This document shows, piece by piece, positions 1 through 42,384 of a stretch of 42,384 nucleotides of DNA. A program made the position numbers and the translations under genes. Position 1 is the stretch's first letter, and every line of letters begins with the position of its first letter. The stretch lies in IMG/VR virus record IMGVR_UViG_3300047491_001507. One strand, written 5' to 3'. The notes under the pieces were generated by a model, which saw only the letters and a list, made by a program, of their open reading frames with translations, was not told the DNA's origin and searched no databases. Origin of the DNA: a virus.

Positions 1-1
1 C

Positions 2-478
2 TTGTATGGAAAGTTGGCTGAACTTGTATGCAAAGTTGAAAAAAACTGGTATAATGGATGTATGACTCCATTCAAACCTTTTCAAATTCGCTGGAAAGAA
101 CCTCTAGGGAAGCCGGAATGTCCCTATTTGTATCGATGGACCTTCATCATCTTCAACTTCTCGATCCGAATTCACCACTGGATTCGGTCAGATGATAAAA
201 GATTTTTTCATGATCACGCTTGCAATTTTGTTTCGATTGTGCTAAAAGGAAGGTATACTAATGTTACTGCTGAAGGGAGAACAGAAGTAAAAGCTGGTTC
301 TTTTTGGTATTCCCATGCCAAAAAACAGCATTATCTGGATGTTCCTGAAGGTGGAGCATGGACGTTATTGTTTTGTGGTCGTCCCTATCATAAATGGGGA
401 TTTTACGTTAAAGGACATAAGTGGCGACCCCTGAGATATTTCCATAAATTTGGGGTTCCACCGTGTGATATGCAGTAA
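2..478 (+). CDS. Hypothetical protein, 5'-truncated at the window edge (His-rich motif HHW..SDD..HDH, possibly a cupin-like metal site).
   Basis: ORF is open from the window start. Its stop overlaps the next start as TAATG at 476-480. Confidence 0.45.
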   Translation: MYGKLAELVCKVEKNWYNGCMTPFKPFQIRWKEPLGKPECPYLYRWTFIIFNFSIRIHHWIRSDDKRFFHDHACNFVSIVLKGRYTNVTAEGRTEVKAGSFWYSHAKKQHYLDVPEGGAWTLLFCGRPYHKWGFYVKGHKWRPLRYFHKFGVPPCDMQ

Positions 479-843
479 TGGCATTACAGAATGATATTGC
501 AATAGCTGGATTGTATATTTTCCCAACATACCGAGGATTGTTGTTAGGAACACCCGATGAAGAAATGGACAAGCGTCTCATTTCAGATGCTGAACAAAAA
601 GCAGCAAAACAATTCGGCTTGCCTGTATATGTTGTCAAACCAGATGTCAAACTCAATCGTCTTCCAGATTATACCATTCTAGCAGAACTAGAAATGTTTG
701 AAATAGAAGGTGATTTCGACGGGAGAACACTCACAATTGTTCTATTTGTCGATAACATTTACTCAATGCCAATTGACCAAATTATTGACAATAACATCCA
801 AGAATTAGACTGGAAAAAACATTCAAAACTGTGGAGTTTTTAG
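478..843 (+). CDS. Hypothetical protein (121 aa).
   Basis: TAATG-coupled to the upstream ORF. A long open frame in a stop-rich, AT-rich background. Confidence 0.45.
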   Translation: MALQNDIAIAGLYIFPTYRGLLLGTPDEEMDKRLISDAEQKAAKQFGLPVYVVKPDVKLNRLPDYTILAELEMFEIEGDFDGRTLTIVLFVDNIYSMPIDQIIDNNIQELDWKKHSKLWSF

Positions 844-851
844 AGTCACTT

Positions 852-866
852 CGTGTGATATGCAAT
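852..866 (+). promoter_or_regulatory. Candidate promoter / -10-like element CGTGTGATATGCAAT immediately upstream of tRNA-like gene 1. The same 13-14 nt motif recurs at 462-476.
   Basis: TG-n-GATATG resembles an extended -10 box. It lies 3-17 nt before the tRNA 5' end. A near-identical copy sits at the start of ORF 478..843. Confidence 0.3.
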
Positions 867-868
867 GA

Positions 869-1039
869 CAGCGAGTAGCTCATTGGTAGAGCACCAGTGT
901 CTTGTGTGATTCTGGCAATTTGGCAATGAAGTCTGGGGACGCTCAGATGTATGGGTCAAATTGCCGCTGAGCTTCGGGCTTAGTTACCGGATACAAGACG
1001 ACAAACTGGAGGTTGGGGGTTCGATTCCTTCCTCGCTGA
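869..1039 (+). tRNA. tRNA-like gene with a 106-nt insertion replacing or within the anticodon loop. Candidate intron-containing tRNA or a disrupted tRNA.
   Basis: Acceptor stem CAGCGAG (869-875) pairs perfectly with CTCGCTG (1032-1038). Position 8-9 is TA. D-arm is GCTC-ATTGGTA-GAGC. Anticodon stem CCAGT (894-898) pairs with ACTGG (1005-1009). Variable loop is AGGTT. T-arm is GGGGG-TTCGATT-CCTTC (two G.U pairs). Discriminator is A. There is no encoded CCA. The insertion 899-1004 begins GTCTTGT and ends ACAAGAC, which extends the anticodon helix. Confidence 0.6.
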
Positions 1040-1042
1040 CAA

Positions 1043-1236
1043 CTAAGGGTAGCCCAGATGGTAGAGCACCAGTCGTCTTTTGTACTGTTTCAGTGTTCTT
1101 CTACAGACGCTTAGGGACGCCTCAAGCAGTCTGTTACGGAAACTTAGGGACGCCTAAGCAAGATGTTTTTAGAACTACTGTTTTAGTGCAAAAGATAACA
1201 TACTGGAGGTCGCAGGTTCGATTCCTGCCCCTTAGA
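1043..1236 (+). tRNA. tRNA-like gene with a 128-nt insertion in the anticodon loop. Candidate intron-containing tRNA or a disrupted tRNA.
   Basis: Acceptor stem CTAAGGG (1043-1049) pairs perfectly with CCCTTAG (1229-1235). D-arm is GCCC-AGATGGTA-GAGC (one mismatch). Anticodon stem CCAGT (1069-1073) pairs with ACTGG (1202-1206). Variable loop is AGGTC. T-arm is GCAGG-TTCGATT-CCTGC. Discriminator is A. Insertion ends TCTTTTG / CAAAAGA pair to extend the anticodon helix. The motif TTAGGGACGCCT occurs twice inside the insertion. Confidence 0.6.
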
Positions 1237-1299
1237 CTGAAAAAATTTTGTTGTACTGTTGACACAAAAACTGCACTTGAGGTCCGATTGGCCGAACCT

Positions 1300-1339
1300 C
1301 CTCACCAGTTGGATGCATGCGTACATCCAACTGGTGAGG
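1300..1339 (+). promoter_or_regulatory. Perfect 16-bp inverted repeat (CCTCACCAGTTGGATG / CATCCAACTGGTGAGG) with an 8-nt loop, in the tRNA locus spacer. Candidate RNA processing or regulatory hairpin, or a dimeric operator.
   Basis: Both arms were read directly and are exact reverse complements. No T-run follows, so this is not a terminator. A second, CCGCATGCGG palindrome lies at 1368-1377. Confidence 0.4.
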
Positions 1340-1384
1340 TCAGTGTTTGAAAAAACTGGCCGTGCTTCCGCATGCGGTCGTCGT

Positions 1385-1413
1385 GAAAAGCCCACCGAAA
1401 GGTGGGCTTTTTT
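1385..1413 (+). terminator. Rho-independent terminator ending the tRNA transcription unit. Also usable from the minus strand after the Dam-like gene.
   Basis: GAAAAGCCCACC-gaaa-GGTGGGCTTTTTT: a GC-rich 8-bp stem, a GAAA loop and a T6 run. The reverse orientation has a T4 run. Confidence 0.8.
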
Positions 1414-1417
1414 ATTG

Positions 1418-2284
1418 TCAGTAGTTAAACCAAACTACTTCCGTCCTCATATCTTTCGTTTTAGCCTGTGAGGAATGATTGGCAACACTCTTCTTTTTGC
1501 ATTTCCATCCCTTAAGAGTTCGATTGTACAAAGGAGACGAATAGCCGCTAATAATAACTTTCCCTCTGCTATTTTTAATCAAATTCAACAAATCGATGTG
1601 ATCTTCTACTGTCATCTCATTTTCGTACACATCGGTAGCAGTTCTTGTAGAGTGCAAATAAGGCGGATCTAAATACATCAACGTATTTTCTTCATCCCAA
1701 TATTTGATAATTTCTCTAAAATCAGAACAAAGAATGGTTACATTTCTGAGCCGTTCTGAGATTTTGGGTAATTGCTTCAACATAGTGTCCCAAGAATTTA
1801 CATCTCCAGGCTTGTCTCCTCTAGTACGATTGGACCAAGCAAAAGCTTTTTTCAGCCCGCCTCGACTCATACGTCTTAAAATATATTCATTCACGCCTCG
1901 ATCAATATAATCATCAAGAGGCTTTTTGGACTTGGTTAGTGCAATTTTAAAAGATCTTTCGGTATATTGAATACGCTTGAGACGATTAATGAATTCTTTA
2001 GACTCATCTCTTAGAGCTTTAAAGATCGCAATGACATTTTTGTCAATATCTGAAATTACTTCTTCAACAGAAGGCTTTTTATTTAAGAATATACTTGCAC
2101 CAGCACAAAATGGCTCACAATATACTAAATCTTGATAATTTTCTGGAAAATTGTCGATAACAAAATCTTTCAAATACCACTTTCCGCCATGGGTTTTAAC
2201 TATTGGGCGTAACTTGTTTTGTTTCATAATTCTCTTGATAGATAATCCTTTTACATTTGCTACATTGATAGGTAAATGGGCCAT
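1418..2284 (-). CDS. Dam-family DNA N6-adenine methyltransferase.
   Basis: Motif I is YCEPFCAGASIF (the EPFxGxG SAM site). Motif IV is DPPY. The conserved N-terminal KTHGGKWYLKDF matches the Dam family. The start was chosen at MAHLPINV (2284). The ORF stays open to 2359, so the start is uncertain. Confidence 0.75.
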   Translation of the reverse strand: MAHLPINVANVKGLSIKRIMKQNKLRPIVKTHGGKWYLKDFVIDNFPENYQDLVYCEPFCAGASIFLNKKPSVEEVISDIDKNVIAIFKALRDESKEFINRLKRIQYTERSFKIALTKSKKPLDDYIDRGVNEYILRRMSRGGLKKAFAWSNRTRGDKPGDVNSWDTMLKQLPKISERLRNVTILCSDFREIIKYWDEENTLMYLDPPYLHSTRTATDVYENEMTVEDHIDLLNLIKNSRGKVIISGYSSPLYNRTLKGWKCKKKSVANHSSQAKTKDMRTEVVWFNY

Positions 2285-2446
2285 ACCCTTGTGTTGACCC
2301 CTCATAAAACCAACCCAATTCAGGAAATTGTTGGTTATGGCAAGGAACACAAAGAACATTCATTCTTTTCCTTTGTTCTGAATCTATTTCGACAAAAAAA
2401 TAACAGTCTTCCAAAGTTATATCCTCAGTTTCTATATAATCATAGT

Positions 2447-2671
2447 ATGTCTACTACAACTTTAAAAAGAACTGCATGTATTAATAGATTAAATATCAGC
2501 AAAAGCACGCTACTGGCATATTTTTCAGATGACTCTTCTATTAAAACATACCTACAATCATTAAATGATGATCAATGGCATATAGATAGCTTTGACAACT
2601 TTACCAGAGAATGTTGTCTAACTATCTTATCTGACGTTGGTGAAACTCACTTAAGTTTAATATTAAGTTAA
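2447..2671 (+). CDS. Possible small hypothetical protein (74 aa) in the 380-nt gap between two minus-strand genes.
   Basis: In-frame ATG at 2447 is preceded by TATATAAT (2433-2440). No clear RBS. Weak call. Confidence 0.2.
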   Translation: MSTTTLKRTACINRLNISKSTLLAYFSDDSSIKTYLQSLNDDQWHIDSFDNFTRECCLTILSDVGETHLSLILS

Positions 2672-3549
2672 TTACAGCCGCCAATATTACAACCACCAAA
2701 ACGAAAACCAGATCTTATACCAGATCTAAAGCCTCCATAATAAACAGTGTTTGGAACATAGTAATAAACGTTGTTAGACGTTTCTGCTTGAATATATGAA
2801 GCTTGAATTGGAGTTTCTTCTGTCATAATATATGAAGCGTTTTCAGGAACTGTATAGTACACCTGAGCAGGACTACAGTTCAACAGCTTCTTACGAGGGC
2901 TTTTCTGAATTGGAGACTCTGAATCAGGAGTCTCAGGTTTTGGCGATTCAGGCTGAATTTCACTCTTAGGCAAAGATTTTTTGGGTTGTTTGTATAAATT
3001 AGGATTGTCTAACCAAGCAACAAAGTCTTTGGCGTTCTTAAAACCGCCATCTGCCTTAAGATTCTTTTTCTGAGCATTGGTGATAACATAATAAGGAAGA
3101 TATTTTACTTCAAATTCCTTCACTAAGTCCTTGTTCTTGTCAGCATCAATATTGACCACTAAATAATTCTTAAGTGCAATTTTTACATCTGAATCAGTAA
3201 GAGTTTCTTTTTTCAATTTTTGGCACCATGTACACCACTCTGCTTCAAAAAATAACAAGATTGGCATTCCATACTCTTCAGACTTTTTGATCGCATCCTG
3301 ATAATCTTTCACAGAAATATCTGAGGGATTCTGGGGATCTTCAGGAATAGGAAGATCTTTTGGCTTTTCGTCTTTAGGAGCCTCAGGAGTAATCTTATTC
3401 CAATCGTTACTCCATTCCCAATTAGACTTTTGACCCGATTGAGTCTGCTTGGCACGAGCCTTTTTCACCAGATCGTAACCAACAACAACTCCATAAACAC
3501 AAGCAATTAAGCAGAATATTAAAACAAGAGTTCTTTGATTCATAAACAC
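2668..3549 (-). CDS. Membrane-anchored thioredoxin-fold protein.
   Basis: N-terminal hydrophobic segment LVLIFCLIACVYGVVVGY. Thioredoxin active-site motif WCTWCQKL (CxxC). Pro/Glu-rich linker. Tyr/Gly-rich C-terminus ending GGCNIGGCN. Confidence 0.6.
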   Translation of the reverse strand: MFMNQRTLVLIFCLIACVYGVVVGYDLVKKARAKQTQSGQKSNWEWSNDWNKITPEAPKDEKPKDLPIPEDPQNPSDISVKDYQDAIKKSEEYGMPILLFFEAEWCTWCQKLKKETLTDSDVKIALKNYLVVNIDADKNKDLVKEFEVKYLPYYVITNAQKKNLKADGGFKNAKDFVAWLDNPNLYKQPKKSLPKSEIQPESPKPETPDSESPIQKSPRKKLLNCSPAQVYYTVPENASYIMTEETPIQASYIQAETSNNVYYYVPNTVYYGGFRSGIRSGFRFGGCNIGGCN

Positions 3550-3561
3550 CTCTAAATATAT

Positions 3562-3822
3562 TTATTCCTGCTCCGACGAAAATATCAATCCTTTCTTGCC
3601 ATCTATTTCTCCTAAATCAATTAATAAACCTTCTGTGTCCACACGCTCATCAATGGCAATGCCTAAATCCCCAAAAATAAAATCCCTTTCCACCTTGTTA
3701 AACCCAATGCCTACAACACCATTATCTAAAATTCGTATTTCCAGGCACCACTCTTTAGTATTTAGACCTCTAGCGTCCATAATTTCTAAAAGCGACTTTA
3801 CAGCAATAGGAGTAATTTTCAT
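3562..3822 (-). CDS. Small hypothetical protein (86 aa). It resembles HesB/IscA-like A-type carriers but lacks the Cys ligands.
   Basis: MKITPIAVKSLLEI...GLRI-like N-terminal pattern. Only one Cys. Antisense ORF 3596..3829 was rejected. Confidence 0.35.
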   Translation of the reverse strand: MKITPIAVKSLLEIMDARGLNTKEWCLEIRILDNGVVGIGFNKVERDFIFGDLGIAIDERVDTEGLLIDLGEIDGKKGLIFSSEQE

Positions 3823-3844
3823 ATTTTAAAAGAATAACCAGCAA

Positions 3845-4342
3845 CTAAAATTCAACAAAGATTTTAGCCTCTTTTAAAACATGGACGGTTTTCCATAAGT
3901 GTTTACAAGCTCCAGGTAGTTCACTTGGATTAGCTGGAGGACCACCTTTTGATTCGTATTTGGTACGTTTTCTGCCATACAATGATTTGTCCAAATGGTT
4001 GTAAAAATTGAATCTATAAGAAAAATCCTTGCAATTGCACCGCACTAAAACATCTGAATTTTCTAAAGAAATTCTGTCAAAGTTGTATTGTTTACCATCA
4101 CTGGCCTTTAAAAGCACTTCGTTGCCATCATAATTGACATTTTTAAAGAGAATAATGGGATTATACTCACGCTCTTCATTTTGAGCTAAACTCTTGACAA
4201 ATAAAGTTTTAAGACCTAAAAATGGCACCCAGGTCAAGTTTTTAATGATAATTGGGTGTGTAGCGTTTTGTCTCAGCCCACATTGTGGAAATGCTGATAC
4301 AGTTGATAAATAAAGGTCTTGTAAGCTTGATTCAATAAACAT
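3845..4342 (-). CDS. Hypothetical protein with a SWIM-type zinc finger (CxC-x25-CxH) near the C-terminus.
   Basis: VRCNCKDFSYRF...GACKHLWK. The start at 4342 is only 16 nt from the divergent start at 4359. Confidence 0.4.
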   Translation of the reverse strand: MFIESSLQDLYLSTVSAFPQCGLRQNATHPIIIKNLTWVPFLGLKTLFVKSLAQNEEREYNPIILFKNVNYDGNEVLLKASDGKQYNFDRISLENSDVLVRCNCKDFSYRFNFYNHLDKSLYGRKRTKYESKGGPPANPSELPGACKHLWKTVHVLKEAKIFVEF

Positions 4343-4358
4343 ATTACTACTATATGTA

Positions 4359-5486
4359 ATGCAGCAAGCTATTCAATTATTAACTCAAGCGGTAAATTTT
4401 CAGGAAAAATCCGAATTTGAATCAGCAGAAGTATTGATGCGAAAAGCTCTTAAAATACTCAAAGAGCAATATCATGACGATAAAGCAGAACAATGCTTCA
4501 ATGCTGCTATGCAATTCCAAGACGGCAAACGTATCCAATTAGCTTTGGATATGTTTATGAAGTCCTATGACTACTTTCCTTCCCGTATGACTTTTGATTG
4601 TATTCTTAGATGTCTTATGCATTTAAGACAATACGAAAAAATGTGGGAATTCTATGAAAAAAGGTTTGATCTATACGATACCATGATTGCCTATCGTAGA
4701 ATCTTCAAAGATCGAGCTTGGGACGGAGTAGCCTCGTTAGAGGGAAAAAGATTGTTGGTTTTTTGTGAACAGGGTTTAGGCGATCAAATCATGTTCGTTC
4801 CTTACATTCAAGAATTACAAAAAAGGTTTAATTGCCAGATCGTACTAAGTTGTGCTGGAAAATTAGAAAAATTGTTTAATTTGCAAGGATTCCAAACCAT
4901 TCCCAAAGAACATATCAGTACAGACTGTATGCCTGAATTTGATTTTCATACTACCAGTATGAGTTTGCCTAAATTGCTCAAGATTTTTGAGCCAATACCT
5001 CAAACGAATACTTTTAATATTGAGACAAAATGGGAACTTGACTCCTTTAAAATTGGAATAATTGCCAAAGGCAATCCTAATAGTTTTAATGATATTCGCA
5101 GAAATGTGAATCCTAAATGGTTTCAAAAGATATTAAATGAAAACGTACAACTGTATAATCTGCATAATTCCGAGCCGGTTTATGACCCAAATATCATTGA
5201 ATTAGGACCAAGAATCAATGACATTTATGATTTGGCGGTGATGATTAATTCGATGGACTTGATCATTACTGTGGAAACAGTTGTTTTTCCATTAGCAGCA
5301 GCAATGGGAAAAAATGTATGGGTTTTAAGCCCTTATCTTTGTGATTGGAGATTTGGCATATCAGGAGATCAAACACCTTGGTATCCTTCGGTTAAATTAT
5401 ATCGACAAACAAATCTCCAAGATTGGGGCTCAGTGTTTGATAGTATAAATCATGATTTAATTAAATATATTCAGGAGGTAAAATGA
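4359..5486 (+). CDS. TPR-like N-domain fused to a GT9-family (heptosyltransferase-like) glycosyltransferase domain.
   Basis: GT9 hallmark LLVFCEQGLGDQIMFVPYIQ (Gly-rich ADP-heptose pocket). C-terminal pattern MDLIITVETVVFPLAAAMGKNVWVL is typical of GT9 C-domains. Confidence 0.6.
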   Translation: MQQAIQLLTQAVNFQEKSEFESAEVLMRKALKILKEQYHDDKAEQCFNAAMQFQDGKRIQLALDMFMKSYDYFPSRMTFDCILRCLMHLRQYEKMWEFYEKRFDLYDTMIAYRRIFKDRAWDGVASLEGKRLLVFCEQGLGDQIMFVPYIQELQKRFNCQIVLSCAGKLEKLFNLQGFQTIPKEHISTDCMPEFDFHTTSMSLPKLLKIFEPIPQTNTFNIETKWELDSFKIGIIAKGNPNSFNDIRRNVNPKWFQKILNENVQLYNLHNSEPVYDPNIIELGPRINDIYDLAVMINSMDLIITVETVVFPLAAAMGKNVWVLSPYLCDWRFGISGDQTPWYPSVKLYRQTNLQDWGSVFDSINHDLIKYIQEVK

Positions 5487-6220
5487 AGGGCATTATTCTA
5501 ACTGGCGGAAGTGGAACACGACTTTCACCTCTCACCATTCCTACAAATAAACATTTGTTGCCAGTTTACAACAAACCAATGGTCTATCATGCCATTGAAT
5601 TGTTGGTTAATTCTGGCATTACAGATATTTTGATTGTTTGTGGAGGAAATTCAGCTAGCGATTTTTTAAGAGTGCTAGGAAACGGCGAAGAATTTGGTCT
5701 GAAGCATTTGCACTATCGATACCAATCCCAGCCAAGAGGCATTGCTGATGCTTTGGGACTAGCAGAAGAGTGGGCAGGAGACGATCCTGTTGCTTTGTTG
5801 TTGGGAGATAACATTTTCGAAAACACCTTCGAAAATGTAGTCAAAGATTTTGAGAAAAATCCTGTAGGAGCAATCATCTTTGGCACACATGTCAAACACC
5901 CAGAACAATATGGCGTTATTGTCCAAGACGAAAATGGGAAAGTATTACAAATCGTGGAAAAGCCAAAGAATCCCACTTCTGATCTAATCGCAACCGGATT
6001 GTATTTCTACGACAGCACGGTTTGGGATTTCATCAAGCAACTTTCTCCATCTTCTCGTGGAGAATTAGAGATCACCGATGTGAATTCGCATTTTTTGCAA
6101 AAAGGACAATTGAAGATAGTAGAATTGCAAGGCAAGTGGATGGATTGCGGCGAATGCATTGACGGTTATCTAGAAGCACAAAATGTGATGGCCGAAATCA
6201 TTAAAAAGCGGCAACTTTAG
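5483..6220 (+). CDS. Sugar-1-phosphate nucleotidyltransferase (RmlA-like). At 245 aa and in a heptose context, it is possibly a HddC-like D-glycero-alpha-D-manno-heptose-1-phosphate guanylyltransferase.
   Basis: MKGIILTGGSGTRLSPLT...HLLPVYNKPMVYH...LLGDNIF matches the RmlA/GlmU-type NTP-transferase signature. AGGAGG sits at 5473-5478, 4 nt before the ATG. ATGA overlap with the upstream gene. Confidence 0.8.
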   Translation: MKGIILTGGSGTRLSPLTIPTNKHLLPVYNKPMVYHAIELLVNSGITDILIVCGGNSASDFLRVLGNGEEFGLKHLHYRYQSQPRGIADALGLAEEWAGDDPVALLLGDNIFENTFENVVKDFEKNPVGAIIFGTHVKHPEQYGVIVQDENGKVLQIVEKPKNPTSDLIATGLYFYDSTVWDFIKQLSPSSRGELEITDVNSHFLQKGQLKIVELQGKWMDCGECIDGYLEAQNVMAEIIKKRQL

Positions 6221-7409
6221 CCTCTTCAATTAATTGTAAGACTTGATCTACATCAATTTTTTTACACAATTGATCGACATATTGTGTTAGAGTCTCAGAC
6301 TTTGTATTTTCAATCTTGTGTCTTCCCCATAATAAACCATCTTTTTCTTCTAGCATTATCGCTCGTGTATAAGGATAGTATTTAATTCTATACTCTGGTT
6401 GAATGCTAGTAAACAATACTACTGTAGGTATATTGAAGGCATCTGCAATGTGATAAGTTGAAGTATCTACAGTTACAATGGCATCTACTTGAGAAATTAT
6501 CGCTGCAAAATCATCTAATCTTTGCGAATATTTAGACAAACTTAAGAAACGAGGATGTTGAAAATCAGAATGTGATGTAGTTACTACAAAATAATCAGAT
6601 TTATTTAAAATCTCCTTAATGATTCTTATTGATTCAATTGTATTGATAGAACGTATTGGACTAGTAGATGTATTATGAAACAATAAAATAGGTCTTTTTG
6701 AAGATTTCAAAACAACAAATAAATCTTGTGCTTGTCTCTTGGCCTGTGGATTGACCTGATATTTAACACGTTTTGCCTCAACAGGAACCGTTGAAGGATC
6801 AATAGACAATGCTCCTAAAAAGAAATCAATCATTGGTTGATTGTCAAAGTTTTCTCTTAACAATAAAGTCCCCAAATCAATAAAGGCATTATGTTGACAT
6901 AATTTAGAGACTCGATTCGGCAACATAAAAACATGTTGAAATTTACCTTGCCATTGAACAGTAATACTTTGAACGTGGTAGGGGTTAAATTGATACAAAG
7001 AAATCTTGATCTCTTTATCTGGAAATGTCTCGGCCAGCTTATTTTGGAAATAAGCAAAAGCTTGCATTCCAATTAAATGATCCCCGATAGCATTGGACAT
7101 AGCATTCAAAATACCAATATCAATTTTTTCCACTTTAGACAAAATATCCACTACTTCATCAAACTCAATAAATCCAATGTTTTTAGGAAAAACAGGCAAA
7201 CTAGCAATCGAATAGGGATTAACAACATTTAATTTGGTATTGCTTTTTTTATTTTCTAAAGATTTTACCCGACGATCATGATCACAGGGAGTTGTGAAGT
7301 AAATCGTATTAGTGGTATCATCAAATTTATCAAATGTATGTTCGTAGACATAGCCATATTCTTCATGAGAAGCAGCAATTTGTTCTTCTGAGTTAAAAAA
7401 TAATATCAT
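6201..7409 (-). CDS. GT9-family glycosyltransferase-like protein (402 aa), comparable in size to autotransporter heptosyltransferases (TibC/AAH-like).
   Basis: C-terminal GT9 pattern DAIVTVDTSTYHIADAFNIPTVVLFTSIQPE. The N-terminal domain is unrelated to LPS WaaC/WaaF. Confidence 0.45.
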   Translation of the reverse strand: MILFFNSEEQIAASHEEYGYVYEHTFDKFDDTTNTIYFTTPCDHDRRVKSLENKKSNTKLNVVNPYSIASLPVFPKNIGFIEFDEVVDILSKVEKIDIGILNAMSNAIGDHLIGMQAFAYFQNKLAETFPDKEIKISLYQFNPYHVQSITVQWQGKFQHVFMLPNRVSKLCQHNAFIDLGTLLLRENFDNQPMIDFFLGALSIDPSTVPVEAKRVKYQVNPQAKRQAQDLFVVLKSSKRPILLFHNTSTSPIRSINTIESIRIIKEILNKSDYFVVTTSHSDFQHPRFLSLSKYSQRLDDFAAIISQVDAIVTVDTSTYHIADAFNIPTVVLFTSIQPEYRIKYYPYTRAIMLEEKDGLLWGRHKIENTKSETLTQYVDQLCKKIDVDQVLQLIEEAKVAAF

Positions 7410-7410
7410 T

Positions 7411-8160
7411 TTATTTCCACATTAACTTATATCCAAAACTCACCATCAATTCAATATCTAATTGAGAATTAACAAACTCTAACAATTCAGGAGTGTATCT
7501 ATTTAAATACTCTTCCTTTAAATAATAATCTTTTTTGTCGAATTCATCTTCTTCAATTGTCAATTGTTCTCCTGAAGGTTTGAAGGTTTGAGAACAGCCA
7601 ACAAACTCCGATTTTTCCTTCAGATTTAAAACCGAAGAAATTTGATGTATTGTAACCTTAGGATCTTCTAACAATGCTTCATAAGTAACAAAACACAATT
7701 GTTTTTGTGTCATACGAATGCTAGACCAATGATAATTCATGTTGTTCCAATGCTGTACGGGGTTGGACGCTCTGATTAAATAGGGAATATCCTTTTGTCT
7801 TTCAAAAATCGCTCTCTGTGTGACAAAATCTTCAAAGGAAATTCCAGCAAGATCTGGCCCTATCCTCAATTTCCTATTTGGCCCCCAGTAATCATACATA
7901 GAAACAAGCCAAGAATATGGATTTTTAATAATCACCACAACATGAATTTCTTTATTTAAAATCCAGGGAGCAACATAGGGGCCATGTTTCCAACCAGCCA
8001 CATTAACCAACAATTTTGTGTCCTCAAAATTATTAGCAATCAAATGAGCTAGATAATTGGTCCCAGATCGTTGCAATCCATGAATTTTGACACATTCAAT
8101 ATTAGGATCGATTTGCATAAGTGCTTTAATGTAGTAATGTAAATCATAAATCAAATGCAT
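7411..8160 (-). CDS. Sulfotransferase-family protein (cytosolic type).
   Basis: 5'-PSB-like P-loop GLQRSGTNYLAHL near the N-terminus. A later IIKNPYSW motif resembles the 3'-PB region. Confidence 0.4.
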   Translation of the reverse strand: MHLIYDLHYYIKALMQIDPNIECVKIHGLQRSGTNYLAHLIANNFEDTKLLVNVAGWKHGPYVAPWILNKEIHVVVIIKNPYSWLVSMYDYWGPNRKLRIGPDLAGISFEDFVTQRAIFERQKDIPYLIRASNPVQHWNNMNYHWSSIRMTQKQLCFVTYEALLEDPKVTIHQISSVLNLKEKSEFVGCSQTFKPSGEQLTIEEDEFDKKDYYLKEEYLNRYTPELLEFVNSQLDIELMVSFGYKLMWK

Positions 8161-8182
8161 AAATAATCAAGAGGCATATTTA

Positions 8183-9961
8183 ATGACGCTATACACACCA
8201 GGAACCTACACATATACCGTCCCCGCAGGCGTTGATTCAATTTACGTCATATGCCAAGGTGCTGGTGCTGGCGGATCTAATGGTACAGTTGGTGCTGGTG
8301 GACGAGGTGGTGGTGGTGGCGGTTGGAATGACGGCATTTTGCTTGTAACAGAAGGCGAACAATTCACAATAACCGTTGGTGCCGGTGCTACTGCTGGCAA
8401 TTGGGCCAATGGAACAGATATCCAAGGAATTGACAATCCTTCCAAAATGATAGGAGCAGGCGGTGGCGGAACGATTGGAGATAATAGTCTAGGTGGCGAT
8501 GGAACCTACCATGGTGGCGATGGCGGCGATCCAGGTGGAGGCTCTGGTGGTGGTGGTGGTGGTGCTGGATCTGGCGGAACAAATACAACTAATGGATCGG
8601 CAGGCAGTTCTGGGGTTGGTGGTGCTGGAGGGTTCGAAGGTGGTGGTACTGGTGGAGTAGCTTTCGCCAACGGATCAGACGGAGAAGGTGGTGGTGGTGG
8701 TGGCGGTGGTGGCTCTGGAACTATGCCAGGAAATGTTGGCCTTGGAGGCAAAGGTGGAGATGGCAGCTTAGAACTATTAGAACTATCTTCTAGTTCTAGT
8801 ATGAGTCCTTCAGCAAGCCCTTCGGCCAGTACAAGTCCCAGCCCAAGTCCTTCACTAAGCCCCTCTGCTAGTGCAAGTCCTTCATTGAGTCCTTCGGCTA
8901 GTACAAGTCCTTCATTAAGCCCTTCTGCAAGCATCAGCCCTTCATTGAGTCCTTCGGCTAGTAAAAGTCCTTCATTAAGCCCTTCTGCGAGCATCAGCCC
9001 CTCATTGAGTCCTTCGGCCAGTATAAGTCCAAGTTTAAGTCCTTCTGCCAGTAAGAGTCCTTCTGCTAGTCCAAGTATAAGTCCTTCAACAAGCCCTTCT
9101 GCTAGTGTCAGTCCAAGTTTAAGCCCTTCTGCTAGTGTCAGTCCAAGTTTAAGCCCTTCTGCTAGTAAGAGTCCTTCTGCTAGTCCAAGTATAAGTCCTT
9201 CATTAAGTCCTTCAGCCAGTACAAGTCCAAGTCTAAGCCCTTCGGCCAGTAAGAGTCCTTCTGCCAGTCCGAGCCTAAGTCCAAGTGCCAGTGCCAGTCC
9301 AAGTATTTCTCCAGCACATGATCGTTATTGGATTAGTGATTCTGATACAAATTGGCACAATGGTTGGAATTGGTCAGACGTAAGTAATGGAATAGGAGGT
9401 GCTGGAATACCTCATAGTGGCAACGCTGTATATTTTGATGGAGGAGGAACAGCAACTTGTATTTTAAACGGAAGTGCGGTTGCAGAAAGTATCACTCTTG
9501 GTTCAAACACTTTAGATGCCAACGGATATTATCTAACGACTGGAGACTTCACTTTTCAAACTGGCGGAATCGCTTATTTTAAAACAGGACAAATTACCAT
9601 CACTGGCAATCTAACTTGTACTGGAGGCAGCATTTATTGGGGCACAAGCACTGTTAAGGTGGCTGGAAATTTCGATTTAAGAAATATTCAATATACTTAC
9701 ATAGGTGTAGCTACGAATGGATTTGGAATCATTCAGTTGAATGGAACAGGCACTCAAAATGTTTATAGTGCCAATCAATTGATACCAATTTGGCAAATTT
9801 CTAAACCTTTAGGATATACATATTTTCAAGATAATTTTGCTTGTAGACAATTTATTGTCTTAGAGCCAGGACAGGGTGTGGTTGGCGGGGCTCATATTTT
9901 CGATATTTATGATGAGTGGATAAATGCCGATCCAAGAAAAGGTTATGGAATTTGGTTGTGA
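8183..9961 (+). CDS. Gly-rich / Ser-Pro-repeat fibre-like structural protein (592 aa).
   Basis: N-terminal TYTYTVPAGV...GAGAGG glycine-rich domain, like those in phage minor tail / fibre proteins. About 15 decapeptide repeats SPSLSPSAS(T/I/K). C-terminal beta-rich domain (GNLTCTGGSIYWGTSTVKVAGNF). Antisense ORFs were rejected. Confidence 0.7.
   Translation: MTLYTPGTYTYTVPAGVDSIYVICQGAGAGGSNGTVGAGGRGGGGGGWNDGILLVTEGEQFTITVGAGATAGNWANGTDIQGIDNPSKMIGAGGGGTIGDNSLGGDGTYHGGDGGDPGGGSGGGGGGAGSGGTNTTNGSAGSSGVGGAGGFEGGGTGGVAFANGSDGEGGGGGGGGGSGTMPGNVGLGGKGGDGSLELLELSSSSSMSPSASPSASTSPSPSPSLSPSASASPSLSPSASTSPSLSPSASISPSLSPSASKSPSLSPSASISPSLSPSASISPSLSPSASKSPSASPSISPSTSPSASVSPSLSPSASVSPSLSPSASKSPSASPSISPSLSPSASTSPSLSPSASKSPSASPSLSPSASASPSISPAHDRYWISDSDTNWHNGWNWSDVSNGIGGAGIPHSGNAVYFDGGGTATCILNGSAVAESITLGSNTLDANGYYLTTGDFTFQTGGIAYFKTGQITITGNLTCTGGSIYWGTSTVKVAGNFDLRNIQYTYIGVATNGFGIIQLNGTGTQNVYSANQLIPIWQISKPLGYTYFQDNFACRQFIVLEPGQGVVGGAHIFDIYDEWINADPRKGYGIWL
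8801..9315 (+). repeat. Coding tandem repeat, about 15 x 30 nt, encoding SPSLSPSAS(T/I/K).
   Basis: Direct reading. The units differ mostly at wobble positions and at one residue per unit. Confidence 0.85.
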
Positions 9962-10012
9962 AATATAATTATCAATCATAAATAAAGTACACAAATTTAC
10001 AAGGCAGGACAT

Positions 10013-10207
10013 ATGATAAAAGACATGGAAAACGCAATGTTGTTTGGAGTGTGTTCGGGATTGGGAAAACAATTCAACCTTAATCCTAACGGACTTCGCC
10101 TGCTTTTAGTTATATTGACATTATTAGGAGCAGGGCTTCCTCTAGTAATTTACATCATTTTAGCAATTATAATGCCACAAGAGGTTAAGAATGAAAAAGA
10201 TATATAG
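10013..10207 (+). CDS. PspC-domain small membrane protein.
   Basis: MLFGVCSGLGKQFNLNPNGLRLLLVIL...YIILAIIMP matches the PspC signature (GVCxGLA...R...). One TM helix. Confidence 0.65.
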   Translation: MIKDMENAMLFGVCSGLGKQFNLNPNGLRLLLVILTLLGAGLPLVIYIILAIIMPQEVKNEKDI

Positions 10208-11051
10208 AGAATTTCTCGATAGCAAAGTAACAACTAGCGTTAAAGGAGATAATGTTTATCCCAAAACGCCACCAAAAGCACCCAAAGGACATAAAAATCC
10301 TTATGTTGCCACAGGAAAAAACAAAGCAAATGCCAAAACAGGTTTAGGCGATATGGGCGACAAAGTTCTCAAAATTCCATCCAAAAGCTATTATACCATG
10401 GAGCAAATTCAACTTTCCAAAATGGTAGTTGACAATTTGAAGTCCAATCCATTATTTGCAGAACAATTGGTACATGAGCTAAAAAATAGTGGAACGCTCT
10501 CCAGTGTCATAGCAGAAATGCTACAACACAAAGCAACCTATCAATATATTTCAGAAGTTATGTCCCATCGTGAATATGGACCAGTTGTTTGTAACAAACT
10601 AGTAAAAGCTATGAATGAAGAAGTAGCTGCTCCATTTGTTCAAGATCTTGGACAAAAAAGCCAAGAAAATCTTCAAGACGCCGATCAAGAAAATGAAGAC
10701 GAAGAAGACGAGGATTTAGACTTTGATGATCTTGATGATGAAGAAATTGGCGACGAAGAAGACGAAGAGGATGAAGACGGAGACAAAGAAGAAGACATGG
10801 AAAATCCAGAAGGCATGGGCGAAGAAGAGATGGAAGAAATGCCAATGGATGCACCAATGGGCACCCCAGGACAGCCTGGAATGCCTCCTATGTCAGGATT
10901 CCCTGGAGCGGCACAACAACCAATGCCAGGAGTAGATATGCAACAAGGCATGATGCCAGGAGATATGTCGGCAATGGGAGGCATGCCCTCAATGCCACAA
11001 GCTCCCGCTATGAGAAATTTCAATAATGCTATGATGATGAGACGCTGGTAG
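10191..11051 (+). CDS. Hypothetical protein with a long acidic (DE) tract and a Pro/Gly/Met-rich C-terminus. Possibly a scaffold or internal virion protein.
   Basis: GAGG RBS. The ORF ends at a bidirectional terminator. Confidence 0.55.
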   Translation: MKKIYREFLDSKVTTSVKGDNVYPKTPPKAPKGHKNPYVATGKNKANAKTGLGDMGDKVLKIPSKSYYTMEQIQLSKMVVDNLKSNPLFAEQLVHELKNSGTLSSVIAEMLQHKATYQYISEVMSHREYGPVVCNKLVKAMNEEVAAPFVQDLGQKSQENLQDADQENEDEEDEDLDFDDLDDEEIGDEEDEEDEDGDKEEDMENPEGMGEEEMEEMPMDAPMGTPGQPGMPPMSGFPGAAQQPMPGVDMQQGMMPGDMSAMGGMPSMPQAPAMRNFNNAMMMRRW

Positions 11052-11070
11052 GCATCATTGTTTGCGAAAA

Positions 11071-11094
11071 CCGCCCTTCGTGGGCGGTTTTTTT
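11071..11094. terminator. Bidirectional intrinsic terminator between convergent genes.
   Basis: CCGCCC-ttcgt-GGGCGG followed by T7 on the plus strand and T4 on the minus strand. Confidence 0.8.
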
Positions 11095-12439
11095 ATTTAA
11101 TTGGTTTGCCAGAAAATCTCACCTTCATTTGAAGACCGCCACGAGCAGGACTTAAAAATCGACTAAAGCTTAAATTGTGTATGATCGGTTCTACATCATG
11201 TAGTCGCAAACAATAAGCTACTAAACTGCCACAAACACTTCCTCGCCCTGGACCAACACACTCCGAGCCATCTCCAAAACCTAAAATTTCCTTCCCTGCA
11301 CTTCTCGCTTCATCAATCATTTCTTTTTGAATCAAAAAATAGCTAGAAAATCCTTTTTTGGAAATAAGCTCATATTCCTCCTTGATGCGATTTCTATATT
11401 CTTCAGTATCAGGACATCTTCTAGCTTTCAATCCTTTTTGAGTTTCTTGCCACAAAATCATATCAGGAGCATCTACCTTAGGAAATTTAATTTCTCTATT
11501 TAACTGCACGCCTTTACACGATTTAGCAATCTTAACAGAATTTAATTTGGCTTGTTTGAACAATTCGTAATCTATATTATCTTGATAATCTTTTTCCCAC
11601 TTTTCGTTAAGCTCATCTTCACTTTTCATCCATAAATTAGAATCTTGCAGTTCGAATGCATCTTCTTCTGCATTGATCATAGCCTCAACTTCTTGAATGG
11701 TCCTTTTGTTTTTTTGCATCAACATCAAACGTTGATTAAGAGAATGTGCGCCAATGCAATAATGAGTGTCTTGAGTCAGTACTAAAGGAACGCCAAATTT
11801 ATCATGAGCTTTGATCAAAAATGAATTGTAATCTTTTTGACCTTTAAAATCCAACATCATAATTTCAAGTCTGAAATTAGGCGAAAACATCTCTTGGTAC
11901 AAACGTACCATATCCATTGCTGCATCTTCGCCATCATTCATTAAGGCATTGGCAATTTCGCTATTTGCACATCCACTTAGAAAGATCAAGCCTTTTTTGT
12001 GTCTTTTTAAGACTTCCCGAGTAACTCGTGGTTTGCGATAAAAGCCATGAATCCAACCCCAAGATGAAACCTGTACTAAATTAGAATAACCTTCATCTGT
12101 TGCAGCAAGAATTGTTAAGTGACAAGACTTATCAAATTTCTTTTGCAGATGTTCTGGCAAATCCTTGCGAAAATCAGCCGATTCTTGACGTACCTGAACT
12201 TCAGGCTGCATATCGTTAACATATGCTTCCATAGCAAAAATTGGATGCAGATTATGTCTTTCACATTCTGTAATTTGGCTTGGAACCGCTCCCATTACTC
12301 CGTGATCAGTAACACATAGGTGTTTTTGATTTAATTGCGGCATCCGTTCCGCATATTCGGCAACTGTAGCAAACCCATCAAGGAGCGAAAATGAGGTATG
12401 ACGATGAAGGTGTTCAAATCCACAAACCGGATGATTCAT
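11093..12439 (-). CDS. DnaE (Pol III alpha)-like N-terminal fragment: PHP domain plus the start of the polymerase core. It stops before the catalytic aspartates.
   Basis: HLHRHTSFSLLDG PHP motif. C-terminal GPGRGSVCGSLVAYCLRLHDVEPI...SRFLSPARGG matches the DnaE GPGRGS...ERFLNPER block. The stop follows immediately, then the terminator. No continuation is encoded downstream. Confidence 0.65.
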   Translation of the reverse strand: MNHPVCGFEHLHRHTSFSLLDGFATVAEYAERMPQLNQKHLCVTDHGVMGAVPSQITECERHNLHPIFAMEAYVNDMQPEVQVRQESADFRKDLPEHLQKKFDKSCHLTILAATDEGYSNLVQVSSWGWIHGFYRKPRVTREVLKRHKKGLIFLSGCANSEIANALMNDGEDAAMDMVRLYQEMFSPNFRLEIMMLDFKGQKDYNSFLIKAHDKFGVPLVLTQDTHYCIGAHSLNQRLMLMQKNKRTIQEVEAMINAEEDAFELQDSNLWMKSEDELNEKWEKDYQDNIDYELFKQAKLNSVKIAKSCKGVQLNREIKFPKVDAPDMILWQETQKGLKARRCPDTEEYRNRIKEEYELISKKGFSSYFLIQKEMIDEARSAGKEILGFGDGSECVGPGRGSVCGSLVAYCLRLHDVEPIIHNLSFSRFLSPARGGLQMKVRFSGKPIK

Positions 12440-12442
12440 AAG

Positions 12443-12658
12443 TTACTGCTTTTTATTTGGTGCTTGTTGTTCGGCCCAGTCATCAAAACTGTTTTGCAAG
12501 ATTATAACTTCTTCATCAATCGCTTTCAAGTCTGCCTTGTGCTTTTCATATAAAGCTTTAAATTCAGCAATTAATTGCTTTTTACGTTCGTGCAAAGCGG
12601 TGATTTGACCAGAAAACTCTGCAAACTTGTCGGACAATAATAATTCAGGTGATAACAT
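12443..12658 (-). CDS. Small coiled-coil hypothetical protein (71 aa).
   Basis: Fits tightly between flanking genes on the same strand. Confidence 0.4.
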   Translation of the reverse strand: MLSPELLLSDKFAEFSGQITALHERKKQLIAEFKALYEKHKADLKAIDEEVIILQNSFDDWAEQQAPNKKQ

Positions 12659-13471
12659 TTAAATTCTCCTTTGGGTTTTTACCCAATCAATACCTTCTTT
12701 AAATAATTTTTCAAAACGAATATAAGCGATGTTTTTACAATAATGACAGGATTTATCTTTATCTTTAAAGATAACAGACTTTAAATCGCCATCCCTTTTG
12801 CAATAAACATCAAGACCTGGACGGCATAATTCATTAATCCTTCCCGTCTTTATAGCTTGCATGAATAATGCTTTTAACATATCTAAATGATTATAACAAG
12901 ACGAAATCCATTGTTTAAATAAACTTTTGATTAAAATCTTCACTGAATTAGACTTGATCCAATAATAGGCATCATCATCTTTCTTGTGCAATAAATAAAA
13001 ATGATTTTTTGCAACAGAATGATCCCAATTTCTTTTAGCCAGTAAAATACCCTGAAGATCTTCTGGAATCCAATCTGAACATGGAAATTCAGTACAGACT
13101 TCAATCGGTCTGGGTTTCACCAAATGAACATCTCTGCCACCATCAAAAATCATATGACGATCAGCGTAATTCTCTATAAAACAATAAATTCTGGCAAATT
13201 CGATTCCTAAATCGCAGCCTTTACCAGAATGTCTTGATTTGTCTTGTATTAAAACTTCTCTGCCAGAATATCTCAAGGCAATATCTGCGGCTTCAAAATC
13301 CTTTTTCGTATGATACAAGTCAGAGAACCAAACTTGTTTCGGATTATTGATTTTCAACAATTCGTATAACGGCATCAGGTCATAGTGTTTAAATGATTTT
13401 ATTGCCTTTTTGACATCAGCATCAGATTGACTGAGTCTTTCTCTTCTTTCTAATTCATTAAATTCAGTCAT
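12659..13471 (-). CDS. Hypothetical protein (270 aa).
   Basis: Long ORF abutting neighbours on both sides (1-nt overlap with the ClpP-like gene). Confidence 0.55.
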   Translation of the reverse strand: MTEFNELERRERLSQSDADVKKAIKSFKHYDLMPLYELLKINNPKQVWFSDLYHTKKDFEAADIALRYSGREVLIQDKSRHSGKGCDLGIEFARIYCFIENYADRHMIFDGGRDVHLVKPRPIEVCTEFPCSDWIPEDLQGILLAKRNWDHSVAKNHFYLLHKKDDDAYYWIKSNSVKILIKSLFKQWISSCYNHLDMLKALFMQAIKTGRINELCRPGLDVYCKRDGDLKSVIFKDKDKSCHYCKNIAYIRFEKLFKEGIDWVKTQRRI

Positions 13472-14136
13472 TATGTTTCTCTTAAAGAAGCAACTGTTGG
13501 ATATTGCTTATGTCCTAGAACAAAATCCGCTAATCCAAAAAATACAGTTTCTTCTGCATCTAGATACCAATCGATTTTATCTTTAAGTTTTTTATCAAAA
13601 AAATTGTAGATTGCCTGAACTGTAGTTGACTTTCTTTTCTTAAAGAAAGGTCCTACTACGGCTCTACGAGCAAAAATCTGTAACATACGATTGCACATTT
13701 TTGCTTCAAAATCTACGGCTGATTTTACAGCCATAGGATGATTTTCTGCTCCAATAACTCCATGATGCATCATGAAATGAGCATCTGGCATCATAACTCG
13801 ACATCTTGCCGACTGTAAAATCACCCCGCTCATCGAAGACGCTTGAGCATAACAAAGCATTGTAATATAAGATGTAGCATATTGTATTACATCATAAATT
13901 GCCATGCCATTCCACCAACACCCTCCGACAGAATGAAGATGAACCAAAATTGGCTTAAATGGATTTTGATCCAAAATGTACATATTTTTAGTAAATGTAG
14001 TAGCCATACGATATTCTACCCCTGGTTCTCCATCGCTCTCCTTATCATAAAAAGAATGGAGATAAATATCTCTCAAGGATAAATTGATGCAATGATTATG
14101 TACATCGAACAAAATTTGATCTTTTGATTGTCTCAT
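13471..14136 (-). CDS. ClpP-like (S14) serine protease. Candidate prohead/maturation protease.
   Basis: Nucleophile motif CYAQASSMSGVIL (compare GQAASMG). His motif MMHHGV. Overall ClpP-like length. Confidence 0.7.
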   Translation of the reverse strand: MRQSKDQILFDVHNHCINLSLRDIYLHSFYDKESDGEPGVEYRMATTFTKNMYILDQNPFKPILVHLHSVGGCWWNGMAIYDVIQYATSYITMLCYAQASSMSGVILQSARCRVMMPDAHFMMHHGVIGAENHPMAVKSAVDFEAKMCNRMLQIFARRAVVGPFFKKRKSTTVQAIYNFFDKKLKDKIDWYLDAEETVFFGLADFVLGHKQYPTVASLRET

Positions 14137-14212
14137 TCCAAATTAATTTTACACAAATAAACTAAATACGTACAGGTGTATTTTTTAATATAGTTACAAA
14201 ATTGGGGGAAAA

Positions 14213-14656
14213 TTGAATAAATTCAAGATTTGGTTAGAAGCTGAAGCTAGCATGGGCTCCCAAATGCCAGACATGTATCCTCATAACAACACGAATGCTC
14301 CTGCATCCAATGCAATAATTCAAACCGGATTACAGCCCCAAGTAGATACCCAACCCATGAAAATGGAGCCGGATCAGGACAAAATCTCAGCCATTGATTC
14401 TGGAATTGCTCATTTCAAAAATCAATTACCTGAGAAAGGCGGCGAAAAAGTAGAAAAATTCTTAAAATTATTTAAGAATTTTGAAGCAAAATGGGAAAAA
14501 ATCAAAAATGCAAATAATGTCCAAAATCAAGAAACTGGACTTGGAAATGTGCAAAACCAACCATATGCTGATTTTGCACAAAAAACCCCTAATGCACTAC
14601 CAGTTGGATTAGGGGCAGATGGAAATACAGGTCCAGGGATTTTTGGCAATCACTAA
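14213..14656 (+). CDS. Hypothetical Gln/Asn-rich protein (TTG start per the ORF track; alternative ATG at 14252).
   Basis: GGGGG sits 5 nt upstream of the TTG. Confidence 0.4.
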   Translation: MNKFKIWLEAEASMGSQMPDMYPHNNTNAPASNAIIQTGLQPQVDTQPMKMEPDQDKISAIDSGIAHFKNQLPEKGGEKVEKFLKLFKNFEAKWEKIKNANNVQNQETGLGNVQNQPYADFAQKTPNALPVGLGADGNTGPGIFGNH

Positions 14657-15456
14657 GATTTCTCAGGACGTTTTGTATTAACGTTCTTTTTCTCCCAAAC
14701 CATATTCTTGATACCCACAAAGTTGGCTAACTTTTGGGGATTGTCTTTTTCAATGTCGAAAATAATAAATTTCTCATTTTCTCCACCAAAATAGTCAACC
14801 ATATTCTTCTGTTGCCAATTGTGCCAATTGATCAAATCTTTATCTAAACCGCCCACCCCTCTTGGTAATCCAGGAATATCTAAAGAAATTAACTTACCCC
14901 TCATGTTGTACCATCGATTGATAGAACTAATCCACTTGTCCAAAGGACGAGTGTTGAAAATAAACTTGCTATTTGGATATTGCTTATCCAAAGTAGGTAC
15001 ATCTACTAACTGAGGCCAATAGCACAATTCTTCAGAGGAACTTGTGTCCATTTGAGTAAAAGCTTCAAAGTCAGGCATATAATGCAAAAGTGGTAAATTT
15101 TCCTTTTTTGCCCATTGAATTAGTGATCCGACACACACCAAAGAAGCTTTGTATCTGTTCACATGGTGCAAATACTCCCTGTTACGCACATTAAGTGCCC
15201 AATGAACAGAATCAATACCAGCACTTTGCAGAGAATATTGAATAGAACAAGTTCCAGCCTTAGGAAAACCTACGTTAAATATCTTGCCAAATTGAGAAAA
15301 TGCAATTACAGAGGCTAATTTTAAAAATCTTATAGCCCAAATCGATAATTTAGCCTGAAATATAGATCCAATTACTGTAAATGAAGTGCCGGATTTAACT
15401 GTCATACCGGCTATAATCAAAGAACTAGTAGTAGCTAACATACAATTACCCCTCAA
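14653..15456 (-). CDS. Membrane-anchored sulfotransferase-like protein.
   Basis: N-terminal TM helix. GFPKAGTCSIQYSL resembles the PKSGTT 5'-PSB loop. IFNTRPLDKWISS resembles the 3'-PB region. Confidence 0.4.
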   Translation of the reverse strand: MRGNCMLATTSSLIIAGMTVKSGTSFTVIGSIFQAKLSIWAIRFLKLASVIAFSQFGKIFNVGFPKAGTCSIQYSLQSAGIDSVHWALNVRNREYLHHVNRYKASLVCVGSLIQWAKKENLPLLHYMPDFEAFTQMDTSSSEELCYWPQLVDVPTLDKQYPNSKFIFNTRPLDKWISSINRWYNMRGKLISLDIPGLPRGVGGLDKDLINWHNWQQKNMVDYFGGENEKFIIFDIEKDNPQKLANFVGIKNMVWEKKNVNTKRPEKS

Positions 15457-15552
15457 TTAAACATATTTAGTATTATTATGATTTATAATACCAGTTTATA
15501 TGTGGGGATTTTATACATTACAAATGAGGGGGTTTCCCCATAATTGAATCTT

Positions 15553-16506
15553 TTAAGTAGTTAAAAACTGCTTATGTCTAAATTCTTCTAGATTCTTAGC
15601 ATCAAAATAGCTCATAGAGCTTCTTAGCCCATCTGAGAATCTTGCCACAATCTGTTCTAAAGTTTCATTGTTGAAATCCAACAATACCGTCTTGCCCTCA
15701 ATATATTTAGGTTTGTCTCTATAAATAGACTGAATCTCAAATGAGGCAGAACCATGATAGACCTTATAAAACCTACCATCCCGCTTAATTAGATCTGCGG
15801 GGCTATCGCTGGCGGCAGCTAGCACAGATCCCAACATTACCACATCTGCTCCAATTGCTAAAGCTTTGCAAAAATGTTCTGTGTTTTTAATCCCGCCATC
15901 AGCAATGATCAAAGCTTTAAGATATCCTTCATCCTTAACTTTACGACATTCCTTAATCAAAGAACCCATGGGTTGATATACGCCAGTGGAGTCTTTGGTG
16001 GTACAAGCGTTTCCTCCAGCTATTCCAACACGAACCCCGATAACATTGTCAAGATTTGCACACCACACAAAAGTTTCTGCCGATGCCACATTTCCTACAA
16101 TAAACTTAACATCGTCATGTATGCCAATCAGTTTTTCAATGCATTTTTTAACTAAGATATTGGCTCCATTAGCCGTATCAACACAAAATACCCTGCAACC
16201 AGCATTATATAAAGCTTCAAATCGTTCTACAAAATCACCATTAACACCAATTGCAGCAGCCATTTCATGAAATCTACAATAATCATTATGCTGTTCTTCT
16301 ATAGAAGAAAAACGATGCAGAATGCCATAGCATCCATTTCTGACCAATTTCTGACCAAATGCTCCATCACATACATCTCGCATTGGAGAAGCAATGATAG
16401 GCATTTTAAGTTTAGCATTGCCAATTGTCACCGAAGTGTTTATTGCTTCTCTGGAAATGATATTAGAAACCACTCTTGGAATTAAATATATGTCGTCTAG
16501 ATTCAT
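15553..16506 (-). CDS. guaC: GMP reductase / IMP dehydrogenase-family TIM-barrel protein (GuaC-like).
   Basis: PIIASPMRDV, catalytic-loop region GIAGGNACTTK, and IIADGGI...ALAIGADVVMLG motifs. Confidence 0.75.
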   Translation of the reverse strand: MNLDDIYLIPRVVSNIISREAINTSVTIGNAKLKMPIIASPMRDVCDGAFGQKLVRNGCYGILHRFSSIEEQHNDYCRFHEMAAAIGVNGDFVERFEALYNAGCRVFCVDTANGANILVKKCIEKLIGIHDDVKFIVGNVASAETFVWCANLDNVIGVRVGIAGGNACTTKDSTGVYQPMGSLIKECRKVKDEGYLKALIIADGGIKNTEHFCKALAIGADVVMLGSVLAAASDSPADLIKRDGRFYKVYHGSASFEIQSIYRDKPKYIEGKTVLLDFNNETLEQIVARFSDGLRSSMSYFDAKNLEEFRHKQFLTT

Positions 16507-18104
16507 TTTAAAAATTCCTTTTCATATTGTTCTTTAGGAACTAAATAAATATGCTCGTCAGGATCTGGCCCATCACAATAATACACAACTTCTTCTCCAT
16601 CGACATTTCTTGTGCCCAACAACACCACATCCCTCCAAATTCTATGAATAGAAGTCATGGTTTCACGCACATATTTTTCATACAAAGGACGATCATCCCA
16701 ATAATGCTGCATGAAAAACCAACCCTTGCCCAAATGATTAGGGTCAGTCAAGCGAATGTCGGGAAAACCTCCATTCAAATGCCTATTGAGCAGATTTTTC
16801 TTGATGGAATCAAAATCTCGATTCACAATTTTGTATTCTCCATTGGGGAATTTTCGCCATTCATAGAATTGTTTACGATCACAAAATTCTCTGGTGAAAA
16901 ATTCTTGAACCAATGTATAATCATTGTAAAATTTTCTAACTTCAAATACTTTTTCTTTACCTAATCCTAATTGTTTATCCCATTTTTCCTTTTCTTTCAT
17001 ATCCTGGCATTCTTCGTATTCTCGTCCAAATTTGCCTTTGTTCCATCGATCCTCGATATCCAAAAGCAATTCAAATCCCAATTTATAGGGATTCATAGAA
17101 TACTTTCCGCCCAAGACCTGCATTTTATGCTTGGAATATTCCCAAATTCCACAATCAGTGGTAGGTTGCCCTAAAGACACTAGCCCTTCTCTACAAAGAA
17201 GATGATAATCTACATAAGAGGCCCAACCTTCATTTATCATTTTGGTACGTCTCTGAGGATCAAAATACATCGATTCCTCATACAACATAGTGATAATGTC
17301 TTGTTGCCAAGGCTTTAAAGGGGCATGGTCCTTTAAATAACCCATAATATTTTTTTCTGGCTTTTCAAAAATATCCAGAAATTCTTTGGCATCCTTACGT
17401 TCAATAATTTCATGTTCTCTTTCGATATATTCCTTAGGATTCACCCATTCATCCATATAATTATGAGTTGAATCCAAACGACGAGGGTGACGATAATTTC
17501 TTTCGTCCTTGATTACCGCTTTCTTAATTTTACGTTGCTTCCAGGCATCTTGAGGATTAATCAATGTTTCAATTCTCAATACCTGATCGATAAACTCAGT
17601 AACTGTTTCCCTGCCCCAACGTGCCATATAATTGCGGATTCTTGTGCCGTGATTCGCAAGTTTGTTCATCATGTTTCCATCTGTAGGATGGAAGAAAATG
17701 TTGTTTTTAAAGAAATCGTTATGTCCAATGGCATGACAAATAACATTAATATTATCCACCAGGGTGTTAGAATCCATTATGTAAATACGACAAGGACAGG
17801 TATTCACAACCATTTCTGATATACGATATTGGTTAAATTCATATCCTCTTGCCAATTGCTCATATTCCATACCCCACTTCCAATGGGGATATCGTACAGG
17901 AAACCCTCCGTAACTAGCTAACTCTGACATTTCATCATAACAAACGAATTCCAGAATGATTGGGTAATAATCCAATCCCATACCCTTACATGCCGCTTCA
18001 ATTTGAGGCAATATTTCGACTACTTCCTTGTGTACTGGCACACCTGGGATAGTGTTATTGCCTTGTAGAATCGGAGAGCCACTAAACATTTTGGATTTAG
18101 ACAT
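16503..18104 (-). CDS. spoVR: SpoVR / YcgB-family protein.
   Basis: YPHWKWGMEYEQL...EMVVNTCP...HAIGHNDFFKNN matches the YcgB/SpoVR core (AHAAFGHNDFFKNN). 533 aa. ATGA-coupled to the downstream gene. Confidence 0.75.
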   Translation of the reverse strand: MSKSKMFSGSPILQGNNTIPGVPVHKEVVEILPQIEAACKGMGLDYYPIILEFVCYDEMSELASYGGFPVRYPHWKWGMEYEQLARGYEFNQYRISEMVVNTCPCRIYIMDSNTLVDNINVICHAIGHNDFFKNNIFFHPTDGNMMNKLANHGTRIRNYMARWGRETVTEFIDQVLRIETLINPQDAWKQRKIKKAVIKDERNYRHPRRLDSTHNYMDEWVNPKEYIEREHEIIERKDAKEFLDIFEKPEKNIMGYLKDHAPLKPWQQDIITMLYEESMYFDPQRRTKMINEGWASYVDYHLLCREGLVSLGQPTTDCGIWEYSKHKMQVLGGKYSMNPYKLGFELLLDIEDRWNKGKFGREYEECQDMKEKEKWDKQLGLGKEKVFEVRKFYNDYTLVQEFFTREFCDRKQFYEWRKFPNGEYKIVNRDFDSIKKNLLNRHLNGGFPDIRLTDPNHLGKGWFFMQHYWDDRPLYEKYVRETMTSIHRIWRDVVLLGTRNVDGEEVVYYCDGPDPDEHIYLVPKEQYEKEFLK

Positions 18105-18134
18105 TTTTTAATCTTCCTTAATACACAATTTAAC

Positions 18135-19097
18135 TTAACTTGGCTTTTTTTCAAGCTCTTTTTCAAGAAATTTAACAATTTGCAGCCAACTACCAGGATT
18201 TCTAAATAAAGTCACTGACGGATACCAGATAGTTTTACTTTCCCTTCCCCATCGAGGATCAGCATGAACAGGCAATAGTCCCCAAGTTGGCACTCCCATC
18301 ACCCCTGCTAAATGCAATACAACAGTATCCACACTAATTACAAGAGACATTTGACTTATTAATTCGGCAGTATCTAGAAGATCCTTTATTTTATTTGGCA
18401 AAAACAAATTGCATTCATGAGGAATTAAAGAATGTAGTTTGAATTTCTCTAAACGCACCAAATCCGGCAACGGAATGGACTTGTCTTTAAACAGATTGTT
18501 TTCTGGATTACTTTCCCAAGCAATTCCTATTTTAAAATCATCAGGTTTTTTGTAAGGATAAACAGATACTTGCTGAGGAATCGTTGTCTTTTCCAGCAAA
18601 TCTTTAAAATGAGCAGGATAATACACATCGTACTTCAATCCGGCTAAAATCGCTGGAACACTAAGAATATTAGTGTGATAATCGCATCGAACATGACTGT
18701 AAACAAAACGATCAATAGATGTTACGCCATGTAGCAATCGTTCGAATTGATCATAATAAGGATAACAATTCAAAGTAATAGTGCAACTTTTCCACCTATC
18801 TTTAATGACAGGCAAATAGCGAAGCATGTTGATTAAATCACCCATGCCTTGATCTGAGAAAATTTCAATAGATTTTCCAGATAGATCTTGTCCAGTCCAA
18901 TTAACACCAAAATGATCTTGTGTTAGATTCTTTTCATAAAGACTGACAAAATTTTTAACCAAAAAATCCTTAGGAAATAACCTAGAAAGCATTTCCAGTA
19001 AAGGTTTTGCTCTTTCTTTTTGGTTGGTGCAGAAATAATTATTGCAAGTGGCTAAAATATGAGATTTCATGCCGCTTGTGATTGTGTGGAATTTCAT
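18135..19097 (-). CDS. GT9-family heptosyltransferase-like glycosyltransferase (320 aa).
   Basis: SDQGMGDLINMLRYLPVIK (GT9 Gly-rich N-motif). C-terminal ...ISVDTVVLHLAGVMGVPTWGL. Confidence 0.65.
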   Translation of the reverse strand: MKFHTITSGMKSHILATCNNYFCTNQKERAKPLLEMLSRLFPKDFLVKNFVSLYEKNLTQDHFGVNWTGQDLSGKSIEIFSDQGMGDLINMLRYLPVIKDRWKSCTITLNCYPYYDQFERLLHGVTSIDRFVYSHVRCDYHTNILSVPAILAGLKYDVYYPAHFKDLLEKTTIPQQVSVYPYKKPDDFKIGIAWESNPENNLFKDKSIPLPDLVRLEKFKLHSLIPHECNLFLPNKIKDLLDTAELISQMSLVISVDTVVLHLAGVMGVPTWGLLPVHADPRWGRESKTIWYPSVTLFRNPGSWLQIVKFLEKELEKKPS

Positions 19098-19136
19098 TTT
19101 TCCATTTCTTCAAAATGAATACACCCAAACATAAAA

Positions 19137-20390
19137 TCACACAGGATTTTTAGCGTCTGAACGACCTAACAATTTACGAATCGCATCAATAATCTGCGTA
19201 TCTCTTGTTTCATCATCCATGTTAACTGGACTGTAATTCCAACTATTACCACTAGACTCAGTGCTGGCAGATGAGCCAATATCTACCGATCTTAAATAAT
19301 CGCTTTTAATATTCTCATCAATTGCCTTCTTGACACTACCTTCATAATTCCAAGAGCAAATCTGAGAAATCCCAATCATATTGACGATGTTAGGACTAAG
19401 TTGTTCGTTGATGATATTGACTACCTTTTCATTGTCTCCATCCCAGTTATCTCCATCTGTAAAATAAAATATATAAATATTAAATGCTTCTGGAGGATAA
19501 CGATTTTCTAATTGTTCAGCGATGGATTTGAACACAGACGAGCATAAAGTTCCGCCCATGTATCGCATTTTGTAAAATTGATCCTCATTAACTTCCATAG
19601 CTCGTGTGTCATGGACAAAATAACAACGATCAACTCGTTTATAAAACCTCTTGATCCAACAATCGATCCACCAAGCCATGTCAGAAACAATATCGCAACG
19701 AAAATCATCCATACTTCCAGAACAATCTCGGGCAAAGAAAATCACTGCATTAGATGAAGGGATTTTAATTTCTTTATATTGACGATATCTTCGATCAGAA
19801 TTAATTGGAGCAATCAAACGAATTGGCATCTTCATGCCAGGAAGTTGATGTACCTTTTCTAGACTTTTAGTCATTGCCAATCGTTTCAAAGTCTCCATAA
19901 TAGTTCGACGGGTATGCCTTAAAGACTCAGGACCAGTTTTGGAAATATCATTGTACTTAATCTTTACTTCTTCAAAAGTCTCATTGGGCTTAGGTTCCAT
20001 ACGAGGAAGCTTCAGTTCTTCCTCCATAAATTTCAAAACATCATCCAAGTCTACAGTAATATCAATGCCTTCGCCCGATTGATCGCCCGCTTTATTCCCT
20101 TTTCCAGGCTGAGGATCTCTGCCGATAATATCACCTTCCTTCCCAGGACCTCGTGCAATGCCTTTCCCCTGAGTGCCAAAGGCAAAATGGGGGATTTCAA
20201 TTTCAGGAATAGAGATGGTCATTTTACCACCTTTAGGACGATTTCGGACAATTGAGCCGGATTTAATTAAACGCTTTAACTCTCTCCTAGCTCTACCAGA
20301 GATTACATCCCTAAAACCTTGCCAATCTTCATGAATTCTCTTAGTAATAAAGCACCTATTTTCTGTAAACTTGGATGACGAAAAGTTCAA
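19137..20390 (-). CDS. yeaH: YeaH/YhbH-family protein (DUF444, vWA-like).
   Basis: VIFFARDCSGSMDD MIDAS-like DxSGSM motif. 417 aa. Sits between SpoVR-like and PrkA-like genes. Confidence 0.7.
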   Translation of the reverse strand: MNFSSSKFTENRCFITKRIHEDWQGFRDVISGRARRELKRLIKSGSIVRNRPKGGKMTISIPEIEIPHFAFGTQGKGIARGPGKEGDIIGRDPQPGKGNKAGDQSGEGIDITVDLDDVLKFMEEELKLPRMEPKPNETFEEVKIKYNDISKTGPESLRHTRRTIMETLKRLAMTKSLEKVHQLPGMKMPIRLIAPINSDRRYRQYKEIKIPSSNAVIFFARDCSGSMDDFRCDIVSDMAWWIDCWIKRFYKRVDRCYFVHDTRAMEVNEDQFYKMRYMGGTLCSSVFKSIAEQLENRYPPEAFNIYIFYFTDGDNWDGDNEKVVNIINEQLSPNIVNMIGISQICSWNYEGSVKKAIDENIKSDYLRSVDIGSSASTESSGNSWNYSPVNMDDETRDTQIIDAIRKLLGRSDAKNPV

Positions 20391-21010
20391 ACGTTATGTT
20401 CTAAAACATCTCTTGCAGCACAAATTTGCTTAATTTCTTTTTCTTCCGACTTTTCCATAACCAAAAGCCACCAAAATCCTTGAGATGGAAATCTGTCCAA
20501 AACACTATTCTCTAAATAAGGAAACACTCTAAATTCGCCGCCATATTTGTCCATCAACTGATGACAATAACCAGGAGCATTTCCGTATTTGTTGAACCCT
20601 ACAGGCATATCTGCTTGGCCACCAGTAATTAACTTAAAACTACTAAATCGTTCAAACAAAATATCTGCTGTTTTCAAAAACATCTCCCCATAAGTCCAGG
20701 TATAATATACCTCAACAACGGGAATTTCACAAGTAGTAAAATCCCCAACTAAAATGTCTAATCCTCTGTTTATAGCTACAGAATAACGAGCCGGATCTTT
20801 TTCAATCCCAATCACACTTTTGGCATGCTTCGCCATTTGTGCCATAATATCTCCTTCGCCACAACCAACATCACAAACTGTTTTGCCAGTAATGATATCT
20901 TTTATAGCTTCAACTATGCACAAAGGAGATCGCCAAGGAAATGGCCGTACAAATTCACTAGGATCAGGACAAACTAAAGGCAAATCTATAATTTTCGCTA
21001 TACTTTTCAT
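20387..21010 (-). CDS. Class I SAM-dependent methyltransferase.
   Basis: Motif I VCDVGCGEGDIM. Acidic residue after beta2 (IGIEKD). Confidence 0.65.
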   Translation of the reverse strand: MKSIAKIIDLPLVCPDPSEFVRPFPWRSPLCIVEAIKDIITGKTVCDVGCGEGDIMAQMAKHAKSVIGIEKDPARYSVAINRGLDILVGDFTTCEIPVVEVYYTWTYGEMFLKTADILFERFSSFKLITGGQADMPVGFNKYGNAPGYCHQLMDKYGGEFRVFPYLENSVLDRFPSQGFWWLLVMEKSEEKEIKQICAARDVLEHNV

Positions 21011-21023
21011 GTGTAATCCTTAA

Positions 21024-21056
21024 TTGTCCCATGTGTACATTGTACACATGGGACAA
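21024..21056. promoter_or_regulatory. Perfect 16-bp inverted repeat TTGTCCCATGTGTACA-t-TGTACACATGGGACAA between the PrkA stop and the methyltransferase RBS. Operator or processing hairpin.
   Basis: Read directly. The core GTGTACA-N-TGTACAC recurs at 42315-42331. Confidence 0.45.
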
Positions 21057-21066
21057 TAATTAAATG

Positions 21067-23205
21067 TTAATTTTCAGCAACATCACCGGTTGCAAACAAA
21101 GAGCTACAGTAATCGAGCACATCCGTGGCAGATTGCTGATTGTAACCATAATTCTTGATCAGCCTTGTCTTTACTGCTTCAAGCTTTTCCTGAAGATCTG
21201 GATCTACTTCTGATGCTTCTCTGGTTAAAGATGACAATTTAATGGTAGATCTAACATCCTCAAACATCTTGGCTTGCAAAGCTCGTTGCAATTCAGGATT
21301 GGAATCCCAGCTAAATTCCTGTTTGCGACGAGCCAACGTCCCAATAAACGATGACAAAGATCTACGAAAATCATCACATCCCTGTTCGGGAATGTTATTC
21401 TTTTCTTCGATACTTCGCATGAGACGCTCGTCTGGGTCCATCTTTTCTCCTGTGATCGGATTGATCATCTTCTCTTCATTTACATAAGCAATGACATTGT
21501 CAATGTATTTATTGCACAACCGTTCAATTGCCTTCTCATCTGCCACAAGAGCTTTCTGAACTTCATTCTTGAGAATTTCGTTCAGTTCTTTGATTGCCAA
21601 TTCCGCACAATATTCATATCGCTTAATATCTTCCACATTAGTGATCAAAGATGAAGCAGAAAGTCCTGCCTTCAACTCCGACATCACATGGAACACATTA
21701 ACATACGACTTGTGCCTTGCAAGACAATTAGAAAGCTTATCTTGCACATAACGAGCAGAAACGCCCGTATCCATACCTTCCGTAGTATACTTGTCTCTTA
21801 ATTCCTTAACAGAATCTTCTGTCCATCCTGGCAGAGCCCGACCATCATACAATTTCGCTTTATCACGAAGGTCCAGCTTTTTGTCAGGATCGTCATATAA
21901 TCGTGTCAAAACCGCAAATAAAGCAGCAATTTCTAGAGTATGCGGCATCATGTGCTGTTTGATTTTGGTAGGCCCGTAATCCTGTTCCAAAACCTTAATT
22001 TCATCAGACCATCTCAAAAGATATGGCACATCAATCTTAATAGTACGATCCCGCAAAGCTTCCATGAATTGGTTGCTCTTTAGGCGTTGAAATTCCGCAC
22101 CATTTGTATGGGATACAATCAATTCATCAATAACAATTTGGCTAAATTTCTTTGGTTTAATCTGGTGTTCTTGAGAAGCACCCAGCAAATCATAAAGAAA
22201 TTCATTGGTCAATTTCAACATTTCGATGAATTCAACCATACCACGATTGCCAACTTCAAATTCTCCATCGAAATTAAATGCTCGACTGTCAGAATCAGCC
22301 CCAAAATGTCCGATTTTGGCGAAATTCATGTCGCCAGTCAGTTCTGTGCTATCCTGATTTTTCTCATCTTTTGGTTGAAAAGTGCCAATACCTACTCGAT
22401 CAATTTCAGAATGGACTCGACGTACCACACGAATATGTTCTGTGACAACTTTAAACCAATCGCCATTGTATCGACGCAAAAGTTCACTCATAAAGAACTT
22501 ACAACGAGGATTCAAATCTCCTTCAGAGATTAATTCATAAGGAGAATCCCCATTATGTTGTTTGGAGAAAATGTCATTCAATTCTTTCAAAAAGACATTA
22601 CGCATTGACATTGGCATTAATTTCAATGGATTTTCATTCATTGGAGACATGCAAGTATCTTCAGTATACATTGCATTAATGCCTTCACATGGCAAATTGA
22701 CCCATTTATAAGAATACCAAGCTCCTTCTGGAGTGCGGCTGTATTTTTCCAAACCACGCTTAATCAAACGGCAAATTGTGGATTTCGAAGAACCAACAGG
22801 TCCATGTAGCAACAAAACACGATGTTCTGTGCCATATCCTCCAGCAGCACCTTGAATAAAATCCACAAGCTGCTGCAAAGTTTCTTCCAAACCAAAGATT
22901 GGAATCTCTTGATCATTAAAGAAATTGTAACGATTATAGCTTTTACGATATCTTTCGAAGGCAGTCACGCCTTTTGAAATAATCATATCGTAAATATATT
23001 GAAATGAATTTCTGGCCAAAGTCGGCTTGCTTTTAAGTTGCTCGACATAGTCTGAGAAACTCATTTCTTCATGAAGAGCCATAAATTCCTTACGATCATA
23101 CAATTGTGCGTACTGCATTAGGCTTGAAGAGACAGAGTTTTGTTGTTCCATAAGTAATTTCTGCTTTCTACAAAGTTGAGTTTGTAATTCTTGCTTCATC
23201 CACAC
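21067..23205 (-). CDS. prkA: PrkA/YeaG-family serine protein kinase (AAA+ N-domain plus kinase-like C-domain).
   Basis: P-loop block RVLLLHGPVGSSKSTICRLIKRGLEKYS. 712 aa. Conserved N-terminal and C-terminal architecture of the PrkA family. Confidence 0.8.
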   Translation of the reverse strand: MWMKQELQTQLCRKQKLLMEQQNSVSSSLMQYAQLYDRKEFMALHEEMSFSDYVEQLKSKPTLARNSFQYIYDMIISKGVTAFERYRKSYNRYNFFNDQEIPIFGLEETLQQLVDFIQGAAGGYGTEHRVLLLHGPVGSSKSTICRLIKRGLEKYSRTPEGAWYSYKWVNLPCEGINAMYTEDTCMSPMNENPLKLMPMSMRNVFLKELNDIFSKQHNGDSPYELISEGDLNPRCKFFMSELLRRYNGDWFKVVTEHIRVVRRVHSEIDRVGIGTFQPKDEKNQDSTELTGDMNFAKIGHFGADSDSRAFNFDGEFEVGNRGMVEFIEMLKLTNEFLYDLLGASQEHQIKPKKFSQIVIDELIVSHTNGAEFQRLKSNQFMEALRDRTIKIDVPYLLRWSDEIKVLEQDYGPTKIKQHMMPHTLEIAALFAVLTRLYDDPDKKLDLRDKAKLYDGRALPGWTEDSVKELRDKYTTEGMDTGVSARYVQDKLSNCLARHKSYVNVFHVMSELKAGLSASSLITNVEDIKRYEYCAELAIKELNEILKNEVQKALVADEKAIERLCNKYIDNVIAYVNEEKMINPITGEKMDPDERLMRSIEEKNNIPEQGCDDFRRSLSSFIGTLARRKQEFSWDSNPELQRALQAKMFEDVRSTIKLSSLTREASEVDPDLQEKLEAVKTRLIKNYGYNQQSATDVLDYCSSLFATGDVAEN

Positions 23206-23310
23206 AACTTGCTAATTTTAACGCAAAATTAACAGAGGTCTTATGTCCGCAAGCTTAAATTCGGCTGTAGCCTATTTAAATTTAATTGCATTAATATTGG
23301 TTAATTTAAG

Positions 23311-23338
23311 ACAATCTCAAACCAATTGCAATAGTAAA
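23311..23338 (-). promoter_or_regulatory. Candidate sigma70-like promoter for the prkA operon (TTGCAA - 16 nt - TTAAAT, minus strand).
   Basis: Lies in a 143-nt intergenic region, about 100 nt upstream of the prkA start. Confidence 0.25.
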
Positions 23339-23348
23339 ATTAGAAATA

Positions 23349-23591
23349 TTAGAAAAATTTTCTATTAGAAATACTTCCCAGGCTTCTTTGTACAGGAATA
23401 GCTACACTAGGAAGAGGAGCAGAAGTTATTGAATTCTTTTGCATTATACGCTGCACACTAGTTCCTCGTTTACGAACATTAGGCTTTAAAGAATTAATTT
23501 CAATATTATGTCCTGCCGTTCCAGGATTCATTGAACTAATTTGCCCAAAAAGACCTTTCATCTCATTTTGAATAAAAGATTTAAACCCCAT
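23349..23591 (-). CDS. Hypothetical protein (start reassigned to MGFKSF).
   Basis: AAGGGG RBS. ATG overlaps the upstream stop (ATGGGGTTTAA). Confidence 0.4.
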   Translation of the reverse strand: MGFKSFIQNEMKGLFGQISSMNPGTAGHNIEINSLKPNVRKRGTSVQRIMQKNSITSAPLPSVAIPVQRSLGSISNRKFF

Positions 23592-23940
23592 TATTGAAAT
23601 TGACCCCTTTAGATAAAGCGGCCTTTGCCAAATTAGGAGCAACTCTCTTAAGATCGACTCCCATTTCTTTTGCTAATGGCACCGCAACATTATTAGCATT
23701 GGTCTGCTTCAGAATCGTAGGATCAATTTTTCCCACTTTCTGCATCGCCATAGAAGTGCCCTTCAACAATTTGTCCCTTAAAACATTATCAGGACCGCCA
23801 GCAGCCAAATCAGATCTGAGTTTGGAAGTGGCCGGATCATTGGCAATCGCTTTAACTGCCTGATCTGTTGCTTTTCGTTCTTGATTTTGATCCACAATTG
23901 GTGGAACCATTGTTTCTAACCATGCTAAAAATGTTTTCAT
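23581..23940 (-). CDS. Hypothetical protein (119 aa).
   Basis: ORF abutting neighbours. Confidence 0.45.
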   Translation of the reverse strand: MKTFLAWLETMVPPIVDQNQERKATDQAVKAIANDPATSKLRSDLAAGGPDNVLRDKLLKGTSMAMQKVGKIDPTILKQTNANNVAVPLAKEMGVDLKRVAPNLAKAALSKGVNFNNGV

Positions 23941-23955
23941 ACAATATTTATGGTT

Positions 23956-24231
23956 TTATTCCCATTTTTCTTCGCCATTTATCCAATAATGTAAAACCCA
24001 TTGTCCTAAACTGGTTGGATACTTGCGATCAATCTTTATAATTCCAGCATGTATTTTTCTATGACACAAAGCACAACATGATACAGAGTTATGATCTACG
24101 TACTTGCCCCCTTGACTTCCTTCAACTATTCGATGAACATCTAAAAGCTCATATTTATCACATGAACAAAAATAACACTTTTTGTCAATTATTTTTTTGA
24201 CTTTTTTGTCAATTATCTTCCTTTTTCTCAT
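23956..24231 (-). CDS. HNH endonuclease.
   Basis: CYFCSC...HRIVEGSQGGKYVDHNSVSCCALCHRKIH: C2-H-N-C2-H HNH zinc-finger layout. Confidence 0.7.
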   Translation of the reverse strand: MRKRKIIDKKVKKIIDKKCYFCSCDKYELLDVHRIVEGSQGGKYVDHNSVSCCALCHRKIHAGIIKIDRKYPTSLGQWVLHYWINGEEKWE

Positions 24232-24267
24232 CCATTTATAAATGAGAAAAATTATTTCATTTTCAAT

Positions 24268-25638
24268 TTATTTTATTAAAAAATTTGAAGTGCTCAGATC
24301 AGGAATAATGGGAGCACGATATACCTCAGGAACCAAGTCATGTCCCACTATATCCTCAATTTTATAATCTGACCCTTTAATTAATACGTCAGGACATATC
24401 TCTTTAATAATCTCTAAGGGTGTATCTTCATCAAAACTGACTACAAAATCAACCATCTCCAATGCTGCCATCACCGCCATCCTTTGCTCCAAAGGCTTAA
24501 TTGGACGATTTGGACCCTTTAACCTCTTCACGCTCTCATCAGAATTGATAGCAACTACCAACTTATCGCCCTTGCTCTTAGCATAATTTAAGGTCATTAG
24601 ATGACCTTCATGGAGCAAATCGAAGCATCCATTGGTGAATACGAGCTTAAAGTCTCGATCTTTTAAATCCATGGGCTCTACAATGCCATCTGGAAGGATC
24701 TCAGCAGGAATAATGGGTCGATTCATATTGTTTTGAACATAGACAGCACCAGCATTCCAAGCAATTTCTGCGGCCTCAGCAACTGTAAATCTCTGACCAA
24801 TTGCCATAGCAAAACAAGCTGCAAAACAATCTCCAGCACCCACCACGCTATCTACATGAACATGTGGACGACAAGGTTGAAATTCAAATAGCTCATTTTT
24901 ATAAATTCCAGCTACCTTTTCGCCTCCAAAGGTAATTACCACCGCTTCACAACCTAATTCTTCCATGAAAAATTGAGCTTGATTTCTCCAACTGCTATAA
25001 CCGCTGAGATTTTCTGCTTCAATTTTATTAGGCTTAAAGATGGTACAGCCTTTCCATCTGGACAAAGGACCACGTTTTGGGTCTACAATGGTCACTACAT
25101 CTCGATATTGATCCAAAAAATTAACGTCTGATTTAAAAAATCCTTTATCATAATCAGAAAATATAGCCACATCCGGCTTTTCTGCTTTTTTGATTTCACT
25201 TACTATTCTTCTAGCAAATTCATTGATTTGTTCCTGAGAACGTCCACAAAGAAATTGCTCAATATCATGTCTTACAATCTGTGTGTGTCCATCTAAAAAC
25301 CTTCTTTTAATTGGCAAAAAAGCATCTGCCTCCCATGCAGTAATGGTTTTCAATTTATGATCCTTATACACCTTCATGGGTAAAGCATCCCAAAAACAAA
25401 TCAAACTTGCATCCACATTGAAATGTTTGAATTGATAAGCTACATTTGCGGCTCCTCCTGGCTTACGAATAGGCTCATCAGTAGTCGAAGTCATAATCGG
25501 CATAGGAGTTTCTGGAGAAATTCGATCCACCTTGACCGAAAAATACTCATCAATCATTGCATCACCTAGACAGTGAACCCTCACGCAATTTTGATGATTA
25601 CGTCTCAGAAACATCTTCAGAATGTTGTTTTTTGTCAT
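24268..25638 (-). CDS. hldE: Bifunctional HldE/RfaE: D-beta-D-heptose-7-phosphate kinase plus D-beta-D-heptose-1-phosphate adenylyltransferase.
   Basis: N-terminal PfkB-type sugar kinase (GAGDCF). C-terminal cytidylyltransferase-fold domain with FTNGCFDLLHEGH. Confidence 0.8.
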   Translation of the reverse strand: MTKNNILKMFLRRNHQNCVRVHCLGDAMIDEYFSVKVDRISPETPMPIMTSTTDEPIRKPGGAANVAYQFKHFNVDASLICFWDALPMKVYKDHKLKTITAWEADAFLPIKRRFLDGHTQIVRHDIEQFLCGRSQEQINEFARRIVSEIKKAEKPDVAIFSDYDKGFFKSDVNFLDQYRDVVTIVDPKRGPLSRWKGCTIFKPNKIEAENLSGYSSWRNQAQFFMEELGCEAVVITFGGEKVAGIYKNELFEFQPCRPHVHVDSVVGAGDCFAACFAMAIGQRFTVAEAAEIAWNAGAVYVQNNMNRPIIPAEILPDGIVEPMDLKDRDFKLVFTNGCFDLLHEGHLMTLNYAKSKGDKLVVAINSDESVKRLKGPNRPIKPLEQRMAVMAALEMVDFVVSFDEDTPLEIIKEICPDVLIKGSDYKIEDIVGHDLVPEVYRAPIIPDLSTSNFLIK

Positions 25639-25780
25639 CCTTTTTTTTCCAAACGTATTTTTTAAAAGCTTCTAGACCCAAAAAACCACAAATCGCTTGA
25701 AATACCCCTTTTAACACCAAGTAACCAATAGATACGGTTAATTCTGGCAGAAGCTCTTTCTTATTTGAGTTATTGTTCAT
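25598..25780 (-). CDS. Small single-TM protein (60 aa).
   Basis: Hydrophobic core IGYLVLKGVFQAICGFLGL, then a lysine-rich tail. Overlaps the annotated hldE start. Confidence 0.3.
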   Translation of the reverse strand: MNNNSNKKELLPELTVSIGYLVLKGVFQAICGFLGLEAFKKYVWKKKDDKKQHSEDVSET

Positions 25781-26039
25781 CTTTTTTTTGAATGCTAAAT
25801 TTTAATGTCTTTATATCATAACCTCGATTTTCCAACTCTTTGACAAAACTAGGATCGAAAGCCATCCCATTTTTTTCATAATCCCATCTTTGTCGATCTG
25901 AACAAAACATATAATACAACAATGACCGATCAGCAGAAGAAGTACCTTCTCCATTACTAAATATTAAATCAGGTGACTCATGGGGCAATTTGCCCCACTG
26001 AGCTTTCAATTGGTTCTTCTTCGCAAATTTGCTGCTCAT
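25770..26039 (-). CDS. Hypothetical protein (89 aa).
   Basis: ORF with small overlaps to both neighbours. Confidence 0.4.
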   Translation of the reverse strand: MSSKFAKKNQLKAQWGKLPHESPDLIFSNGEGTSSADRSLLYYMFCSDRQRWDYEKNGMAFDPSFVKELENRGYDIKTLKFSIQKKDEQ

Positions 26040-26490
26040 CTTTTTCTACTTTCTTAAAATCAACCGAAATTCTTCCTGTCATTCCCTGAACTGTAACAAT
26101 ACCTCTTCTTTCTTCCTGCATTATCACAATTGTATTATCTTCGCATCTTCCATTAGGATAAAAAATGATTTTAGGATTATCACTTATATCAAATTTCAAT
26201 TCATAAGGCAATTTCTTCTCTTCGTCATCAAAATAATAAACAGAAGTTTCTGGTTTGTATTTGAAAATAACCTGTTTACCTTTAGACTTCGACAGTAACT
26301 GATAGTGTTTCAGATCATTTCTTAAATTTTTAACTGCAATTTGCAGATTGGATTTGGTAATATCTTTTAATACGAATGGCAATGCCATACCTACCATAAA
26401 TACAATAATGGCAAGTACTAACATCATTTCTACAAGTGTGAATGCTTTATTTCGTGTATTCAACAACATTAAACAACTCATGTTCTTCAA
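25978..26490 (-). CDS. Type IV prepilin / pseudopilin-like protein.
   Basis: Class III signal peptide MKNMSCLMLLNTRNKA|FTLVEMMLVLAIIVFMVG: a basic leader, Ala at -1, Phe at +1, Glu at +5 and a hydrophobic helix. Confidence 0.55.
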   Translation of the reverse strand: MKNMSCLMLLNTRNKAFTLVEMMLVLAIIVFMVGMALPFVLKDITKSNLQIAVKNLRNDLKHYQLLSKSKGKQVIFKYKPETSVYYFDDEEKKLPYELKFDISDNPKIIFYPNGRCEDNTIVIMQEERRGIVTVQGMTGRISVDFKKVEKDEQQICEEEPIESSVGQIAP

Positions 26491-26914
26491 GTAGATTGGA
26501 TTTCCAACCTAATTTATATAGATCAGGAAAGAATGTATCTCCATCGTAAGATGCCTTAACTTCTGAAGCAATTACTTTATCTACCAAATTCTGTTTCAAA
26601 GCTTCACGATAAATCCTGCCACCACCAATGATGAAATAATTTCTCCTACCATCCATCAAATCACAAAAAGTAATCGCATGTTCCAATGAATTCACTACTC
26701 TTCCTAGAGACGGCAATTTTCTAGAAACAACTACATTTAGACGATTAGGCAAAGGTTTTACTGGCAGGCTTTCCCAAGTGACTCTTCCCATAATTAGAGG
26801 GGAATTCCCTGTAATCTTTTTGAAATGTTTCAAATCCTCTGGAATATGCCAGGGAATCTGTCCATCTTTACCAATAACGAAATTCTTTGAATAAGCCACA
26901 ATAATTGTAATCAT
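26447..26914 (-). CDS. folA: Dihydrofolate reductase.
   Basis: MITIIVAYSKNFVIGKDGQIPWHIPEDLKHFK and MGRVTWESLP match the DHFR signature. Start reassigned to ATG 26914 (155 aa). Confidence 0.8.
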   Translation of the reverse strand: MITIIVAYSKNFVIGKDGQIPWHIPEDLKHFKKITGNSPLIMGRVTWESLPVKPLPNRLNVVVSRKLPSLGRVVNSLEHAITFCDLMDGRRNYFIIGGGRIYREALKQNLVDKVIASEVKASYDGDTFFPDLYKLGWKSNLLEEHELFNVVEYTK

Positions 26915-26933
26915 CCTAAACTCTTTTATAATA

Positions 26934-27581
26934 ATGATTAGCGAAACAGGACACAATTTATCAATATTAATAGTAACTGAACCAGAGAAAGACTGGGAAA
27001 CTTTTGGAACATGGTATTCCATTTACAAAAATCTCCCAGATGCTCAAATTGTGTTAGCGTGTCAAAGAAATAACAAAACTCCATTTGTGTTATTTCAATG
27101 GACAAAAAAACTTCGCATTCCCATTGTGCATCATAACAAACTTACTAAAGACGACACAATAGCAAATACTTTAGATTCAGCTAGGAAATTACGCAAATCA
27201 ATTAAAAACAAAGACTTAATGATTGTTTTTCCACTAACCATGGTGCTGGATACACCTGACTTGGAAGTATTTTCGAAATCATGGATTAATCAACATGCTT
27301 GGTTTTTGCAAGACAATGATATCGATATTTTATTAGATCAACATTTTTTAATAGGCGATCAGTGGGAATATGACGAGCAAATTTGCCCACAAGCTAAAGA
27401 ATCTGAAGATTTGTCATGGTTGATTAATTATAGCAAAGGTTGTGGAAGATGGATACATACTTTAAGGGGATGCCCATTTTCAAATGCATTGGGTCTTGTC
27501 AATGCACCGATGACGGTGAATGAGACTCGGGTATTTGAGATGTGGCAAAAATTATGTCCATTATATAATGCGTTAACATAA
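26934..27581 (+). CDS. Hypothetical protein (215 aa).
   Basis: Long ORF. Its start is only 19 nt from the divergent DHFR start. Confidence 0.5.
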   Translation: MISETGHNLSILIVTEPEKDWETFGTWYSIYKNLPDAQIVLACQRNNKTPFVLFQWTKKLRIPIVHHNKLTKDDTIANTLDSARKLRKSIKNKDLMIVFPLTMVLDTPDLEVFSKSWINQHAWFLQDNDIDILLDQHFLIGDQWEYDEQICPQAKESEDLSWLINYSKGCGRWIHTLRGCPFSNALGLVNAPMTVNETRVFEMWQKLCPLYNALT

Positions 27582-27592
27582 AGAGGTTCAAT

Positions 27593-27925
27593 ATGAAGAG
27601 ATTTTATGATTACGATCCATATGATTCAGAAAATGATAAGAACGAATTTGAATTTGACGACAACGAAGAAATGGACGAAGACGAAGGTGAAATCAGATAT
27701 ATTGAACCGGACCAGCTTCTGGAAGCATTACACATGAACATGTCTCAGATCAATCCTGATTCAGATCTAATGAATACAGCCGTGCAAATTGCCGAAAATA
27801 GCTTCTTATGGAGATTTAGAAGTTCTGATTATAAACTTAAAGAAATTGAGAAAATTTTCAAGAAATTAACTCAAATTACAGAGGATGTGGAATTTTACAA
27901 TGATCCACCTCCTGAAGACAATTAA
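27593..27925 (+). CDS. Acidic hypothetical protein (110 aa).
   Basis: AAGAGG RBS. Confidence 0.5.
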   Translation: MKRFYDYDPYDSENDKNEFEFDDNEEMDEDEGEIRYIEPDQLLEALHMNMSQINPDSDLMNTAVQIAENSFLWRFRSSDYKLKEIEKIFKKLTQITEDVEFYNDPPPEDN

Positions 27926-27935
27926 GGAGAATACT

Positions 27936-28244
27936 TTGCCAATTTATGAATTTGTATGCAAAAATTGTGACCAACAATATGACGAAATAACCAGTTTTGA
28001 CCCTACAGGAAAATACAAATCTGTTAAATGTCCTCATTGTAAGTCTAAAAAGAAAGAAAAACTAGTTTCTGCTTGTGGATTTGCCTTTGCCGATCCAGTA
28101 GGAACTGGAAAATGGAACAATGAAAGCACAGGACACGACTATAGATTTAAACATAACATCCCTAAAGTCAAAAAAGAAAGAGAAACAGCAGAAAAGCTCT
28201 CTCATATGGGTCCAAATCCTTATAATACAATTAATGATTTGTGA
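27936..28244 (+). CDS. FmdB-family zinc-ribbon protein (TTG start inferred).
   Basis: (M)PIYEFVCKNCDQQYDE...CPHCKS matches the FmdB MPIYEYxCxxCG signature. AAGGAG lies 6 nt upstream of the TTG at 27936. Paralogue at 38859..39050. Confidence 0.55.
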   Translation: MPIYEFVCKNCDQQYDEITSFDPTGKYKSVKCPHCKSKKKEKLVSACGFAFADPVGTGKWNNESTGHDYRFKHNIPKVKKERETAEKLSHMGPNPYNTINDL

Positions 28245-28265
28245 AATTAAAGAATATATATTTTC

Positions 28266-29198
28266 ATGAAATTTCGACAATTCATTGAAGCATCTTATGG
28301 AGCAAAAGATATTCCTGATAAATATTTTTTGGCTTTCAATCTTCGTCCCGATACATTTCAACAATTATCAGGTCTTCAATTGCCAGGAATAGAAGGGGTT
28401 AGTAGTAGCGAACAAATTATTAGCAGTTTTTTCAGCCAATACGGAGCAAAATTACTACTAGCCATGAATGGAGTTCAATTCGAATCCATCAATAAAATAT
28501 CAAGAATTCAATACAACAACCCAGAGTATATGGTAAGTAATAATTTAAGAGTATTACTTCGACTCTGGAATTATAGCCAAAACCTTGATGATCACCAGAG
28601 TAATGTTCGATATTCATTCTTTGACTGCATTCGGAAAGTATTTTTTGATTTTTCTAAAACAAATCAAGGAAATATGGAATTCCAACACAAATGCTTTGAA
28701 ATCCATAATTACATACAAAATGATAAAAATTCCTCAAACAGCATGGCATCCAATTTTGCCCCACTGACAAACATCAGAAATACTTGGGATTTAGCCAGAT
28801 GGTTACAACAGGGAATAATTCAAATCTGTAATATCAACCTGACCTTAGAAGAATCACACAAAGTCGTTGTTCGTGCCTTAATCGAAAATGGAGAAACTTT
28901 TCAAGGCGAAAAAGAATGGTTGATTAAAAACAAGATACTAAAAATACCAAAAGGATCAGAATTGTATATTCTTGTTCCATCTATTAATACCAATCCAATA
29001 TATGCCAGTCTTCAAGCCAGAGACTTGGAAGAAATAAATTCAATCAAAAATGGCATTAGTAACTTCGGCTTAGATACAATATACAATATAAGATTTGTAG
29101 ATCAAGAACGTTATGGCATGGTAAAAAGCGGAATCACCTACCAAACTCTTAAGTCTATTTCTAAAAGCACTCTTTCTCAAGAAGCTGAAGCAGCTTAA
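28266..29198 (+). CDS. Hypothetical protein. Member of a tandem paralogue pair.
   Basis: Shares N-terminal, RIQYNNPEY, LLRLW and TWDLARWLQ blocks with 29210..30208. Confidence 0.6.
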   Translation: MKFRQFIEASYGAKDIPDKYFLAFNLRPDTFQQLSGLQLPGIEGVSSSEQIISSFFSQYGAKLLLAMNGVQFESINKISRIQYNNPEYMVSNNLRVLLRLWNYSQNLDDHQSNVRYSFFDCIRKVFFDFSKTNQGNMEFQHKCFEIHNYIQNDKNSSNSMASNFAPLTNIRNTWDLARWLQQGIIQICNINLTLEESHKVVVRALIENGETFQGEKEWLIKNKILKIPKGSELYILVPSINTNPIYASLQARDLEEINSIKNGISNFGLDTIYNIRFVDQERYGMVKSGITYQTLKSISKSTLSQEAEAA

Positions 29199-29209
29199 TA
29201 TATAATTGC

Positions 29210-30208
29210 ATGAGATTTGGTAAATTCGTAGAATCATCTTATACTCCAGACGATGTGCCCGACAAATACTTTGTTGCTGGCAGTTTCTCTAAATATCACC
29301 CAGATGTACCAAAGCAATTAGCAAATTTAGAGTTATCTGGAATGTCAGGAGTAAGCAGTAGTGAAAATATCATTCGTGATTTCTTCGGAGTTGCCAGAGA
29401 AATGCTATTGGTTATGGATGGTTACCATTTCGAAAAATTGAACAAATTATCCAGAGTTCAATACAACAATCCAGAATACCTGACTAATAATAATCTCAAC
29501 GCCTTACTTAGACTCTGGAGCCATAAACCTGAAGAGTTTAAATCAAATTGGGACTCAATTAGAACAAAACTTAGCTCATATCTCCGTAATGCAGCAGAAA
29601 GTTTAACAAAAAAAGAACCGCCAGATAGTTATGGTTTTCCATCCAGATATGCTTATGACAGACTGACTGACTTTCAGAAGAAGTGTGCGGCCATTTATAA
29701 TGGGTTTAATTACGATGGAGGAAGAGATTTTCCCCAGCCAAATAAGATTAAAAACACCTGGGATTTCGCAAGATGGCTGCAAAAAGGAGCTTCTCAAGAT
29801 CAATCTCATTGGAAGATTGATCTTACTCTAGAAGAAGCCCACCAAATTATTGTTGCTATGTTGAAAAAAATAGGAGAAACCTATTCAGATGAATTTGAAT
29901 GGCGAGTCAAAAATAAAACGACAAAAATTCCTCAAGGATCAGAACTTTATCTTCTCGTACCTTCTATTGATCAAAAGACCTGGAGCAATTACATACAAAA
30001 CAAACTAAATTCCTTAGAAAAATGGGGTCTAGAAGGAACTGTAGAATCCATGAGTTTTATTCTTGATTCAATTAACCGATACAAATTGAATAGATTGTAC
30101 AACTTAAGCTTTATTCAAGAAAAGAAATTCAAACAAATTGGACATGGCCACATCAGCTATCAGCAAGTTCAATCTCTAGCTACAACCAATCCTTTTGAGA
30201 CTGCTTAA
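29210..30208 (+). CDS. Hypothetical protein. Member of a tandem paralogue pair.
   Basis: Paralogue of 28266..29198. Confidence 0.6.
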   Translation: MRFGKFVESSYTPDDVPDKYFVAGSFSKYHPDVPKQLANLELSGMSGVSSSENIIRDFFGVAREMLLVMDGYHFEKLNKLSRVQYNNPEYLTNNNLNALLRLWSHKPEEFKSNWDSIRTKLSSYLRNAAESLTKKEPPDSYGFPSRYAYDRLTDFQKKCAAIYNGFNYDGGRDFPQPNKIKNTWDFARWLQKGASQDQSHWKIDLTLEEAHQIIVAMLKKIGETYSDEFEWRVKNKTTKIPQGSELYLLVPSIDQKTWSNYIQNKLNSLEKWGLEGTVESMSFILDSINRYKLNRLYNLSFIQEKKFKQIGHGHISYQQVQSLATTNPFETA

Positions 30209-30353
30209 CCTTTTTTGGCTTTCTTTTGTTATAATTCATCAGAACAACTGGTTCTGGCCAAGTTCTGGTTTGCATGGACATAGTCGGTCTGGCAAAACTA
30301 GCAACACAAGAGCTATCTGTCATTTCTTTAGCAAGCCACTCTTTAAATTTCAT
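30180..30353 (-). CDS. Possible small protein (57 aa) below the ORF-track cutoff, TAATG-coupled to the gene upstream.
   Basis: Translated by hand: MKFKEWLAKEMTDSSCVASFARPTMSMQTRTWPEPVVLMNYNKRKPKKVKQSQKDWL. It fills the convergent gap. Confidence 0.3.
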   Translation of the reverse strand: MKFKEWLAKEMTDSSCVASFARPTMSMQTRTWPEPVVLMNYNKRKPKKVKQSQKDWL

Positions 30354-30832
30354 TACATACCTCCTAAAGGAGGCATGGGGCCAGTTTGTGGCGTTTGATA
30401 GCCGCCAGCTATAATTTCCGCTAATTTATCTTCTGACATTGGTATGATTTCGTCTTTCATCTTTCCTTTGTACGTTTTGTAAACATATTTTCCATTAATT
30501 TTGTTCCGATAAAAAAAAGATCCTGACGGCATTTCGCTCAATAAAAATTTAACCAAATAAATACCTTCTGTGTGTGGATCAGGTTTAAATGTGACCGGTA
30601 TGGGAGGTTTTACCCAAACACCATTGAATTCTTTGTCAATATATGCTGGTTTAACATCTAATCCCATCGAATCATCAAAGTCATCATCTTCAATGTTCAT
30701 ATTCATTTTCAACATCTTAAAATGATGTTTGTTGGTTTTATCGGAACCTAAAGAATTAGGAGCCTCGGGGGATTCAGGAATTCCCATTGGAGGTGCTGCT
30801 TCTTGTTCCATAAATTTACGAAAACTAATCAT
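30353..30832 (-). CDS. Hypothetical protein (159 aa).
   Basis: ORF. Confidence 0.5.
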   Translation of the reverse strand: MISFRKFMEQEAAPPMGIPESPEAPNSLGSDKTNKHHFKMLKMNMNIEDDDFDDSMGLDVKPAYIDKEFNGVWVKPPIPVTFKPDPHTEGIYLVKFLLSEMPSGSFFYRNKINGKYVYKTYKGKMKDEIIPMSEDKLAEIIAGGYQTPQTGPMPPLGGM

Positions 30833-30878
30833 ACTACATCTATATATGTTAAGAACGAAAATATAAAAGAGGTGTTCT

Positions 30879-31289
30879 TTGAATTCTCCAGGTTTTTCTA
30901 AATTTAGAGAATTAATGGATATTTGGGACGAATATCTAATAATTCAAGAATCAGAAGATCAAATTGCCGCCATGATTGATACAGCGGATTTTGTTTTCTT
31001 TTTCACCAAAGATGCTAATATATTTGGAGCAGGAGAAGAAAGTCGTATGGTATTTGCACAAATGAAGAAGCCAAACGATGATTTGCCAAAAAACTGGGAT
31101 GAAGATGCAAGTTTCTCCGCAGAGAATTTAGAAAAAATGGCCAAAGGTGAGCCTTCAACTCACATATTTAGCAACAATGATCTTGATAAGATTAAAATCA
31201 TTGACAGAGAAGAGGCGATTCAAAAATTGACGAAAGTTGTAAAGGGCGATATTAAAGCCGTTGTCAAAACTCACTCTGAAGAAGTTTAA
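30879..31289 (+). CDS. Hypothetical acidic protein (136 aa).
   Basis: ORF. Confidence 0.5.
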   Translation: MNSPGFSKFRELMDIWDEYLIIQESEDQIAAMIDTADFVFFFTKDANIFGAGEESRMVFAQMKKPNDDLPKNWDEDASFSAENLEKMAKGEPSTHIFSNNDLDKIKIIDREEAIQKLTKVVKGDIKAVVKTHSEEV

Positions 31290-31340
31290 TATTTTTACAA
31301 CAAAACATATATAATATAGAATTAAATTTTTGGAGGCATT

Positions 31341-31721
31341 GTGGCAGGTTTGCTTGAACTCCAGGATCTTTATAATGAAGCTCTAGTACGTGAAATTATA
31401 GAAAAAACTAACGCCGCAGGATTAACCTGGGAACATTTAGGCGGCACACAATTTAAAGCCACTGAAGAAGTCAGTGGAGTTACTTACGATTTCTACATCA
31501 CCAAAACACAAATTGGAAATCTTAGCTACAGATATAATTTAGATATTAAGAAAGATTCAGTAACCAGCGTGACACTTGTTGATGGGCCACTGCCTTCCAC
31601 TGATAGAGAAAGTCAAGTTAAAGAATTGTACGAAATTGTTGAAATCATGGTGTTAGAATTAGACAAAAAGCTAAAAGAAACCCTTCAATTTGTACAAGAT
31701 TTAGAAGATGCCAGAGGGTGA
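31341..31721 (+). CDS. Hypothetical protein (GTG start, GGAGG RBS).
   Basis: GGAGG sits 4 nt before the GTG. Confidence 0.45.
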   Translation: MAGLLELQDLYNEALVREIIEKTNAAGLTWEHLGGTQFKATEEVSGVTYDFYITKTQIGNLSYRYNLDIKKDSVTSVTLVDGPLPSTDRESQVKELYEIVEIMVLELDKKLKETLQFVQDLEDARG

Positions 31722-32394
31722 TAATATGTCTCGGCTTTTTGAGGACGCAGGATCGAGCAAAGCCAGAAAATGGCAATGTTTCTGCTGCGGCAAAACTTAT
31801 ACTTGCCACGAAGAATTCAAAAGTCATATTCTTGAAGTACACGAAGAAGGTCGAGAATATATACTTTGTCCAGTAGAATCTTGCAATTGCCCCGTCAGAG
31901 ATCTTAAAAGTCATTTCAAATTAAAACATCCTAATCGTGTGATGCCCAAAAATCTACAAACCAAAGCAGCAGTTTGGAAAGACTTTAAGCCCAATGGCAC
32001 AAAGAAAAGCACCAGAAAACCCAACTTTAAATCAGGAGTTTTCGTCTCCAAAAAAAGCAACAAAGAATTAAAGTATCGTTCTGGAATGGAAAAGGATTTT
32101 TACAATTTGCTAGAAAACGACCAAGATGTAGCCTCTTTCGCCGCAGAACCATTTAAAGTGCCTTATTATCATGCTGGAAAATGGCACGATTACACTCCTG
32201 ATATTCGAATTGACTATATTAACGGCGATACAGAGATTTGGGAGGTCAAGCCTGCCAATCAGACCCATTATGAACAAAATCGTGCCAAATGGGCAGCGAT
32301 GAATAATTACGCTCAGAATATGGGTTGGCAATTCGTAGTACAAACCGAAGTTGGCTTAGGAAAACTAAAAACTAAAGTCAACCGACAGGGCTAA
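31708..32394 (+). CDS. C2H2 zinc-finger N-domain fused to a TnsA-like PD-(D/E)xK nuclease domain.
   Basis: N-terminus: CFCCGKTYTCHEEFKSHILEVH and CPVESCNCPV...LKSHFKLKH. C-terminus: YTPDIRIDY...EIWEVKP (PD...E-V-K). Confidence 0.5.
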   Translation: MPEGDNMSRLFEDAGSSKARKWQCFCCGKTYTCHEEFKSHILEVHEEGREYILCPVESCNCPVRDLKSHFKLKHPNRVMPKNLQTKAAVWKDFKPNGTKKSTRKPNFKSGVFVSKKSNKELKYRSGMEKDFYNLLENDQDVASFAAEPFKVPYYHAGKWHDYTPDIRIDYINGDTEIWEVKPANQTHYEQNRAKWAAMNNYAQNMGWQFVVQTEVGLGKLKTKVNRQG

Positions 32395-32397
32395 TAA

Positions 32398-32859
32398 TTA
32401 CATTCGCCAAGATCCATTTCCAAGCCATGCATAACTACGTTGATATGTATCAACATCCACTTTTGCCTTACAAGCAATAATCTTTCGTAAAAGATGTTTC
32501 ACCAATGAACGAGCTTCTGTCACATCACAGTTTGATTGATCGAGTTCTTCCTTTAATTGCTCAATCTCCTGTTGCAGTTTGGCCTCTTGTATTTTAATAA
32601 AATCAGCTTCACTCTGAGGAAATGGGTCGCCATCCTTCCAACCATCAAGTCGAAAATCAGAAAGAATATGGAGACGAGCTACCTCTGCCGCCTCATCTCC
32701 ATACATTTGCTTTACCAACGCAATTCCATTTTCATGATGAAGCCTGTGTCTATGTTTCTTGCCAAAACTATCATAGAATTGATCTAAAAGAACATGAACC
32801 TCTGTCCAAGGTTTGCCAAAAACTTTAATACTTTCTTCTTCGTGTCCTTTGACATCCAT
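32398..32859 (-). CDS. Hypothetical protein (His-rich motif KKHRHRLHHENG).
   Basis: ORF. Confidence 0.45.
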   Translation of the reverse strand: MDVKGHEEESIKVFGKPWTEVHVLLDQFYDSFGKKHRHRLHHENGIALVKQMYGDEAAEVARLHILSDFRLDGWKDGDPFPQSEADFIKIQEAKLQQEIEQLKEELDQSNCDVTEARSLVKHLLRKIIACKAKVDVDTYQRSYAWLGNGSWRM

Positions 32860-32863
32860 TTTA

Positions 32864-33052
32864 CTAATCTCTATGATCGCCTCGTGGATCGTTCTGTCCT
32901 TCTGTACCGAAAAAATCGTTACTTAAAAGTTCGTCTAACATCATGTTGAATACTTTGGCAGCTTCTTTTTCAAGTTCTTTGTCTTGACCTATATATTCCA
33001 TGAGCTTATTCCAAACCTGATTCATGGATTTTACTGTTTTAGGCTTTTTCAT
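32864..33052 (-). CDS. Small hypothetical protein.
   Basis: ORF coupled to its neighbours. Confidence 0.35.
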   Translation of the reverse strand: MKKPKTVKSMNQVWNKLMEYIGQDKELEKEAAKVFNMMLDELLSNDFFGTEGQNDPRGDHRD

Positions 33053-33234
33053 GCTATTTTCTCCACCAATCTAGAAGCAATTTTAGCACATTCAACAATC
33101 TGATCTTTGCACAAACATTCATCATTACGCCCGTAATTTTTTTTAAATTTTTCTTCCACCACTTCAACCAAATCTTGGAATACTGTTTCCCAGACCGAAA
33201 ATACCTGTTGTCTTCTGTCATCTGTATGACTCAT
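33049..33234 (-). CDS. Small hypothetical protein (start reassigned to MSHTDD).
   Basis: GAGGTG RBS. ATGA overlap with the upstream gene. Confidence 0.35.
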   Translation of the reverse strand: MSHTDDRRQQVFSVWETVFQDLVEVVEEKFKKNYGRNDECLCKDQIVECAKIASRLVEKIA

Positions 33235-33521
33235 GATTTCACCTCTATGGTATACCAACCAAATCCACTCTCAACAGGACGAATAATTATCTCTTTTTTA
33301 TCTCCATTGCCAACAAAAATTGAATCACAAAGTGCCTTGGCAATCGCATCGCCTAATTCTTTTGCATGTTCACCAATAGTTGTTGGTACATGTGTTCTCA
33401 GGTCTTTTATTGGCTCTAATTCTACTTCCAACTGAACATTCAACTTGCGATAAAGGCTACGATCTTCTTCACGCAAAATAGCATCACTAATCAAAACTTC
33501 TTTTACAGTAAAAACACTCAT
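33231..33521 (-). CDS. Hypothetical protein (start reassigned to MSVFTV).
   Basis: Perfect AAGGAG lies 7 nt upstream of ATG 33521. Confidence 0.5.
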   Translation of the reverse strand: MSVFTVKEVLISDAILREEDRSLYRKLNVQLEVELEPIKDLRTHVPTTIGEHAKELGDAIAKALCDSIFVGNGDKKEIIIRPVESGFGWYTIEVKS

Positions 33522-33641
33522 TTTTATCTCCTTTTCTAATTCTTTTTTTTCATGAACCAATAAATCAACGAATGAACAAGCTCATAAAAAACAATAATTG
33601 ACATTATTGTAACAAAATTTGTAAAAAAACCTTCCATAAGT

Positions 33642-34217
33642 TTACCATTTATCCCTTTGCTGTGGCTCACAGTCTGTTCCTGCCCAAATCTTTTCAACTC
33701 CAGTCTCGCCAAACCGTACACCTGAATAAAAGGGCTTTATTGCATTATCCAGAAATTCTTTAAATCTTTTGAATTCCTCAAATGCCATGTAAAGCACTGA
33801 AACTTCTCCAGTGGGAATTCCGTATATAAAGTGATATGTAGTCAAAATTACTTTATCATCAAATTGACACTTGAATGCTTGAAAAAGTCTATCAAAACCA
33901 AAATCAAACATGCAACGATCTGTATGAAAATCCTCATAAAAAGGCTTATAACATTTATCCCTTGGTTGTAGTTCTGCCGTGGGATAAAGCTCTAGCGTTT
34001 TCTGTATCCATTCAGGAGCCAGATTAATGTAACAGTCCTTATATAGATTATCGATATTGCCCAAGGGTCCAATTTCTTGTTCTACATCAAACTTTATAGA
34101 ATAATGACCACTAGAAACCCAATCAACAACAAATTCTGTTTTATATGACTTAATATTAAGTAAAGATCTGCAAAAAAGCTCTGTCTGAAATGTCCCCACA
34201 CGTTCACATATTGTCAT
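33642..34217 (-). CDS. Hypothetical protein (191 aa).
   Basis: ORF. Confidence 0.5.
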   Translation of the reverse strand: MTICERVGTFQTELFCRSLLNIKSYKTEFVVDWVSSGHYSIKFDVEQEIGPLGNIDNLYKDCYINLAPEWIQKTLELYPTAELQPRDKCYKPFYEDFHTDRCMFDFGFDRLFQAFKCQFDDKVILTTYHFIYGIPTGEVSVLYMAFEEFKRFKEFLDNAIKPFYSGVRFGETGVEKIWAGTDCEPQQRDKW

Positions 34218-34446
34218 TTATTTCTCCTAATTTTTTCCACTTTACTGGACCACCACCACATTGAACACAAGGCTGATTCAAAGGGGAATATTTGCTCTTT
34301 TCCTGCTTCTTCATTGTGCCATGTTTATTCCAAGCCTTCCAAAAGGTATTTTCATAATCGCACTCTGTACACCAATATGTGTATGCATCACCGACACCGA
34401 TCTTAATCGGTTCGCCATTAGAATCTTTAGGATTCTTTTCTTTCAT
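34204..34446 (-). CDS. Small zinc-ribbon protein. Paralogue of 36056..36250.
   Basis: YTYWCTECDYE...CVQCGGGPVKW compared with YTFWCAECGYE...CTQCGGGPLIKA. Confidence 0.5.
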   Translation of the reverse strand: MKEKNPKDSNGEPIKIGVGDAYTYWCTECDYENTFWKAWNKHGTMKKQEKSKYSPLNQPCVQCGGGPVKWKKLGEINDNM

Positions 34447-34576
34447 TTTGTTTTATCCTTTTTTTCAACAGAGTGTTTTCATCAAACAACCTTTTGTTGG
34501 ATTTTTCTAAATTACTGATAATATTTCGCAAAATCTCTAATTTGCGGTCTTTATCGTGAAAATGCATTGGTAACAT
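34427..34576 (-). CDS. Possible small basic protein (49 aa), TAATG-coupled. Below the ORF-track cutoff.
   Basis: Translated by hand: MLPMHFHDKDRKLEILRNIISNLEKSNKRLFDENTLLKKRIKQNERKES. It fills a 129-nt gap. Confidence 0.3.
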   Translation of the reverse strand: MLPMHFHDKDRKLEILRNIISNLEKSNKRLFDENTLLKKRIKQNERKES

Positions 34577-35079
34577 TATACCTCTTTTAGTTTTTCCTCT
34601 AATTCTACATAAGACATTGTCTCGCTATAAAGTATTAAATTGGGATGATTTCTGCAATATATTTTTGAGACATCAAATAAAATCGAACCACAATCGTCTC
34701 TTGGACCTGGGTTGTAATGTTCTTCTAATGGCTTATATCCTCCATGGAGTTCTGCACCCCAAACCCTATGGCAAGGACAATAATGTTCGCTATAAAAATA
34801 ATGCTGCAATGTCCAGGCATCATGCTCTTTATATTCTTCGTCTAATACAATAGATTTTGATAATTCGTAAGCTGGAGGCAACTCATCTAGATATCGTACC
34901 TCAGGAATACGCCTAAGAATCAATTCAACTTGAAAAGTTTCATCTCCATATTTAAGCAAACTAGGCGGCAGATTTTCATCCATGAACTGTTTGTTGAAAA
35001 TCAAAAAGAAACAGCCACGAGAATGTTCTACATAATGACTTTGCCAAGATGCATGCTCTGGATAATCAAAGTACTTCAT
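34576..35079 (-). CDS. Hypothetical protein (167 aa).
   Basis: ORF. Confidence 0.5.
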   Translation of the reverse strand: MKYFDYPEHASWQSHYVEHSRGCFFLIFNKQFMDENLPPSLLKYGDETFQVELILRRIPEVRYLDELPPAYELSKSIVLDEEYKEHDAWTLQHYFYSEHYCPCHRVWGAELHGGYKPLEEHYNPGPRDDCGSILFDVSKIYCRNHPNLILYSETMSYVELEEKLKEV

Positions 35080-35540
35080 TTTTGAACATCCTTGTCGTCG
35101 CTCTCTTTTTGCCCAACACTTACATCGAAAAATTCAAAACGCATTCCGTCATCAGTGCTGCTTACTCTGGTAATAATATTCAAATTTCTAAAGAATTTTT
35201 CAAGTTCTTCCTGAATTCTATAGCTTTCATCCGATGCCAAACTTCCTTGTTTTAATGCCATATTTATTGATATGTTGGGTTTGCCAACTCGCCACATGCC
35301 ACAAGTACAAAATGGAATTTGTGGTGTATTGTGTTTAATTTCAACAAACTCAACCTTTGCCTCTGATTCGGTAATCTCTTCTGCATCCTCAATGTTTAAT
35401 GGACTAGTAATCCAAGTACGACTTTCATTGTTTGGACTACAAACTCTGTACCACTTATGCTCATCAATCCCGACTATTTTAACCCTAAAACCATTTTTCC
35501 AACGATAATATTTACCAACATTTTCAGGATTAGCATCCAT
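35076..35540 (-). CDS. Hypothetical protein (N-terminus MDANPE).
   Basis: AGGTGA RBS. Shares the N-terminus and initiation region with the next gene. Confidence 0.5.
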   Translation of the reverse strand: MDANPENVGKYYRWKNGFRVKIVGIDEHKWYRVCSPNNESRTWITSPLNIEDAEEITESEAKVEFVEIKHNTPQIPFCTCGMWRVGKPNISINMALKQGSLASDESYRIQEELEKFFRNLNIITRVSSTDDGMRFEFFDVSVGQKESDDKDVQK

Positions 35541-35555
35541 TTATTCACCTATTGA

Positions 35556-35846
35556 TCATTCATGCTTTTGTTTTTTAAATTCTTTCTTAAATTCAGCTAA
35601 TTTCTTTAAAAGTTTATTTGCCTTGCCATTTCCTATGGCATATTCGCCTTCATCAGTCATGACGAAACAAAGATACGAATATTTAGATCTGTCGTGCAGT
35701 ATGCTTTCTAATATCCCAAAAGCCAAATCTTCTAAAGAACCAAATTCTTCCTTAATTTCTTTAAGAAATTGATCATCGCACTTTTGCTCTATATTCCTAA
35801 ATTTCTGTAATAATTCATCAAATGTCATTTCAGGATTGGCATCCAT
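35556..35846 (-). CDS. Hypothetical protein (start reassigned to MDANPEMTF).
   Basis: GGAAGGTGG RBS 4 nt before ATG 35846. N-terminus is paralogous to 35076..35540. Confidence 0.45.
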   Translation of the reverse strand: MDANPEMTFDELLQKFRNIEQKCDDQFLKEIKEEFGSLEDLAFGILESILHDRSKYSYLCFVMTDEGEYAIGNGKANKLLKKLAEFKKEFKKQKHE

Positions 35847-36063
35847 TTGTCCACCTTCCGCAACCTTTTGTAATCCACTCATCATCGATTTTTTCTTGAA
35901 TAACACTTTCTCCATAACCAGTAGCAGGATCTATCGGATAATCTATGATTCGAACACTGTCATTTTCGTGTACCTTGACTCCGTTGGGCCATATATCCAC
36001 CAATTCATAGATTACCTCATAATCTCCTGCACTAAGGACAAATTTATCGCCAATATCATCCAC
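35830..36063 (-). CDS. Small hypothetical protein.
   Basis: ORF with short overlaps. Confidence 0.3.
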   Translation of the reverse strand: MDDIGDKFVLSAGDYEVIYELVDIWPNGVKVHENDSVRIIDYPIDPATGYGESVIQEKIDDEWITKGCGRWTNGCQS

Positions 36064-36250
36064 TTGGTTTCTTCCTAGCTTTAATCAAAGGACCACCACC
36101 ACATTGTGTACAAGAATGTGGATTATCAACAAACCCACGATCTTCAATATATTCGCCATCCTCGTATCCGCATTCAGCACACCAAAAAGTGTAAATATCG
36201 CCATTCCTAATATCAAATGAATATGGTTTAGGTGGTTCGCTTGAGTTCAT
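36056..36250 (-). CDS. Small zinc-ribbon protein. Paralogue of 34204..34446.
   Basis: See the paralogue entry. Confidence 0.5.
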   Translation of the reverse strand: MNSSEPPKPYSFDIRNGDIYTFWCAECGYEDGEYIEDRGFVDNPHSCTQCGGGPLIKARKKPSG

Positions 36251-36475
36251 TTAATTTTCCTCTACCGGAATTACTTCGCAATCATCTGGAATATCTGCAT
36301 CGTACATAGCAAATCCACAGCGATTAACAGCGACAACGACATTGCCCCACTTATCTTCAACAGGAGGGCTAATTTTTATATAACGAATTTCTTCATCCTC
36401 ATCTTGTGGGGTTTTAAACCACTGTCCAATTCCTAATTGACTAAATTTCATTTTCACAACCTTTCCCATCGCCAT
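36251..36475 (-). CDS. Small hypothetical protein (start uncertain: TTG at 36529 or ATG at 36475).
   Basis: ORF. Overlaps the Gly-rich ORF in another frame. Confidence 0.3.
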   Translation of the reverse strand: MAMGKVVKMKFSQLGIGQWFKTPQDEDEEIRYIKISPPVEDKWGNVVVAVNRCGFAMYDADIPDDCEVIPVEEN

Positions 36476-36683
36476 ATCCATCAAGACATCCGTCGCCACA
36501 TCCAGCCCCTGCACCTCTACCTTGACCAACTACATTAACTCCACAACATATGCTAGTGGTTGGAGGATTACCGCCACCACTACCTGTGCCATTTATTAAA
36601 CCTACAGAAAATGCAAAATGACCAACACCAAAACCAGTGCAATCCTCATAACCAGTACCTTCGTCATAACTGTTGTAGCCCAT
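36441..36683 (-). CDS. Small Gly/Cys-rich protein.
   Basis: AAGGTAG RBS 6 nt upstream. Confidence 0.35.
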   Translation of the reverse strand: MGYNSYDEGTGYEDCTGFGVGHFAFSVGLINGTGSGGGNPPTTSICCGVNVVGQGRGAGAGCGDGCLDGYGDGKGCENEI

Positions 36684-36689
36684 ACTACT

Positions 36690-36911
36690 CTACCTTTTGA
36701 TCGTAGAATTAACATCAGGCAACATATCTACTTCAAACTCAGAAACCCATGTTACGACCCAGATCTCAGGTTGATCCTCTACATGCAGTTCTTTATTAAG
36801 AACTGCAAATTTATAAGGAATGTAAGTGATAAGCTTTTCGATCACCCCACCATCAACATAATGAGTCAATTCGCATTGTTTATATCTTTTGGTATTCATT
36901 GGTGCGTACAT
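36690..36911 (-). CDS. Small hypothetical protein.
   Basis: AAGGAAAGG RBS. Confidence 0.45.
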   Translation of the reverse strand: MYAPMNTKRYKQCELTHYVDGGVIEKLITYIPYKFAVLNKELHVEDQPEIWVVTWVSEFEVDMLPDVNSTIKR

Positions 36912-36926
36912 GGCCTTTCCTTGTTT

Positions 36927-37103
36927 TTATTTACACCACACCACGATCTCATCGTCATAATGTTCAATTCTATTGGCAAAAGGACTTTTTAGATCACTTT
37001 CTTCAAACCAGACAATGCAATCCTGTTCTCCTTGTTCTTCAAACCATTGAGCAAGTGCTTTTGCCTGTTCAATGGTCAGATTTTCAAAAACGCATCTAGC
37101 CAT
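36927..37103 (-). CDS. Small protein (58 aa) missing from the ORF track. It fills the gap between flanking genes.
   Basis: Translated by hand: MARCVFENLTIEQAKALAQWFEEQGEQDCIVWFEESDLKSPFANRIEHYDDEIVVWCK. ATG overlaps the upstream stop (ATGGCTAG). AAAGGA RBS. Confidence 0.4.
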   Translation of the reverse strand: MARCVFENLTIEQAKALAQWFEEQGEQDCIVWFEESDLKSPFANRIEHYDDEIVVWCK

Positions 37104-37581
37104 TCTTCATTGTCCTTTCAATCCAATTACTGATATGTCGCAAAGCACCCCGTACAATAACCGACCGTCTAGAAGCCATAATCCGATCACTATTACTAGA
37201 AGTTATTGATTTGCCCCAATCCATAGACATTACAGACTCGACTACACCTAACAGGTTGATTTTCACCTCAAGCTTTTCATTTGTCCACCATGCACAAATC
37301 TTTATCACTACATCACAAAAACTAGCAATAGAAGATGATGGATCAGATGGGTTAATCAATCCACAAATCTTATCGGCTAATTTTGCTAACCCATCCAATG
37401 CTTCTGGGCGAAAATAAATTGAATTAAAACCAACGCTATTGGCGTTATCTGAATTCATATATTTCAAAGTCAACCTACGAAGAAAATAACCAAAATATTC
37501 CACTTTGGTCGTGTCAGAAAGATTCTGATCATTCAGAATAGTGATAACGGATTGTACTGAGTTTTCGCATTCTTGGTTCAT
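37096..37581 (-). CDS. Hypothetical protein (161 aa).
   Basis: AGGAAG RBS. Confidence 0.5.
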   Translation of the reverse strand: MNQECENSVQSVITILNDQNLSDTTKVEYFGYFLRRLTLKYMNSDNANSVGFNSIYFRPEALDGLAKLADKICGLINPSDPSSSIASFCDVVIKICAWWTNEKLEVKINLLGVVESVMSMDWGKSITSSNSDRIMASRRSVIVRGALRHISNWIERTMKNG

Positions 37582-37832
37582 AGTTTTCTTCCTTTTTGTA
37601 AGCTTGCTCTAGCCATATCCCTTGTAATTTCGTCTATTTCTGGGTCACCATCCTCCAAAATCTTAATTTGACTGAATGGAATTCCAGTAACAACTTTATT
37701 ATCGCCTGGACCACCCATATTATACACTAATACATCTACTGTGTCTTCGTGTATTTCTTGAATTTCACCAGTGCAATTCAAATCCCATCGATTCTTGATG
37801 GGAACTAACACTAAATCGCCAACAATCATCAC
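37578..37832 (-). CDS. Small hypothetical protein.
   Basis: ATGA-coupled. Confidence 0.4.
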   Translation of the reverse strand: MMIVGDLVLVPIKNRWDLNCTGEIQEIHEDTVDVLVYNMGGPGDNKVVTGIPFSQIKILEDGDPEIDEITRDMARASLQKGRKL

Positions 37833-38227
37833 ATCACCGTTGCCTTTCCTTCACTCACATGATTAGGTAAATCATTCAGTTCTTCTGGCAACAAACCTCG
37901 TTCGATCATTGTCGCTGTATGGATATAAGCTAATATATTCCATCCAGCTTGAGCCATGTGTGGCTCGTCTCGATGTCCTTCTAAATGTTTGAAAAGATGT
38001 CTTAAGGCACTATCAATATAGCGAGACAAAGGAATGCCTTTCTCAAAATTCCTGCTTTCATACTTTTTTGCACCTTCTTCAAACACTCTAGCAACAGCAA
38101 AAATCGCTGTTGCTGGCAACAAATCGTAACGACCTTTACCTTCTTGAATGTCTCTCTGGGCACCTGTTTGAAATTTTTGTCGTTCTCCAGAATCTTGGAG
38201 ATTACGGTCAGCGTATGGATCACTCAT
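37829..38227 (-). CDS. dATP/dGTP diphosphohydrolase-like protein (phage MazG-associated N-domain family).
   Basis: GKGRYDLLPATAIFAVARVFEEGAKKYESRNFEKG...SALRHLFKHLEG...HMAQAGWNILA matches the conserved block KPR.DLLP...GA.KY..NW.KG seen in phage dNTP pyrophosphohydrolase-like proteins. Confidence 0.5.
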   Translation of the reverse strand: MSDPYADRNLQDSGERQKFQTGAQRDIQEGKGRYDLLPATAIFAVARVFEEGAKKYESRNFEKGIPLSRYIDSALRHLFKHLEGHRDEPHMAQAGWNILAYIHTATMIERGLLPEELNDLPNHVSEGKATVM

Positions 38228-38228
38228 A

Positions 38229-38795
38229 TTATTCCTCGAAAGTTACTTTCATTTTAATACCAAATGTATCAGCATATTCATAAGCAACATATGGATCTTT
38301 TAAAATTGCTGCTTCTGCCTCAGGCCAACGATCACGAATTATTTCTAAAGCATAATAATAAGCCCAATCTGGATCTTTGGCTATAAAATGTTCAGCCTCA
38401 GGCCAACGACCTTTAATTTCGGTTGCGGCATAATGATATGCTTCTGCTGCATTTTGTTCTTGCAGAATTCTTTGTTTTTTCGAACTTTCTTTCATTACCT
38501 CAAATTGACTCTCAAACAATACAATATGACTATATTTGTAATTTGCAATCGGTCGATCAGGTTTTATAATATAACCACACCCAATAACTGGTTGTGCAAT
38601 AGAAGAAATTCCGCAGATTGTGCCTGTGCCTTTATCCAGATTGTCAAACTTAACTCTTGTTCCTTGTGGCAACTGTAAAAACTCTTCTCTGCTAATTTGC
38701 CTCCAAGCTCCTTCGTCTATTTCTTTACGCATTTGTTTCACAAACTCTTGATAATCCAACTCTTCATATTCTGTTCCTTGCTTTAAATCACTCAT
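38229..38795 (-). CDS. Hypothetical protein with two C-terminal GRWPEAE-x-I-x-KDP-x-AY-x-YA repeats.
   Basis: Repeat read directly. Shares its 5' initiation region with the downstream gene. Confidence 0.5.
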   Translation of the reverse strand: MSDLKQGTEYEELDYQEFVKQMRKEIDEGAWRQISREEFLQLPQGTRVKFDNLDKGTGTICGISSIAQPVIGCGYIIKPDRPIANYKYSHIVLFESQFEVMKESSKKQRILQEQNAAEAYHYAATEIKGRWPEAEHFIAKDPDWAYYYALEIIRDRWPEAEAAILKDPYVAYEYADTFGIKMKVTFEE

Positions 38796-38858
38796 TTTTT
38801 ATTCCTCGAAAGTTAAATTTATCTTAAGATCTTGACCTCACTACCCTTTCCCTTAATG

Positions 38859-39050
38859 TCATAGATTTTCGCCTTGATGGCTTTTAGGAGTCCACCCAGT
38901 TCCTAAGAAGATTACCGGAGGAGCAGAAAATTGCTTCTTTAACTTATTCTTTTTACACTTGGGACACTTCTTCTTGTCAGGATCTGACATTTTATGGAAA
39001 ATTTCTAAAGAATGTCCGCAAGCATCGCATTTATATTCATAGGTTGGCAT
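38859..39050 (-). CDS. FmdB-family zinc-ribbon protein.
   Basis: MPTYEYKCDACGH...CPKCK. Confidence 0.55.
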   Translation of the reverse strand: MPTYEYKCDACGHSLEIFHKMSDPDKKKCPKCKKNKLKKQFSAPPVIFLGTGWTPKSHQGENL

Positions 39051-39070
39051 GGAGTTAACTATAATAGATT

Positions 39071-39319
39071 ATGACTAACAAAGCAATAGAAAAAATCTGT
39101 AATAATTGTAAATTATACGATCCTCAAGAAGGCATCTGTCGAGTGGTTGTCTTAATGGAAGGACGGAAAGTGTATCTTCCTGTTGATCCCCACGAATCCT
39201 GTTTTTTTGGAGATGAATTCATCGAAGACGTTAAAGAAATCAAATTTTGGGTAGAAAACGAGAAAGGCGAAAAAATTGATGGCAATGGCATTGTGAAAAT
39301 TGAATACCCAATAGACTGA
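39071..39319 (+). CDS. Small hypothetical protein (Cys-rich N-terminus CNNC...C).
   Basis: ORF. Confidence 0.4.
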   Translation: MTNKAIEKICNNCKLYDPQEGICRVVVLMEGRKVYLPVDPHESCFFGDEFIEDVKEIKFWVENEKGEKIDGNGIVKIEYPID

Positions 39320-41374
39320 TCATTCTGCCATGTATATACGCTGTGCTGCCTCTACTGACTCTTTGACCAAGTTTCTATTACACTTCATTACTCCTGCCAA
39401 ATAATCAATATCTGCAAAAGCAAAGTCGTTTATCCCTTTAATTCCAGCAGAATATAAACGTTTGGCTCGTACCTGACCAATCCCTTTAATTTGACACAAA
39501 GAAACCAAATGACTTTCTACCCCATACAACAATCTCAATCTTAAAGTTTTCAATGCTTCTTTCTTGTTCCATTTAGCAGACATGGAATCAATTGCCTGAA
39601 TTACTTGCATTGTTCGATCCAAATCTACCAGCAAAGAGCCATGTAATGCTTGAAATGCCGGTACATTCTTCATACCTTTCAACATCGTATAGTAAGCATA
39701 TCCAAACTTAATCGCTGAATCAGAAAAGGCATATTGTCCAAACATTTTGCCAACTAATGATCCAAAACTTGACATTTCCTCTCGTTCTTGACGATTCACA
39801 ATGCCAAAATAATAAGAATCAATATTTCCCAATGCCATTGCAAGAGCGTAATCGTTATTTTCCAATTTTTTATCAAAAAGAAATGAAAAATTGCGTTTCA
39901 AAGTTGATACGTCAAAAGGGGAAAAATAAAACATTGAAGCAATAATGCCAACTGGAGTACACCGGTATTCTCCATCTTCCTCATAAATAGCTTTGCATTT
40001 AATCAAAGAATCAATAGTTCTTTCAATTACCGTATTATCAAAACCAATATCCTGATGATAAGCTAAACTACGCTTAAACCACTCCTTAAATCCTTCGTTT
40101 GTAGTAACATTTCCTTTATGAATTTCGCTTACCACATGGAAAGCAAGGGTTTTATAATGAGGATTCTCAGCCGTTCCTACATAATTCAAAAGAACCGATT
40201 TGATTGGAGTAGGCTTTTTTAAACGACTAATCCAACTGCCTTTTTCACTACTTGGAATGAAAATATAGGCATCGCCTCTTGGATCGTATCGAGGTCTACC
40301 GGCTCGACCAACTTCTTGCATAATGTCATAGTTTTCGACTTCTTCTAAACCTCGATGTACGCCTGTGATAACAACTCTACGAGCAGGCAATTCTACACCC
40401 CAAGCCAACGTGGAAGTTGCCACAATTGCTCTTAGACCTCCATTACGAAATCGATCCTCTAAAGCCAATCGATCTTTAAGATTTAAATCTGCATTGTGAA
40501 ATTCTGCTTCTACACCATGATACTCCAGACGTTTTAACATTTTGCGTCCGGTGTTTTTGGTGTGTACAAAAATCAAAAATCTATCATCAGGATACTGATC
40601 AACTAAATCGCAAGCAGCCTCAATTTTTATATCTTCTTTTTCATCATAACTACCAACATCCCTGTAAGGGCAATAATTAATATGAAGACTACAAGGACGG
40701 TAATTAGATCTCAAATAATAGGTATCTCGACCAGTCAAATCACTAACCCATTCGCAGATTTCATCCACATTAGGCATAGTGGCAGAAAGCATGACAATTC
40801 TAATATCTGGATTAATTTCCACTAATTTCATCAAAGCAATCTCAATATGATCGCCTCGATTAGGAACAGTTAACAAATGCGATTCATCAAAGGTCACAAC
40901 GCCAATATCGCTAAGAAAACTGCTTTTTTCTGATTTGTGATTTCTAGTTCTGGACGCCAACATTTCTGGCGTCATGATGATGATATTTGACTTTTCCAAT
41001 TCAGCAATTCTACGCTCTGTCAGACGATAATCGCCAGTTAGAATTGAAATGTTGTATTTGCTGAAATGATGACTTTCTGCGGTCCAACTCATTTCTTTTT
41101 CTTTGGCAAGGGCTTTCAAAGGAGCAATATAAGCTACTTTTTTGCCTTTGCTGAGTTCATAAGCCATAAACATTTCAGAACTTACGGTCTTTCCAGAAGC
41201 TGTACTGGAAGCGATAGCCGCATTATTATTGCTGGCATAAATATCGATGAGACGGGATTGGATAGGATTAAAGTATTCAAAATCCCATTTGGCGTAGGGA
41301 TATTGAGAGGTCGGAACTAATTCTAGTTTATCTTCGATGCATATTACTTTTGGCATATTTTCTCTTTTTAGCAA
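39320..41374 (-). CDS. Superfamily-2 DNA helicase, Hel308/Ski2-like, with a C-terminal helix-hairpin-helix.
   Basis: Walker A TASGKT. DESH box FDESHLL. Motif III LSATMPN. Motif VI QEVGRAGR. C-terminal GIGQVRAKRLYSAGIKGI HhH. Confidence 0.8.
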   Translation of the reverse strand: MLKRENMPKVICIEDKLELVPTSQYPYAKWDFEYFNPIQSRLIDIYASNNNAAIASSTASGKTVSSEMFMAYELSKGKKVAYIAPLKALAKEKEMSWTAESHHFSKYNISILTGDYRLTERRIAELEKSNIIIMTPEMLASRTRNHKSEKSSFLSDIGVVTFDESHLLTVPNRGDHIEIALMKLVEINPDIRIVMLSATMPNVDEICEWVSDLTGRDTYYLRSNYRPCSLHINYCPYRDVGSYDEKEDIKIEAACDLVDQYPDDRFLIFVHTKNTGRKMLKRLEYHGVEAEFHNADLNLKDRLALEDRFRNGGLRAIVATSTLAWGVELPARRVVITGVHRGLEEVENYDIMQEVGRAGRPRYDPRGDAYIFIPSSEKGSWISRLKKPTPIKSVLLNYVGTAENPHYKTLAFHVVSEIHKGNVTTNEGFKEWFKRSLAYHQDIGFDNTVIERTIDSLIKCKAIYEEDGEYRCTPVGIIASMFYFSPFDVSTLKRNFSFLFDKKLENNDYALAMALGNIDSYYFGIVNRQEREEMSSFGSLVGKMFGQYAFSDSAIKFGYAYYTMLKGMKNVPAFQALHGSLLVDLDRTMQVIQAIDSMSAKWNKKEALKTLRLRLLYGVESHLVSLCQIKGIGQVRAKRLYSAGIKGINDFAFADIDYLAGVMKCNRNLVKESVEAAQRIYMAE

Positions 41375-41376
41375 AA

Positions 41377-41401
41377 GAGGGGGATGGATTTCATCCCCCT
41401 C
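41377..41401 (-). terminator. Terminator-like GC hairpin (GAGGGGGAT / ATCCCCCTC) followed by TTTT on the minus strand, just upstream of the helicase start. Possible attenuator or partial terminator.
   Basis: 9-bp stem, 7-nt loop, T4 run. Confidence 0.4.
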
Positions 41402-41428
41402 CGAATTAAGAATAATTACAATGTTTGG

Positions 41429-41680
41429 CTAAGCATATTGTTCTTTATATTTTTGTCTTAAAGCTTTTTCTATTTGATCGCACATAGAAAAAAGTTCACT
41501 TGACGATTTTGAATTAGACAAAAAATAGTCAAGCGATTTATGGACGCTATAAAAATTAAGAACATCTGCCATGTCGCCTGCAAGTCGTTGATCAAATTTC
41601 ATAATCAATCGACTCAGATCTTCTTCAGAAATGTTTGCAGCGAACTCTTTTATTGTACCAGCAAAATCTTTAGCCATCAT
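41429..41680 (-). CDS. Small hypothetical protein (83 aa).
   Basis: ORF. Confidence 0.4.
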   Translation of the reverse strand: MMAKDFAGTIKEFAANISEEDLSRLIMKFDQRLAGDMADVLNFYSVHKSLDYFLSNSKSSSELFSMCDQIEKALRQKYKEQYA

Positions 41681-41688
41681 TACCTCAC

Positions 41689-42003
41689 ATGAAATCAGAA
41701 ATTTTTTTAAAAAATGAACTGGAGCAATTGCTCAAAGCCAATTGGACAAAAATAATTAATAAAGAGCAATTGCTTAAAACCATACTAGAACACGTTCGTG
41801 ACAACAATTACACACTCATAGACGCTTCCTCCAGTTTCAAACTTACAGTTACTAAAGTTACCCTACACTCTAATATTATCGAATTTTGCGTAGAATTTTC
41901 AATACCAAAATCCGAAAAATCAGTGTTTGGAACACATATTTATCATTTAGATTTATCTGGAAATTTTTCTTTAAAAGAAGTATACGGGTTAAACAACATC
42001 TAA
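41689..42003 (+). CDS. Hypothetical protein (104 aa).
   Basis: ORF. Confidence 0.4.
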   Translation: MKSEIFLKNELEQLLKANWTKIINKEQLLKTILEHVRDNNYTLIDASSSFKLTVTKVTLHSNIIEFCVEFSIPKSEKSVFGTHIYHLDLSGNFSLKEVYGLNNI

Positions 42004-42291
42004 AGACTTAACCAAAACCCCGTCTTCATCAAAATCCTCATCTTCATAAATGATTGTATTATCCTTTGATTCAAATTGCAATCCCAGATTAAAGGAATCT
42101 AGCATTACAGATCGTCTTTCCTTAGATGCTCTAACATAACAATAGTTATCTGTTTTTTGAACATCACCAAATTGATTTTCTTGAGTAATCCCGATTTCTA
42201 ATTGAACCCCATCAGGTAACATCAACCAAACCGATCCCCGATCTAACAACTGACGAATAATAAGACTTTGAATTTTCTTTGGTGCGTTCAT
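41989..42291 (-). CDS. Hypothetical protein (start reassigned to MNAPKK).
   Basis: AAGAGGG RBS before ATG 42291. The longer ORF-track start would sit inside a palindromic regulatory motif. Confidence 0.4.
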   Translation of the reverse strand: MNAPKKIQSLIIRQLLDRGSVWLMLPDGVQLEIGITQENQFGDVQKTDNYCYVRASKERRSVMLDSFNLGLQFESKDNTIIYEDEDFDEDGVLVKSLDVV

Positions 42292-42314
42292 TATCCCTCT
42301 TATTAATTTGAAAA

Positions 42315-42331
42315 GTGTACAAGATGTACAC
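42315..42331. promoter_or_regulatory. Palindrome GTGTACA-aga-TGTACAC about 24 nt upstream of gene 41989..42291. Same core as the 21024-21056 palindrome.
   Basis: Read directly. Confidence 0.4.
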
Positions 42332-42384
42332 ATCCTATTTAGTGATAATAATCACAACAAATCCAAAGAACCTGGATTTAGTAT

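What the first reader, a model, noticed from the sequence alone, without database searches (positions are those of the whole stretch)
869..1236. Two tRNA genes whose anticodon loops are replaced by 106- and 128-nt structured insertions
Both elements have flawless tRNA frameworks: perfect 7-bp acceptor stems, canonical D and T arms (GGTTCGATTCC), 5-nt variable loops, and an identical 5-bp anticodon stem CCAGT/ACTGG. Between the halves of the anticodon stem lie 106 and 128 nt instead of a 7-nt loop. Each insertion starts and ends with complementary heptamers (GTCTTGT/ACAAGAC and TCTTTTG/CAAAAGA) that extend the anticodon helix. They also share a GGGACGC(C)TCA motif, present twice in the second insertion. 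The insertions are too short for typical group I introns (about 200 nt or more), and bacteria lack tRNA splicing endonuclease. Possibilities are a novel small self-excising or RNase III-processed intervening element, a miniature mobile insertion inactivating the tRNAs, or tRNA-scaffolded ncRNAs. The mature anticodon cannot be read unambiguously: CUU if the splice is at 37/38 in the first, GAC if after U33.
Basis: seen in the sequence. Interest (0 to 1): 0.65.

Follow-up and report, generated by a model that had tools for sequence, protein, structure and literature searches.

The report
Phage tRNA genes with grafted RNA domains
Two neighbouring genes in a giant bacterial virus are complete tRNA cloverleaves whose anticodon loop is replaced by a folded 106- or 128-base RNA domain of no known kind, so they are either tRNA-shaped carrier RNAs or tRNA genes with a new sort of intron, neither of which is described for bacterial viruses.

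Summary
E1 (869-1039) and E2 (1043-1236) are tRNA cloverleaves with exactly 106 and 128 nt between the identical anticodon-stem halves CCAGT/ACTGG. Rfam's tRNA model scores E1 at 45.9 bits, and ARAGORN in intron mode calls both. The inserts share one architecture: a helix (P1) stacked on the anticodon stem, a 5-nt 3' bulge (GACAA / AACAU), a three-way junction, and hairpins capped G-GACG-C whose stems covary. They match no Rfam family: not group I or II, not a known ribozyme, not tmRNA. They lack a bulge-helix-bulge motif, and the YrlA reading fails on score and on folding. A third structured RNA (E3, 1271-1377) reuses the same CACCAGU/ACUGG helix and precedes a terminator. No sequence relative turned up in any collection. 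However, other huge phages, including cultured Burkholderia phage FLC9, carry unannotated tRNA genes with structured insertions in the anticodon arm. Best reading (about 0.42): tRNA-scaffolded non-coding RNAs that keep the insert. Close rival (about 0.35): tRNA genes (Val-AAC; Val-GAC or Lys-CUU) with a new kind of intervening sequence that is removed. The choice is inferred, not shown; only RNA data can settle it.

The parts
869..1039 (+). E1: tRNA-like gene, 171 nt, discriminator A at 1039, no encoded CCA
   Evidence: Rfam tRNA 45.9 bits; ARAGORN -i; fold z -4.3
869..898 (+). E1 5' half: acceptor strand, D arm, 5' strand of the anticodon stem (CCAGT 894-898)
   Evidence: sequence; alignment to the tRNA model
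899..1004 (+). E1 insert, 106 nt: P1 899-907/991-999; long hairpin 914-965 with GACG loop 938-941; hairpin 966-984; 3' bulge GACAA 1000-1004
   Evidence: MFE and centroid fold; no Rfam family
1005..1039 (+). E1 3' half: ACTGG, variable loop AGGTT, T arm (TTCGATT 1020-1026), acceptor strand, A73
1040..1042 (+). 3-nt spacer CAA between E1 and E2
   Evidence: sequence
1043..1236 (+). E2: tRNA-like gene, 194 nt, discriminator A at 1236, no encoded CCA
   Evidence: ARAGORN -i; fold z -5.0
1074..1201 (+). E2 insert, 128 nt: linker C1074; P1 1075-1087/1184-1196; two hairpins with GACG loops (1110-1126 and 1143-1158); 3' bulge AACAT 1197-1201
   Evidence: fold; GGGACGC at 1114 and 1147; no real Rfam match
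1271..1377 (+). E3: third structured RNA. Multi-branch fold with a 15-bp hairpin (1301-1315/1324-1338) whose base is CACCAGU...ACUGGUG, the same helix as the E1/E2 anticodon stem. Possibly a degenerate third copy.
   Evidence: fold z -6.4; sequence comparison; not recognised as tRNA by Rfam
1390..1413 (+). intrinsic terminator: GCCCACC-GAAA-GGTGGGC followed by TTTTTT; it faces the end of the convergent methyltransferase gene
   Evidence: sequence; fold

Best explanation
E1 and E2 are tRNA-derived genes of a ~306-kb bacterial jumbo phage. A folded domain has been grafted onto the 5' side of the anticodon loop. It consists of helix P1 stacked on the anticodon stem, a 5-nt single-stranded 3' bulge RACAW, and a three-way junction bearing hairpins capped G-GACG-C. 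I propose that E1, E2 and the related E3 are made as one transcript that ends at the terminator at 1390-1413. The tRNA part would then recruit the ordinary tRNA maturation enzymes (RNase P at the 5' ends, 3' trimming and CCA addition) and fold into a stable L-shape. The insert would stay in the mature RNA. The products would be about 170-195-nt tRNA mimics that cannot decode on the ribosome. They would display the GACG hairpins and the bulge to a partner, either a phage or host protein or a tRNA-directed enzyme for which they act as platform or decoy. Shown: the cloverleaves, the shared insert architecture with covariation, the absence of any known intron or ribozyme signature, and the shared helix in E3. 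Inferred: co-transcription, processing, retention of the insert, and the existence of a partner.
For: Complete cloverleaves. E1 versus E2: 4 of 7 acceptor pairs and 1 T-stem pair changed on both sides, while the anticodon stem and its flanks are identical. P1 and the GACG hairpin stems covary (1 and 3 double changes) while the loop GGGACGC is invariant. That pattern fits a conserved functional domain attached to a freely drifting scaffold. GGGACGC is confined to the inserts. E3 reuses CACCAGU/ACUGG as the base of a plain 15-bp hairpin in the same operon; an intron reading does not explain this. Cutting out the P1-closed domain exactly leaves 5- and 6-nt loops, and E1 cannot give a loop with Y32 and U33 at any cut position. 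Jumbo-phage contig L160 and cultured phage FLC9 carry conserved tRNAs whose inserts are themselves T-arm-like plus hairpin modules, also followed by NACAW. This suggests functional grafted domains rather than spacers. The elements form a stand-alone unit with its own terminator rather than sitting in a tRNA array.
Against: No RNA data exist, so retention of the insert is not shown. No partner protein was identified, and no TROVE/Rsr, RNA ligase or nuclease gene lies in the 42 kb seen. E2 does give a perfectly canonical loop CUAACAU if 121 nt are removed after position 32. Related huge phages hold tRNA genes whose inserts must be removed to restore perfect anticodon arms, so real intervening sequences do exist in this kind of genome. 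With only two paralogues, covariation statistics are weak.
Confidence: 0.42

Rival explanations
1. They are functional tRNA genes interrupted by a new, non-group-I kind of intervening sequence. It would be cut out and the halves rejoined, either by protein enzymes of the phage RNA-repair type (endonuclease plus RtcB or Rnl ligase) or by an unrecognised small ribozyme. The products would be E2 = tRNA-Val(AAC) and E1 = tRNA-Val(GAC) or tRNA-Lys(CUU). The conserved GACG hairpins and P1 would serve as the handle for the splicing factor.
For: ARAGORN -i models both as intron-containing tRNAs. E2 gives the canonical loop C-U-AAC-A-U. Both bulges read as positions 34-38 of tRNA-Val, and both elements have A73. 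Other huge phages have tRNA genes in which deleting one segment restores perfect arms: Asn-GUU and Pro-UGG, and Met-CAU and Arg-UCG in LR756511.1, the closest relative found.
Against: E1 never yields Y32-U33. One canonical loop out of two elements is about what I estimate chance alone would give, because the stem is intact at every cut position (the chance estimate is mine and was not simulated). The inserts have no group I features, no BHB motif and no ribozyme match. The cut geometry is not consistent between E1 and E2. E3 is left unexplained. No splicing enzyme lies in the window. The tRNA body is not diagnostic of Val.
Confidence: 0.35
2. They are decaying tRNA pseudogenes, disrupted by insertion of a small mobile element with terminal inverted repeats (GTCTT...AAGAC), and have no function.
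For: Both inserts start with GTCTT and end with AAGAY, like inverted repeats. No relatives were found in any collection.
Against: All stems are kept by compensatory changes. The folds are far more stable than shuffles. No further copies of the repeat pair or of GGGACGC occur in the window. Both insertions sit at the same site, and the interiors share architecture but not sequence.
Confidence: 0.08
3. The real gene is a YrlA-type Y RNA (partner of the Ro60/Rsr protein) spanning the 3' half of E1 and the 5' half of E2 (995-1082).
For: Rfam YrlA hit of 28.8 bits, E = 5e-4. AAGACGAC (E1) is complementary to GUCGUCUU (E2). E1 contains GACGA, resembling the GNCGAA Rsr motif (PMC4201824).
Against: The score is far below the gathering cut-off of 69. 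The segment 990-1090 folds no better than shuffles (z -0.5), whereas the whole transcript folds as two separate cloverleaves. Two perfect 7-bp acceptor stems would be left unexplained. E2 lacks the motif. No TROVE gene lies in the window.
Confidence: 0.03
4. The inserts are degenerate group I introns or another known self-cleaving or self-splicing ribozyme.
For: The position in the anticodon loop is typical of bacterial group I tRNA introns (PMC13011429).
Against: No Rfam hit at E <= 10, even when each insert is searched alone. The inserts are 99-128 nt, whereas by my own knowledge known group I introns are about 200 nt or longer. No P1 helix with a U.G pair could be found by reading.
Confidence: 0.03

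Closest known systems
tmRNA (SsrA)
   Same: It has a tRNA-like acceptor/T-arm module matured by tRNA enzymes, with a large structured domain in place of the anticodon region. It is also present in a related huge phage.
   Different: tmRNA has no D stem or anticodon stem and carries a tag reading frame and pseudoknots. ARAGORN's tmRNA search finds nothing here, and Rfam tmRNA matches only the T arm (12 bits).
YrlA bacterial Y RNA (Rfam RF02553)
   Same: It has a tRNA-like domain joined through an anticodon-stem-like helix to a long protein-binding stem. It occurs in some phages, and jumbo phages can encode TROVE proteins (PMC4201824, PMC7824862).
   Different: YrlA is circularly permuted: its ends lie in the long stem and its acceptor is closed by a loop. 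Here the ends lie at the acceptor and the arm is closed. The score is 28.8 against a cut-off of 69, the Rsr motif is not conserved, and no TROVE gene was seen.
Group I introns in bacterial tRNA anticodon loops
   Same: They are intervening RNA within the anticodon loop of a bacterial-type tRNA gene.
   Different: The inserts here are half the minimal size, match no group I model, and have no recognisable guide sequence or omega-G arrangement common to both elements.
Archaeal/eukaryal tRNA introns (bulge-helix-bulge, EndA)
   Same: They are short, protein-spliced introns in the anticodon arm.
   Different: The junction here is a 5-nt bulge, then a 9- or 13-bp helix, then a multiloop, not 3-nt bulge / 4 bp / 3-nt bulge. 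The genome context is bacterial.
Engineered tRNA scaffolds for recombinant RNA (anticodon loop replaced by a cargo; recalled from my own knowledge, Ponchon and Dardel)
   Same: The design is the same: an intact cloverleaf with the cargo closed by a helix stacked on the anticodon stem, which gives correct processing and stability in bacteria.
   Different: That design is artificial. A natural counterpart has not, to my knowledge, been described.

Membership tests
tRNA (Rfam RF00005) | Cloverleaf with acceptor, D, anticodon and T arms and conserved T and D loop residues | tested here: met
   E1 scores 45.9 bits against a cut-off of 29. ARAGORN -i calls E1 and E2. E2 is not reported by the Rfam model.
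tRNA (Rfam RF00005) | 7-nt anticodon loop with U33 and a readable anticodon | tested here: not met
   106 and 128 nt lie between the stem halves. A canonical loop is recoverable only for E2, and only by assuming a cut after position 32.
Group I intron | Match to the group I covariance model / conserved P3-P8 core | tested here: not met
   No Rfam hit at E <= 10 in 700-1500 or in either insert searched alone.
Group I intron | GTP-dependent self-splicing | not testable with these tools
   Needs an in vitro transcript.
Bulge-helix-bulge intron | Two 3-nt bulges separated by a 4-bp helix at the splice sites | tested here: not met
   The MFE and centroid structures show a 5-nt 3' bulge followed by a 9- or 13-bp helix.
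tmRNA | tRNA-like domain without an anticodon arm, plus a tag peptide frame | tested here: not met
   ARAGORN -m finds no tmRNA. The Rfam tmRNA match is 12 bits, over the T arm only.
YrlA / Y RNA | Rfam gathering score and permuted T-AS-D topology | tested here: not met
   28.8 bits against 69. The permuted segment is not stable.
YrlA / Y RNA | Neighbouring Ro60/Rsr (TROVE) gene | tested here: inconclusive
   None among the window ORFs scanned. About 264 kb of the source genome could not be retrieved.
Small self-cleaving ribozymes (hammerhead, twister, pistol, hatchet, HDV and others) | Match to the family model | tested here: not met
Miniature mobile element | Multiple dispersed copies with the same termini | tested here: not met
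   The termini pattern and GGGACGC occur only in E1/E2 within the window. No copies were found in the collections.

The most novel reading that the evidence does not exclude
Large bacterial viruses carry a so far undescribed class of tRNA-based RNAs in which structured modules are inserted in the anticodon arm. Either these are the first non-group-I tRNA introns of the bacterial world, implying a protein-based or new ribozyme splicing pathway in infected bacteria; or they are natural tRNA scaffolds that display cargo domains, for example decoys for tRNA-targeting defence enzymes. E1/E2 would be the largest and most elaborate members seen here.
Probability: 0.3. Interest if true: 0.85.

Novelty: new variant of a known kind. 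Interest (0 to 1): 0.68.

Why it matters
Standard annotation misses these genes completely: default ARAGORN and Rfam gathering mode both return nothing. The same holds for similar elements in other huge phages, including the cultured phage FLC9. Phage tRNA repertoires, and analyses built on them such as codon adaptation or counter-defence against anticodon nucleases, are therefore incomplete. If the inserts are removed, bacteria or their viruses have a tRNA splicing route other than group I self-splicing. If they are kept, nature uses the tRNA-scaffold design known from biotechnology, adding a third kind of tRNA-mimic RNA beside tmRNA and Y RNAs. Either outcome can be tested directly with a Northern blot in a cultured system.

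Tried and rejected
1. Relatives of E1/E2 were sought by DNA patterns for the 5' junction, the 3' junction, both junctions together, and the hairpin plus T arm. These were run against viral contigs, metagenome contigs and GTDB genomes. Only ordinary tRNAs and chance or coding hits came back.

2. Relatives were also sought through the neighbouring proteins. Homologues at 54-66% identity sit on short contigs, and none has a tRNA-like element directly downstream of the gene in the sequence held.

3. The source contig (306,208 bp) could not be fetched.

4. BLAST against GenBank phages found nothing for the locus.

5. The closest relative by PrkA, SpoVR, DUF444 and DnaE (LR756511.1, 595 kb) was fetched whole. 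It has no E1/E2-like element and no GACG-loop hairpin.

6. The isotype could not be assigned from body similarity to 510 phage tRNAs. An earlier Thr-like result was a bias of the fishing pattern.

7. The RNase III idea was dropped: the cut positions needed for a 7-nt loop give a 2-nt 3' overhang in E1 but not in E2.

8. The coding reading of ORF 961-1350 has no family support.

9. Literature searches found no description of short non-group-I tRNA introns or tRNA-scaffolded RNAs in phages.

Full report
CONTEXT. The window looks like part of a very large bacterial virus. It is 36% G+C and densely packed with short ORFs. It encodes a PrkA / DUF444 / SpoVR trio, a DnaE PHP fragment, ClpP, DHFR, a GMP-reductase-like enzyme, a Dam-type methylase, an HNH nuclease and a MazZ-like dNTP diphosphohydrolase. 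The protein encoded just upstream of the finding is identical to a JGI protein found on a 306,208-bp contig. The closest genome I could reach is the 595-kb uncultured huge phage LR756511.1 (47-60% amino-acid identity for four proteins). That genome carries 63 tRNAs and a tmRNA, so the host world is bacterial.

THE OBSERVATION. E1 (869-1039) and E2 (1043-1236) each have a perfect 7-bp acceptor stem, a D arm, the same anticodon stem CCAGT/ACTGG, a 5-nt variable loop, a T arm with TTCGATT, and discriminator A. Exactly 106 and 128 nt lie between the anticodon-stem halves. Default ARAGORN and the Rfam gathering-mode scan miss them. Searched locally, the Rfam tRNA model aligns E1 end to end at 45.9 bits with a 106-nt insertion. 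Each element, and the pair together, fold into cloverleaf plus extended arm far better than shuffled controls (z = -4.3, -5.0 and -5.0). Small blemishes exist: two G.U pairs in the E1 T stem, U15/U48 in E1, C.A in the E2 D stem, and C1-G72 in both. Neither element encodes CCA, and only CAA separates E1 from E2.

ANATOMY OF THE INSERTS.
- Both inserts begin, after 0 or 1 nt, with helix P1 (GUCUU.../...AAGAY; 9 and 13 bp), which continues the anticodon stem.
- On the 3' side, five unpaired bases separate P1 from the stem: GACAA in E1 and AACAU in E2.
- P1 opens into a three-way junction. One long hairpin is capped G-GACG-C. The second hairpin is UUCG-like in E1 and a second GACG hairpin in E2.
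- GGGACGC occurs three times in 42 kb, all of them here.
- Between E1 and E2, 4 of 7 acceptor pairs, 1 T-stem pair, 1 P1 pair and 3 pairs of the GACG hairpin differ on both sides and still pair. The anticodon stem, its flanks and the hairpin loop are identical.
- The tRNA frame and the insert architecture therefore both appear to be under selection, although two paralogues give little statistical power.

WHAT THE INSERTS ARE NOT.
- No Rfam family matches the inserts at E <= 10, even when each is searched alone. That excludes group I, group II, all catalogued self-cleaving ribozymes and tmRNA.
- The junction is not a bulge-helix-bulge motif.
- A weak YrlA hit (28.8 bits against a cut-off of 69) spans the E1/E2 junction, because YrlA is a circularly permuted tRNA mimic. 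That segment alone folds no better than shuffles, and the full transcript keeps two separate cloverleaves.
- ORF 961-1350, which overlaps the elements, has no family support.

CAN THE INSERTS BE SPLICED INTO tRNAs? I enumerated every single-segment deletion. E2 gives a fully canonical loop, CUAACAU (Val-AAC), if 121 nt are removed after position 32. E1 gives GUGACAA (Val-GAC), GUCUUAA (Lys-CUU) and others, but always with G32, or with C33. The stem is intact whatever the cut position, so by my rough estimate (not simulated) one canonical solution in two elements is about what chance gives. Removing exactly the P1-closed domain leaves loops of only 5 and 6 nt. Body similarity does not fix the isotype.

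A THIRD RNA. Between E2 and the terminator (stem-loop 1390-1407, T-run 1408-1413) lies E3 (1271-1377). It is a multi-branch fold with z = -6.4. Its 15-bp hairpin starts CACCAGU and ends ACUGGUG, which is the E1/E2 anticodon stem with its flanks. Its other hairpins carry AUUGG (as in the E1 D loop) and UUUGAAA (T-loop-like), but Rfam does not call it a tRNA. This looks like a three-gene RNA operon built around one conserved helix.

RELATED PHENOMENA ELSEWHERE. No sequence relative of E1/E2 exists in IMG/VR, the JGI metagenome contigs, the GTDB genomes or GenBank phages. While fishing, however, I found unannotated tRNA genes with structured insertions in the anticodon arm in several large phages.
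- Class (a): inserts whose removal restores a perfect arm. Examples are Asn-GUU (43 nt after position 28) and Pro-UGG (44 nt after position 29), both carrying a hairpin plus UAACAGCAAU (L088, L165). In LR756511.1 there are Met-CAU (a 21-nt hairpin at 32/33) and Arg-UCG (50 nt at 26/27). These behave like true intervening sequences.
- Class (b): a family in a 324-kb contig (L160) and in cultured Burkholderia phage FLC9 (78% identical). These sit inside ordinary tRNA arrays. The insert lies on the 5' side of the loop and consists of a T-arm-like hairpin plus further hairpins. One weakly matches the T-AS-D module of YrlA.
- In five of these elements (four in L160, one in FLC9), as in E1 and E2, the bases just before the 3' strand of the anticodon stem read NACAW; the other two FLC9 elements read differently (CACCA, AACUA).
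- I found no paper describing any of this.

INTERPRETATION. Two readings remain.

I favour, at about 0.42, tRNA-scaffolded non-coding RNAs. In this reading the cloverleaf provides processing and stability, and the grafted domain with its invariant GACG loops and the bulge is the working surface. This reading explains four things: why the anticodon stem and insert are conserved while the acceptor stems drift; why E3 shares the helix; why E1 has no canonical loop solution; and why the L160/FLC9 family carries elaborate tRNA-like modules.

The rival, at about 0.35, is that these are tRNA genes with a new kind of intervening sequence. It is supported by the canonical E2 solution, by the Val-like bulges with A73, and by the true intervening sequences in related huge phages. 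It needs an unidentified endonuclease and ligase, or a ribozyme.

Pseudogenes, a Y RNA and a group I intron are unlikely for the reasons given above. Everything beyond the anatomy is inference. A Northern blot would decide between the two main readings.

Noticed in passing
window 1271-1377: Third highly structured RNA (z -6.4) between E2 and the terminator. It contains GGUCCGA, the heptamer of the vertebrate Ro60-binding site, and a 15-bp hairpin that reuses the E1/E2 anticodon-stem sequence.
   Followed up: partly
L088 255-1027 (also L021, L099); L165 1416-1534 (-): Phage tRNA genes with 43-51-nt inserts carrying a hairpin plus UAACAGCWAU. Removing the insert restores perfect tRNA-Asn(GUU) and tRNA-Pro(UGG) anticodon arms, with the insert inside the stem at 28/29 or 29/30. 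In L088 they lie just upstream of a DUF2828/DUF7788 gene, which I recall (untested here) to be TROVE/vWA-like.
   Followed up: partly
L160 5532-6570 (-); L277 (Burkholderia phage FLC9 LC667451.1) about 3948-4400: A conserved family of unannotated tRNA-like genes inside normal tRNA arrays. The anticodon-loop insert is a T-arm-like hairpin plus an acceptor-like hairpin, with a D-like segment in one member. The result looks like a second, permuted tRNA-like head on the anticodon stem. There is a weak YrlA-module match (21 bits).
   Followed up: partly
LR756511.1 c[220337-220430], c[289133-289258], c[291310-291437]: Huge-phage tRNA genes with inserts: Met-CAU with a 21-nt hairpin at 32/33; Arg-UCG with 50 nt at 26/27; and a third element of unclear isotype that shares the motif AGCAUACAAACA with the Arg-UCG insert.
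   Followed up: partly
window 37829-38227 (-): dATP/dGTP diphosphohydrolase N-terminal domain (MazZ-like, E = 4e-21). This may hint at modified-purine (aminoadenine) DNA metabolism. A GMP-reductase/IMPDH-like gene lies at 15553-16506.
   Followed up: no
window 16503-23205 (-): The SpoVR, DUF444 and PrkA trio (like bacterial ycgB, yeaH and yeaG) is encoded by a phage and conserved in the 595-kb phage LR756511.1.
   Followed up: partly
window 11093-12439 (-): A stand-alone 448-aa DnaE fragment (PHP domain plus the start of the polymerase domain), also conserved in LR756511.1.
   Followed up: no
window 478-843 (+): Homologues of this ORF are 192-199 aa, with about 63 extra N-terminal residues. 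Here that part is missing or lies in another frame overlapping ORF 2-478, which matches a PHROG annotated as cysteine dioxygenase.
   Followed up: no
L162 923-1053: A 463-kb phage contig carries a Glu/Asp-type tRNA body with a ~60-nt coaxial hairpin extension of the anticodon arm. No canonical loop is recoverable. Its architecture is the closest analogue to E1/E2 that I found.
   Followed up: no

Follow-up and report, generated by a model that had tools for sequence, protein, structure and literature searches.

A stretch of virus-derived DNA (IMG/VR record IMGVR_UViG_3300047491_001507; 42,384 nt, the whole of which we call the window) encodes, on its minus strand, proteins of the PrkA/YeaG, DUF444 (YeaH/YhbH) and SpoVR/YcgB families. 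This trio is real and represents one more case of a phage-borne PrkA–DUF444–SpoVR trio, conserved in hundreds of viral contigs. The three identities, which the initial annotation had proposed from the sequence alone, were confirmed by profile searches (Pfam E-values of 1.9e-75 for AAA_PrkA and 1.3e-69 for PrkA_C, 7.4e-62 for DUF444 and 2.4e-99 for SpoVR), and the gene coordinates bore out both the canonical order PrkA → DUF444 → SpoVR on one strand and the tight same-strand packing of the module genes. The accompanying claim that this is not a known phage function fails, since the trio already occurs in the Thermus phage phiYS40, the Ralstonia jumbo phage RsoM2USA, the megaphage LR745206.1 and the PHROGs collection (families 22605, 19072 and 35217). 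Among the phage records found, that of phiYS40 is the earliest, its genome paper dating from 2006. Our literature search retrieved these phage genes from annotation tables only, with no paper discussing the trio in phages and no functional study. Phage carriage is thus not new; the corrected picture is of an ancient module, conserved in phages and recurring among them.

The prkA gene (21067..23199, minus strand) codes for a PrkA/YeaG-family AAA+ ATPase, commonly labelled 'serine protein kinase', with scores of 254.6 bits for PF08298 and 235.1 bits for PF06798 against a cut-off of 25. It also matched phrog_22605 (4.8e-99) and the PDB entry 9xip, 'Serine protein kinase' (E = 1.6e-201), for which a literature search found no paper. 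Three starts are available, namely the ATG at 23199 called by JGI (710 aa), a GTG at 23205 (712 aa) and an ATG at 23151 (694 aa), the last giving the length of the LR756511.1 homologue. The gene and its family stood as first described, and its length is probably 710 or 694 aa rather than the 712 aa originally given. Judged by its score against the E. coli-type equivalog model (NCBIfam NF011999, 191 bits for a cut-off of 576), the protein is a member of the family and not a YeaG equivalog. Its Walker A motif, HGPVGSSKST, contains a lysine shared by all of the 66 viral and 79 bacterial homologues compared and by E. coli YeaG; the corresponding K108 of Bacillus subtilis PrkA is needed for both ATP binding and hydrolysis (PMC9512850).

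The family name raises the question of whether PrkA might be a true host-takeover kinase, comparable to T7 Gp0.7, that phosphorylates proteins of host transcription, translation or defence, YeaH and SpoVR serving as accessory regulators. The name itself and a C-terminal domain distantly similar to cAMP-dependent kinases are in keeping with this idea (PMC9512850, PMC13001217). However, the 'kinase' label is disputed, the activity of PrkA, even that of the Bacillus proteins, having been variously considered that of a kinase, an ATP-dependent protease or neither, and two biochemical studies detected ATP binding and hydrolysis via Walker A but neither autophosphorylation nor kinase activity (PMC9512850, PMC13001217). 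The P-loop of the C-terminal domain is degenerate (PMC9512850, PMC13001217), the AAA+ Walker A is the sole ATP site shown to be functional, and matches to PADLOC or anti-defence families were absent. We consequently regard a takeover kinase as quite improbable.

The AT-rich intergenic region upstream of prkA (23200..23348, minus strand) had been thought to hold a single candidate promoter at about 23311-23338. What we found there was only a sigma70-like site with 9 of 12 matching positions (23320-23293), and such sites occur in the window at chance level (46, versus 42.2 ± 7.3 in shuffled sequences), so that the candidate is no better than chance. The stricter motif TTGNNN-16..18-TATAHT is absent from this region of the window itself. 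Among 84 related loci, 31 have it in the 260 nt preceding prkA (~2.4 expected), and these sigma70-type promoters of the relatives suggest early or middle expression by the host RNA polymerase.

The second gene of the trio (19137..20390, minus strand) encodes a DUF444 protein of the YeaH/YhbH kind, whose C-terminal vWA domain bears a MIDAS motif (PF04285, 210.2 bits, cut-off 27; phrog_19072, 3.9e-74). It matched the NCBIfam models PRK05325 (8.6e-88, 295 bits) and YhbH (220 bits) below their respective equivalog cut-offs of 388 and 468. The vWA motif DCSGSMDD is present, and the MIDAS positions DCSGS, GGT and TDGDN are the same in every one of 62 viral and 50 bacterial homologues as well as in E. 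coli YeaH. The third gene, spoVR/ycgB-like (16503..18104, minus strand; motif HAIGHNDFFKNN), reached 333.3 bits with PF04293 (cut-off 27) and 151.6 bits with the NCBIfam equivalog, under the required 679. Its product has 533 aa here, and an exact look-up returned no record because gene callers had used a 528-aa start. The SpoVR motifs HxxGHxxFFKNN and NEGWAS are conserved, with H124, H128, N291, E292 and G293 invariant, and SpoVR carries an Asp where the bacterial homologues have an invariant His (NEGWASxW[H]). The data do not place SpoVR among the zincin (gluzincin) metallopeptidases, for which an HExxH with its catalytic Glu, a further Glu ligand downstream and a significant structural or profile match would be expected: its HxxGH motif lacks the catalytic Glu. 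A Foldseek comparison of the SpoVR model with the PDB gave no significant match, nor did hhalign detect any homology signal between the SpoVR profile and E. coli PepN.

The trio is not directly adjacent in the window, where genes for proteins of 207 and 320 aa are interleaved. In the viral relatives, the three genes are directly adjacent in most modules and most intergenic gaps are below 100 nt. The 207-aa protein (20387..21010, minus strand) is a class I SAM-dependent methyltransferase, as had been claimed, MetW being the sole Pfam family above cut-off (1.2e-5). Among 87 related loci its gene was present only in the window and in an identical Logan contig (L003), a distribution that makes it, by sequence comparison, a lineage-specific insertion into the module. 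The 320-aa protein, encoded between DUF444 and SpoVR (18135..19097, minus strand), resembles GT9 glycosyltransferases of the heptosyltransferase family and has a TPR-like N-terminus. Its assignment to GT9 in the initial annotation was too firm, since the Pfam Glyco_transf_9 match (PF01075, E = 3.2e-4, 20.5 bits) lies below the cut-off of 22 and spans only 46 residues; nine of nine orthologues match GT9 weakly, the best at 1.7e-5. The nearest subclade (L004-L006, L008-L012, L014 and L015) alone has the gene at this place. Adjoining SpoVR, in the window lineage only, is a gene previously named GMP reductase (15553..16506, minus strand), which encodes an IMPDH/GMP-reductase-family protein devoid of a CBS subdomain. 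The domain is clear (Pfam IMPDH, 4.4e-58), but the best full-length NCBIfam model, the GMP reductase PRK05458, scored 155 bits against a cut-off of 344, and IMPDH models scored about as well. PADLOC assigned no defence model to PrkA, DUF444, SpoVR, the GT9-like or the GMP-reductase-like protein; the methyltransferase partly matched mad2.

Of the ATGA translational coupling described initially, the overlap between the SpoVR stop and the GMP-reductase-like start is indeed ATGA, and that between the methyltransferase stop and the TTG start of DUF444 is TTGA. A perfect palindrome does separate the prkA stop from the methyltransferase start, as noted before, with a length of 35 nt (17+1+17; 21023..21057) rather than 33. 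No longer palindrome occurs in the window, and its predicted RNA fold is stable (ΔG = -26.8 kcal/mol, z = -5.5). It does not qualify as a canonical intrinsic terminator, since no T-run follows the stem. We also discarded a role as a repeated regulatory element, the palindrome being single-copy in the window.

The viral location of the module, claimed at the outset, is supported, indirectly, by its IMG/VR relatives, synteny with LR756511.1, carriage on a 306-kb contig and the absence of a closer bacterial copy. An alignment query identified 181 IMG/VR viral contigs that encode a relative (a scan with a single protein had returned only one distant locus), and the survey of viral contigs envisaged earlier thus found the trio in order and on the same strand in 77 of the 80 loci fetched, the other three being at contig ends. 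The window PrkA is 100% identical to the JGI protein P0001, carried on the 306-kb contig. Its best GenBank match is in LR756511.1, a 595-kb record labelled 'uncultured phage' that is the nearest relative in that database and likewise provides the best match for a helicase encoded 18 kb from the module; synteny with this record continues past the module. A near-identity DNA search with the module region against GenBank phages gave no match. The synteny HldE…PrkA-DUF444-SpoVR…ClpP…DnaE is kept on contigs of 140-690 kb, with the same gene order repeated across many independent assemblies, and the neighbours of the module are genes for nucleotide metabolism and replication (DHFR, ThyA, DnaE, HldE). 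The hldE-like gene (24268..25638, minus strand), coding for a bifunctional heptose-7-phosphate kinase/heptose-1-phosphate adenylyltransferase (NCBIfam HldE with 4.2e-81, short of the equivalog cut-off; Pfam PfkB and CTP_transf_like), is a conserved neighbour on the upstream side of prkA, present at most of the 80 IMG/VR loci. The ClpP-like protease and the HNH protein mentioned in the initial annotation were both found in the window, the former 2.4 kb downstream of the module, syntenic in relatives and matching head-maturation-protease PHROGs. The tRNAs mentioned alongside them were not, ARAGORN and Rfam each giving zero hits in the window.

Capsid, terminase, portal and tail genes were not detected in the 42-kb window with PHROGs and Pfam (including 30 further ORFs), so that its viral identity is judged by that of its relatives. 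This lack of hallmark genes, the overwhelmingly bacterial distribution of all three families and the size of the relatives (up to 690 kb, large for phages) might suggest that the contig derives from a bacterial chromosome, a plasmid or some other element, that the trio is a neutral passenger recently taken from a host, or that the assembly is chimeric. Such an origin is hard to reconcile with the 181 IMG/VR contigs carrying a relative, with the single 595-kb phage record that gives the best GenBank match to both PrkA and the helicase 18 kb from it, and with a gene order recurring over many independent assemblies. Furthermore, a scan of 185,579 species-representative genomes found no bacterial PrkA closer than 54% identity, the viral sequences of each of the three proteins form a monophyletic clade, tRNA, rRNA and other Rfam matches are absent from the window, and none of the contigs of four PrkA homologues that we looked up exceeded 1 Mb. 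A non-viral origin is already largely refuted, and we consider it extremely improbable.

The phylogenetic analysis, which the initial annotation had proposed as a means of distinguishing recent host acquisition from a viral clade, placed all three proteins in viral clades. Their split from the nearest bacterial sequences received 100/100, 100/100 and 98/100 neighbour-joining bootstraps for PrkA, DUF444 and SpoVR, respectively. Identities to these nearest bacteria were 50-54%, 32-39% and 35-41% for the same proteins, and the bacterial genomic contexts were unrelated. We rejected a recent acquisition from the host on these identities (at most 54% for PrkA) and the trees. Within the viral clade, the Walker A and MIDAS motifs and the His motif of SpoVR are 100% conserved, which points to purifying selection. 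Trees and gene orders together show a module captured long ago by an ancestor of the phage clade and since passed on by vertical descent, as a compact prkA→yeaH→spoVR unit within the replication and nucleotide-metabolism part of the genome. They likewise show the additions of the window lineage: the methyltransferase with its hairpin, the GT9-like transferase, and the GMP-reductase-like gene joined through the ATGA overlap. The distinct types of module in phiYS40, RsoM2USA, LR745206.1 and a further large phage (L007) are read as independent captures.

The PrkA/YeaG–YeaH–SpoVR/YcgB set is among the most widespread bacterial modules without an agreed biochemical mechanism. In six bacteria, yeaG, yeaH and ycgB are cofit with one another (r > 0.7), with mutant phenotypes in nitrogen and amino-acid use that differ between species (bioRxiv 10.1101/072470). 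We give about an even chance to the view that the trio is a module of jumbo or huge tailed phages, anciently captured, that resets host starvation physiology during long infections. PrkA would act as an ATP-driven AAA+ motor rather than as a proven kinase, YeaH as its vWA/MIDAS adaptor, and SpoVR as a partner or effector that binds metal and is possibly zincin-like, the three jointly remodelling or processing target proteins. In bacteria, such remodelling would control how cells adjust to nutrient stress. The phage copy would be expressed during infection and might impose or maintain a starvation-adapted host state and so sustain a long cycle in nutrient-poor hosts. The species-dependent phenotypes of the bacterial mutants make the 'starvation state' a loose notion. 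The presence of the trio in several unrelated large-phage lineages, together with purifying selection in one clade, argues for a direct use to a virus whose infection cycle is long and demanding of resources, and the latent period of RsoM2USA is 270 min (PMC8504454). We also entertained a bolder version, improbable as a whole, of a three-part ATP-driven machine, repeatedly captured and near-core in one huge-phage clade, that would bring the cell into, or keep it in, a starvation- or dormancy-adapted state and be coupled to heptose chemistry in the window subclade; the GT9-like gene inside the putative operon and HldE upstream would then point to a glycosylated target or regulator.

Alternatively, the trio might serve phage morphogenesis, as an AAA+–vWA–metallopeptidase-like chaperone and processing system that would fold, assemble or trim proteins of the virion or the replication factory. 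The logic of the components fits (AAA+, vWA/MIDAS and a possible zincin fold for SpoVR), as does the ClpP-like protein downstream with its affinity to head-maturation proteases. A MoxR–vWA pair is required for tail development in the Acidianus two-tailed virus. For group 2.2 jumbo phages, Iyer et al. proposed a virion-assembly role of MoxR–vWA(–metallopeptidase) pairs (PMC7824862). However, the bacterial homologues act in phage-free cells, with metabolic and stress phenotypes, and the module is embedded among DHFR, ThyA, DnaE and HldE instead of a structural block. The sigma70-type promoters of the relatives suggest early or middle expression, and the HxxGH of SpoVR is devoid of the catalytic Glu. 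A role in morphogenesis appears unlikely to us, although less so than a takeover kinase. As cultured carriers of the trio, phiYS40 and RsoM2USA offer compact genetic systems for testing its function.

Among the closest known counterparts of the window module is the bacterial yeaG–yeaH–ycgB (E. coli) or prkA–yhbH–spoVR (Bacillus) unit. Its genes belong to the three Pfam families of the trio and follow one another in the same order along a single strand, as they do in most bacterial loci with all three genes, and it shares the Walker A and MIDAS motifs and the His motif of SpoVR with the viral forms. It differs in that the window copy is phage-borne, interrupted by two extra genes and set in another neighbourhood. 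The window proteins fall under every NCBIfam equivalog cut-off and lie far from those of E. coli (Kimura distances of 1.7-1.95), the nearest bacterial PrkA being the long, ~690-aa type of Myxococcota, Chloroflexota, Bdellovibrionota and Calditrichota (50-54% identity). Among phages, LR756511.1 and the IMG/VR clade L008-L087 carry the same module lineage (PrkA 57-76%, DUF444 46-69% and SpoVR 50-73% identical), flanked by HldE, ClpP-like and DnaE genes as in the window. Their trio is mostly directly adjacent, whereas the window additionally has the methyltransferase and hairpin, unique to its lineage, and the GMP-reductase-like gene; the GT9-like insertion is common to the window and its nearest subclade. 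The Thermus phages phiYS40, TMA and phiLo, cultured large myoviruses, have all three families clustered on one strand. In phiYS40, with a 152-kb genome and a thermophilic host, the trio corresponds to genes 056/057/059, genes 056-059 being annotated as DUF444, SpoVR, hypothetical and 'serine kinase'. The order is thus DUF444–SpoVR–X–PrkA, in contrast with PrkA–DUF444–SpoVR in the window. The Thermus proteins are 31%, 34% and 22% identical to those of the window, and their PrkA and SpoVR branch outside its viral clade in neighbour-joining trees, in which Thermus DUF444 was not included. In RsoM2USA (ORF30/29/28) and LR745206.1 the PrkA→DUF444→SpoVR unit is contiguous. The PrkA of these two and of LR756502.1, where no SpoVR was found within 8 kb, is of the E. 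coli type, with 59-65% identity to YeaG and only 25-27% to the window PrkA, so that the trio of RsoM2USA and the megaphage is taken as a separate acquisition. Finally, MoxR-type AAA+/vWA pairs (RavA–ViaA, CbbQ–CbbO, NorQ–NorD and the Mg-chelatase BchI–BchD–BchH) are known remodelling systems, and they resemble the logic that we propose for the trio, that of a motor, a MIDAS adaptor and a third protein with a metal site. PrkA belongs to AAA+ clade III and not to the MoxR family (PMC13001217), so that this likeness is one of analogy and we claim no membership.

The ORF listing and Pfam scans supported the identities, minus-strand location and order proposed for the three genes in the initial annotation. 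These encode a PrkA-family protein (21067-23205; AAA_PrkA domain, 1.9e-75; PrkA C-terminal domain, 1.3e-69; Walker A motif HGPVGSSKST), a DUF444/YeaH protein (19137-20390; 7.4e-62; DCSGSMDD) and a SpoVR protein (16503-18104; 2.4e-99; HAIGHNDFFKNN). All three were assigned to the expected NCBIfam families, with scores well under the equivalog cut-offs. Also on the minus strand are a class I SAM methyltransferase (20387-21010; MetW is the sole Pfam family above cut-off), an IMPDH/GMP-reductase-family protein (15553-16506; 4.4e-58) and a protein at 18135-19097 which had been called a GT9 glycosyltransferase; its GT9 match exists but is weak (E 3.2e-4, under Pfam's cut-off), and the same weak match was found in 9/9 of its orthologues. 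The proposed ATGA coupling holds for the SpoVR stop and GMP-reductase start, whereas the methyltransferase stop and DUF444 start overlap as TTGA. For PrkA, a GTG start giving 712 aa is less likely than the ATG at 23199 (710 aa, the JGI call) or that at 23151 (694 aa, as long as the nearest homologue in GenBank). Apart from such peripheral errors, the observation of the trio is real.

The viral nature of the window is well supported by its relatives. ARAGORN found none of the tRNAs previously reported, no Rfam family matched within the window, and neither Pfam nor PHROGs detected capsid, terminase, portal or tail genes in it. The ClpP-like and HNH proteins were confirmed, the former matching head-maturation-protease PHROGs, and the window further encodes DHFR, a Dam-type methylase, a DEAD helicase, a DnaE fragment and numerous ORFs without any family. 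Its PrkA shows 100% identity to a JGI protein encoded by a contig of 306,208 bp. The top GenBank phage match of this PrkA (60% identity) lies in the 595-kb "uncultured phage" LR756511.1, where DUF444 (52%) and then SpoVR (58%) follow; the window helicase, 18 kb off, has its top match in the same record, on the same strand and ~25 kb from PrkA. Sister LR7565xx records are cited (PMC9723777) as huge phages from Al-Shayeb et al. 2020. When IMG/VR was scanned with an alignment, 181 viral contigs encoding a relative were retrieved, and the order HldE, PrkA, DUF444, (GT9-like), SpoVR, ClpP-like and DnaE recurs, with intervening genes, on contigs of 140-690 kb. On the evidence of these relatives, we accept, with some residual doubt, that the source is a jumbo or huge tailed phage.

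Among the best 80 of these 181 contigs, 77 carried the ordered trio on the same strand, and in the remaining three the contig stops just past PrkA or DUF444. Identities to the window proteins (tblastn) were 57-76% for PrkA, 46-69% for DUF444 and 50-73% for SpoVR. The trio genes are <100 nt apart in most loci, with insertions of 1-4 kb at either junction in a minority. The GT9-like gene at the DUF444/SpoVR junction is restricted to the nearest subclade of the window, and the GMP-reductase-like gene next to SpoVR to its own lineage. Across 60-66 viral sequences the motifs are essentially invariant: the Walker A lysine, EFIE and DRT segments of PrkA, the complete MIDAS of DUF444 (D-x-S-G-S, GGT, DG-x-N), and HxxGH…FFKNN and NEG in SpoVR. 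At the NEGWASxW[H] position (D299), Asp occupies all 60 viral-clade SpoVRs, whereas the 47 nearest bacterial SpoVRs and E. coli YcgB all have His, a clade-specific change at a probable metal or active-site position. Some viral homologues are unusually long (SpoVR proteins P0207 and P0214, 870 and 882 aa, with an intein-splicing Pfam domain in one of them; PrkA proteins P0089 and P0115, ~1085 aa), which suggests inteins inserted in module genes. Inteins typically sit in conserved, important phage genes.

A viral PrkA alignment searched against 185,579 species, with one genome per species, retrieved 561 bacterial relatives, the best merely 50-54% identical and coming from Myxococcota/Polyangiales, Chloroflexales, Calditrichota and Bdellovibrionota, including complete Sorangium chromosomes. 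Where those bacteria have the other two proteins, identity to the window is 32-39% for DUF444 and 35-41% for SpoVR, and phage-type neighbour genes were absent around all bacterial loci compared. In neighbour-joining trees with Kimura distances, the split between viral sequences and every bacterial sequence sampled was recovered in 100/100 (PrkA), 100/100 (DUF444) and 98/100 (SpoVR) bootstraps, a coarse test as bacteria were represented by the top-80 matches. The low bacterial identity and this separation, which for all three proteins favours a viral clade over host acquisition, exclude a recent host capture and indicate, within the resolution of such trees, that the module was acquired once, long ago, and then inherited vertically.

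The perfect palindrome reported between prkA and the methyltransferase gene is also real, but it spans 35 nt (17+1+17; 21023-21057) instead of 33. It is the longest in the window, occurs there once, and folds with a dG of -26.8 kcal/mol (z -5.5); since no T-run follows the stem, it is not a canonical terminator. It adjoins the methyltransferase gene, which, among 87 related loci, was found only in the window and an identical Logan contig, so that hairpin and gene look like a single lineage-specific insertion. Elsewhere, a perfect 16-nt inverted repeat with an 8-nt loop (1300-1339) is followed, 50 nt further, by a perfect 11-nt GC-containing stem between A and T runs (1386-1411; AAAAGCCCACC/GGTGGGCTTTT) that resembles a bidirectional terminator, with convergent genes on either side.

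The single promoter proposed upstream of prkA found no support: the region near 23293-23320 is just a 9/12 match, and sigma70-like matches at 14-26 kb are at chance level (46 observed vs 42.2 ± 7.3 in shuffles). The strict pattern TTGNNN-16..18-TATAHT is absent upstream of prkA in the window itself; across viral loci, it occurs ≤260 nt upstream of prkA in 31/84, against ~2.4 expected. In carriers (including L002, L006, L008-L013, L015, L018 and L020-L024, all related loci) it lies 30-116 nt before prkA, frequently as CTTGNN…TATACT.

What the trio may do can be approached from its bacterial counterparts. yeaG, yeaH and ycgB show mutual cofitness >0.7 in six bacteria, and their phenotypes relate to the use of amino acids and nitrogen (10.1101/072470). 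In B. subtilis, PrkA binds ATP and hydrolyses it in a Walker A-dependent manner, without kinase activity, and slow ATP-dependent casein degradation was reported (PMC9512850); B. anthracis PrkA belongs to AAA+ clade III, and its kinase and protease activities are negligible, the earlier protease signal being ascribed to a possible contaminant (PMC13001217). Residues 18-688 of the window PrkA align (E 1.6e-201) to a homologue with a solved structure, the 692-aa 'Serine protein kinase' of the three recent PDB entries 9xip/9xiq/9xir (30 chains). An AlphaFold2 model of SpoVR (pLDDT 79, pTM 0.75) places the invariant H124/H128 together on a helix and N291-E292-G293, likewise invariant, on a long helix further along the chain, an arrangement that might tentatively be called gluzincin-like. 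The HAIGH motif lacks the catalytic Glu, Foldseek returned no significant match for the model, and hhalign gave 0.4% probability against E. coli PepN. As a working model, PrkA would be an AAA+ motor, YeaH its vWA/MIDAS adaptor and SpoVR a metal-site partner, which together may remodel or process proteins setting the starvation/stress state; the phage trio could keep the host in a state favourable to long infection, such as that of RsoM2USA (latent period 270 min). The main rival explanation is that the trio might be a morphogenetic chaperone or processing system, by analogy with the MoxR–vWA–metallopeptidase pairs of other jumbo phages (PMC7824862). We favour an intracellular, non-structural role because the module neighbours are replication and nucleotide-metabolism genes and because of the sigma70-type element upstream of prkA in 31 loci.

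Other genes of the window deserve mention. An HldE-like bifunctional enzyme (24268-25638, minus; NCBIfam 4e-81) is a conserved gene, located upstream of prkA in the majority of the 80 IMG/VR relatives. Together with a clear GT9 heptosyltransferase-family protein (1.3e-8), a sulfotransferase (6.8e-11; coordinates listed for the two, 6201-7409 and 14653-15456, minus) and the weak GT9-like protein as a further heptose-type candidate, it makes the phage appear, from gene content, to encode its own ADP-heptose chemistry. The DnaE gene (11093-12439, minus) is a 448-aa N-terminal piece that covers the PHP domain and the first portion of the pol III alpha domain; no C-terminal part was found within the window. 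Several relatives (L009, L010, L014, L017, L020) have a separate ~470-480 aa DnaE ORF, L004 and L005 a form with intein/LAGLIDADG, and LR756511.1 a contiguous 1183-aa gene (L002, 24622-28173). Auxiliary-type genes encode a cysteine-dioxygenase-like protein (phrog_4786, 1e-28), a thioredoxin-like protein, the Dam-type N6-adenine methyltransferase and dihydrofolate reductase (coordinates as listed: 2-478, plus; 2668-3549, 1418-2359 and 26447-27022, minus).

The module had been presented as a new kind of auxiliary system and not a known phage function, yet it is already present in several large phages, and each of the three proteins has a family in PHROGs v4. Thermus phage phiYS40 encodes, all Pfam-confirmed, DUF444 (gene 056), SpoVR (057, so annotated) and PrkA (059, "serine kinase"), and PrkA is also found in its relatives TMA, phiLo, Lalka phages and MN1. 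In Ralstonia jumbo phage RsoM2USA, PrkA/DUF444/SpoVR are ORF30/29/28, SpoVR and PrkA being listed in a table of its description (PMC8504454). The megaphages LR745206.1 and LR756502.1 (>630 kb) carry YeaH and a YeaG of the E. coli type (64-65% identity to E. coli YeaG), with YcgB/SpoVR (53%) beside them in the former and not within 8 kb in the latter. The gene annotated YeaG at the very start (211-1884) of the 30.8-kb record of Enterobacter phage LAU1 (MN688132.1) might be the host flank of a prophage-derived record and not a phage gene. Our literature searches found the trio in annotation tables only, with no paper analysing it in phages; it is absent from the main text of the jumbo-phage reviews and of the huge-phage paper. 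PrkA and SpoVR of phiYS40 and of L007, a related locus with a distinct module type, fall outside the clade of the window, and RsoM2USA and the megaphages have a YeaG-type PrkA of another subfamily; since phage copies fall in different subfamilies, we infer repeated acquisition of the module by large phages. It may be worth reporting how large and deep the viral clade is, and that the module is found in several large-phage lineages unrelated to one another. The window module itself is one more phage-borne module of a type in databases since phiYS40, in a local variant with methyltransferase, GT9-like and GMP-reductase-like insertions.
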